Below are positions 1 through 63,613 of a stretch of DNA of 63,613 nt, in pieces. The position numbers and the translations under genes were made by a program. Below the pieces are notes generated by a model. That model was not told the DNA's origin, did not search any database, and worked only from the letters and a program-made list of their open reading frames with translations. This DNA is from Macrostomum lignano (taxonomy: Eukaryota), in assembly GCA_002269645.1 (NCBI GenBank), contig NIVC01004036.1, forward strand, positions 1 through 63,613. The letters run 5' to 3'. Numbering within the stretch: the first letter of the stretch is position 1; each line of letters starts with the position of its first letter.

Positions 1-19
1 AAGACCAGGAGACAGAAAC

Positions 20-600
20 AGACAGACAGTCGGACACAAAGCAACGTAGAGACACATACCTTGAGACACATACAAACAAAAAAAGGACAGAGTCAAAAAC
101 ACAGACAGGCAAGCAGACACAGACAGTCAGACACAGAAAGCCAGACACAGACAGTCAGACACAGGCAGACGGACACAGACAAACGGACACAGACAAACGG
201 ACACATACAATCAGACACAGAGAGGCAGACAGACAGACAAAAAGACACAGACAAGCAGACACAGGCAGGCGGACACAGACAATCAGACACAGAAAGGCAG
301 ACAGACAGACATAGACACACACACAGAGGCAGACAGACACAGAAAGGCAGACACAGAAAGGCAGACATAGACAAACAGACGGACAGGCAGACACAGACAG
401 ACAGACAGACAGCGGACACAGACAGGCAGGCATAGACAAGCAAACACAGAAAGGCAAACACAGAAAGGCAAACACATAAAGACAGACACAGACAGGCGGA
501 CACAGACAGGCGCGACACAGACAGGCGGACACAGACAGGCGGACACAGATTACCCCGGCAGTAAGAGAACGAACACAAGAGAACAGGACAGAAAAACAGA
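20..600. repeat. Degenerate GACA/CAGA-rich microsatellite
   Basis: Runs of cagaca/gacaga throughout. ORFs on both strands are low complexity (QTDRQT, LSVCL). Confidence 0.9.
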
Positions 601-2414
601 CAAGATGCAGAGTGAGATACTGGGTATATATATTGGGTAACAAGAAGCCGCAGAGCAAAGCCACAGGAGAAGGCAAGCCCAATGCCCAGGCTAATTAATT
701 ACAGCTAAGGCCGGGGCCAGCCAGTGGGTTGGCATCGCCTCGCAACATTTTGATTTATTAGTTCGAAGATGCGAGCGGCAGAGCCCCGGCGCCCCCTGAC
801 GGGCCTTTAGCCATCATTTTTGCTATATAAAGAGGATTCTAGCAGCGCTTCTTCGCCAGCAAAGATTCGAGCTTCGGGTTGGCAAGAATCTCCCCTGCAG
901 ACGGAATACCGCATGAAACACGGGGTATGGGGGGGCGAGGGTAGTCGGTATTGGTATTACCTGGTAGTAGTCGCAGATCTATATACAGCTTTAAAAAACA
1001 CAAGCCAGATAGGCAGAGCGCTGACAGGTTCAACACAGACCGCTCGGGGATAATCTTCCCCTTTATCCCACCTTCTCCACCTGCTTGGAGAGAAACTTAA
1101 CCTAAGGTAGCCACGGCCCCATTCTCTCTTCAGTTACCAACAAAAAACCTATTGGCAACTGTAGCAGTAGGGTAAAGAGCTACAGAAACACGGCGCAGGT
1201 AGCTGGTAGAATGGGGTTGGGAGACCAGGATAGCGTTAGTCAGGCTACAGCCTTATCCCATATAGGGAAGGATATATCAAGATAAGGCCAAAGCAGTGAA
1301 TGCAGGATAGGAGAGCGCGAGGCAGGGAGAGAGAGGAGAGAGATATAGGGAGAGAAGGAAGCTGGCGTATGCGATGACGCCTCCTCCACCATCCGACAAA
1401 GGAAATGGCCAGCACCGCTGCTTTGGATTCTAGGTGGAGTGGGACGTTTTGAGTTGTAGGGGTGTGTGTGTATATATCCACATGTTACGTAATACTCAGG
1501 CCGACCCTTGTTTTGGCTCAATGACCCGCCCGTGCGCATTGAGAATCCTAACGGAAGGCATTCTGCGATGATATTTTTTGGAGAGAGAGAGAGATGTTAG
1601 CTAGAGTTCAATAGCCCAGGTTGTATCAAACAAGAGGCTTGGCCGGGTGCCCACAGCCATGCCGTCAGCCTCCCATCTGTCTCATCCTAAACTGATCAGA
1701 ACAGAGGTGGGCCAACATCCGTCATCTCTATTTCTTTCATTAACGTCCAGCGACCGCTCTATTCCCCCCCCCCATCAAACCGCTGTCCCTCGCTCGCAAC
1801 AGTCGATCCTTGGGGAGTAATTTAAAGAATTATTTTTCACCAGAGCCTCAAAGCCAGCAGGGGGCTGGCTGGTCAAGGATATTGTTATGCAAAGTAGCAG
1901 TGCCGAGGGGGGAATCGCTCTCGCCATCATAAATTCAACATTCAGCTCTTGGCCCCTTGGCTTTGGACAGCGGCCAAAAAAAGTTGAGCTCCTTTCCGAT
2001 CGCTTCGGCCCAACCCATCCCAAGTCCAAGTTGATGAAGGCGGAACAGAACAGGGCATTGCAGCATCCTTTTTCGAAGAACCGCTCTCTAGAAGAGAATA
2101 TTGCTCAATTATAGCTTCAAAGAAAGCCAGAGAAAGAGAAAAAAGTGGACCCTTAGCGACAAGAAGTTTTTTGCTCAACACTCACGCCGGCTGCCCGCCC
2201 CCTTTTGCTCCACTTTGAATTAACGGGCGGGTTCTCTGTGAGGACAGATGCGAATGAGGAAAAGATGAAAGATAAGAGATTTTCTTATCTAATACAAAAA
2301 GCAAAAACTACCATGCTTAAAGCGAAACTTTTTTAACTGACTTCCATACGAATTTTACAAAAAATCGATGCCACCCTTACAGCTGCTTGTTAGATCCTAT
2401 AAGTAAATGGTCTG

Positions 2415-2920
2415 TCAGACACGAAATACCTGTCAGACCCTGTTAAATACCTGTCAGACCCGGTAAAATATCTGTCAGACCCCGTTAAATACCTTGTCAG
2501 ACCCTTTGAAATACCTGTCAGCCTCTGTAAAATACCTGTCAAACCCTGTTAAATACCTGTCAGCCTCTGTAAAATACCTGTCAGCCTCTGTAAAAAACCT
2601 GTCAGCATCTATAAAATGTGTCACATCCTGTTAGATACCTGTCAGCATCTATAAAATGTGTCACACCCTGTTAAATACCTGTAAAATCTGTAAAATACAT
2701 GTGAAACCTGCAAAATACCTGTCAGACCCTGAAAAATACCTGGCAGACTCTTAAAATGTCTGTTAAACCCTGTAAAACACCTGTCAGACCATGTAAAATA
2801 CCCATCAAATCCTTTAAAATGCCTGTCAGACTCTATAAAATATTTATTACTCTGTAAAGTACATATCAGAAACTTAAAACATCTTTCAGACTCTTAAAAA
2901 ATATATTGGACCCTGTAAAA
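2415..2920. repeat. Degenerate minisatellite, about 20-21 bp unit (aaatacctgtcagaccctgt)
   Basis: Motif acctgtcag recurs about every 20 nt and decays toward the right end. Confidence 0.8.
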
Positions 2921-3754
2921 TGGCTTTTAAACCCTTACTATACAGAGAGCACTTCATCATTAGCATACTGACATAATGGTAAAAAACAATATTCTGATTG
3001 AAGTAGTGCAACCGCCACCCCTCCGCCAATTTTCCATTTGAACAAATGGAAAGTCGCTCTAGTAACAAGGAAAAAGCTTAGACATTGCTTCAACTCAGTT
3101 TTTTTCCCGAATAGTTCTCTACAAAAAATGCCAACAGACACGCAAGTCATTTACAACAGGAAGCGGTGCAGGATTATCCATAGTAGTGTTGCGTTGTCAA
3201 AAATGACAGACAGACAGGCAGAAATTATTCGCATGCCAGTCGGGTGACGGGTGCGGAAAGCGTGACTGTATAAGCCGATATAAAGCAATTTCCGCATTGC
3301 TTTCCAGGGCAGGCTCTTAAAGCATTCATTGATTGCTGGCTGGAATGGCTTTAGCCTCGGCTGAGACTCTTCTACTTTAAATTACTTTTAAGCAGGGCGA
3401 AAGTGGAGCGACTGAAAGCCGCGGCAGAAATAAGAATGAGGAAGAGAATGACACTTTGAAGGACGGGGTTTAGAAAACTGGGATCTAAAGGCATTACGTC
3501 ATCGATTCTGCGTCTTTGCGTGCATCGCTTCTATTTGCTTTTGCCCTGCTTTCGCGCCTTATTCCCCGTCCAGCCACTCTGCGCCAGAGTTTTCGACACC
3601 TAGGCGTGCTTGTTTGAGCTTGAAGAATTTGCAACCATTTTTGTTGCCAGATCAAGGTGTGCATGACGCGAAAGCAGAGCAAAGATCTACAGATCGATTT
3701 GTTTGCAAACAACTACAAGAAGTCTTGCAAGCGCAGACAGTGGGGAAAAGAGGG

Positions 3755-6115
3755 ACAGGGTGAGTGAGGGAGAGTCAGAGGGAGGAGGGGATAGTCAAAG
3801 TTACAGGAGGGAGAGTCAGAGTGACAGGAGGGGAGAGTCAGAGTGACAGGGGAGAGACAGGACAGGAGACAGGAGGGGAGAGACAGGAGTGGAGAGTCAG
3901 AGTGACGGGAGGGGAGAGTCAGAATGAGAGGAGGGGAGAGTCAGAGTGACAGGATGGGGAGAGTCAGAGTGATGGAGGGGAGAGTCGGAGGGAGAGGAGG
4001 GGATAGTCAAAGTGACAGGAGGGAGAGTCAGAGTGACAGGAGGGGAGAGTCAGAATGAGAGGAGGGGATAGTCAAAGTTACAGGAGGGAGAGTCAGAGTG
4101 ACAGGAGGGGAGAGTCAGAGTGACAGGGGAGAGACAGGACAGGAGACAGGAGGGGAGAGACAGGAGTGGAGAGTCAGAGTGACAGGAGGGGAGAGTCAGA
4201 ATGAGAGGAGGGGAGAGTCAGAGTGACAGGATGGGGAGAGTCAGAGTGATAGGAGGGGAGAGTCGGAGGGAGAGGAGGGGATAGTCAAAGTGACAGGAGG
4301 AGAGTCAGAGTGACAGGAGGGGAGAGTCAGAATGAGAGGAGGGGAGAGTCAGAGTGACAGGATGGGGAGAGTCAGAGTGACAGGAGGGGAGAGTCAGAAT
4401 GAGAGGAGGGCAGAGTCAGAGTGAGAGGAGGGGAGAGTCAGAGGGAGAGGAGGGGATAGTCAAAGTGACAGGAGGGAGAGTCAGAGTGACAGGAGTGGAG
4501 AGTCAGAGCGAGAGGGGAGAGACAGGACAGGAGACAGGAGGGGAGAGACAGGAGTGGAGAGTCAGAGTGACAGAAGGGGAGAGTCAGAGGGAGAGGAGGG
4601 CAGAGTCAGAGTGACAAGAGGGGAGAGTCAGAGTGACAGGAGGGGAGAGTCAGAGTGAGAGGAGGGGAGAGTCAGGGTGACAGGAGGGGAGAGTGAGGGT
4701 GACAGGAGGGGAGAGTCAGGGTGACAGGAGGGGAGAGTCAGGGTGACAGGAGGGGATAGTCAAAGTGACAGGAGGGGAGAGTCAGAGTGACAGGAGGGGA
4801 GAGTCAGAGTGACAGGATGGGGAGAGTCAGAGTGATAGGAGGGGAGAGTCGGAGGGAGAGGAGGGGATAGTCAAAGTGACAGGAGGGAGAGTCAGAGTGA
4901 CAGGAGGGGAGAGTCAGAATGAGAGGAGGGAGAGTCAGAGTGACAGGATGGGGAGAGTCAGAGTGACAGGAGGGGAGAGTCAGAATGAGAGGAGGGCAGA
5001 GTCAGAGTGAGAGGAGGGGAGAGTCAGAGGGAGAGGAGGGGATAGTCAAAGTGACAGGAGGGAGAGTCAGAGTGACAGGAGTGGAGAGTCAGAGCGAGAG
5101 GGGAGAGACAGGACAGGAGACAGGAGGGGAGAGACAGGAGTGGAGAGTCAGAGTGACAGAAGGGAGAGTCAGAGGGAGAGGAGGGCAGAGTCAGAGTGAC
5201 AAGAGGGGAGAGTCAGAGTGACAGGATGGGAGATTCAGAGTGACAGGAGGGAGAGTCAGAGTGAGAGGAGGGGAGAGTCAGGGTGACAGGAGGGGAGAGT
5301 GAGGGTGACAGGAGGGGAGAGTCAGGGTGACAGGAGGGGAGAGTCAGGGTGACAGGAGGGGATAGTCAAAGTGACAGGAGGGGAGAGTCAGAGTGACAGG
5401 AGGGGAGAGTCAGAGTGACAGGATGGGAGAGTCAGAGTGACAGGATGGGAGAGTCAGAGTGACAGGATGGGAGAGTCAGAGGGAAAGGAGGGGAGAGTCA
5501 GAGTGACAGGATGGGAGAGTCAGAGGGAAAGGAGGGCAGAGTCAGAGTGACAGGAGGGAGAGTCAGAGTGACAGGAGGGGAGAGTCAGAGTGACATGAGG
5601 GGAGAGTCAGAGTGACAGGAGGGCAGAGTCAGAGTGACAGGAGGGGAGAGTCAGAGTGACAGGAGGGGAGAGTCAGAGTGACAGGAGGGGAGAGTCAGAG
5701 TGACAGGAGGGGAGAGTCAGAGTGACAGGAGGGCAGAGTCAGAGTGACAGGAGGGGAGAGTCAGAGTGAGAGGAGGGGAGAGTCAGAGTGACAGGAGGGG
5801 AGAGTCAGAGTGACAGGAGGGGAGAGTCAGAGTGACAGGAGGGGAGAGTCAGAGTGACAGGAGGGGAGAGTCAGAGTGACAGTATGGGAGAGTCAGAGGG
5901 AAAGGAGGGCAGAGTCAGAGTGACAGGAGGGGAGAGTCAGAGTGACAGGAGGGGAGAGTCAGAGTAAGAGGGGAGAGTCAGAGTGACAGGAGGGGAGAGT
6001 CAGAGTGACAGGAGGGGAGAGTCAGAGTGACAGGAGGGGAGAGTCAGAGTGACAGGAGGGGAGAGTCAGAGTGACAGGAGGGGAGAGTCAGAGTAAGAGG
6101 GGAGAGTCAGAGTCA
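3755..6115. repeat. Purine-rich minisatellite, about 22 bp unit (gacaggaggggagagtcagagt)
   Basis: Near-perfect units at 5600-6090, with larger duplicated variant blocks on the left. Confidence 0.95.
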
Positions 6116-6183
6116 GGGAGATACAGGCAGAAAATGAAGGAGGCAGATGGGGCGCCCAATGCCAGCCAGCATCCGCAGCTCAC

Positions 6184-6382
6184 CGGAGTCATAATCAGAC
6201 GAAGGTGACGAACAGCTTGAACTATTAAAATCGTCCTGAAGGTCCGTGGGAGGCGCTGAGACCACCCAGTGCACGCTGGGCCGCCGCCTACCGTTGCCAG
6301 TTGCTTGGGCGGCAAGATCAAAGCGGGTGCACTTTAGCCTGGCGTGCTGGCCTAGCGGCTGAGCTGTAGTACTGTTGAGCAT
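6184..6382 (-). CDS. Candidate coding exon of an unidentified gene (MLNSTTAQ...SSPSSDYDS)
   Basis: ATG at 6382, acceptor gtgcgcag 12 nt upstream (intron end 6395), donor G|GTGAGC at 6183, open frame. No recognisable domain. Confidence 0.25.
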
Positions 6383-7269
6383 GACCGCCGCCAGCTGCGC
6401 ACAGTCACGGTGTGCTCAAACACGCAGACAACAAAGATAATTCGGGGAGAAATCAATCAATCTATCCCATGTCTGGGGATTCAGCGAAATTCAGCCTCGA
6501 TTTCTTTATTATTTCGGAATCCAATTAGGGGGGGTGGGGTTTGTTCGATTTAATCGGCAAAGATCAAACGAACTAAATTTAGTAACTTCTGTGTTCACAG
6601 CTGCAATACAGATTTGAAAGCCTAATATATAAATAAGACTAAAAGTTAGGAGAGAGCTGGGGTGGCACTTGGGCATTCATGTCTAAGATAGGCAAACTTG
6701 TGCATTCAAGCTCTGCTCTGATCCGGGCCAATAGGCGGCCGGGACCAATCAGAAGCCGCTCGGAATCATTTAAATCAGACTATTCATAGAAGCCGCAATT
6801 CCATTCAATTGAGTGCATTTAACGCATGCACTCACTCACTCCCCAGTTGCATTGTAAACTGTTTGGGGGCGCGGCAGGAATGCCTTTAAATAAAACAGCT
6901 TATTCATTGTTTGAAAACCGAGTGCAAAATGAGTGTTAGCTTGGTAGCTAAGCATAACCTAACAATGGTACACTTTCATCACCTCCAGTTAATTATAAGG
7001 CAGGATAATGACACCGCCAACAAATAATTGGGCTTTAATAAACTTAAGTCTAAAGGGATGGGAATGCTCAATATTCAGCAAAAATTTGGTGGACAGAGAA
7101 ATGGTTCCGGATTTTTATCTCAAAGAATTTGGTTGCATTTTCGTTGAAACTGCGATCAGTTTCAGCTTTTCGGGTAGCTGTTGGTCTTTGTTATTTTAGA
7201 CGGACACTATTAACAGACATAGACGGACAAAGACAGATACACAAGGACACAAAGAGGGACACGGACGGC

Positions 7270-7915
7270 CAGTGACCAACACAGACGGTCACAAACACCC
7301 ACACAGAGACCAACACAGACGGTCACAAAGACATAACAGTGACCAACACAGATGGTCACAAAAACCCACACAGTGATTAACACAGACGGTCACAATGACC
7401 GACACAGTGATCAACATAGGCGGTCACAAAGACCCACACAGAGACCAACACAGACGGTCACAATGACCGACACAGTGACCAATACAGACGGTCACAAAGA
7501 CTCACACAATGACCAACACAGACGGTCACATTGACCGACACAGTGACCAACACAGATGGTCACAAAGACCGACACAGAGACCAACACAGACGGTTACAAA
7601 GACTCACACAGTGACCAACACAGACGGTCACATTGACCGACACAGTGACCAACACAGATGGTCACAAAGACCGACACAGAGACCAACACAGACGGTCACA
7701 AACACCCACACAGAGACCAACACAGACGGTCACAAAGACATAACAGTGACCAACACAGATGGTCACAAAGACCCACACAGAGACCAACACAGACGGTCAC
7801 AATGACCGACACAGTGACCAATACAGACGGTCACAATGATCGACACAGAGACCAACACAGACGGTCACAGAGACCGACACAGAAACCAACACAGATATTC
7901 ACAAAGACCGACACA
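7270..7915. repeat. Minisatellite, about 33-34 bp unit (gaccaacacagacggtcacaaagacccacacaga)
   Basis: gaccaacacagacggtcaca recurs about 19 times. Confidence 0.9.
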
Positions 7916-8004
7916 GACTGCACAGCACAGCTATCACTAGCCAGATCTTTGTTTACCTTTCTCCATCATTCCCCTCCGATAGCTATCCAAGCCAAAAACG
8001 GACA

Positions 8005-8018
8005 GTTGCCATAACAAC
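8005..8018. promoter_or_regulatory. RFX X-box motif GTTGCCATAACAAC
   Basis: Exact match to the X-box consensus GTHNYYATRRNAAC. Confidence 0.45.
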
Positions 8019-9034
8019 AAGCATCCGCTGGGCGTCAGTTTAAATTGCACAGCTTCAATTGTCCACCAAGGCCAGTAGTCCAATGCATAAAATTGTTATT
8101 ACGCATAGGCGGTAGACCCAACAGCAAGGATACAAATGACAAGTTTATATACAGATATATTGCAAGCATTTATACAACCCTCCAAGCTAAGCCAGACTGA
8201 CAAGGAGGCACGAACAAGTCGACAGGCCCATAGGGCTTGCACAACCCTGTCGATCTGTATAGCTAGCAAAAAGTCTCACTTAGAAACAGTATATATATAT
8301 GGGGCAGCTCAATTGGCGCACGGGGGCCACCGCCAAGATCGGACACGCTTGCCTAGACCTTATAGCCCAGGCCTTACACAGCTGATGACGTAACTCAGTA
8401 GGCCCTATACATGTATACTATAAGAAAGACGATTCAACACACACACACACACACACACAAGCACGTCAAAAAGCCCGCTGGGGTAGAGATGTGTTGGGAA
8501 TGACAAGCGAACGAGAGAGAAAGAGAGAGAGAGAGGAGATTCCTTTCCAATTGAATAGACGGAGCAATGGGTCGCATGGTTGAAAGCGGAGAAACCGGCA
8601 TTGGGGGGAAGAGGAAGTGGGAAAAGATAAAGTGGGAGAGAGTGAAATTACACGGACACAATAGACGGCGGCCCGCATAAAGGGTAAGGGCGGTTGAAAA
8701 AAATCGACAAGGCCAAAATGCAATTCAGATCGGAAGGAACTAAAGCAGGGCGACACTGGGAGGTCGTGCAATGCAAGCCAGCCATATTTACACCGCCTCC
8801 CCCAATCAAAACATAACAGCAGGCACCGGTGGACAGGTGCTGACTTTCCATATAGCTGAGGTATAAACTAGACAGCGGAGCGCAAATAGTCGTGGGAATT
8901 CAATTGAAGATGCGTACTGAAGAAATGACATATAAATAAGATTCAATTACACAGACTGCATTGCTGTGCGTCACCTTTGCACCTATGGGAGCAAATATAC
9001 GGAACTCTATGGATATGAGAATGAGAGTATAGCT

Positions 9035-10128
9035 GAAGGTAGATGAGAATTATGCAGATAGAATGAGAGCACAGCTCAAGATGGACGAGAATCATGCAGA
9101 TAGAATGAGAGCACAGCTCAAGATGGACGAGAATCATGCAGATAGAATGAGAGCACAGCTCAAGATGGATGAGGATCATGCAGATAGAATGAGAGCACAG
9201 CTCAAGATGGACGAGAATCATGCAGATAGAATGAGAGCACAGCTCAAGATGGATGAGGATCATGCAGATAGAATGAGAGCACAGCTCAAGATGGACGAGA
9301 ATCATGCAGATAGAATGAGAGCACAGCTCAAGATGGATGAGAACCATGCAGATATTCTAGAATGAGAGCACAGCTCAAGATGGATGAGAATCATGAAGAT
9401 AGAATGAGAGCACAGCTCAAGATGGATGAGAATCATGAAGATAGAATGAGAGCACAGCTCAAGATGGATGAGAATCATGCAGATAGAATGAGAGCACAGC
9501 TCAAGATGGATGAGAATCATGCAGATAGAATGAGAGCACATCTCAAGATGGATGAGAATCATGCAGATAGAATGAGAGCATATCTCAAGGTAGATGAGAA
9601 TCATGCGGACAGAATGAGAGCATATCTCAAAATGGATGAGAATCATGCAGATAGAATGAGAGCACAGCTCAAGATGGATGAGAATCATGCAGATAGAATG
9701 AGAGCACAGCTCAAGATGGATGAGAACCATGCAGATAGAATGAGAGCACAGCTCAAGATGGACGAGAATCATGCAGATAGAATGAGAGCACAGCTCAAGA
9801 TGGATGAGAATCATTCAGATAGAATGAGAGCACAGCTCAAGATGGACGAGAATCATGCAGATAGAATGAGAGCACAGCTCAAGATGGATGAGAACCATGC
9901 AGATAGAATGAGAGCACAGCTCAAGATGGACGAGAATCATGCAGATAGAATGAGAGCACAGCTCAAGATGGATGAGAATCATTCAGATAGAATGAGAGCA
10001 CAGCTCAAGATGGACGAGAATCATGCAGATAGAATGAGAGCACAGCTCAAGATGAATGAGGATCATGCAGATAGAATGAGAGCACAGCTCAAGACGGATG
10101 AGAATCATGCAGATAGAATGAGAGCACA
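9035..10128. repeat. 42-bp tandem array (gatagaatgagagcacagctcaagatggatgagaatcatgca), about 26 copies
   Basis: Unit read directly. One 5-nt insertion (attct) near 9353 shifts the frame. Confidence 0.95.
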
Positions 10129-10944
10129 TAAACGTCCCGATAAAGAAAAAGTTGAAAGAAATGTCAGAAATGAAAAGACAAAACGATAATATGAAGTAAA
10201 TTAATCTTGTCCCGACAGGCCAAATAAACAGTTATTAAAACTGAGCCACTGGGACACTCCAGACGTTGCGAGACTGCTGTCAAAAATGTCATAGTTTCCA
10301 CCCCGTAATTTCGGGTGATCGCACACAGGTAAGATATTAATGAATTGCTAAAGAAGTATAACGGGTAGTTGCAGTTCGGTGTTGCTACCTGAAGCAAGTT
10401 CTGACTTTTCAAAAAGAATTGAAATGTCACGACAAAGGTAATCTAATAATTTATGCAAACTGCTCCGCAGAAGACAGAGAGAAACAGAGTCGAAATCTAG
10501 TCTGTGAGCAGCTTCCAACTGACTTGGCTTGAAATTGATGAGAGCTGCCTGGCATCTGCGGTTTCTATGCCGGGCTGCTCCCGGCTCGCGCCGCCCCCCA
10601 ATCTCAAAGTTTTATTGCGAAAGCAACAAAATTTTATTTCCCCAGATGAGAGAGAAACAGAGACAGAAGAGCTCCTACCTTTCTTGTGCCATTTTCAACA
10701 ATAAGCACAGATTAATCTTAACAGCCATATATAGCATTATGCTAGCAGTAGTAATAATATTAATAGTAGGTTTATCATCACTATGGTAACAGACACGCAG
10801 TCCTATGACAGTGCTACAATATCAAAGCTTAACGCATTTGAAAATAGAAAGAAAAAATTGGTTCCTGTCGGAAAAGCAGACACTGAATTTTATGGTCGCG
10901 CCAGAATCAAGGACACCGGGAATGACAATCTGGACAGCGTGTGG

Positions 10945-11575
10945 TGCAAAATCTTGCCTGTGGCGCTAAAATCTTGTTTGTGGCGCTAAAATCTTGTTTT
11001 TGGCGCTAAAATCTTGTTTGTGGCGCGAAAAACTTGTTTGTAGTGCTAAATCTTGTTTGTGACGCTAAAATCTTGTTTGCGGCGCTAAAATCTTGACTGT
11101 GGCGCTAAAATCTTATTTGTGGCGCTAAAATCTTGTTTTTGGCGCTAAAATCTTGTTTGTGGCGCTAAAATCTTGTTTGTAGTGCTAAATCTTGTTTGTG
11201 ACGCTAAAATCTTGTTTGCGGCGCTAAAATCTTGTTTGCGGCGCTAAAATCTTGACTGTGGCGCTAAAATCTTATTTGTGGCGCTAAAATCTTGTTTGTG
11301 GCGCTAAAATCTTGTTTGTAGTGCTAAATCTTGTTTGTGGCGCTAAAATCTTGTTTGTGACGCTAAAATCTTGTTTGCGGCGCTAAAATCTTGACTGTGG
11401 CGCTAAAATCTTATTTGTGGCGCTAAAATCTTGTTTGTGGCGCTAAAATCTTGTTTGTAGTGCTAAATCTTGTTTGTGACGCTAAAATCTTGTTTGCGGC
11501 GCTAAAATCTTGACTGTGGCGCTAAAATCTTGCCTGTGGCGCTAAAATCTTGACTGTGGCGCTAAAATCTTGTCT
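10945..11575. repeat. 20-bp tandem array (tggcgctaaaatcttgtttg) with 139-bp higher-order period
   Basis: A 19-bp variant tagtgctaaatcttgtttg starts at 11041, 11180, 11319 and 11458. Confidence 0.95.
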
Positions 11576-12289
11576 TCTCGACTTATTGAATCTTGAAATG
11601 TTTATTTTGCCAAAATCCAACAAAAAAGGGGACAATGTTTTTAAATGCCTATAAACAGTAAAAAAGTAGTCTGAATTTCTACAAATAAGGCTGCAAATGT
11701 ATTATTGCGGCTATAAACAACACTAATGCCAGTTTCACTTGACTCTTCTCAGTCCAGACTCCAGTACCAGCATAAGCGCAGGCCGTAGCCCGCAAAAACG
11801 CAGTTAATTACCCTTTACCGCCAGCCGGGAGTCTCGGTAGCATATGTATTCTAGATACAGACAGACAGACATGCAGACAGATCGGCATAAGAATTTTGCA
11901 AACCACCAAAAAGGCAGCGGAGTCAAATTTTTGCACTGGGCGTCTCAGACCGTCTATCTGCCCACTCTAAAACACCGATAACCCTATGATAGGTTTATTT
12001 GCAAGAGTCGGAAATTAAATACAGTCTAAGCACTTAATTTGCACCTAAGTAATACAGTAATATTCTGCTATAGTTGCTGATTTTTATTGCAGATAAACGA
12101 TATGGCTAGGTTTGTCTTATGCGGGATTAGAGATGTGGAAGGAAAAAAATAGGGGGGGGGATGGGGGATAAGAAAATGCGAATTGGGAAACTGGAAATGA
12201 ACGAAAGTAAGATAGGAAACAGGAAACGGAGAATGGGGTATGAGAAAATGGGATATTGGGAGATGGAATATTGTAAGTTTTGAAATGGA

Positions 12290-13085
12290 AAGATTATATA
12301 TGGAAATATGGGAAATGGAAGATGAGATATTGGAAGATAGGGTATTGGAAGATGAGATATGGGAAGATGGGATATGGGAAGATGGGATATGGGAATATGG
12401 GATATGGGAAGATGAGATATGGGAAGATGGGATATGGGAAGATGGGATATGGGAAGATGAGATATGGGAAGATGGGATATGGGAAGATGGGATATGGGAG
12501 ATGGGAAATGGGAAGATGGGATATGGGATATGGGAAGATGGGATATGGGAAGATGGGATATGGCAAGATGGGATATGGGAAGATGGGATATGGGAAGATG
12601 GGATATGGGAGATGGGAAATGGGAAGATGGGATATGGGAAGATGGGATATGGGATATGGGAAGATGGGATATGGAAAGATGGGATATGGGAAGATGGGAT
12701 ATGGGAAGATGGATATGGGAAGATGGATATGGGAAGATGGGATATGGGAAGATGGGATATGGGATATGGGAAGATGGGATATGGGAAGATGGGATATGGG
12801 ATATGGGATATGGGAAGATGGGATATGGGAAGATGGGATATGGGAAGATGGGATATGGGAAGATGGGATATGGGAAGATGGGATATGGGAAGATGGGATA
12901 TGGGAAGATGGGATATGGGAAGATGGGATATGGGAAGATGAGATATGGGAAGATGGGATATGGGAAGATGGGATATGGGAAGATGGGATATGGGAAGATG
13001 GGATATGGGAAGATGGGATATGGGAAGATGGGATATGGGAAGATGGGATATGGGAAGATGGGATATGGGAAGATGGGATATGGGA
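12290..13085. repeat. 15-bp tandem array (atgggaagatgggat)
   Basis: Homogeneous at 12820-13080. It produces the GIWED / YPIFP / MGYGK ORFs. Confidence 0.95.
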
Positions 13086-13920
13086 CGATAGGGTTTAGGA
13101 ACAAAAGAAAATGGAATGCGTCAAAAAAGAGGATGGGATGAGAGAGAAGCGGAGAAGAGAAGCTGCAGGAGAAGAGTTAAGCGAGCTACTGAAAACGCAT
13201 CAGGATTTATCGTATGCATAGCATATATATTTACACCTCTATGCCTTACTAGGTGATAAATTGTCACCGCACAGCCCCAGTGACCCCGCAGACAAACGCT
13301 CTCACAGTGAATACAGCCATCAATTTAGTTTGAGTCATTTAAGTCAACACAAGCGAGAATTGGGATGAAACTGATCTGGCGCTGTCGCACGTGAGCTTGA
13401 GCTGACCTGCCACGGCGCGTAGCCTTCTAAATACAAGTCTTTGTTTCTCGCTGAAAATTTATGCAAATTCCCAGAGCCTGCAGATAACGCGACCTTAAAA
13501 AAGTTATTTGCAGCATCCCCTCAATTCATCATCGCTCTCAAAAGCACGTATAGATATCCCCTGTCATAATATCCTTATTCAGAAAGGCTGGCAAAGCGCA
13601 CGTGGCCAATCACACGAGCTTCCTGTGTCGATCAACAATACTTAACCAGCCTTGCGCCTTCAAATTCTCAGGTGCGAATTTTCCTTTAATAAGATGCAAT
13701 AGAATGCTTTTTAAAATTATATTTGCCATAGAAATTCTGGGGACAAATATCGAAAAAATCTTTAGATTGGAAAGAAAAAATGATATTGAGTTTTTTATTG
13801 ACCCGGATCAACACCTCGCTGATTCAGTAAGACCGGACTAGTAGGAGTGAGCTCAAGGCATGGCGAATTAATACTGAATCATAGCTGCAACCTGGAGTGG
13901 GAAATATGCCCCAGGCGCCC

Positions 13921-14460
13921 CGGGTGCTGGCGCCCCTGGTGCTGGCGCCCCTGGTGCTGGCGCCCCTGGTGCTGGCGCCCCTGGTGCTGGCGCCCCTGGT
14001 GCTGGCGCCCCTGGTGCTGGCGCCCCTGGTGCTGGCGCCCCTGGTGCTGGCGCCCCTGGTGCTGGCGCCCCTGGTGCTGGCGCCCCTGGTGCTGGCGCCC
14101 CTGGTGCTGGCGCCCCTGGTGCTGGCGCCCCTGGTGCTGGCGCCCCTGGTGCTGGCGCCCCTGGTGCTGGCGCCCCTGGTGCTGGCGCCCCTGGTGCTGG
14201 CGCCCCTGGTGCTGGCGCCCCTGGTGCTGGCGCCCCTGGTGCTGGCGCCCCTGGTGCTGGCGCCCCTGGTGCTGGCGCCCCTGGTGCTGGCGCCCCTGGT
14301 GCTGGCGCCCCTGGTGCTGGCGCCCCTGGTGCTGGCGCCCCTGGTGCTGGCGCCCCTGGTGCTGGCGCCCCTGGTGCTGGCGCCCCTGGTGCTGGCGCCC
14401 CTGGTGCTGGCGCCCCTGGTGCTGGCGCCCCTGGTGCTGGCGCCCCTGGTGCTGGCACCC
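13921..14460. repeat. Near-perfect GC-rich 15-bp array (ctggtgctggcgccc), 36 copies
   Basis: Four identical units per 60-nt line. Only the first and last units deviate. Confidence 0.98.
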
Positions 14461-14462
14461 CT

Positions 14463-14494
<32 letters not shown>

Positions 14495-14640
14495 GACTGA
14501 CTGACTGACTGACTGACTGACTGACTGACTGACTGACTGACTGACTGGCTGACTGACTGACTGGCTGACTGACTGACTGACTGGCTGACTGACTGACTGA
14601 CTGACTGACTGGCTGACTGACTGACTGGCTGGCTGACTGC
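14461..14640. repeat. (GACT)n microsatellite with GGCT variants
   Basis: Directly abuts the 15-bp array. Confidence 0.95.
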
Positions 14641-15659
14641 CCGAACCGCTACATTATTGGTGACATTTCCTATATGAGCAGTCTAAATACACTCGATTTG
14701 AGCCATGGAAAGTTTGTGTTGTAACTCTCAGGGCATCTGTGTCCCTATCTAAACTTCTTATCTGTTACAGATAATATTTGATATTAAAATTCAGTTAAAG
14801 CAAACACAAGTCTTTAAAGGTAAACACTTAGCAAGATAACAAGGGCCTGATACACCCTATAATACAATATTTGCTTCTGTAAATTGCTTAAAGTCACGAT
14901 TATATGCTTTGAATAAAATTTGTCTCAATTTTCACTATTGCTATGCTTCGTACGGCTGATTTCATTGAAAATTGGATAAAACTACTTTTAATATTGTTGC
15001 CTTAAGGAACTATTACACTACTTGCAAGTAAGTAGTGTAATACAGACTTTTGGTAATTTAAGAAAAAATAGGAAATAATTTGTTCTGAACTTATGAACGG
15101 TGGTACTGAAAAATTATTTTGAATATTTCGAAAACATTAGTTACGAGTTCTTCCTCCTTCAAAATCAGTTTGGGAAGCCTTTAAAATCCGGTAAGGAAGC
15201 CTTCAAAATTAGGTTGGGAAGCCTTCAGGATCAGGTGGAGAAATTACCCGGAGAAAAACCTGAACTCACCAAACGGCTCAAGCCAGCCCAGTCCGCAGCG
15301 ATCGTTGTCAGTTCTGGCGCCGGCGCTAGGAGAGCGCCAGAAGCGGAAAAACGCGGCCGGTCCGCCGTCCAGACGGGCGAGCCAGCCTAGGGCGAGAGGC
15401 GGCGACTGAGCGGCCAGGAACTGCTCGGCCGCCTGCGTTTGGAACAGCGGCCGGTTTGTTAAATTCGATTTTTAATTGCTTTACAGTGAAACTTCAATTG
15501 TCAGTTATTAAACCTGTCGAACTCTACTTACAGTAGATTGACAAGAAAAGAAGCTTAAAGTAATCGCTCTCTTGACAAATTACCCTGCGCAGTGCGCTAT
15601 ATGGAAGTATTTTAAGAACAGAAGCATTGAACACTAGAAAAAAAGAAAAAGGGAAAAGG

Positions 15660-16290
<631 letters not shown>

Positions 16291-17110
16291 CAGACAGGCT
16301 GGCAGATGGCCTAGAATGAAAGGGGAGAAAGAAAGACACAAAATCGGATAGGTCTGCCAGCCAGCGCCAGATGAACATGTAACACAGAAGACAGGCACAG
16401 CTCAGAGAGTTCCTGGGCATGAAAAGCGCAGTAGAGCGGGAGACCGCAGAGCTCAATGTTGCGGAGAAGGAAGGCCAGACAGACAGGCATATATCCAATC
16501 CAATCAGATAGCATCGATCGTGACGCAAGAGTCTGTCCCTGCACGGGATTAGTAAAGCAGACAGCCGGAATCTCAGGCCTGAGAGCCTAAACAAACCGGA
16601 GCTGCGGCGCCCGTAACACACAGCTCTTAAACTGCTGCTGAGCTAACAATAGAGTGAACAGAAACATCTGAGCATGAATAGCTACGGAGGTTAAATGAGT
16701 TCATCGTCGTAGCGGAGTTTAATAAACAGATTGGGGTATATTTGATGGAATATACATGAATATGAAACCTGACTAATAAATTAACCCATTTAGGTACACG
16801 CTTCCTTTTAGAATACTAATCTGCAGGCATTAGAACAAACGAACCATATGCTTGCGCAGTAATGCGATTCCTGGAAAGGCTGCAGCAGACACTTTAGAAT
16901 AAAGAGGAAGAAAGTGCGCAGTTGAAAGCTCTCTCCTAGCTGCAGTCTAAAGCCGCGGCCTATATTGAACTCGGTCGGAACTAGCTAGCTAAAAGGGATA
17001 AAAAGGGACAGGGCCACGAGGAGAAGTAAAGGCAGGAGAGGTTAAGCATAGCAAGTCATCAAGACACGGCAGTTAGGGTCTGGGGGAGTCACTATAGTGG
17101 GGCGCTTTCA

Positions 17111-19036
17111 CTTCACAAGACCTAAACTTCACAAGACCTAACCTTCACAAGACCTAACCTTCACAAGACCTAACCTTCACAAGACCTAACCTTCACAAGA
17201 CCTAACCTTCACAAGAGCTAAACTTCACAAGATCTAAACTTCACAAGAGCTAAACTTCACAAGAGCTAAACTTCACAAGAGCTAAACTTCACAAGATCTA
17301 AAATTCACAAGACCTAAACTTCACAAGACCTAAACTTCACAAGACCTAACCTTCACAAGACCTAAACTTCACGAGATCTAAACTTCACAAGAGCTAAAAT
17401 TCACAAGATCTAAAATTCACAAGACCTAAAATTCACAAGAGCTAAACTTCACAAGAGCTAAACTTCACAAGATCTAAAATTCACAAGACCTAAACTTCAC
17501 AAGACCTAACCTTCACAAGACCTAACCTTCACAAGACCTAACCTTCATAAGACCTAAACTTCACGAGATCTAAACTTCACAAGAGCTAAACTTCACAAGA
17601 TCTAAAATTCACAAGACCTAAACTTCACAAGAGCTAAACTTCACAAGATCTAAAATTCACAAGACCTAAACTTCACAAGACCTAACCTTCACAAGACCTA
17701 ACCTTCACAAGACCTAACCTTCACAAGACCTAATCTTCATAAGACCTAAACTTCACGAGATCTAAACTTCACAAGAGCTAAACTTCACAAGATCTAAAAT
17801 TCACAAGACCTAAAATTCACAAGAGCTAAACTTCACAAGAGCTAAACTTCACAAGATCTAAAATTCACAAGACCTAAACTTCACAAGACCTAACCTTCAC
17901 AAGACCTAACCTTCATAAGACCTAAACTTCACGAGATCTAAACTTCACAAGAGCTAAACTTCACAAGATCTAAAATTCACAAGACCTAAACTTCACAAGA
18001 GCTAAACTTCACAAGATCTAAAATTCACAAGACCTAAACTTCACAAGACCTAACCTTCACAAGACCTAACCTTCATAAGACCTAAACTTCACGAGATCTA
18101 AACTTCACAAGAGCTAAACTTCACAAGATCTAAAATTCACAAGACCTAAACTTCACAAGAGCTAAACTTCACAAGAGCTAAAATTCACAAGACCTAAACT
18201 TCACAAGACCTAACCTTCACAAGACCTAACCTTCACAAGACCTAACCTTCACAAGACCTAATCTTCATAAGACCTAAACTTCACGAGATCTAAACTTCAC
18301 AAGAGCTAAACTTCACAAGATCTAAAATTCACAAGACCTAAAATTCACAAGAGCTAAACTTCACAAGAGCTAAACTTCACAAGATCTAAAATTCACAAGA
18401 CCTAAACTTCACAAGACCTAACCTTCACAAGACCTAACCTTCATAAGACCTAAACTTCACGAGATCTAAACTTCACAAGAGCTAAACTTCACAAGATCTA
18501 AAATTCACAAGACCTAAACTTCACAAGAGCTAAACTTCACAAGATCTAAAATTCACAAGACCTAAACTTCACAAGACCTAACCTTCACAAGACCTAACCT
18601 TCACAAGACCTAACCTTCACAAGACCTAATCTTCATAAGACCTAAACTTCACGAGATCTAAACTTCACAAGAGCTAAACTTCACAAGATCTAAAATTCAC
18701 AAGACCTAAAATTCACAAGAGCTAAACTTCACAAGAGCTAAACTTCACAAGATCTAAAATTCACAAGACCTAAACTTCACAAGACCTAACCTTCACAAGA
18801 CCTAACCTTTATAAGACCTAAACTTCACGAGATCTAAACTTCACAAGAGCTAAACTTCACAAGATCTAAAATTCACAAGACCTAAACTTCACAAGATCTA
18901 ACCTTCACAAGACCTAACCTTCATAAGACCTAAACTTCACGAGATCTAAACTTCACAAGAGCTAAACTTCACAAGATCTAAAATTCACAAGACCTAAACT
19001 TCACAAGACCTAAACTTCACAAGACCTAAACTTCAC
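17111..19036. repeat. 16-bp satellite (cttcacaagacctaaa), about 120 copies, with higher-order structure
   Basis: The cacgagatct marker recurs at spacings that are all multiples of 16. Confidence 0.97.
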
Positions 19037-19529
19037 AGAATCTAAACTCGACATCATCTAAAATAATATTTTCATTTTTAATATGTTTTTGCCGTTAACG
19101 AAGGTTAAGACCTTCATTAACGATGCCCAACACTTGGTGAAGTTCGGGTCTAGTTTTGGGGAGAGCTCCCCAATTCAGCAATGTTAAGCTGCAATATTGC
19201 ATACATATACATTAAGCTAAAGTTGGAACCGGCAGGACATCACCTGGATGTATCCGCATCTGGCTGCCGGAAATTGGCAGCCCCGCGCTAGGGGAATGGG
19301 GACAACGACAGAATGGTAGTCTTTTGCATGGGAAGCTGCCGATATGGATCATGATAATTACGATGATAAATTGAAAGAATTTCCTTGCATGGACTTGTTC
19401 AACTAGGAATTTTTACCGGCGTGTATGGATAGATAGCGACTTTTTGGCACCAGCTTTAAAGAAAGGACCACTCTGTCAATGCTGCCTGCTGGCCAATCTG
19501 CTTGTCTGTCTAGCTGCACTAAGACAGAC

Positions 19530-20030
<501 letters not shown>

Positions 20031-20629
20031 CTGTCGGTTTTAGTATTTGCCTGTCTCAGCATCTGTCCCAATCGCATCATCTCTTTTACGACTTAAAGCT
20101 AGCTGAGTGATGCCCAGATTAAAATTTTGCTGCCCACTAGAGTCGGGTATAATTTATCAAGCTTATCTGAGCATAGAGAGAAGCATTACTGCATTGCTAT
20201 GAGTGTGCTGTTAGATGTGAGCACTATGAGAGGCTAATTAATTATTAATTAGGCACGACTGACAAGGCTTGCTTAGGAGTAGTTGGACAGCAGGTGCTGG
20301 CAGATGCAGGCTTGCAGGACTCACTACTGAATACATACTGAGTAAAAAATTCAGGACAACACTTATACTCGTAATAAGATTACTGCTGTACGATAGGACA
20401 GAGCAGTGCTACAAGGCGCGAAGTTCTCACATTGAATATCAGCGACACAATAATAATGACATTGTAACAATAATGAATGCATAAGTGGTTCGAGAGAGGA
20501 AAGTAAGAATGTATTTTCCATATAAAGACTGAGTCCATGCGCTTATGTTCAATAATTATCACTCAATCAATTATGTTTATGTTAAGTCATTACGAGTATC
20601 AGATCATGTTCATGAGCTCATATGCGAGT

Positions 20630-21502
20630 TTAGTGAGTGAATCAATGAGTTCAGTGAGTGAGTCAATGAGTTCGGTGAGTGAGTCAGTAAGTTTGGTGAG
20701 TGAGCCAATGAGTTCGGTGAGTGAGTCAATAAGTTTGGTGAGTGAGTCAATGAGTTCGGTGAGTGAGTCAATAAGTTTGGTGAGTGAGTCAATGAGTTCA
20801 GTGAGTGAGTCAATAAGTTTGGTGAGTGAGTCAATGAGTTCGGTGAGTGAGTCAGTAAGTTTGGTGAGTGAGTCAATGAGTTCGGTGAGTGAGTCAATAA
20901 GTTCAGTGAGTGAGTCAATGAGTTCAGTGAGTGAGTCAATAAGTTTGGTGAGTGAGTCAATGAGTTCAGTGAGTGAGTCAATAAGTTTGGTGAGTGAGTC
21001 AATGAGTTCGGTGAGTGAGTCAGTATAAGTTTGGTGAGTGAGTCAATGAGTTCGGTGAGTGAGTCAATGAGTTCGGTGAGTGAGTCAGTAAGTTTGGTGA
21101 GTGAGTCAATGAGTTCGGTGAGTGAGTCAGTAAGTTTGGTGAGTGAGTCAATGAGTTCGCTGAGTGAATCAATGAGTTCAGTGAGTGAATCAATGAGTTC
21201 AGTGAGTGAGTCAATGAGTTCAGTGAGTGAGTCAATGAGTTCAGTGAGTGAGTCAATGAGTTCAGTCAGTGAGACAATGAGTTCAGTGGGTGAGTCAATA
21301 AGTTTGGTGAGTGAGTCAATGAGTTCGGTGAGTGAATCAATGAGTTCAGTGAGTGAATCAATGAGTTCAGTGAGTGAATCAATGAGTTCAGTGAGTGAGT
21401 CAATGAGTTCAGTGAGTGAGTCAATGAGTTCGGTGAGTGAGTCAATGAGTTCGGTGAGTGAGTCAATGAGTTCGGTGAGTGAGTCAATGAGTTCAATGAG
21501 TT
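20630..21502. repeat. 21-bp array (gtgagtgagtcaatgagttca), about 40 copies
   Basis: Produces the VSESMSS / THSPNSL ORFs. Confidence 0.95.
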
Positions 21503-22603
21503 AATAGGTGATTAAATAAGTAAACTTCTGAGTAAGAAAAGATATTGATGAAAAGAAGAGTATTCAAGAGACTAAGAATAACTTTCAGCAGAACAAAAGA
21601 AACAAATAGTACAACATCTTACCTCTTCAGTGCGAAAGCAAAAAAATAGACGAAACTTGACTAGAACAATGCAAAATTTTGGTGTCCATGCAGGTGTGAT
21701 TGGTAAACAATTGACACATAATGTTTGCTCCAGAACAGCTTCCATTTCTAAAAATGCAATTCAAGAAATTGACTAACTTAAGAAATTTGTACATTAAAAT
21801 ATATACTAAATAGAACATATTATATTAGAATATACAAACTATATGTTCTTAGACATATTATTGTTCATAGTAACTGACTGACTAATTAGACACAGCTTTT
21901 CATATGGGCCAATTTTAATAAATCCTATATAACTAATTAAATTTAGTTAAAAATGCTTTTTTTCTCCCCAGGGTCCCCGGTCTAATTCCCAGGGGAGTAT
22001 TCCCTGACAAGCTCCCCAGGGCGCCGCGACCTGGCCATAGCCGCGCCGCGCCGACCTGAAATTTAAAAAACACACCGAACACATGTCCAGGAAAATGTCA
22101 CTTTTTCTGTTAGGGAATTATTAACTTTAACTTTTAACTTTTCAGAAGTTAAATTTTGGGCAAAAGTTAAATAATTAACTAGTTACAGTTAATTTTTTTG
22201 GAGCAATTAAATTAACTTTTCAACTTTTAATGAGTTAAAAAAATTGATTAACTTGCCCAGCACTGGATTAGAGATGAGAAGTTTTAGATTAGATTTTGTC
22301 TATTTTAATTGTTAATGCTTTTTAAATTATAATGACTATATATTCATTGAATATCTTGTAATTTAAAATATTTTTATCTTTTATAAAACATTAGCTAATT
22401 TAACTTTTCTTATAAAAATTGGTCTATTCCAAATTTTAAAGAAAAGTGTAAATAGTTTCATCATTTAAAAATCCATTTTTATTTATCTAAAAGTAAAGAA
22501 AGCAGTTAGACTTTAAGTATTATGCAATTGAATAACTGAAAAATAATACTTATAATAATAACAAAAATGTCATGATAAAAATAATAAATTACTTAATAAT
22601 AAA

Positions 22604-22680
22604 CATACATGCGCAACACTACAGTTGGCCGATTTGGCTGACTGATTTGGCAGCCAATCAAGGTAAGTTGCAAAAATGCC
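22604..22680. mobile_element. Degenerate solo end of the CATACATGCGCAAC DNA transposon family
   Basis: CATACATGCGCAAC followed by ggccga...ggtaagttgcaaaa, matching the reverse complement of the 48000-48081 terminus. Confidence 0.5.
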
Positions 22681-25600
22681 CATCAGAATAAACACCAAAG
22701 TAGTACTATATAGATAATGAGGCATTTTGCCTTAAAAAGACACTTATAGTTATTCCTGCCATTTACCCAAGTTGCATTAATTTTGCTTTAGGGTTTCTTT
22801 TATATGTAAGTCCCATTTTTGGCCAAAAACTATGTTGCATTTTTTGTTAAAACTAAATTGCATGGCCGACCAAATTTTGGAGATAGAAAATGGAAATAGG
22901 CCCTACTAAATAATAAAATTTGACTATAATTAAAATAAAATAGTATATTGCATTACCTTTCATTCATAGTGTTTTTTATAAATAAAATAATATATAGACC
23001 TACTACATATACAACTACAACTATATTAATGTCAATGAACTCAAAAAAGTTCTAAATCCAATCTTAAATCCAAAGATTATATATATAAATAGAATAAATA
23101 AACAAATTGATTAGGCTACAAATTTTAATTTAGATCAAATTGATTACATTACACTACTAGGGTTTACACAAAAGTCAAAAGTGAATTTTTAAACTGACAA
23201 TGAAACATTGTAGCCACAAAAATCCTTTTTGGCACTATTATATCTTTTTTTCTAGGGGTAGGCATCCCTTTTGGGTTAGAAATTGGTATAATTCATGGCT
23301 CATGGGCAGTGTATATGACTCAGTCTGGCCCTCTGTATCCGGCTACCTGTGCTGTCAGTCAGTGACAGGATGTGGATGCTAGGGTTGGATAGTTAGAAGC
23401 AATGCCATAGACCTAGACCTTGCAGTAAATGCAATGGAACAGCAATATGACAGCAATATTATCAGCAACAAAATATAATGTCAGATACGTCTATTACTAA
23501 TGCAATTTCAAAAAAACGAATTATTACTTTTTACAGCCAAATAAATTTCAACCTACCTCCTGTTTGAAGCCATCCAGCAAAACCCAAAGACAATCGATCC
23601 ATTTTACCAAAGAATTAATATTAAATGCAGCCAAAAAAGAATTAAACCTAAATAAATAGATATAAATCAGCTGTGATGACTACGAACTGTTCAGGCCATG
23701 TATACGCCTGCGCATGTACTGGTACAGAAATGACTAGATTAGCTAAGTTTGCCTCAGCTGTACCGTAGAGTCGTAGGCTGAATTCTGTTCGACTATCGTT
23801 TCCCCTAAAATCAAATTTTAAACTAATACCTTTTTATTTGCACAAAAATAAGTTATAACAATAGAAAATCACGTGAAAGTTATAAATATATTCTTTAGAT
23901 TGTTGCTAAAAATACGGCAAATTGAGCCTTCTAAATTAGGTTTTATTTACCGGAATGCGTACAGTTACACAGATAAACACTGAAAAGTTACCAATTTGAT
24001 TAACATTTACGCGATAGGCGATATTTAAAAGTGACTATTTATAGCCTATCCTGAACTGGAATAGTACTACAACTTCCCACTACTGACTCTTGTCTAGTGA
24101 TATAAAAATTAAGCCTTAAAGTCCCATGTCTTACTCTTAAAACTTGATATTTGGTAGGGGCCTAAATCTCATTTTCCTTCCTTGGACCTTGGTTGTAAAA
24201 GATATGTTACTCTTGAAATTGGTCTTTAAGGAATAATAAGTTTTAAAGAATGTATTTTGAATTTGTAAAACTTAGGTCTGTATCATTAAATGCCATTTAG
24301 TCTTAGATAAAATATGAATAATCATATTCATAAATCATATTCAGCCAAAAAATTGTTTTACAAATATTTTTTTAAGTTTGTATTTAACCAATGTTTATAG
24401 GTGTACCCTATAATAGGCCTAATTAGAATTACTAAGACCTTTAGGATTAGTTAAAGGATTTTTCCTGCTTATAAAAATCATTAAAATGCATGGCATAGCT
24501 TGACTCTTTGGTTTTATGGATCTATTTTATCTTTCATACATATATTAATTCATTGCTAGCTAAGAATGATTAAAATATATTTATAAAACCAATGAGCCAA
24601 GTCATGCTATTTTAATAATTCTTGGGCATAGACATATACAGTTATAAATAAAATGAAAACTAACAGAAAATCCTAATTTTCTCAATTAAAAACTTTATAA
24701 ATAATATTATAGGGCTAAAAGAAAGGCACAACATATCAAAAGATAAAGATTAGGTTGGTCTCTTATTGAAAGCAATAATAATGATATTAAAAAAGTAAAA
24801 AAGTTCCTATTTTCATATTGTATTTTTTGGCAAAAAGTTTCCTTCAAAATTCTTTGAATGAAACATAAGTATTGCATCCTATATATATATATATATCTTC
24901 TAAAATTATACTGTTTGGATGACTTAGTTTTGATTACAAATGTAGGTTTAGAGATTTTAGATGTTAGATCTTATATACTAAAAATGAATTGTTTGTCTCT
25001 ATTTATGTGATTGTAGTTTTCTAAAAGTTTCTAGCATGTATTTGATTTTCTGCAAAGTATCAAATAATTATATATTCAAAAGCATAAAAAATATATTTTA
25101 TATATATTTATATATTTTAAAGCATAAAAATATAGTCAAAAGTCTATATTAGCATATAGAAATTTATGTAGAATATACTAGAAATTATAAAATTAACTGC
25201 TAAGATACCAAATCTGGCCTTAAATTTAAGCTATTGCTTAATTTTTTCTTCAATTTTTTTTTAATTAGGCATATACTGTATGCTTTTATCCTACTACCAG
25301 TAGTTTAAGCTTAGGAAATGTTAATAGTATGATAAACCAAGATTTTAGGAGTTTTTCTACTAGTATAAAGCAGTTGAAGCCTAGTGAAAAATATTTTTTA
25401 TCTTGGAACTAAGACTAATACATGTTAGTCTTAGATCAAATGAAAAAATTGGAGAAAAGAAGAGGTCTAGAAGACAGTTGTTAGTTTGACTTAGAAAATA
25501 TATAACAACCAAAAAGGATAATTAAGACTAAGGGGATTGAGAATACATAGAACTGCTATAGGTTGTCATAGCAAGTAACAATGTACAATGACAGTTAATG

Positions 25601-26026
25601 CCTAAATTAATTTTGTACCTAAGGGATTAATATTGCAACCGTATTACAGACTTGTTATTTTGTTTTATACCTTTCAAATAAATAGATCTGTTTGGATTCC
25701 TGTCTCAATTCTTTATTTTCTTATATTAAGGACTAGGGGAACCTCAGGAACCTGGTGGCAGTAAACTACCAATTCAACCAGGATCCACTAAGAATAAATT
25801 GATCAGAATAACTAGTAGCCTTAAACTGCAATACTACAACTGCAATATTCTACTCTCTGGCTTGACAACCAGCAGCTGGACTCGAAAAATAAAAAGGAAT
25901 CATGTTGAAACAGAAAAGTATTTTCATGAATTATTGTATAATGTGCCATTTCCAATTTCATATGGCACTGTGATTCTTATGCTTAACAAACAAAAATGCC
26001 TTTCAACTCATGCACAGCAACTGGCA

Positions 26027-26563
26027 ATGTCCTCCTACTTCCTTCGCCATCGTCGGCCAAACGTGCAGCGCTATCTAAAAGCCTACGTTAACGAGTATTT
26101 CCCCTATCACAAGCCGGAGGTGACCTCGATTGGACTGAAAGCGGCAGAGCGCAAAGGCCTGATGCCCACGGCCCCGTTTCCTCTGGCCATTGGCCAGGTT
26201 GAGCCATACGGCCGCTACGATGGCGAGTTTCACAAGCCGGACTCGGACCACGAGCCCAGCCTAGTGCGAGTCCAAGTGAAAAAGCTCTGCTTAAACCGGT
26301 TCATATTGCGCTATTATTATCAATCGGCCACTTACCTGGCCTACGCTGGCCGAATAGCAACTAAGCCTGGGGATTTAGTACTAGTCGAGAAAACGCCAGA
26401 ACCAATGGAATTCAATTGTGTCTATCGGCTAGTGAAAATCATCTTCTCGGATGGCTGCATCACGGATCCTGTCACAGGGCTGCGGTGCTACGGTGGCAAA
26501 TACCAGCTGCCTGAACTGGAGGCCTGGAGCCAGCAACTGCCTCGGGCTGGGGGCTCTGACTGA
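26027..26563 (+). CDS. MRPS17: Mitochondrial ribosomal protein uS17m (MRPS17), 178 aa, single coding exon
   Basis: VRVQVKKLCLNRFILRYY...GDLVLVE...IIFSDGCITDPVTGLRCYGGKY matches the metazoan MRPS17 pattern (VRV..L.LDPYLLKYF...GDIVLL...VIDPVTGKPC). Start placed at ATG 26027 after acceptor cacag. The upstream part of the tracked ORF is AT-rich and probably non-coding. Confidence 0.85.
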   Translation: MSSYFLRHRRPNVQRYLKAYVNEYFPYHKPEVTSIGLKAAERKGLMPTAPFPLAIGQVEPYGRYDGEFHKPDSDHEPSLVRVQVKKLCLNRFILRYYYQSATYLAYAGRIATKPGDLVLVEKTPEPMEFNCVYRLVKIIFSDGCITDPVTGLRCYGGKYQLPELEAWSQQLPRAGGSD

Positions 26564-27944
26564 TGTGCCTGACTCAAGCATAATTTTCTAATTAAGCGGC
26601 TTTAGGCAGCTTCTTAGTTAAAGCATTGATAAAGGAATACAAATTAAAATTGTTATATCAAGTGGCCGATTAAAGTTAAACATAGTTGAGCCAAACCAAG
26701 TTGTGAATTCCCATTTGGCTATAGTCGATTTGGTTTTGACCATAGACAATAGACGAAAAAGGCAAATAAGTTGATGGTTTGGCCATAGACATCAGCACAA
26801 TGAAGAATGCATTTGTATTCCTTCAGCCATGCTTTAAAAAACACTGATCTAATTTGAGTTTTTTCAACCCGAGTCTATGGCTGAAACCGGTCAATCCGAC
26901 GTTTCGTCGCAAAATCCGTTAGTAATTCGCGATCAATATGCCCAGAAGAAAGTAGGCTAAAAGTATAAAATTATCTTGCAAGTGACCTGTCTTTCCCAGG
27001 CCGAGTTGGTCTCTATAGAATCCAGTTAGTTATCAGCAATGGGATCATAGTTGTGTTTGCTTATTAGCTTAGCCCGTTACGTGCACCATGAAAAGCTGAT
27101 TAACTCAATTACTCAATCCATGCAATGCTGTTTAAGTCTGTTCAAATAAACTTAAAATACAAAGCGTGTGTGTTGTATGCCAGATGTTTTGCATTACCTG
27201 TTTCGGCTGTTTGACTTGAATAGCTAAATTTTAGGCTTGAAATTTTCTGATTATTTTAATCAAATAGAGCAGGCAGTACTACTGATTGCAAGTAGCAGTA
27301 TGGGGCTTCCGGTGGTGGTCTACATTAACCATTGCGCTGATAGTACGCATATAGAATATCTTTAAAATTTTGAACTGCATTGAGCTGCATATGGCTGAGT
27401 ATCCTATACCCTAAAACAGTTTTATTATTAACTACTAATCTTTTCGTAAGTACTTGAATAAAGAAACATCCTCAAATTGTCATAAGCCTCTGAGAATAGA
27501 AACTTAACTCATCTGGCCACTACACTATGTAAGTCACTCCTATAGCCACACTAACGATCATTACTGTAACAACAATGAGAGTCCATCCGATAACCACTGA
27601 GTCACTCCTACATGCATAATTGCAATGAAATCGCTTCTGTAACGACACTGAGGGTGCGTGTCACCTACATGTAAATGCTTAATCACATGTGTAACATCAA
27701 TTTGAGTCACTCTAACAACTACTGTATTAGAATTGCTATTCTGTAGCCACAATGTCACTCCTATAGCCACGACTTAAGTAATTAATGTAGTACAATGATA
27801 GTCACTCCTATAGTCTCATTGAGAATCACTCCTATAGCCACAGTGAGATTCACTCCTATAGCCTCAGTGAGTCAAGTCACTCATATAGCCACAGTGAGAG
27901 TCACTCTTATAGTCACAGTAAGAGTCACCCCAGCTAAATGTATA

Positions 27945-28410
27945 GCCACAATGAGAGTCACCCATAGCCACAATGAGAGTCACCCATAGCCACAATGAGA
28001 GTCACCCATAGCCACAATGAGAGTCACCCATAGCCACAATGAGAGTTACCCATAGCCACAATGAGAGTTACCCATAGCCACAATGAGAGTTACCCATAGC
28101 CACAATGAGAGTTACCCATAGCCACAATGGAGTTACCCATAGCCACAATGAGAGTTACCCATAGCCACAATGAGAGTCACCCATAGCCACAATGAGAGTT
28201 ACCCATAGCCACAATGAGAGTTACCCATAGCCACAATGAGAGTTACCCATAGCCACAATGAGAGTTACCCATAGCCACAATGAGAGTCACCCATAGCCAC
28301 AATGAGAGTCACCCATAGCCACAATGGAGTTACCCATAGCCACAATGAGAGTTACCTATAGCCACAATGGAGTTACCCATAGCCACAATGAGAGTTACCT
28401 ATAGTCACAA
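27945..28410. repeat. 22-bp array (atgagagttacccatagccaca) between convergent MRPS17 and tubulin
   Basis: About 20 clean copies, with degenerate related sequence from about 27530 to 28790. Confidence 0.93.
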
Positions 28411-29139
28411 TGTAATATGTACATGTAAGCCACTCCTACTTGTGTAGCCTTAATGAGAGTCATTAATGAGCCGTACAATTAATGCGATTCACTTCTATAG
28501 CCACAATGTGAGTCACTCCTACATGCAATGAAAATCGCTTTTGTAACCATAGTGTGAATCACTAACAACTACAAGAAATACTATTCTGTAACACAATGAG
28601 TCACTCGTATAACCACAATGTCAGTCACTCGGGTGCAAGCATTGACATGTATGCCTTCTTACTGCCGGTGTTCCTTGTCGAAAAATAATCGGGTCTTATT
28701 TGAAAGTCACTCCCAAGCCACTTAAATTAACCTGTATCAGGAGAGTCACTATAAACACACAATAAGATGTGCACTGAGTATAGACACTATAGACAGGATC
28801 TCAGCACTGTCCTATTCAGGATTAGCTTCAAATCAGAGCAGAATAAATGAGAAACAACTCAGCGATCGACTTAAACAGTATTTTTTTATTTTTTTAGAGG
28901 TCTTGTACAAAATATAAAGAACGTCATGTTCGTTGATCTGTTGTAGTTTGCTTTACTTGCTATACAACTAAAAATAGCACGCGACTGGCCTAGTCTGGGC
29001 TGATGTTAATCATTCTTCATTAAAAGAGATATTGATCACTTCGAAGCCGTAAATTGATCGCATCTTTCATTCAGAAAGAAAAAATTCAATTTTAGTCTTT
29101 CAGCGTGAGTTAGAGTCTTTCACTTCAACAGCTTAGAGC

Positions 29140-30579
<1,440 letters not shown>

Positions 30580-30699
30580 GGTGAGACTTGGGGAGCTTGG
30601 AGAAGCGGGTTAGAGAGAGGGTGTGTAAGTTGTTGCGCTGGTAGAAGCAGATGTCTAACGAGACTCTGGCTTTGGCGATAAAGAGGAGCCCGGGGCGCG

Positions 30700-31012
30700 C
30701 CGCGTGCGCCTATTTATCAGCGCCGGGCGGGGCTGGCGGGGCTGCTGGTCGGTTGGGCGGCTGGGGTTGGCACTCGGCGTTGCTAAGAGCTCATTGGGCT
30801 GGTTTAGGACGCTTTAGCTGCGTTTCCAGGGCCGCACTACGGTTGCTAAAGCGAGGAGGCAGCTGGAGAGACGCAGGTCTGCGGGAGGGTCGGGTGAGGT
30901 AAGGCCAATGCACGCTGCAAGCCCATTGCAAATGCAGGGACTGTACACAGGAAACAATTATCAATAGCTCTTCCTCTGCCCCATTCCACCCCCTTTTCTG
31001 CTGCTAAGCAAC
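30700..31012 (-). promoter_or_regulatory. Alpha-tubulin promoter: TATA-like ATAAATA, CCAAT, GC boxes and three RFX-like sites
   Basis: tatttat at 30711-30717 on + strand, ctcattggg near 30790, gttgctaag at 30779, gttgctaaag at 30842, gctgctaagcaac at 31000-31012. Confidence 0.6.
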
Positions 31013-31784
31013 CATCCAGCGCGGGGCAGTGACAGGTAGGGTTGGGGTTAGAACAGGGGTAGAGAGAGAGAAAATTGCATTCTTCTTGTCTGTCTCACCC
31101 CTTCTCCATTCCTCTCACGTTTCAGCTGCCCCCCTCTTTCGCTGCCTTTGAGTCTTTTAGCTTGCGCTGCAGAGTCGGAGAATAATGGAGCTTTTCTAAA
31201 TTCATTGAATGTACGGTATTGTGCAGAGCACGCGCAGGTGCAGCAGCTTATACAAGTAACTTTGTGGGTTGAGGTTGAGTCATCGCTACCTTGTCTCTCT
31301 CCATCTGCCTCAAACGCTAAGCGTCAGAGGGCTTCTCCTTACTCTCGGCTCGGCCTGTTTAAGCGCGTCTCTGTCGCCAGGACAACGGTCAGTCCCCCTC
31401 CCCGCCCTCCAGCACTGCAGTTTCGTATGCACGCCCACGGGCTTAGTTACCACCTGCCGCCTCACCCCAAAACTGCTTTTTCGTTGGCCTCAAACTGGTT
31501 TATTCTAGTTGTTTTCCAAACCCATTATGCTTGGCTAGTTTACGCAATAGAGAATCGTTTCTTTCTCAAACAGGTAAAAACTCGATAAGAAGTTTCCAAA
31601 AACTCTCTGCTTTAGCAAAAAGGAGAGACCCAAGACAGTTTTTTAGCTTTGGCTTAGTTGGCGACACAATTTCAGAATTCAAATCAAATGTAAATAATCA
31701 CCGCTGTAAAGCTTGCAAAAATGAGACCCAGAAATTAGAAGTTACAGGGCGGTCAGAGCAAAAAACTGACAAGGCTGAAGGGGA

Positions 31785-33015
31785 CAGGGGTGCTAGAAGG
31801 GGACAGGGGTGCTAGAAGGGGACAGGGGTGCTAGAAGGGGACAGGGGTGCTAGAAGGGGACAGGGGTGCTAGAAGGGGACAGGGGTGCTAGAAGGGGACA
31901 GAGGTGCTAGAAGAAGATAGGGGTGCTAGAAGGGGATTAGGTGTGCTAGACTAAAAGAGGGACAGGGGTGCTAGAAGGGGATTAGGTGTGCTAGACTAAA
32001 AGAGGGACAGGGTGCTAGAAGGGTATTAGGTGTGCTAGAAGGGGATTAGGTGTGCTAGAAGAGGGACAGGGGGTGCTAGAAAGGGGACAGGGGTGCTGGA
32101 AGGGGACAGGGGTACTAGACGGGGACAGGTGTGCTAGAAGGGGATAGGTGTGCTAGAAGGGGATAGGTGTGCTAGAAGGGGATAGGTGTGCTAGAAGGGG
32201 ATAGGTGTGCTAGAAGGGGACAGGGGTGCTAGAAGGGGACAGGGGTGCTAGAAGGGGACAGGGGTGCTAGAAGGGGATTAGGTGTGCTAGAAGGGGATTA
32301 GGTGTGCTAGAAGGGGATTAGGTGTGCTAGAAGGGGATTAGGTGTGCTAGAAGAGGGACAGGGAGTGCTAGAAGGGGACAGGGGTGCTAGAAGGGGACAG
32401 GGGTGCTAGACGGGGACAGGTGTGCTAGAAGGGGATAGGTGTGCTAGAAGGGGATAGGTGTGCTAGAAGAGGGACAGGGAGTGCTAGAAGGGGACAGGGG
32501 TGCTAGAAGGGGACAGGGGTGCTAGAAGGGGACAGGGGTGCTAGAAGGGGACAGGGGTGCTAGAAGGGGATAGGTGTGCTAGAAGGGGACAGGGGTGCTA
32601 GAAGGGGACAGGGGTGCTAGAAGGGGACAGGGGTGCTAGAAGGGGACAGGGGTGCTAGAAGGGGACAGGGGTGCTAGAAGGGGATTAGGTGTGCTAGACT
32701 AAAAGAGGGACAGGGGTGCTAGAAGGGGACAGGGGTGCTAGAAGGGGACAGGGGTGCTAGAAGGGGATTAGGTGTGCTAGACTAAAAGAGGGACAGGGGT
32801 GCTAGAAGGGGATAGGTGTGCTAGAAGGGGATAGGTGTGCTAGAAGGGGATAGGTGTGCTAGAAGTGGATAGGTGTGCTGGAAGGGGATAGGTGTGCTGG
32901 AAGGGACAGGGGTGCTAGAAGCTAGGGGACAGGGGGTGCTAGAAGGGACAGGGGTGCTAGAAGGGGATAGGTGTGCTGGAAGGGGACAGGGTGCTAGAAG
33001 GGGATTAGGTGTGCT
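31785..33015. repeat. G-rich 20-bp array (gtgctagaaggggacagggg), about 60 copies
   Basis: Two GGGG runs per unit. Variants include ggataggt and ggattaggt. Confidence 0.95.
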
Positions 33016-33314
33016 TTTTAATTTCAAAAATATTTAAACGCGAGAATACTGACTAATGCTGTGACAATTTACTTTAATTATTTATACTCTTTGTAGTTAA
33101 AAGCTAATCAACTACTGGTAGTAGTCTCGTAAAGTTTTTTTTTGCTGCAGCAGTTTTTTATTTACGAAAAAAGAGTAAAACTGATATTTTCTGAAGATGG
33201 AGGCCTATTTGTATCATTGCCTGACTCTGAGCATGCCGACAAATTGAAAGTGCACTGTCGGTCTAGCGGAACTAACGAGTTACGGCTGACGAACAGTTAA
33301 AGAGTAACACCTAA

Positions 33315-34828
33315 TCAGCTGACACAGCTAGACTGACACAGCTCCACTGACACAGCCAGACTGACACAGCCAGACTGACACAGCCAGACTGACACAGCCA
33401 GACTGACACAGCCAGACTGACACAGCCAGACTGACACAGCCAGACTGACACAGCCAGACTGACACAGCCAGACTGACACAGCCAGACTGACACAGCCAGA
33501 CTGACACAGCCAGACTGACACAGCCAGACTGACACAGCCAGACTGACACAGCCAGACTGACACAGCCAGACTGACACAGCCAGACTGACACAGCCAGACT
33601 GACACAGCCAGACTGACACAGCCAGACTGACACAGCCAGACTGACACAGCCAGACTGACACAGCCAGACTGACACAGCCAGACTGACACAGCCAGACTGA
33701 CACAGCCAGACTGACACAGCCAGACTGACACAGCCAGACTGACACAGCCAGACTGACACAGCCAGACTGACACAGCCAGACTGACACAGCCAGACTGACA
33801 CAGCCAGACTGACACAGCCAGACTGACACAGCCAGACTGACACAGCCAGACTGACACAGCCAGACTGACACAGCCAGACTGACACAGCCAGACTGACACA
33901 GCCAGACTGACACAGCCAGACTGACACAGCCAGACTGACACAGCCAGACTGACACAGCCAGACTGACACAGCCAGACTGACACAGCCAGACTGACACAGC
34001 CAGACTGACACAGCCAGACTGACACAGCCAGACTGACACAGCCAGACTGACACAGCCAGACTGACACAGCCAGACTGACACAGCCAGACTGACACAGCCA
34101 GACTGACACAGCCAGACTGACACAGCCAGACTGACACAGCCAGACTGACACAGCCAGACTGACACAGCCAGACTGACACAGCCAGACTGACACAGCCAGA
34201 CTGACACAGCCAGACTGACACAGCCAGACTGACACAGCCAGACTGACACAGCCAGACTGACACAGCCAGACTGACACAGCCAGACTGACACAGCCAGACT
34301 GACACAGCCAGATTGACACAAGCCAGACTGACACGGCCTGACTGACATAGCCAGACTGACACAGCCAGACTGACACAGCCAGACTGATACAGCCAGATTG
34401 ACACAGCCAGACTGACACGGCCAGACTGACACAGCCAGACTGACACAGCCAGACTGACACAGCCAGACTGACACAGCCAGACTGACACAGCCAGAGCCAG
34501 ACTGACACAGCCAGACTGACACAGCCAGACTGACACAGCCAGACTGACACAGCCAGAGCCAGACTGACACAGCCAGACTGACACAGCCAGACTGACACAG
34601 CCAGACTGACACAGCCAGATTGACACAGCCAGACTGACACGGCCAGACTGACATAGCCAGACTGACACAGCCAGACTGACACAGCCAGACTGACACAGCC
34701 AGACTGACACAGCCAGACTGACACAGCCAGAGCCAGACTGACACAGCCAGACTGACACAGCCAGACTGACACAGCCAGACTGACACAGCCAGATTGACAC
34801 AGCCAGACTGACACGGCCAGACTGACAT
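33315..34828. repeat. 14-bp array (gactgacacagcca), about 108 copies
   Basis: Perfect for about 950 nt, then variant blocks. It explains the three 490-531 aa SVWLCQ ORFs. Confidence 0.98.
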
Positions 34829-36097
34829 ACTGTAAAATAAAATCTGGGCTTACTATTTTAAAGATGTACGCAGAAAAAAATCTAAAAGCAAAGAAAATGA
34901 AAGAAAGCATTTTTTGGCTAAGCGTGAGAAAATATTGTCAAGCAATAAATGAAGATGAATTAATTGAACTGAATGCTGAAAATTAATTAGTCAACACACG
35001 GAACAATTTAGCAATCAGAAATAATTGGAACAGACATATAGCTACAATAGTAGTAGAATGCCAATTTTTTTCTTTAGAGAAATTGAAAAATTAATACTGG
35101 CTAGTTTATTGACGTTGGATTGGGCGCAGATACGCTGGCAAGATGTGGCTTTACACACACTATTATTAAACGCAAAGTCCTAATTGATTGTACATTTCAA
35201 ACTAACTCACTGGCCAACAATAGGCCTGTTTCTAGGCCTGCTTGCTTATGCTTAGGTTGACAGGGCAAATAAAAATTGGAAAGTGGAAGGCTAAGTAACC
35301 GGCCCGCGTGTTGTTTGCTTTGCTGAGTGAATTGAATGTCCAAGTTGGGGTTTGTGGGTGTACAGTCAGTGTACAGTCATCTCTAGCTGTATTACCCTAG
35401 CCTTGCTTCGTGTGCACTGGCTCCAATGTACACTCGGGTCCGCGTCCGGCCCATCCCTCTTTCCCTCTCTCTATGAGTGCGTACATGTACAATGCAGGGG
35501 CAGAGGGTTTTTAGTCCAAACCGGGCAGAAGACGCAAGCAAGCTGGCAAGCTCCCAGCCTTAACTTACATAAAAATAGAGAGCCAATACTTTTATATTCC
35601 CAGAAAGCTCTCCGCGTGTGAAAGCGAGACAGGGGAGTTGCTCGGGCGAGGAAATACGATAAACACAAGTCAATTCTGTGCTAAATTTGGTAAGCCTTTT
35701 TGTCATTTTCTGTTGCATTGCTTTTGTTTTCACTTTTCACCTATATTAATCATTATAATATACAGCTTAGTCCCGAGATTATTTATCGGGATAAACCTTG
35801 GGGCTTAACCAAGATCTTATATAGGCCCATTTCAAGTGGCTTATTTCGATTCAAGCTTGTGAAATTTTTGAGCTTGTGAAGTTTCGAGCTGTCTAACTTT
35901 GCTTAAGAAAAGCTGTATGTATGATTTCATAGCTATATATTATACTTATCTGTTAGTGTGCATGTTTATGCTCAAGTATGTAAAGGTATCATGATACCTA
36001 TAATTACGAGTATCGAATTCTTTGCAGAACCCGCCGTTACTAATTAATTAAAGAATTCAATCAATTGTAAACCAATTGACACAAAAAAGTTGTCAGA

Positions 36098-37228
36098 ATG
36101 CGACTCCACATGTCCCGCTTGTTGGCGGCCAGTTTCCTGCTAACAATGCTATGCTTTGTCTGGCTATTCAACACACTGCACCGCCCGTCCGATTCGTCTG
36201 TTGTCAATGGCGAAAAGCTTGTAGTTGCCAAAGCAATCGAACGCATCGTACGCCGAACCTTTGTTAGCCTTGCCCCGTCGCCTGCTGTAAACAGACTCGC
36301 GGCGGCGCCAACAAAGACCATAATCAAAACAAAGACTGAGGATAGTAGTCGCAGTTCGGCGCCAGTCAGCTCGAATCGAATACCGTATATTTTGCACCAG
36401 ACTTGGATCACGGACACCATACCGGCCACCTATGTGCCATTCGTCAAGAGCTGGCTGCCGCACAATCCTCCGTTGGATTATTATTACTGGACCGATGCCA
36501 AATCCGTGCAATTCGTTGCCAAGCACTATCCCCACCTGCTGGCCATGTTCAAAGGCTACAAGGCGCACTTGAACCGGGCCGACTCTATTCGCTACATGCT
36601 GCTGCATCACTATGGCGGAGTCTACGCTGACATGGACATGATGCGGCTGCGGGATCTCAGTCCGCTGCTGAACAGCACCCAGGAGCTGTGCTACCTTAGC
36701 CAGGAGCGCTATGAGATCACCAGACTTTACTGGGGCCTCAACAGCAGCGTCATGAACGCCATCATGCTGAGCTCGCCCGGCCATCAGTTCATGGAATTCG
36801 TGGTGAACTCGCTGCCAAAGTACGCGCATCATTCGCCAAACGTGATGGAGTCTACTGGGCCATTCTTTCTGCAAAATGTCTATAACGAATTCGTCAGGTC
36901 GCCGCCATGCCGCCTGTCCGAGCCTCGCTGCCGCTGCGCCGTGGCCGACCCGTACCTGTTCATGCCGCAAATTGATCCAATTCGAATACCGAATTTCCGC
37001 GCCAAATGCAGCAGCCGGGGCGGCTTGGCTAGCAACGCCCGCGAGGCCTGCTCGATGCTGGATAAAATCAATTGGCAAAATGATATTCAAGTGATTGGCA
37101 AGAATTCTTATACGCATCACGGATTTCTGCATTACGGATTCGAGAATCAGAGGCTGAAATTCTCTTCCGAAGCTGATATTGGTAGCGTACGACAGGGCAA
37201 GAAGATCTTTGGCGTTGATTTTTATTAG
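36098..37228 (+). CDS. Type II membrane glycosyltransferase, GT32 / DXD sugar-binding family (SUR1/CSH1/OCH1-like), 376 aa
   Basis: N-terminal hydrophobic helix LLAASFLLTMLCFVWLF and S/T/P-rich stem, then IPYILHQTW, RADSIRYMLLHHYGGVYADMD (DXD), NAIMLSSPGH and ESTGPFFL. Confidence 0.88.
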   Translation: MRLHMSRLLAASFLLTMLCFVWLFNTLHRPSDSSVVNGEKLVVAKAIERIVRRTFVSLAPSPAVNRLAAAPTKTIIKTKTEDSSRSSAPVSSNRIPYILHQTWITDTIPATYVPFVKSWLPHNPPLDYYYWTDAKSVQFVAKHYPHLLAMFKGYKAHLNRADSIRYMLLHHYGGVYADMDMMRLRDLSPLLNSTQELCYLSQERYEITRLYWGLNSSVMNAIMLSSPGHQFMEFVVNSLPKYAHHSPNVMESTGPFFLQNVYNEFVRSPPCRLSEPRCRCAVADPYLFMPQIDPIRIPNFRAKCSSRGGLASNAREACSMLDKINWQNDIQVIGKNSYTHHGFLHYGFENQRLKFSSEADIGSVRQGKKIFGVDFY

Positions 37229-37333
37229 AACAGCTTTTTTGATGAGCTAGCTTTTCTGTTATTAATTTAGCATTTTCCCGATGACTTTTGCAATTTGTGT
37301 GAATAGGTGTGCAAAATACTGCATCTAGAATAC

Positions 37334-37655
37334 TGACACTGGATTAGAGAATTAGCTGACACTGGATTAGAGAATTAGCTGACACTGGATTAGAGAATTA
37401 GCTGACAGTCTGACACTGGATTAGAGAATTAGCGGACACTGGATTAGAGAATTAGCTGACACTGGATTAGAGAATTAGCTGACACTGGATTAGAGAATTA
37501 GCTGACACTGGATTAGAGAATTAGCTGACACTGGATTAGAGAATTAGCTGACACTGGATTAGAGAATTAGCTGACACTGGATTAGAGAATTAGCTGACAC
37601 TGGATAAGAGAATTAGCTGACACTGGATTAGAGAATTAGCTGACACTGGATTAGA
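37334..37655. repeat. 23-bp array (ctgacactggattagagaattag), about 14 copies
   Basis: Starts about 100 nt after the glycosyltransferase stop codon. Confidence 0.95.
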
Positions 37656-38044
37656 CTGAAAGGAAATCCCTATTGATGTTAATTGCTACCTGGTAGGTGT
37701 TTAAATTTTACAGTTCATTTCTGTTATTCACCTATTAAGCTGCGGTAATTTAAAAACAAGCACTTACAAGACGTAATAATTTTGCATTGTCTAATTGCGA
37801 ATTTTCGGGCACAAATCCTTGACACTTATCCTCACTTCGAGCGTTGTCAGATTTTATCTTCTTTTAATTGAACTGTTCTTCTGATGCTTTTCTCTGTCTT
37901 CATTATTTTCTAAGCTGTTTTTGTTGTTGCTATGCACTATGCTGTGTTTGATCTCTATAAATCTCTCTTTTCTATTCCCTTCGACCCTATTTTCTATTGT
38001 TTCGATCCCCTCCTCAATGGCCCGTAGTCATGCGCTAGATTCTC

Positions 38045-38082
38045 TATTTGGCCCTTCAGGTAAAAAGGTTTGCCGACCCCTG
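38045..38082. mobile_element. Solo terminus of a hAT (Charlie/Buster-like) element
   Basis: tggccc...aggtttgccgacccctg followed by ctctatat, which resembles the NTCTAGAN target preference. No partner end found. Confidence 0.45.
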
Positions 38083-38654
38083 CTCTATATGAACACTTAT
38101 TATGAAGACATGGCTTATGCATGACCATGCTTTGCCAAAATCAGATTTAGTTGTTATTGTTAAGTTTTTAATTACATGTGCTTGAAAACTTTATAAACTT
38201 TATCAACTTTATAAACAAAGCGGGTTTCAGTACATGATGTACTCGTAAAGCTAAGCTATGATCTCCAGTTGGTATGCAGTTATTGCAATATAAAATCATG
38301 TAGTTTCTAACGTGATGTTTTAATTGCTTTGAAACACTTTAAAATCTCCCGACAAACTAATTCTCCAAGTCATTGGTTGACGCAGTCGACAGTTGGCGAG
38401 AATATATATGGTAGGCATTGGAAGTAGGTAGCTATTGCAGGTATCCAAATTTAGTATATCCTACCTACTGATGATATGCTATGCGATCAGTAGTATAATT
38501 TGAGTTTTTGCGCGTATATATGGTAGGCATTAGAGGTAGAGTTTGAGAAGTACATACTTCGTATTTTATGGTGGTGGATTTTATGGTGGGACAAAGCCAA
38601 GAATGCATATGACTAAATTCTTATATGTACATTATTTTATGAATCTATCGGTGT

Positions 38655-38775
38655 TGTCAGTGCTCATTTTGGCGCCGCAGGCACTCATTATAGCGCCGCA
38701 GCCACTCATTTTGTCGCCCTGAAGCAAAATTATTGATTTCCACAACGGGTCACAAAGTGGGGTGGGGGGGGGGGA
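38655..38775. mobile_element. Dispersed repeat fragment (MITE-like), second copy at about 58400-58560
   Basis: Both loci share ctcattttggcgcc and aagcaaaa.tattgatttccac.acgggtcacaa.gtggg. Confidence 0.6.
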
Positions 38776-39249
38776 CAAAGCATTGGCAGTATGAGACAGG
38801 CCAGGCCTACGTGAACTAAGGTCTGCGATGCGACAACGCCTTCCCCTATTTTCAGCAGGTAAAAGGCTGGTGGAGATCTGCACCCTCTATTTGCCTCTAG
38901 AAGCCGCAGACTTGCACCCCCCACGCTGTCTCGCAAGTCGATCCAGGGGTACCCGTCCCCGCGAGTGTTCAAGGCAGACCCTAGTGCTGCCGGAGAGCCT
39001 GAGCTCTGGCTACCATCCAGTGGCTTTTGCCGGGCTTAGGTATGCTGGTCTGGCTCGCAAGTCCGCAGTCCGTGGTACTGCTTAACGTACCCTCTAACGC
39101 CTTGAAGGTGTTTGACCATGCCGATGGGCTGGAAGGCCGGGGAGTAGTCCGGTCGCTAGCGCTCCCCCTCCTGGTGTCAGGCCATGCAGCCTTGAGGGTT
39201 CTTTTGGCCTACTGCCCGCTCTGCTGGTGGATCAAAAGGTAACCGTGAG

Positions 39250-41050
39250 CTCTGTGCCTAAGGGAACGGCAAAGTCTGGCAGATCCGACGAAGTTCAACG
39301 GGTTCGGCTTGAGCGCAAACTCGCTAAGCAACGCGCCAAGCGGATGGCTTAACAATTGGAAGCTGCTGGTGCTGGGGCCGAAAAACTGCGAAAAACTGCG
39401 GGTGCCACGGCGCAAAAATGGTCACTGCCAACAAGAAGGTTCCTTCAGGAGCTACATGTACTTTTGCGGCAAAGGCCAAGGCCAGAATCCCGGGAGGATC
39501 ACCAAGGGTCGCGACCAGGACTACTGATCAGGAGCTGATAGTCTCTGGACTACTGATCAAACTACCGATCAGCTCCCTGCAAAAAGCGTGGAGTGCTGTT
39601 CACTCGATCCTAACTGATTGGGCTGACTAGCTGTAGAGGAGGGAATCTCCATCGGCATTGAGCGGATGGTGCTATGAAGCACATTAGTTTTTATTGCTTC
39701 TAGCAGTGAGGAGGACGCTCAGCAGCTGCCGACGGTCTCCTTAGATGCTGACATCGACAGAGCTAGCTTTTTTTTCGCGGAGGCCAGAGTCCAAAGACAA
39801 TACCCAACGTGGTTTTTTCCCTATCAAGAGCACCATAGCTGGACCAGACGTTGTCCGCCGGGTCCTACTGCGCCTGAATCCCGATCTCCCTGCTAGTGGA
39901 CTGGTGTACCACCGCAAGGTCCGCAGGGGGAAACGGGCAATTCAATCGTCCTCGGCCTTTCCAACGCTTGGGCGAGTCGGTACCCTAATGAATCTTCTTT
40001 CCAACTAGGTACCCTCAAGCTGCGCCGAGGAAAGTCTGTCAAAGGGAAGGCTACTGCCAACCCCGGCAAGAGCGGGGCGCAGTCTGAGGCCCAAGGAAAG
40101 GCGCAAGCCAATCCCAAAGTCGATGCTGCGCCTCGCCCCTCTGTTAGCAGCAAGTCGGCGACTACGGCGACGGCTCCGGCCAAGCCCCGGGAACCGAACC
40201 TGCCAGCCGGAGAAGGAGTCGAGGACGAGGCCGGGTCTTCAGAATCCGAGCTCTCCTCGGCCACTCTCGTGGGGTCTGAGGGCAAAGATGCTGGTGAGGA
40301 AACCTCCCTCCATCCTGTCATCGGAGCCCGAGGACTCTGCCGGGAAGGGGAGTTGGTGGGATGAGGAGACCATGAACGTTGACCAACTCTGCCATCTCCC
40401 GGTCAAGCCCCAAGGCCTGGGACGAGGCTGTCCAAGTCTCCTTGATGGCCTAGAGCTCGAGCCAGTCTTGCATTCAGTACAGTATGGCTAAGCTAAGCTG
40501 CTAAAGGAGCGAAATTCTGTCTGCAAATAAATTAACAGCATTGCTTATTCGCGTCAGTAAATCTGATGAGCTGTACAGGCCAGACCTTATCTTTATCCAG
40601 GAAACCTGGATGCGCAACGGGCCCAATGTTGCCCTGTCAATGTTCCTTCTGACTACTCTGATTTTTGTGTGGCCCGAGGAACAGTCGCCCAAGAGCGGCC
40701 AACCTCGCTGCCAGCCATTTCCAGGCTTGACTGAGGACTCCTGATCTCTCAGATGGAGACCTCTGTGCCACCCAATCTAACCATCTCTCTCCGCGTACGT
40801 GCCGATCGTTGTCTCGATCTATATTCAAGGTGAAAAAACCCTACATCCGAGAGTCTGCGTGCTACGCCCTGCGCAGTACTGCGAATCCCAGAACGCTGAG
40901 TTGTGCCTGGGGGCGACCTCAATGCATACCATTGGCACCACTGGGGCAGCAAAGACACCAAATACCAGAGGAGAGGAGCTTCTGGCCCTCATCTCTAACA
41001 CAAGCCTCATGCTCTGCAACCGCGAAAGTACTCCTACGAGGCTGAAATCC
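39250..41050 (+). mobile_element. Decayed non-LTR retrotransposon: ORF1-like region plus apurinic endonuclease domain (R1/I/Jockey-like)
   Basis: DLIFIQETW near 40580 and GGDLNAYHWHHWG / PNTRGEELLALISNTSLMLCNRESTPT near 40910-41040 are APE motifs, split by frameshifts. Confidence 0.65.
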
Positions 41051-41409
41051 CAAACTCTGAATTCACCTTAACCCCGAACCCGGTACCCCTTACCCTAAAC
41101 CCCGAACTGGGTACCAAAGCCCGACCCGACCCCAACCTAACCCCGAACTTTCTGACACTGAATTGTCAGAATGCCTCTCGGCAGGCAGACATAAAATGCG
41201 CGACAAACCAACGAAAAAAACACCAAACTTTATTCTGCTTTTCCCATACAAGCAGCTCTCCTATTCGCTGCGATACAGTCAGACACATCATACACTTGCC
41301 GGCCTGGCTGACCCAGGAAGCCAGGAGAGAAAAAAATTATTTATAAATTGCATCCTTACTTAATTACGATTGAAACATGCAGTTCAAACCACGTACTAAA
41401 AAATAACAA

Positions 41410-42115
41410 AACCAACAACAAAGAACTCCTCCCACCGACCACACGAAGTGGGCAGAAGGGGGGAGTCAGATAGCACGCCGATGTGTTAGGTCGCTCAAAA
41501 AGTCACACAGGCCCGCCTGGTCAGGGGCGCTATCATTTTTTTCAGTTGATCCGTTTATTTTTCCAAAGTACGGATAAACATTGAGTTTCCTGAGTCGGTA
41601 TAGCGTCCATTAACAGTCTGTGAATGTAGCGAGCCGTTGGGCGCCTTCGGCCGTCGGGGAAAGCAGCGCGAGGTCATTCGCGTAGCCGAGCACGCAGAGC
41701 CGCTTCTCCGGGTGCCGCCGACTTGTCCGTCTTCCCAGCAGGAAGTCGTCGTCCGAGTTGGGCAGTCCGGTCCTTAGCACCCAGTCTAGTGCCAGCACGA
41801 ACAAAAGGGCGACAGAATGTCCCCTTGCAACACTCCTGAAGACTTGCTGAACTGGTCCGACAGGCCGTCATCACCGCAGCCGTCGTGTCCTGGTACGTCG
41901 CCATGATGGCACATTGTAGGCTCGGAGCACGAGAGGCAGCGCGCCACCGAGGGGAAAGCCTTGGAAGTCAACGAAGTCGACAACAAGGCTTGACTGCCTC
42001 CTCGATGATACGGCGGAGGGCGAGAATCTGCGTCACTGCACCACATTGCGGCCGGAACCCATTCTGGTTGGGGCGCAGAAACGGGTCCAGCACAGGCTGC
42101 AACCGCGCAAACAGA
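41410..42115 (-). mobile_element. Degenerate, internally deleted RTE-like LINE fragment
   Basis: RLQPVLDPFLRPNQNGFR, VTQILALRRIIEEA and LGYANDLALL. The 3' end cgtgctatctga and a ttgttg tail near 41410-41490 match the copy at 48433. Confidence 0.8.
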
Positions 42116-42569
42116 ATCCGGAGAGAGAGAGAGAGAATTAAGTCTATAGTGTCTAAGCGCACGAATACCCACTTTCAAACTGCAAGTGTGGGAATAGAAT
42201 TTAGTGAACACTTACAATAACGATCGAGGTCTCTAGAAAGGGCGTCTTCTTCTAGAAGTAACGGAATCGGAGTCTTTTGCCCAGCTATTTGTTACTCTTG
42301 GGTACCCAAAAGCTATTAAAATCAATAATCGTATAAGAGTATCGGAATCGGTCCAGTGGATACTATCAAATCCCTTAGGAACAGGGAGGCCTCAATTTCA
42401 ATAACTCATAAAAATTAACCTGATCAATAACGGCCGGTAACGACTCAGCTCTCAATAATCAAATAACGATTAAGGCTTCAACAAAGGTTTACCAATTGGT
42501 ATTCGTTTCCCTCAGAGATGTAGCCTCTTTCCGGAGGTTGTACTGGATAGGTCTCAATTCAAGCTCTTC

Positions 42570-43130
42570 TGAGGCTGCTTTGAGGCTCAGCCCGGCTGGA
42601 TCCGTACTTGCGTTCTGAGCAGAACGGCTTCCGGCCGTTCGCGGCACAGTGACGCAAATCCTAGCTCTTCGCCGAGTCATCAAGGAAGCGCGGATACGCC
42701 AGTCGATCATGATTGTTATCTTCATAGATTTCAAGAAGGCATTCGACTCGCTCGTCAGGTCTGTGGTCCCAAATTAGGTGCTCCAGGCGTACAACGTGCC
42801 AGAGCAGTTGATTTCCGCCATCCTGGCGATGTACCGGTATACGAAAGCTGCTGTTTCAGCACCGGACGGCCCATCGGACCTCTTTGTGACATCCTCCGGG
42901 GTGCTTCAGGGAGATACGCTTGCGCCGTTCCTGTTCGTTCTGGTGATTGACTGGGGTGCTGCGGATCGCTCTTCCTACCAACGATGACGGCTTTCTGTTG
43001 CGGCGACGCGTGGGTCGACGTCAACCGGAGAGGCGGCTCAGCGTGCTTGGCTACGCCGACGATCTCGCCCTGCTGCTGTCCTCAACTGTCGAGGTCAATC
43101 GAGTACGCCCAGCGACAACTGGACAAGCAA
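42570..43130 (+). mobile_element. RTE-like LINE reverse transcriptase fragment
   Basis: TVTQILALRRVIKEA, FIDFKKAFDS, SGVLQGDTLAPFLF and LGYADDLALL, with stops and frameshifts. Confidence 0.9.
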
Positions 43131-43499
43131 GAATTGCTGTTGCGGCGAGTCCTGTAACAGAGCTAAGTTGCTCTGCTACAGTCCTTGATTGTATCAAACT
43201 TCTTAATATGTTTCATGGGCTCTACCATCAAAATTAACCTTATTAACCTAACCCTTGCAAAAGTTGGCGCCTCCGGCTCCTCTCGGGCCCGAACCCATCT
43301 GTCCCGATTCCCAGCAGCTGAGTCATCGACTCGCGCATCAAGGCGTGGATCAGGACCCAGCACCGCTCAACTAGGGCGAACTGCACTACCTGCAGGCAAT
43401 CCAGATGCGCTGTCCCTCAACGCTCATCGATCAGCTCCGGAAACGATCCTCGATCTTGCGCCTATCGAGAAGATCAGGCATCCGGGCTGTCACCATGTC

Positions 43500-43860
43500 A
43501 CTGCTGTTTCTCTAGACACCAGTATACCTGCAGGGCAATACCACCAACGCTATCTGCAGTTTTTGTAAGCATCTGTCCTGCCTTCATGCGAGCAAGACTC
43601 CACTTTACCTCGGCCTTATTTACCACGTACACCATGCAGCTGCATGAAGAGTGCAAAACCAAAAATCGCAGGGTTGAACTCTCCCTTCTAGAGAGCAACA
43701 TTGCTGGCGACACTGGGGGACCTTCCTGGGCGGCACAAACCCTTCGTCCATAGTGACGCGTTGGCCGTTCAGGGATTAGCGGAGTGTGGCGTCCGGCCGC
43801 GCCTTTCCGGTGTGTCCCCTTCGGGACAGTCCTAACAGCTAAGTCAAGTCAAGAAGTAAG
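43500..43860 (+). mobile_element. Possible 3' end of an R1/I-like LINE ORF2
   Basis: NAICSFC...CPAFMRAR resembles a collapsed C-terminal CCHC knuckle, followed by an (aagtc)n tail. Confidence 0.3.
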
Positions 43861-46269
43861 TCTAGCCCCCCCTCCCTAGCTTTTAATGTCCACGGATGGC
43901 GACGCCCCTGATTCATGATCATTGATTACATGTACATCAGTTTTCAGTTGCATCATATACTTGCTTCGTAAATATCGAGCTTTCATAGTATATAATTACT
44001 ATCATAGTTCCATTCGATTCCATAACTAAACCAAAAACTGACAAGTAAAGCAAATTTCTACTAAATTTTTGAATTCTAAAACTGCACTAAATTTGTTTTA
44101 TTGCAAAAACACTAAAAGTTCTATTTTCAAATAGAATTCAAAATGATCGCGCGACTGCGAGCATGTTGTTGCGATCGATCTAATATTTACGATATCTACC
44201 AATTGTGTCTCGCCTTGTCTGATAAGAAAACCGCATAGAAGATCCAGGCCAGGGCCCAGGGCAGCAACATAGCCAGCCATTTAAATTATAACGACATTTT
44301 GATAAGAAAGCTGTTGTCGAAATAGGACTAGATGTTAAAAAAACAAAATTAATGTGCTAATGCTACATTCCGGTAACTCAAATCTTGTTAATTATGCCTA
44401 GCTTTGTGATTCTCATTTTCCTTTGCAATATCATTGCTTCTTGTGGAATTTAGGCCTACTCAACTTATACTCATAATCGTACCAAGGACTACTCAAGTAT
44501 GTAGAATAATAAATAAGCATAGAATCTAAGAATCCTAGTTTTTTAAACAAAAAACTTTATCAATATCAGTAGAGCTATAAAAAAGGCATAACCTATCAAA
44601 AGATGAACATTGAGTCTGCCTCCTATCGAAAGCAAAAACAATTTTTTTGCTAACAAATGGAAACTTTCTATAGGCCTTATCCATAGGCCCTAGTATATAT
44701 TTTTTAAAACCTGCCTCTAAATTTTCCAAGATACAAAGTTTCCCATATCCTACTTGGGACTTGAGAGTAGGCCCTAGTCCTTAAGTTGCATTTGTACTTA
44801 TTATTAGTCTATAGGGCTAGGCCTACTATTGTAATAGCATAGTTATATTATTGTATCTAATAAATTATTGAATATTTAATTCTATAAATTCTAATACCTA
44901 TAGACATAGAGCCTAATTAGTTGCTTCATATTCATTTTACATAGATAAAATTTAGTCTAAGCCTTGGCCCTTGGCACCATAGTCCAGAAGGTAGCCTTTA
45001 TGCCAGAAAATTCTAGCATATTTTTGTTTTTGCTGACAATCGTGGCATACACTTGGCATATAGTCGTATAGAATTTTCAGGTTCAACATGAAGTATACAC
45101 AGTCAGCATACAAAAAATAGCTATCATGTGAGGGCTAATATAATTGTGTAATTAAATATCAACCAGTAAAAGCTCTTTTAAATATAATTGAAAACTAAAA
45201 TAGAATTAATGAAATTTACAAAAAAAAACAAAATTAAAACAAAGAATATTAGTTTTTAGCAAAAAACCGCTATGGCAAAGTTTAAAAAACTGTTTTTTTA
45301 TATTAATATATATTATTTAAAAAAATTCCATGCAAGCAACTCTAAACTTGGTATAATTTTTTTTAATTTTATATTGGCATAAAATTGAAAAAACATGAAT
45401 TTTCATTTAAGTGTATGCCTGCCATGATCTGGACCATGGCCTTGGCATAAGCCATTTGCCACTGCCATTAAAAACTTGATCATTATATCTATAAGCATAG
45501 CCTTGTATTAGCATGTCATTTTTAAAATTTTATTTAGAAAGTCAATACATTTATTTGTAATGTTAGTATAACTTATAAATATATTATAATTAATTTAAAG
45601 GTAGACTTAGGCCTATTCGTTTCAGAGGTAACAGTGGAATTTTCACAAAAATAAAAAAGATTATACTGCTTTACATACATGCGCAACTTCTGAAATTACG
45701 CTGGCCGTGCGACTTAGTTTTCGATAAAAAATGCGACTTACCTATGAAAGAGCCAAGCAAAAACTTTAGGTAAACGGCAGGAGTAACTATGACCATATTT
45801 TTAAAGCTAAATGCCTCGCCAGCTAATTAGTGCTGCGTGCAGATTCCGCGTTTTTATAACAGCTAATCAGTATGTCATCTAGTGGCGGCATGAAGCAATT
45901 AGTAAATTGTCAGTACAGTGTAGTGAGCATACTACAAAAGTCATGATTCATGAATGTCCAAAAGTAAGTGAAGTGAATACAGTGTGACCTATAGCTCAAG
46001 AACGATTTGCTAGACGATTTGGCATGGAAGATGAGAGCCCTGATTCAGATGGCTCATCAGATGCAGAATACGAATCCAGTAGAGATACAAGCTGTGAAAA
46101 CCCACAGATTTTTAAACCACTGAATTCTAATTCCCGGAACTATTTTTGCATAGATTCTAAATTTGAAGTCATGCTCAAAACAAAACTTGTTAACAGTTAG
46201 GAAAAAGGCAAAGATGGGAGTAATGCATGTTAAACTAAGATTTGAGGCCTTTGCAAATCCTCTCCATTT

Positions 46270-46930
46270 CTCAATCTTCTCATCCTCTTTTTCTTTTCTC
46301 TCTCATCCCTTATCCCTTCTCTCTTTCCTCTCCTCTCTCCTCTCTTTCCTCTCCTCTCCTATCTCTTCTGTCTCCTCTCTACATTCTTATCTCTTCTCTC
46401 GTCTCTCTCCATTCCACTCTACTCTCTCATCTTATCTTCCCTCTCGTCTCTCTCCACTCTACTCTCTCATCTTATCTCTTCTCTCTTTTCTACTTTCTCA
46501 TCTCTCCTCTCTTCACTCTCCTCTCATCTCCTCTTTATCCTCTCTTCTCTCATCTACTCTCTCCTCTTTCCTCTTTCCTCTCTTCTGATCTCATCCATCA
46601 TCTTTTCTTTCCTCTTTCCTCTCATCTCCTCTTCTCTCTCATCTCTTTTTCCTCCCTCAGCTTTTCTCTCCTCTTCTATCTTTTCTCCCATCGCATCGCT
46701 TGCCTCTCCTCTGTTTGCTTATCTCTAATCTTCTATTCCCTCTACTTTGAAGTAAGAAAATATGCACATATTTTTGCTGAAGATAAGAGGAGAGAAGAGG
46801 GCATTGAGGAGAAAGGGTAGAGAGAAAGGGGGAGAAGAGAGGAGAGTAAAAATGAGAGGAGAGAGAAGAGGGAAAAGGGGGGAGAGAGAGAAGAGGGGAG
46901 GCAAGGTAGAGAAGAAGAGAGAGATGAGAG
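46270..46930. repeat. CT-rich tract followed by GA-rich tract inside the transposon
   Basis: Polypyrimidine at about 46270-46740, polypurine at about 46785-46930. Confidence 0.85.
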
Positions 46931-47189
46931 TTGAAGAGACACCAACCTTGCTACTCGTAGTTAGGAAGTTTCAAAGAACCCGAGGGGCGAGGGCCAGATA
47001 GAGGGGCTTCGCGAGCCGGAGTTTGCCAACCCCTGCTCCAGAGTTTAAGAAATCAATGGGAAACTGTTGACGCGGGCTTCTGATTTCAAAGATCTTGTCT
47101 GTTGTTGAAGGCTTCTATTCTGTTTTTGCTCTCCTGCCACACTTGCACCTACTACCCCCTGATTGCCTCTGATTGTGACTTACTTCCCT

Positions 47190-47905
47190 CTTATTGCGAC
47201 TTAGTTGCTTCTTTTTGCGACTTACCTAATCCTTTTTGCGACTTACTTAATCCTTTTTGCGACTTACCTAATCCTTTTACGACTTACCTAACCCTTTTGC
47301 GACTTACCTAATCCTTTTTGCGACTTACTTAATCCTTTTTGCGACTTACTTAATCCTTTTGCGACTTACCTAACCCTTTGTGACTAACCTAATCCTTTTT
47401 GCGACTTACCTAATCCTTTTTGCGACTTACTTAATCCTTTTTGCGACTTACCTAATCCTTTTGCGACTTACCTAACCCTTTTGCGACTTACCTAACCCTT
47501 TTGCTACTTAGCTGATCCTTTTGCAACTTACCTGATTCTTTTTGCGACTTACCTGATCCTTTTTGCGACTTACCTAATCCTTTTTGCGACTTACCTAATC
47601 CTTTTTGGGACTTACCTAACCCTTTTTCGACTTACCTGATCCTTTTTGCGACTTAGTTTGCTTCTTTTGCGACTTACCTGATTCCTGTTGCGACTTACCT
47701 AATCCTTTTTGCGACTTACCTAACCCTTTTTCGACTTACCTGATCCTTTTTGCGACTTAGTTTGCTTCTTTTGCGACTTACCTGATTCCTGTTGCGACTT
47801 ACCTGATCCTTTTTGCGACTTAGTTTGCTTCTTTTGCGACTTACCTGATCCTTTTTGCAACTTACCTGATTATTTTTACAACTTAGTTTGCTTCTTTTGC
47901 GAATT
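47190..47905. repeat. 21-22 bp array (ttttgcgacttacctaatcct) inside the transposon
   Basis: About 30 copies of gcgactta. Confidence 0.92.
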
Positions 47906-48432
47906 GTTTTTCTTTTGCTTCACCATTTTCCCTGAACTGCTCTTTCTTTCGCTTTCCTCTTGCCTTTCTTGGTTCTTGTGTTTTTCTGTTTTTGGTTGAC
48001 TCAATTTTGCGACTTACCCCTAGTCAGCCACGATTTACGGTGGCCGGATCGGCCAGGTCGGCCAGCAGTTGCGCATGTATGCTGCTTTACCTATAAATTT
48101 GTCAATTATTGCAATCATTGGTATACATAAGTTAGATTTTCTATTAGGAGGCTATATTGTCATTAAGGAAAATCAATAAAAAAACTAGGCCTAGCTACTT
48201 TTGCTTTTATAGTTTGAATTTGATTGTAGATTATATTTGTGATATTGTTTATCAGTTATTATTTCATTGATTTAATAGTTGGTCAAAAGTAACCTAGGCT
48301 AGAAAAAAAAGAATAGAAAGTGATACTATCTAGGCAATTGGGGAGGCTGTGGCCCCCTTGCTGTATATAGCTACATAAAAGTAGCTATTAAAATAAATGT
48401 TGAAAATAATAGATAAAAAATTAACAAGATGT

Positions 48433-50058
48433 ACAACAACAACAATAGAGTACGCTGTCAGTTCGCAAAAGCAGCGTCAGATGGCACGCTTCAAAGCTTG
48501 GGCACAAACAAAGGCCGCACTGCCGGCAGAGTCCGGGGCGCCGGCATCAGCCAGCAGACAGTCGATGTAGCGCCGAGTCCTCGCCTGTCCCCGCCGGTAG
48601 GGTGCCTGCAACGTAAGTAGCAGCACCTCCTGCACTGGCTCCAGACAGTAGGCCTCGGCGTGGATGACGTGGCCTGCCAGCTGGAGTCGCCGACGGCGCA
48701 GCAGATCGCTAGGACGGGCCAGGCCGGCGCGATGATAGAGCGCCGTGTTGGTGACTCGCTCGTTGCCGATCTTGAAGGCGGCGCGCAGCAGGCCAGCGTG
48801 CGCCACGTCGACTTGAGCCTCGAGCGAGTCTGTCAGCGTCCAGGTCTCGGCGTTGTATAACAGGACGGTCTCGATCACCGCCTGGAACAGCGCCGCCCTC
48901 TGGCGGTCCGGTAGGGCCTCAGACTGCAGGACTGACCTTATAGAACGAAAGGCAGCCCAGGCAAGTTCTCGGCAACGCCGCAGATCCTTGCGGAAGTCGG
49001 GAACCAGACCGCCGAGGTAGACGAACTGCTGACATCTTGGAAGCTCACTCGCCTGTCCGTCAGCGCCTCGGCAGAAGATTGCAGCCTCGGTGTCGTCCGG
49101 CACGCATAGCACGACGGTCTTCTGCATGTTGACCACCAGGCCGACGCTCGCCGCAACGGCAACCAGCCTATCCAGCTGTCGTTGGGCGCCCTCGACGGTC
49201 GAGGACAGCAGGGCGAGGTCATCGGCGTAGCCAAGCACGCTGAGCCGTCTCTCCGGTTGGCGTCGACCCACGCGTCGCCGCAGCAGGAAGCCGTCGTCGT
49301 TGGAAGGCAGAGCAGTCCGTAGCACCCAGTCAAGCACCAGAATAAATAGGAACGGCGCTAGCGTATCTCCCTGGAGCACCCCGGAGGATGTCTCGAAGAA
49401 ATCCGATAGGCCGTCCGGTGTTGAGACAGCAGCCGTCGTGCCGTGGTACAGCGCCATGACAGCAGAAATCAGCAGCTCTGGCACGTTGTACGCACGGAGC
49501 ACCTCTGGGAGCGCGTCCCTCACGACCGAGTCGAAGGCCTTCCTGAAATCGACGAAGATCAGGATCAGGGTCAACTGGCGGATGCGCGCCTCCTCGATGA
49601 CTCGCCGAAGCGCCAGGATCTGCGTCACTGTGCCGCGATGGGGCCGGAATCCGTTCTGCTCAGGCCGCAGGTACGGGTCCAGTACAGGCTGTAATAGAGA
49701 TGGCCCGAAATTGATTTTTGCTGCCACCCGAAACCCGAAATCGCGGTTACAGCCGCTGTAACCGCGATAGCAGCATGCGGTTGAACAGCTTCGCGGCGCA
49801 GGACTGTAGGCAGATGCCTCGATGCTCCTCGAGCTTGGTGGTGCCCGGCTTCTTTGGAATGGCGACGATGTGCGCCGTGGTCCATTCGTTTGGCGCCACC
49901 TCACCGGAAAGCACGCGGTTCATCACTCTGGCGACCTCAGTGGCCACGAAGTGGATCCGCAGCGCCTCGGTGGGCACCTCGTCCGGACCAAGCGCTTTGC
50001 CGCCCAGCGACTGCCGAGCGAACTTCACAACGTCGGCTGTGCTGACTGGGGCAACGTT
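48433..50058 (-). mobile_element. 5'-truncated RTE-like LINE (reverse transcriptase and C-terminal region), interrupted at 49695-49761
   Basis: GKALGPDEV, AIPKKPG, EQNGFR, FVDFRKAFDSV, GVLQGDTLAP, YADD, FVYLGG and LLYNAETW, with an intact frame to RAI-stop, a short 3' UTR and a (TTG)n tail. Confidence 0.95.
49687..49768. mobile_element. hAT-like terminal remnant with palindromic footprint inside the LINE
   Basis: ggctgtaa | TAGAGATGGCCCGAAA...cccgaaacccgaa | atcgcggttacagc-c-gctgtaaccgcgat. Confidence 0.65.
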
Positions 50059-50894
50059 GTAACACCTTATTAAATATTAATAAATATAGGTAAAAACAAA
50101 TATATGTTTTAAAGATTTCATCTAAGATATAGGTGTAGGTGATACTAAATGTGGTAAAATCAAGTGTGTACCAAAGTGATTTAACAAGTGAGTAACTTAA
50201 CGAAATATTTCAGGTCCAAGTAGGGCTCTAGCAATGACATGGATAACCTTATGTTGGAGCTTTTTGTGGATGCTATAGTTTGTGGATAATAATAAAAATA
50301 ATTAATATAATAAAGTAGGGTATATTTCATAAAGAATAATAAAAATGAAAACATTTTCAATTAATCAACTTTATAAATAAAGAAATATAAACTTTTAAAT
50401 AATAACCACTCAATGCTCCATGTATATTTGATACCAAAGTAACCTGTAACTAAAACATATATTGGTCATACATGCACAACTTCCAAAATTCAGTCGGCTA
50501 TGCAACTTGCTTAGTTTATATATAGTATCATCTTAAATAAAATGTACATATGAATATGATTATAAATATAATAGAAAAAAACAATTGACTAAAACAATTT
50601 ATTGGTTAGTATTTAAGTTTCTTTCTAGTTGTTAAAATAAAATTAGATTATATTGCTTTTCTATTAATACTATGCTTTTATAGGTCAGAAAGACTTGGAA
50701 GTAAGAGGGATTAGGGTATAGATATCTTTATTTTGAACTTTTGGACTAATGCCAATTGGTATCTTTGGTTTTCCAATTTGATATCCTGATTTAAGCCTAG
50801 GATATACGAGCGTATAACATATTCTGAAAATATTAAGTCTATACTTTAGTATTTCATAAGCTAACCAAACCAACAATCTTAATTTCAGTCTAGA

Positions 50895-53800
50895 ATGGCA
50901 GTCCATCCACCGAATTGCGATGATGTTACCAGCACATACAAGCTGGTTGTTGTTGGCAATGGCGGTGTTGGCAAGAGTGCACTAACTATACAATTCTTTC
51001 AGAAGATGTTTGTGCAAGACTATGATCCAACTATTGAAGACTCGTATATTCAGTACAAGATGATTGACAGTGATTGGTGTCTGTTAGACGTTTTGGACAC
51101 TGCAGGTTAGTTTTTTTTTATCCTGCTGATTATGTCTGCACATATTTTTGTTTTTTGACCCAATTTTCACCTAGGAATAGCGGTTCTTGCCAGCTTCCCA
51201 GGTTTCCTCAGTCTGAGCCAGCAGCTTCCCAGGTTTCCTCAGTCTGAGCCAGCAGCTTCCCAGGTTTCCTCAGTCTGAGCCAGCAGCTTCCCAGATTTCC
51301 TCAGTCTGAGCCAGCAGCTTCCCAGGTTTCCTCAGTCTGAGCCAGCAGCTTCCCAGATTTCCTCAGTCTGAGCCAGCAGCTTCCCAGATTTCCTCAGTCT
51401 GAGCCAGCAGCTTCCCAGATTTCCTCAGTCTGAGCCAGCAGCTTCCCAGGTTTCCTCAGTCTGAGCCAGCAGCTTCCCAGATTTCCTCAGTCTGAGCCAG
51501 CAGCTTCCCAGGTTTCCTCAGTCTGAGCCAGCAGCTTCCCAGATTTCCTCAGTCTGAGCCAGCAGCTTCCCAGGTTTCCTCAGTCTGAGCCAGCAGCTTC
51601 CCAGATTTCCTCAGTCTGAGCCAGCAGCTTCCCAGGTTTCCTCAGTCTGAGCCAGCAGCTTCCCAGATTTCCTCAGTCTGAGCCAGCAGCTTCCCAGATT
51701 TCCTCAGTCTGAGCCAGCAGCTTCCCAGATTTCCTCAGTCTGAGCCAGCAGCTTCCCAGGTTTCCTCAGTCTGAGCCAGCAGCTTCCCAGATTTCCTCAG
51801 TCTGAGCCAGCAGCTTCCCAGGTTTCCTCAGTCTGAGCCAGCAGCTTCCCAGGTTTCCTCAGTCTGAGCCAGCAGCTTCCCAGATTTCCTCAGTCTGAGC
51901 CAGCAGCTTCCCAGGTTTCCTCAGTCTGAGCCAGCAGCTTCCCAGGTTTCCTCAGTCTGAGCCAGCAGGCAGCAGCTCAATAGAGTTTCCAAACCCCTTC
52001 CAGGCCAGGAAGAGTTCTCCGCAATGCGCGAGCAGTACATGCGGAAAGGCGACGGCTTCCTGCTAGTCTATTCGGTCACCGATCGAAAAAGTTTCGATGA
52101 TATTCGACACTTTCACACTCAAATTCTTCGAGTAAAAGACCGGGATAATTATCCCATGGTGCTGGTGGCCAATAAAGTGGACCTCGTGCATCTGCGCCGC
52201 GTTAATGAAGAGGAGGGCAAAAACCTTGCCAATCAGCTTAAGGTGAGTTCAAATGTATATAGAGATGCTATGTCTTATCTTTACTCTCTTTAGAGTGTGG
52301 GATCTTATCCCAATCCTACTGGAAAGTGTGGGATCTAATTGTACTCCTGTTATAGTGTGGGGTCTTAGTACTAACAAGCAGTACATAATCTGGCTAGGCT
52401 GTTTCGTATTTCAGCTGCATTGTGCTGCGGTTGCCAATGACTAATTTATAACAAGGGCGTGTCGCCCTGTCTAAACTATACTCGTAAATACTGCATTCCT
52501 TTCACTATCGCATAGTTTTGTTTCCACGGCAACGGAGGGGACACAATGGTAAATGAAATGTAGAAAGACTGTATACTGCACCTCAGCACTCATATTTTTT
52601 ATTCGCCTGGCAAACTGCGACTCGCATTGTTTGCTGCGGGCCTGGAGATCCAGGGAGAGCACTGGCGGATGGAGCCGGAGCGAAGGCATTCTATTTCTGT
52701 CAGCCATCCGTTTGCCAAACATGCAGCTTGAAATGCAGGCCTGCGCAAATCGGCATGTAATCTGGACCTTTGCACTGTCTGTTGCTAAAAATAGTTCGCC
52801 ACTTACCTTCTGCCTCTCGCACGCTTGGTACGAGCGTGTAGAAAAGTATGCTATGAACCAGCGAGTGAGAGAGAGCTAGACTGCTAGGCCCAGGTCTTTC
52901 GCCCTCTCCCCCATCCCCCCACCTCGTGACTGGCCTGGGCTGTCATTAGTTCCACGTGTTCACGTGACTTGGAACCCTTGAAGAGCTGGGACCGCTGAGA
53001 TGCCTGGACTAGAAAGCAGATTAAGACTTTGCAGATGGAAATTTGAACACTGATTTGATCTTTTTTAGTAGGACTTTTCTCTGACTGATTGCTTAAATTT
53101 GTACTGATATCAATATGGAAGGATTTTATTTCATGGAACCATTGCCGATCGAATGTGTTGAGAAAAATAAATAACTTATAAAAGATGAATAAGAAACAGC
53201 GATTATCAAATTTGGAAGTTATGCCATATTGTGTTAGAAGCTGTTCTGAAACTAAAGATGAGAGAGGAGGGGGATGAGATCATAGATGGATGAAAGGAGC
53301 GAGGAGATAAGAGGGAAGAGGAGAGATAGGAGAGAAGAGGGGAGAGAGGAGAAGAGGGAAGAGATGAGATGACAGGAAAGAAGGGAGAGAGATGAGAGGA
53401 GAGAAGAGAGGAGAGATGAGATGAGAGATGAGATGACAGGAAAGAAGAGGCGAGGGATTAGAGGATGAGAGGAGATGAGAGAAAGGGTGAGAGGGGGGAA
53501 AGATGAGAGGCGAGAAGAGACGAGAGAGGAGAGGAGAGAAGAGAAGAGGGGAGAGCTGAGAGGAGAGAAGAGGGGAGAGCTGAGAGGAGAGAAGAGGGGA
53601 GAGCTGAGAGGAGAGAAGAGGGGAGAGCTGAGAAGAGAGAAGAGGGGAGAGATGAGAGGAGAGAAGAGGGGAGAGAAGAGGGGAGAGCTGAGAAGAGAGA
53701 AGAGGGGAGAGCTGAGAGGAGAGAAGAGGGGAGAGCTGAGAGGAGAGAAGAGGGGAGAGCTGAGAGGAGAGAAGAGAAGAGAGAAGAGGGGAGAGCTGAG

Positions 53801-54742
53801 AGGAGAGAAGAGGGGAGAGCTGAGAGGAGAGAAGAGAAGAGAGAAGAGGGGAGAGCTGAGAGGAGAGAAGAGGGGAGAGCTGAGAGGAGAGAAGAGGGGA
53901 GAGAAGAGGGGAGAGCTGAGAGGAGAGAAGAGAGGAGAGAAGAGGGGAGAGCTGAGAGGAGAGAAGAGGGGAGAGAAGAGGGGAGAGCTGAGAGGAGAGA
54001 AGAGAGGAGAGAAGAGGGGAGAGCTGAGAGGAGACAAACCTTGAGCGGGCCCGAGTAAATTGTACGGTAAGAGCCCGATCAAAGGCGGCTTCAGTTTCCT
54101 GTCCAGACGCATAGTTAAAAGATGGATGCCTTCCGTAGGCAGGGCTGAGTATTTTGTCACCCAGCGGGACACTATGCGTGTACTATTACTGCGTAGTTAA
54201 TCCGATCCGAATTATATTACCTACCAGGTATCTCCTGGCTAATGGACTCTTGAGTGGTGTTATATAGTATCGTATTTTATTCCCACCGTGAAATAAATGG
54301 AATTTTTAGAATTACAAAACAATTGGTATCTATTGTTTCACCGCCACTGCCAAGACAAGGGATAATTGGTTTAAAAGCTTTATAAGCCGATATTTTGAGG
54401 TAGTCGGTCTAAGATGCCCTTTAAAATTCTCGCTATTGTGAAATTTAATTTTAGAAAAATACATTCTAATTCCTGAATTTGCTAGTAGCCTACTGTTAGT
54501 AGGCGGCTCAGGGATTTTATTCTCGTACTTAACTACTAGTTCTATAAAATAATATTCGCCTCTGTCCCGCGCAGATCCAATACATCGAGACCAGCGCCAA
54601 GGACCCGCCATTCAATGTTGACGAGGCGTTCAACTCTGTTGTGCGGATAATCTGCAGCCAGCCCAGGGAGCCGACTAACAAGAAGGAGAAGAAGACTAAG
54701 AGAAACAAAAATGGCAAGAAGATCAAGTGCGAAGTTATGTAA
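50895..54742 (+). CDS. MRAS: M-Ras (R-Ras3) orthologue, 205 aa; exons 50895-51105, 52004-52242, 54575-54742
   Basis: [31 protein letters not shown]|[19 protein letters not shown] and ETSAKDPP (the DPP insert is typical of M-Ras), polybasic tail and CEVM-stop. GT-AG junctions are in matching phases. Confidence 0.95.
51189..51968. repeat. 31-bp array (gccagcagcttcccaggtttcctcagtctga), about 25 copies, in M-Ras intron 1
   Basis: Two variants (ccaggttt / ccagattt). It fills most of the 898-nt intron. Confidence 0.97.
52520..52533. promoter_or_regulatory. Near-consensus X-box GTTTCCACGGCAAC in M-Ras intron 2
   Basis: One mismatch to GTHNYYATRRNAAC. Confidence 0.3.
53270..54035. repeat. Pure-purine-rich array, about 24 bp unit (gagaagaggggagagctgagagga), in M-Ras intron 2
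   Basis: Produces the EKRGELRG / SPLFSPLS ORFs. Confidence 0.93.
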
Positions 54743-54854
54743 TGCATTGTTCGTAACTGACTATTGAACTGCATTGGTTCGGGCTCTGTTGGCACTCGGA
54801 TCTTTTTTGTTCTTTTTTTCTGGAATTACAACGTGCGTTTCTGTGCAGTGATGT

Positions 54855-55522
54855 GGATCTTTTGAGGTGTCACTTCCTCTGTGAGACTGGGACTTCACCG
54901 GGATCTTTTGAGGTGTCACTTCCTCTGTGAGACTGGGACTTCACCGGGATCTTTTGAGGTGTCACTTCCTCTGTGAGACTGGGACTTCACCGGGATCTTT
55001 TGAGGTGTCACTTCCTCTGTGAGACTGGGACTTCACCGGGATCTTTTGAGGCGTCACTTCCTCTGTGAGACTGGGACTTCACCGGGATCTTATGAGGTGT
55101 CACTTCCCCTATGAGACTGGGACTTTACCGGATCTTATGAGGTGTCACTTCCCCTATGAGACTGGGACTTTACCGGGATCTATGAGGTGTCACTTCCCCT
55201 ATGAGACTGGGACTTTACCGGGATCTATGAGGTGTCACTTCCTCTGTGAGACTGGGACTTCACCGGGATCTTTTGAGGTGTCACTTCCTCTGTGAGACTG
55301 GGACTTCACCGGGATCTTTTGAGGTGTCACTTCCTCTGTGAGACTGGGACTTCACCGGGATCTTATGAGGTGTCACTTCCCCTATGAGACTGGGACTTTA
55401 CCGGGATCTTATGAGGTGTCACTTCCCCTATGAGACTGGGACTTTACCGGGATCTTATGAGGTGTCACTTCCCCTATGAGACTGGGACTTTACCGGGATC
55501 TTATGAGGTGTCACTTCCCCTA
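54855..55522. repeat. 46-bp array (ggatcttttgaggtgtcacttcctctgtgagactgggacttcaccg), about 14 copies, downstream of the M-Ras stop
   Basis: Two variant types occur in alternating blocks. Confidence 0.95.
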
Positions 55523-56863
55523 TCATTGCGCAAAGCTGTTTGCAGCAGCACTTACCGCTTTCCAGTGCGCTGTTGTCTTTTTATTTTTTCTTACCTACTA
55601 TAGAGAAAGTTTAATTGGCTGTAAAAATATGTTTCTTTCCTCTGTTTCTTCGTTGACTAAACGCTTTCGCAACAGTTCATAGTTCGGCTTAGCTGTTTTG
55701 CTGTTGTCACTATTTTCCGTTACCCTGTCTTTAATAATCAAATCGACAATTACTGATTGAATACCGAACATGCAAGTTTCCCGTTAAATCGTTTTTTGGC
55801 AAAATTTTACTTTACTCGATTTTTTTTAATTAAAAACTTTGCATCAAACGCAATGCATACGCTATGTTTATAATCGATTTCCGTATGTAATACTCAGAAG
55901 CACAAATATTATAATAGCTGTTCTCTGGTTAATAATATATCTATTGTTTATTTATATCAATAAAATATATAGACGCTAGCATACTGAGGCTGATTAATTA
56001 TTATTCGTTTCTATTTTTCTGTGTCGACAAATAGTCAGCAATTGTAGCTGATCTTTGTTGTTTTCGTAGAAACCAATAAGTTTTTGTAACACAATGTTCT
56101 ACCAGTAGTCGAAAGCTTCAAGACAAACAAGTCTTTGTTGGCATTGCTTGTCAGAAGATTCTGGGACTGCTAACCTGTACGTAGCTCTCTGTAGGCACGA
56201 GGTACAAGATATTTGTTGGTTTGCTGCTAGTTTATGTTCTAAAGATTTTTGGAAACTGCTTTACAATCGTTAATTACCTCGCTATTTTACCTCCATTTTC
56301 ATTCAAACTCAGTTCCTCTTTCGACAGTGGGAACTTTATCTTCGGCACTTCAAGCTTAAGCATCTCTGAAACTACATCCACCTCAGACAAACTCCCTTTC
56401 ATCGTCGACAACTGAAAGTGAGGGTCAATTCTAACCTCAAGAAAATGCTTCCCTGTGGTCAAATTTGTACCGAATTTTTACAGCTGTTCATTAAAGCAGT
56501 GTACGATCAGAATCTCCTTTCTGTACAGATAGCTTCGCACCAAAGAAAACTGAAATTTCGGAAAACGGAATTGCACCACAGAGATAGGCACATGTCTAAA
56601 ATATTAACAACTTCACTTCCACTTTCGACAAAGTCCACTTCATATCAACAGTCTATGGTCCAGACCTACTGAAACTTCGATTCAATCTCGTCAAAGTGAC
56701 GTCCGATTCAGACAGTCAACATGCACTTTAGACAGACCAGTTTGGATGCTTCGATCATCAAGACAGGCAGAGTGGAGAAGCGTCCTTGTGGGCAGCTACG
56801 AAAATCAAATGGGATGCTGAGATGCAGCAGTTTTTGTGCGGCATTGTCGAGCAGTTAAGCCGG

Positions 56864-57259
56864 CCAAGTTGAGGATTGCCACTTGGAAGCAGTAGATTTG
56901 GTCCTGCCCATAGACATACTCGTAGGCGGAAGAAAGACAAGCAAGTTGATAATTCGGTCATAGACATAAGCACAAAGGATTCCAGCAGCAACCTTTCTCG
57001 TAGGCTCTCTATCTCTCGATACGATTAAATGATTTGAATCTCAAAAGCGGGGACTTTTTCCCATAGACTACGGATTTCCGACTCTGAATAATCGAATTAA
57101 ATAACCATTAAATAGGCTATTGTACATGTACTTTATATCATGTTTAAACATCGACTTTCATGCAGTCAAGATTGGAATTATCATTTTGCTTGCCTTTCTC
57201 CGTATATGTCTATGGGCAAGACCACATCTACTGCTGCCAAATGGGAATTCTCAACTTGG
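56864..57259. repeat. Inverted duplication, about 90-bp arms (56864-56955 and 57175-57259), 219-nt spacer
   Basis: ccaagttgaggattgccacttggaagcagtagatttggtcctgcccatagacata aligns to the reverse complement of tatgtctatgggcaagaccacatctactgctgccaaatgggaattctcaacttgg, about 80% identity by eye. Confidence 0.8.
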
Positions 57260-57575
57260 TTGACAAGTATGAAAAGCACAATTTCCAGTGAGATTCGCAT
57301 GAAACATGAGCTTACTATACTTGTACATCAAGCTATTCAGCTTTGAGATTGTTTTACTGGGTGGTACGGGCGTACTCACGTACATGTACATGTACACCTT
57401 GTGGAGAGTGTACAGGAAAGCCAGTGACCGACCTCTGCTAGTAGAAGAAATACAAAGCTGGGACAGAGGCCGAACTGATGTGGAAGCGACAGTCTCAGCC
57501 CGCAAAAGCAGCTATATACATTGTATGGGGATTGGGGAAGACAAAGCCAGCGCTGCATGGGGAAGGCGGTTGCTG

Positions 57576-57589
57576 GTCGTCATGGCAAC
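57576..57589. promoter_or_regulatory. RFX X-box motif GTCGTCATGGCAAC
   Basis: Exact match to GTHNYYATRRNAAC, about 3.2 kb upstream of the ANKUB1 start. Confidence 0.45.
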
Positions 57590-59299
57590 CGGACACTGGC
57601 AACTTTTTTCTCATTCTCTCCCCAAAGCCGGCAGTTTCTGGAGTATATAGGGAATGCGTGTTAGACAAATGACTGGCAGGCAGACTGAGCTGAACTCCGG
57701 AGAACGGGAGCACGGCAGCGATCCCAGAGCACACGTCAAGTAAGGTGAGTCGCATAGCTTTGCAACTCATGCCCAGCCATTCATTTTTCTAGTATTTCAT
57801 ATTTAAAAGGCTGGACAGAAATATTTTGACAATAAATAATAATATCAACGCATTAAATAAGGAGCGAAGTTTAGTACATTAGACTAGCAATCTTCGCCCC
57901 CCCCCGTTGAGGAGGCAACGAGATAAAGGAAGTAAAAATTCTTAACAAATTCTTGAAATGTAGAAAACCTGGTAAGTCACAATTAGCAATCAGCTCTGGC
58001 CTAAGATTAACAGCATACCCTTTGAGTCTTCGCATCAAAGCCTTCCTTTAAGCCATGGCTTGCCTTTGATGCCTGGCCTACAACAACTCCCAATTGAGCC
58101 TCGGCATCTCAGCAATTACCCCTTGAGCCTTTGAAATTCAATGCGATAGATTAAATTGTGATTGGGGAAATCGCATAGGTCTGTTAGTGCTAAAATCATT
58201 GCGCAATTGTCTTTGCTACTGCTTGAACGTGTGGTCCTTTATTTTCCGTGTCAAAAAGGCAACAGGCAATTGTAGAGAGCATAAGGCACATGATTTTTGG
58301 GTAAAAAAAACAACCAAGATGGACTGAGGATGGAAAGCGCGGATTTTTATTAGACATAGAAATGTCTAATTTTCATTACATTATTTTCAGAATTGATGTT
58401 GTTGGCACTCATTTTGGCGCCAAACGCGCTATATTTTGGAGTCCTAAAGCAAAACTATTGATTTCCACTACGGGTCACAAGGTGGGATGTGTCCCCCATA
58501 GCTTTTACTGGGCGGGATCGACATGTCCCCCCTTATCTCCGCCATTGACGACGCAGCACTGACTGAAAGCTTATTCGCATTGAATTGCTGAGCCTGCAGC
58601 TATACACATGTAGAGTACTTAAAACTGTATTGAACTGCTTCACAATTGTCTACTCTTTCTCTCTGAGTTGAGCTGGCGACTGCTATTCACTATTAGCTGC
58701 AGCTTTTGAGCACGATTTTGTCAGGGCGGGGGCACGATGCAACGTACTCATGGTAGCTATGGATGGATACAGTCTGCCAGAGAAGAGAGAACAATGCGAG
58801 GTGCTCCAATTGCGACTGTTGCTTCGATTGCACTACGAGAATGAATTGGGCCCTGGTAGTGCGAGAGAGCCCCCCCCCCGTGCCTGCCAGACCAGCTATT
58901 TCTAGCCAGATGATGTAGAGCTGAAAAAGCGAAATCCTTCGCACTCTAGAAGACAGACTTCAAGCAGCGCTCTTAGAATTGAATTCGTTATTTTGGCTAA
59001 AATATTAAACCAGTAATGAGTTCCTTGTCTGAGCAGAGGCCGCCATCCAGCGGCAGCGGTAGAGACACTCTCGCCGACTCAACCTGTTACAACTGCGTTG
59101 GAGAGGTAAAATCACTGGGAACTGCACGGCTTGGCATTTCTTTAATACCTGCCGTCTTGGTTTATTAAATACAGCACGGGGTAAAATTAGAAATTTGGAA
59201 GAAAATAGCGAAAGTTCAGAGAAGTTGTAAAATTCAGTTTTTTGGCAGTCACTCTCCCAGATCCTCAGGTTGAGCCATCCATCCCTACCAGATTCCCTT

Positions 59300-60140
59300 G
59301 CAGTTATTAAACCTTCAACCCTCCCGGACTCTCGGGTGTTCAACCTCCAACCATCCCAGATGCTCAGGTATTCAACCTCCAACCATCCCAGATGCTCAGG
59401 TATTCAACCTCCAACCATCCCAGATGCTCGGGTATTCAACCTCCAACCATCCCAGATGCTCGGGTATTCAACCTCCAACCATCCCAGATGCTCGGGTATT
59501 CAACCTCCAACCATCCCAGATGCTCGGGTATTCAACCTCCAACCATCCCAGATCCTCAGGTATTCAACCTCCAACCATCCCAGATGCTCGGGTATTCAAC
59601 CTCCAACCATCCCAGATCCTCAGGTTTTCAACCTCCAACCATCCAAGATCCTCAGGTTTTCAACCTCCAACCATCCAAGATCCTCAGGTTTTTAACCTCC
59701 AACCATCCCAGATCCTCAGTTATTCAACCTCCAACCATCCCAGATCCTCAGGTATTCAACCTCCAACCATCCCAGATGCTCAGGTATTCAACCTCCAACC
59801 ATCCGAGATCCTCAGGTATTCAACCTCCAACCATCCCAGATCCTCAGGTATTCAACCTCCAACCATCCCAGATCCTCAGGTATTCAACCTCCAACCATCC
59901 CAGATCCTCAGGTATTCAAACTCCAAACCATCCCAGATCCTCAGGTATTCAAACTCCAAACCATCCCAGATCCTCAGGTATTCAACCTCCAACCATCCCA
60001 GATCCTCAGGTATTCAACCTCCAAACCATCCCAGATTCTCAGGTATTCAACCTCCAAACCATCCCAGATCCTCAGGTATTCAACCTCCAAACCATCCCAG
60101 ATCCTCAGGTATTCAACCTCCAAACCATCCCAGATCCTCA
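59300..60140. repeat. 32-33 bp array (tattcaacctccaaccatcccagatcctcagg), about 26 copies
   Basis: Produces the QPPTIPD / STSNHPR ORFs in all three forward frames. Confidence 0.95.
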
Positions 60141-60774
60141 CCTGCTGGGCCCTTCCACCACCCTCTCCGATCCTCAAAGTAAAGTACGAGTATTCACCAT
60201 CTTTTGATCGCTTTCAGACATCACTATCAATCTAGAAAATTCAAGTAAATTTAAGTAGCTCGTAAATCAAAATGCAAGCAGTTCTATTAACCATTTAAAG
60301 TAGTGCCGTGGAGTTCAATTTGCTCTAAAGCACGAACAACACAGCAAACTTATGATTCATGAAAACAGTTGTATGGCAAACAAACGCTTGGCACGTATCG
60401 CTGTGGGGATTGCTAAGCCAGCCAGTCAGTCATCCGAGCAGCCCCCTCTGCTCTGCTTACATCTGGACCTGTGAGATGGCAATGGGGAGAGAGAACGAGA
60501 GAGAGAGTAAGCCATGAGTTAAGAAACACACGAGCTCTCTCGTTCCTAAGCTTCTCGTGGCTGTACTGCAAACAGCTTAATACGCTTGGATTTCTATTGA
60601 CTCAGTGTAAGGACTTAGTGCTGGGCCAAGGGGCGACTCCATTGCCAAATATGTGAGCGTCTAAATGAGCACAATTGAAAGCGAATCGATTGACAACTCA
60701 TTACCCTGCTCACGCTCTTCCCGAATAATATCGGGTCAAAATTCTTTAAACTCATCTGCTTCCAGCGCAAAAGA

Positions 60775-62728
60775 ATGCGAGTGTTCATCTGCCACGAGAA
60801 CGGGCGAAGCTCACTGGACCTGCCCGAGGGCAAGACGGTGGCGGACATCAAGCAGATTATCAAAGGTAAGACGACAATACACGATCCGAATGTCTACATT
60901 TAAAATGAGTGAGACTTTCACTATACAGCTAAGTAAGATACAACAAAGTGACATGCTGTGCGCGCTAAATTAGAAGAAAGGTAATCTTCACAGCCCCGAT
61001 CAAATGCAATCACTGATTGTGTGATGAGAAAAAATGATTTGTGATATCTACGAAGTGTATTTTTCCAGGAAATTGGCCTCCAAAAAATTACACTATCCTT
61101 GTGTTTTACGTCCTGTTATACTACACTGGTCCTGGATTTGGGGTCTTGATTTGGTTCAGGACGGGATTATCCAGTTTTTTGAGGGGTTTCGCAAATTTTC
61201 TGAATTTTTCCGTAGAATTACGAAGCACAATTCGTTAGAATTTTGTAATTTCGTTTTGTTACGTAATTAAGCTCCGTTATGCGGCTCTCTCCGCTCTCAC
61301 AAAACCAGCAATACATTGCAAATAATTTGAAAATGCCATTCAATTTATTTTTTCACAATGAGAGTAACTAGTGTAGGGATGCAATTCGTTTGCAAATATT
61401 TTTTTTCAAAATAGGTGATTAAGCATTCTGAGCATATTCTGTGCTGTGAAACAGATTAAATCCCCGCTCTAAGCGATACAGATATAGGGTCACGACTTAA
61501 AGGTCGGGGGTTCGATTCACGACCCACTCAGAACAATTTGTGTCCTTAAGCAAGACACTTAACTCTGAATTGCTTCAATTCACCCGGCTGTAAAATGGGT
61601 GCCAGCATTAGCTGGGGTAATTGAGCCCCAGTCCTTCGCAGCCTTCAGATGTGCCGAGCAATAGCTGCGGCTGAGCTGTCGGTTGCACAACTGGCCCAAT
61701 TGGGGCAGGTGTAATCAATTAAAAATGTGATAAAAAGTGCAAAAACCTCCACGAAAAGCTCAGCTTCCTCCCCTCATCTCCGCGGTACTAGATCGCTTCA
61801 AGATCCGGGTTGACCAAGTCCAGCTCGGCGACATCAACTTCGAGCGCAACACTCTGGTGCTGTCCTACGCCGGCGCCGAGCTGGACGACCGCTGGATCCT
61901 CTCCGACATGGGCATCCGGCCCGGCGCCACTCTGCGCGCCTACGTCAAGGAGGAGACCGACCCCGTGCTGTACCTGCGAGTCGGCTACAGCGAGGAGCTC
62001 ATGCCCATACTGGACCGCATCAAACTGCTCAACTACACCGTGGCCTCCCTTCGCGGCATGGCCTCAAGGCGCACCGGCCTGCCCGTGGGAGTGTTCCGCC
62101 TGACCACCTCGTCCGGAGCGGAGATGTACGACTGCCACACCATGGAGGACTACTCGGTGCGGCCCGGGACACCATCCGCGTGGAGACCTGGGACGGCTGG
62201 ACCGACCTGCTCAAACTGGCGTCGCTGGGTTTCACAAGCCACGTGCTGGAGCTCGTGAATCGAACCGACGATGCTCTGGCCAAATTCCAAATGAAGGTTG
62301 CTCTGTACATGGCGGCCCATTTTGGCCAGGTCGAGCTGAGCACCACCCTCACCAGGCAGTGCGGCATCCGATGCGACGAAGCTGTTGGCGCTCACCCGCT
62401 CAAGCAGTGGTGCTCGGCTGAGCGGCACCCCGACTTGAAGAAGTCACCGATCCACGAGGCGGTGGAGAGCGGCCAGCTGTCAGTGCTGCGCGGCTTCGTC
62501 CATCACAACGTCTGCTCCATCATGGTGCGCGACGGCGCCGGTCTGCAGCCGCTGAATCTGGCGCTGCGTCAGAAGCAAAAGTCATGCGCCAGCTTCCTGC
62601 TAACTAAACAGTGGAGCCGCATACCCTACAGCAACAGCACCGTGCCGCTGGCCATCTTTGCTAGGATGAAGAACTGGTCTGACAAGGCCAAGGACAAGGT
62701 CTCCGTACTGCAGGGACAGGACAAGTGA
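60775..62728 (+). CDS. ANKUB1: ANKUB1 orthologue (tandem ubiquitin-like domains plus ankyrin repeats); exon 60775-60865 and exon from 61792 to about 62724; 1-nt frameshift at 62166-62168; 3' end uncertain
   Basis: MRVFI...IK|DRF, LSYAGAELDDRWILSDMGI, GLPVGVFRL...GAEMYDCHT, ETWDGW, KVALYMAAHFG, EAVGAHPLKQWC and PIHEAVESGQL follow human ANKUB1 in order. Splice phase matches (G|gtaaga ... tactag|AT). Confidence 0.88.
61480..61725 (+). mobile_element. tRNA-derived SINE in ANKUB1 intron 1
   Basis: B-box GGTTCGATTC at 61509-61518, then gtgtccttaagcaagacacttaact and gtaaaatgggtgcc, which resemble conserved central SINE domains. A-rich end. Confidence 0.55.
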
Positions 62729-62749
62729 GACTTTGACTCGTCTCTTTAC

Positions 62750-62990
62750 ACTGTGCATCCTCGTGACTTGACTGTGCATCCTCGTGACTTGACTGCGCAT
62801 CCTCGTGACTTGACTGCGCATCCTCGTGACTTGACTGCCCATCCTCGTGACTTGACTGCCCATCCTCGTGACTTGACTGCCCATCCTCGTGACTTGACTG
62901 CCCATCCTCGTGACTTGACTGCGCATCCTCGTGACTTGACTGCGCATCCTCGTGACTTGACTGCGCATCCTCGTGACTTGAAGTTATAGC
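62750..62990. repeat. 21-bp array (catcctcgtgacttgactgcg), about 11 copies
   Basis: Produces the HPRDLTA ORF. Confidence 0.95.
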
Positions 62991-63002
62991 CTCGTGACGT
63001 CA

Positions 63003-63165
63003 TCCCACTGACTCCTCACCCACTGACTCCTCACCCACTGACTCCTCACCCACTGACTCCTCACCCACTGACTCCTCACCCACTGACTCCTCACCCACTG
63101 ACTCCTCACCCACTGACTCCTCACCCCACTGACTCTTCACACTCTCACCCACTGACTCCTCAAAT
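63003..63165. repeat. 15-bp array (cccactgactcctca), about 10 copies
   Basis: Read directly. Confidence 0.92.
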
Positions 63166-63613
63166 TTCCACAAATTCTTTTAATTAAGTATATTTTATCA
63201 GTTTTGAAAAAAAACACAAGATGAAAATTGAGGCAGTTTGTGGTGGGGGCACTTAAAGTATACTTTTTTGCGATTGAATTCGTCCAAACTGCAAAACTTT
63301 CGTCCAACAAATGCTTTCTTAATGGAGAGTTAAATTTAGATCATACCATAGACAACTGTGTTCACCATAGTTAACACCCAATTGACAGTTCGCTTTTGCT
63401 ACCACTACAGCTACAGCAACGCATATCTTCCATTCTGAACCCGGCAAAACAGTCGAAGATGAACCGAGGCCTGGCGGATGCACATTTTGAAGAGAGAGGT
63501 CGAAGCTGCACTGCACGTGATTACACAGGAGAGCTGTGCCAGCAATGGACCAATCACACTGTGGGTTACTACGGCCGCTGTTTGGACTACGAAGACATTT
63601 TGAACTAACATTC

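What the first reader, a model, noticed from the sequence alone, without database searches (positions are those of the whole stretch)
49687..49768. Apparent fossil of a hAT/RAG-type hairpin excision intermediate
The LINE reads LSRLQPVL except for 67 extra nt. On the + strand these follow the target ggctgtaa and comprise 45 nt starting TAGAGATGG with three CCCGAA repeats (hAT-like end), then atcgcggttacagcc, then gctgtaa rejoining the LINE. The 15-mer is the exact reverse complement of the expected right flank ggctgtaaccgcgat, and the flank itself lacks its first G. hAT transposases are known to nick 1 nt into the flank and seal it as a hairpin. Opening that hairpin about 15 nt off-centre and joining it to a broken left end would give exactly this pattern, with an unusually long P-nucleotide tract.
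Basis: partly seen in the sequence, partly recalled or inferred. Interest (0 to 1): 0.7.

Follow-up and report, generated by a model that had tools for sequence, protein, structure and literature searches.

The report
Scar of a hAT transposon excision
A dead LINE copy in the flatworm Macrostomum lignano carries a 67-nt scar that matches the known footprint of a hAT-type cut-and-paste transposon, so it is a clear natural example of a known mechanism and not a new one.

Summary
The window is the whole contig NIVC01004036.1 of Macrostomum lignano. A 5'-truncated LINE (RT, minus strand) is interrupted by 67 nt:
- GGCTGTAA
- a 45-nt stretch starting TAGAGATGG, with three CCCGAAA repeats
- ATCGCGGTTACAGCC
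- GCTGTAA, which rejoins the LINE.

Intact relatives read straight through this position.

The last 29 nt form a perfect odd palindrome, 14 + C + 14. It is centred on the complement of the first base of the right copy of an 8-bp target duplication. Published Ac/Ds footprints show this same signature.

I enumerated hairpin models. Only an 8-bp duplication with a 1-nt strand offset (hAT geometry), opened 13-15 nt from the tip, rebuilds the sequence. A blunt RAG/Transib-type hairpin never does.

The 45-mer has no local template. I could not show that it is a transposon end elsewhere, because no second copy, allele or read set was reachable. The hAT assignment therefore rests on geometry, the 8-bp duplication, a TAGAG terminus and the subterminal repeats.

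Verdict: probably a fossil of an incomplete hAT excision. It is a new instance of a known kind and of modest interest.

The parts
48477..50060 (-). Host sequence: a 5'-truncated non-LTR retrotransposon (LINE) copy with a reverse-transcriptase ORF, about 0.8 kb upstream of the M-Ras-like gene BOX15_Mlig017889g2.
   Evidence: Pfam RVT_1, E=4.5e-23. Closest named relatives are M. lignano RT proteins. The GC-rich block ends at about 50060.
49687..49694 (+). Left copy of the 8-bp target-site duplication, GGCTGTAA. It is intact and abuts TAGAG.
   Evidence: Relatives carry this octamer once.
49695..49739 (+). 45-nt stub, the putative left end of a hAT-type element. It starts TAGAGATGG and is unique in the window.
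   Evidence: No match longer than 10 nt elsewhere in the window, so no local template.
49704..49740 (+). Three CCCGAAA repeats (49704-10, 49727-33, 49734-40). They look like subterminal repeats. The last A, or AT, is shared with the P tract, giving 1-2 nt of junction ambiguity or microhomology.
   Evidence: 3 of the 4 CCGAAA occurrences on the + strand of the window are here. CCCGAAAT occurs at 49704 and at 49734.
49740..49754 (+). P-nucleotide tract of 13-15 nt, the inverted copy of the right flank. The central C at 49754 is the complement of the first base (G) of the right duplication copy.
   Evidence: Exact reverse complement of GGCTGTAACCGCGAT. Reproduced by the hairpin simulation.
49755..49761 (+). 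Remaining 7 nt of the right copy of the target-site duplication, GCTGTAA. The LINE resumes at 49762.
   Evidence: Direct repeat D6, spacing 67..
49740..49768 (.). Perfect odd palindrome, 14 + 1 + 14 nt. This is the sequence record of the opened flank hairpin.
   Evidence: (I1). Longest tight palindrome in the window and above all 30 simulations.

Best explanation
A hAT-superfamily DNA transposon, probably a short non-autonomous copy, inserted into this dead LINE and made the 8-bp duplication GGCTGTAA. Later the transposase cut its right end in the standard hAT way. It nicked the non-transferred strand 1 nt into the flank, and the freed 3'-OH attacked the other strand at the element boundary. 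This sealed the right flank as a hairpin with the first G of the duplication at its tip.

A host nuclease opened that hairpin on the 3' side, 13-15 nt from the tip. Unfolding gave a long 3' tail whose complement is the P tract ATCGCGGTTACAGC-C.

This end was joined to a DNA end that retained only the first 45-47 nt of the element's left end, probably through 1-2 nt of microhomology (A or AT). That stub could have arisen in two ways:
(a) the left end was never cut and the element was resected from its cut right end; or
(b) after full excision, the left flank copied 45-47 nt from a sister or homologous copy and synthesis aborted before end joining.

What is shown: the sequence anatomy, the empty site in relatives, and the fact that only 8-bp-duplication plus 1-nt-offset hairpin geometry reproduces the sequence.

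What is inferred: that the 45-mer is a hAT end, the side and distance of hairpin opening, and the choice between (a) and (b).
For: - Anatomy and empty site.
- Simulation: canonical hAT geometry opened 15 nt from the tip on the 3' side rebuilds 49740-49800 exactly.
- Enumeration over duplication lengths 2-12, strand offsets 0-2, both opening sides: the only solutions are an 8-bp duplication with a 1-nt offset, or a contrived 9-bp duplication with offsets 1 and 2. There are no blunt-hairpin solutions.
- Literature on the first cut: Hermes and RAG nick the non-transferred strand first and hairpin the flank (PMC6900584).
[quoted passage not shown] Assigning the overhang to Hermes and the blunt end to Transib is my reading plus my own knowledge of Zhou 2004.
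- Literature on footprints: Ac/Ds footprints are palindromic P insertions centred on the complement of the base next to the element, with arms up to 20 nt in yeast (PMC5873905).
- Terminus: TAGAG fits the hAT end consensus YARNG, and TAGAGATG differs at one base from the Ac TAGGGATG and Tam3 TAAAGATG ends (my own knowledge).
- Repeats: three CCCGAAA repeats within 37 nt resemble hAT subterminal repeats (PMC10368747).
- No template for the 45-mer in the 63.6-kb window.
- One-ended hAT remnants are known, for example fractured Ac (PMC1592236).
- DNA transposons are polymorphic between M. lignano homeologous contigs.
Against: - The 45-mer was not found anywhere else. It is unique in the window and absent from 17.9 kb of contig NIVC01003821.1. 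JGI metagenome contigs gave no match to the 19-mer and only chance matches to the 20-mer; prokaryote genome contigs gave only chance matches; viral contigs gave none. No paper prints this terminus.
- No hAT transposase and no matching right end were seen.
- The octamer GGCTGTAA fits only half of the weak hAT target consensus nTnnnnAn: A at position 7 but G at position 2.
- The same sequence would also arise from the opposite offset polarity with 5'-side opening, so the polarity of the cut is not proven.
- This is a single locus in a single assembly, and no read support was checked.
Confidence: 0.68

Rival explanations
1. Repair of a break that no transposon made, by polymerase-theta-type end joining. 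The inverted 15-mer and the 7-nt direct repeat would be templated from the flank, and the 45 nt copied or captured from elsewhere.
For: The inverted 15-mer and the direct 7-mer are copies of adjacent sequence. The 45-mer could not be tied to any transposon family.
Against: - Snap-back priming needs a loop of several nucleotides. Here the centre is a single base, which points to a covalently sealed tip (inference from established hairpin geometry).
- The inverted copy spans the whole sequence GGCTGTAA|CCGCGAT, so it needs an already duplicated octamer or an intact template.
- No template of 11 nt or more for the 45-mer exists anywhere in the window, whereas such templated inserts are usually local and short.
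- It needs three separate coincidences: an 8-nt stagger, a zero-loop inversion, and a TAGAG start right at the duplication.
Confidence: 0.1
2. The same kind of scar, left by a different superfamily that also hairpins the flank, for example a Mutator-like element with 8-9-bp duplications.
For: Muta1 makes flank hairpins and 8- or 9-bp duplications (PMC5499845). The enumeration also allows a 9-bp duplication with offsets 1 and 2.
Against: - The terminus TAGAG and short subterminal hexamer or heptamer repeats are typical of hAT. The Muta1 end is GGGTCTACCC within a 145-bp TIR.
- More than 90% of Muta1 excisions were precise, and its footprint pattern differs from that of hAT.
- The odd palindrome centred on the complement of the adjacent base is documented for hAT.
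Confidence: 0.07
3. Assembly or sequencing artefact: a chimeric or mis-polished stretch in the PacBio-based Mlig_3_7 contig.
For: There is only one assembly copy of this locus. The homeologous contig NIVC01003821.1 stops at the equivalent of window position 35843 and does not reach it. No reads were available.
Against: Known long-read artefacts give read-scale fold-backs. They do not give a 15-nt inverted piece placed exactly at an 8-bp duplication next to a 45-nt foreign stretch. The surrounding LINE is otherwise colinear with relatives.
Confidence: 0.05
4. Error made by the LINE's own reverse transcriptase (template switching or self-priming) during retrotransposition.
For: Reverse transcriptases can switch templates and self-prime. 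The insert lies inside a LINE.
Against: First-strand cDNA runs left to right on the + strand. When the inverted 15-mer would have been made, its template CCGCGAT had not yet been synthesised on that strand (inference). The model explains neither the octamer duplication nor the single-base centre.
Confidence: 0.02

Closest known systems
Ac/Ds (hAT) excision footprints in plants, S. cerevisiae and Candida albicans (Coen hairpin model; Huefner 2011 and Lazarow 2012, as summarised in PMC5873905)
   Same: An 8-bp duplication is retained. There is a palindromic P-nucleotide insertion centred on the complement of the base next to the element. The arm length of 14 nt is within the reported range of up to 20 nt. 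Short microhomology is possible at the joint.
   Different: Only one side shows the hairpin signature. The other side keeps an intact duplication copy plus 45 nt of the element, so the excision was one-ended or its repair was aborted. It is a natural germ-line fossil in a flatworm, not an experimental revertant.
Hermes transposase mechanism (Zhou et al. 2004; Hickman et al. 2014, 2018)
   Same: The geometry needed to rebuild the sequence: first nick on the non-transferred strand 1 nt into the flank, then a hairpin on the flank.
   Different: No transposase, right end or second copy was seen here. The cut polarity cannot be separated from its mirror image using this sequence alone.
Fractured Ac (fAc) and other terminally deleted hAT remnants in maize
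   Same: A hAT element reduced to one terminus that stays at the original insertion site.
   Different: fAc keeps about 2 kb and stays transposition-competent when paired with another end. This remnant is a 45-nt stub fused directly to a hairpin-derived palindrome.
V(D)J coding joints with P nucleotides (RAG); Transib
   Same: A flank hairpin opened off-centre gives palindromic additions.
   Different: RAG and Transib hairpins are blunt, so the palindrome is even. Their duplication is 5 bp and the end is CACAGTG-like. None of these features fits here.

Membership tests
hAT superfamily transposon (scar of) | 8-bp target-site duplication | tested here: met
   GGCTGTAA is on the left. On the right are GCTGTAA plus a central C, the complement of the eighth base. 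Relatives carry the octamer once. Enumeration excludes duplication lengths 2-7 and 10-12.
hAT superfamily transposon (scar of) | Excision through a flank hairpin with a 1-nt offset, leaving an odd palindrome centred on the complement of the adjacent base | tested here: met
   The 14 + C + 14 palindrome at 49740-49768 is reproduced only by 1-nt-offset models. The signature is described in PMC5873905, and a one-nucleotide 5' overhang on the excised element in PMC8151067.
hAT superfamily transposon (scar of) | Terminus fitting YARNG, with short subterminal repeats | tested here: met
   TAGAG is at 49695 and there are three CCCGAAA repeats within 37 nt. The consensus itself is from my own knowledge, and only one end is available.
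hAT superfamily transposon (scar of) | Matching terminal inverted repeat at the other end | not testable with these tools
   The right end is gone from this locus, and no other copy was found.
hAT superfamily transposon (scar of) | Family of copies in the genome, with autonomous members encoding a BED/DDE/hAT-domain transposase | tested here: inconclusive
   There is no second copy in the window, in L010 or in the public collections I could scan. The M. lignano assembly itself could not be searched by DNA.
hAT superfamily transposon (scar of) | Target preference nTnnnnAn | tested here: inconclusive
   GGCTGTAA has A at position 7 but G at position 2. The consensus is weak.
RAG / Transib | Blunt flank hairpin (even palindrome), 5-bp duplication, CACAGTG-like end | tested here: not met
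   No blunt-hairpin model fits at any duplication length. The duplication is 8 bp and the end is TAGAGAT.
Polymerase-theta templated insertion | Inserted stretches copied from sequence near the break | tested here: not met
   The 15-mer has a local template, but the 45-mer has no match longer than 10 nt in the 63.6-kb window.
Mutator-like element | 8-11-bp duplication, long TIRs, flank hairpin | tested here: inconclusive
   The duplication length and the hairpin are compatible. The terminus does not resemble the one MULE end I checked (Muta1). The cut offset of MULEs was not found in the papers I read.

The most novel reading that the evidence does not exclude
The scar records how an animal germ line, or the stem-cell lineage of a regenerating flatworm, processes transposase-made hairpins. 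Opening happened 13-15 nt from the tip, far beyond the 1-4 nt typical of Artemis. The opened end was then joined to a stub produced by one-ended cleavage or aborted copying. If such long-P-tract, one-ended hAT scars are common across the M. lignano genome, they would give a genome-wide natural readout of hairpin opening and end joining in this animal. They would also suggest a non-Artemis (MRN/CtIP-like) route.
Probability: 0.12. Interest if true: 0.5.

Novelty: new member of a known kind. Interest (0 to 1): 0.3.

Why it matters
hAT excision through flank hairpins is known mainly from in-vitro work on Hermes and from experimental revertants of Ac/Ds, Tam3 and hobo. A natural, unselected scar that keeps the intact left junction, a piece of the element, and a 14-nt-arm palindrome with the diagnostic complemented centre base is a compact record of the whole reaction in a flatworm. 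If the family is found, it documents past hAT activity in M. lignano and shows how far from the tip hairpins can be opened there. It changes no concept. It is a single neutral locus inside a dead LINE.

Tried and rejected
**Looking for the 45-mer elsewhere**
- Window with up to 3 mismatches: unique.
- Window self-BLAST: unique.
- JGI metagenome contigs, two scans: 0 hits and 3 chance hits.
- Prokaryote genome contigs: 3 chance hits.
- Viral contigs: 0 hits.
- Literature search for the terminus string: only PCR primers.

**Looking for a second allele or homeolog of the locus**
- The M-Ras-like gene next to the LINE is on record only on this contig.
- Its paralogues P0121 and P0123 are not on record.
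- An exon-1 query found no M. lignano partial.
- The tubulin gene led to the homeologous contig NIVC01003821.1. That contig starts at the equivalent of window position 35843, about 14 kb short of the site.
- The 181-aa neighbouring gene is on this contig only.

**Other checks that led nowhere**
- Rfam scan of the region: nothing.
- A possible right end at 62649-62660 (CAAAGATGGCCA) lies in an ankyrin-like ORF with no further similarity. Rejected.
- A cluster of CCCGAA at 41073-41142 is an unrelated AACCCCGAAC repeat. Rejected.
- An apparent extension of the palindrome beyond 14 nt (8 of the next 15 positions, then 0 of 6) is chance (and reading).
- Several mechanism papers were not held: Zhou 2004, Hickman 2014 and 2018, Yu 2004. 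The 1-nt offset therefore rests on a review sentence plus my own knowledge.

Full report
**Where the window comes from**

The 150-aa translation of two exons at 50895-52240 is 100% identical to PAA48857.1, 'BOX15_Mlig017889g2' of Macrostomum lignano. That protein's only contig is 63,613 bp long, exactly the window length. Look-ups name the record as NIVC01004036.1 of GCA_002269645.1. The window is therefore a whole contig of the Mlig_3_7 assembly of this free-living flatworm. About 31% of it is minisatellite arrays.

**The observation**

...CAGTACA GGCTGTAA | TAGAGATGGCCCGAAATTGATTTTTGCTGCCACCCGAAACCCGAA | ATCGCGGTTACAGCC | GCTGTAA CCGCGATAGCAGC...

- The host is a 5'-truncated LINE on the minus strand (RVT_1, E=4.5e-23).
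- Its frame reads ...NRMLLSRLQ before the insert and PVLDPYLRPEQNGF after it.
- Twenty-three relatives, including M. lignano proteins P0009 and P0049, read (L/V)(Q/L)x(V/I)(L/I) straight through this position.
- A ~90% identical LINE on a metagenome contig (L001) is colinear across the site. Both window segments share the same TTACAGC, so the window has a 7-nt direct duplication plus 60 extra nt.
- A more distant LINE fragment in the window (42060-42121) is also uninterrupted.
- The 15-mer at 49740-49754 is the exact reverse complement of GGCTGTAACCGCGAT.
- Together with the next 14 nt it forms a perfect palindrome, 14 + C + 14. This is the longest tight palindrome in the window and longer than any in 30 Markov simulations.

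**What the palindrome says**

A palindrome with a single central base cannot be made by a 3' end folding back to prime on itself, because that needs a loop of several bases. It is what a covalently sealed hairpin leaves once it is nicked away from the tip and filled in.

I simulated a donor site with duplication GGCTGTAA and cut the right end in three ways.
- Canonical hAT geometry removes the last flank base from the strand that carries the flank 3'-OH and leaves the other strand full-length. Opened 15 nt from the tip on the 3' side, it gives exactly the window sequence from 49740 onward.
- The mirror-image offset with 5'-side opening gives the same sequence.
- A blunt RAG/Transib-type hairpin never does.

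A wider enumeration covered duplication lengths 2-12, offsets 0-2 on either strand, both opening sides and distances 1-30. Its only solutions are an 8-bp duplication with a 1-nt offset, or a contrived 9-bp duplication with 1 and 2 nt lost. Because the last repeat reads CCCGAAAT across the joint, as the first repeat does at 49704, the opening may have been 13, 14 or 15 nt from the tip, with 0-2 nt of microhomology.

**How this compares with the literature**

[quoted passage not shown] Assigning the overhang to Hermes and the blunt end to Transib is my reading plus my own knowledge of Zhou 2004.
[quoted passage not shown] Arms reach 20 nt in S. cerevisiae, and 47% of yeast footprints have arms of 3 nt or more (PMC5873905).

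The window palindrome is centred on C, the complement of the G that would have abutted the element. Its 14-nt arm is long but within the published range. The right half of the insert is therefore a textbook hAT footprint half. The RAG-type reading is excluded.

**The 45-mer**

It begins directly after an intact copy of the octamer. Its first bases, TAGAG, fit the hAT terminal consensus YARNG. TAGAGATG is one base away from the Ac TAGGGATG and Tam3 TAAAGATG ends (my own knowledge, not tested here). It contains three CCCGAAA repeats within 37 nt, while CCGAAA occurs only once more on that strand in 63.6 kb. Short subterminal repeats are a hallmark of hAT ends (PMC10368747). It has no match longer than 10 nt anywhere else in the window, so there is no local template of the kind polymerase-theta insertions use.

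I could not show that it is a transposon end elsewhere.
- The window holds no other copy.
- The 17.9 kb I could fetch from the homeologous contig holds none.
- Exact-match scans gave no hit for the 19-mer in metagenome contigs and none for the 18-mer in viral contigs.
- The 20-mer in metagenome contigs and the 18-mer in prokaryote genome contigs gave three hits each. All are chance matches, with 20-44% identity outside the pattern.

The M. lignano genome cannot be searched by DNA with these tools, and the protein-based routes to a second copy of the locus all ended short of the site.

**Most likely history**

A hAT element, perhaps a short non-autonomous one, inserted into the dead LINE. Its right end was later cleaved with hairpin formation on the flank. 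The hairpin was opened far from the tip on the 3' side and joined to an end carrying only the first 45-47 nt of the element.

Two routes give that stub, and the sequence cannot tell them apart:
- one-ended cleavage followed by resection of the element from its cut end; or
- full excision followed by copying from a sister or homologous copy that aborted after 45-47 nt, then end joining.

One-ended hAT remnants are known in maize as fractured Ac (PMC1592236). Transposon insertion polymorphism between M. lignano homeologous contigs is directly visible: a 3.8-kb element with 6-bp duplication CGATAG is present in NIVC01003821.1 and absent from the window.

**Rivals**

- A transposon-free break repaired by templated end joining needs an 8-nt stagger, a zero-loop inversion and a non-local 45-nt insert that happens to start with TAGAG at the duplication. 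I give it about 0.1.
- Another flank-hairpinning superfamily such as Mutator-like elements is possible, but the terminus and repeats look like hAT (about 0.07).
- An assembly artefact cannot be excluded without reads, but it has no known mechanism for this precise anatomy (about 0.05).
- A reverse-transcriptase error fails on strand logic (about 0.02).

**Verdict**

The hairpin interpretation is well supported by geometry, and the hAT part is favoured over the RAG part. The identity of the 45-mer as a transposon end remains untested. This is a new instance of a known kind of scar, not a new mechanism, and its interest is modest (0.3).

Noticed in passing
L010 (NIVC01003821.1) 12876-16714; empty site in window at 23793-23798: A 3.8-kb ORF-less insertion is present in the homeologous or allelic contig and absent from the window. 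It has terminal inverted repeats GGTCGTTCnCAAA and a 6-bp duplication CGATAG. This is a DNA-transposon insertion polymorphism between two copies of the same region (92-99.5% identical elsewhere).
   Followed up: partly
window 41635-42121 (LINE sense on -) and 42561-43149 (LINE sense on +): Two further fragments of the same LINE clade lie head to head about 440 bp apart. They are 68% and 80% identical to the host LINE and 63% to each other. Both begin within about 20-30 nt of the LINE position that carries the 67-nt insert and cover the same ~550-nt segment. This is either a coincidence, the limit of alignability, or a preferred truncation point.
   Followed up: partly
window, 24 arrays, e.g. 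3768-6113, 17110-19048, 33319-34827, 51191-51968: About 19.5 kb of the 63.6 kb (31%) is minisatellite arrays with units of 12-46 nt. One is a 31-mer array inside the first intron of the M-Ras-like gene.
   Followed up: no
window 36080-37225 (+): An unannotated 382-aa open frame matches the glycosyltransferase DXD sugar-binding region (Gly_transf_sug, E=1e-15). No gene is called there in the record.
   Followed up: no
window 29140-30579 (-) and NIVC01003821.1 6488-7930: An alpha-tubulin gene has its start codon on a separate mini-exon. An identical 451-aa product is encoded on two contigs, in line with the recent genome duplication of M. lignano.
   Followed up: partly
tool behaviour: A 73-aa query to the search for homologous proteins returned only short proteins (128 aa or less). 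It missed the 100%-identical P0121 and P0122 found, so short queries appear not to retrieve longer proteins.
   Followed up: no
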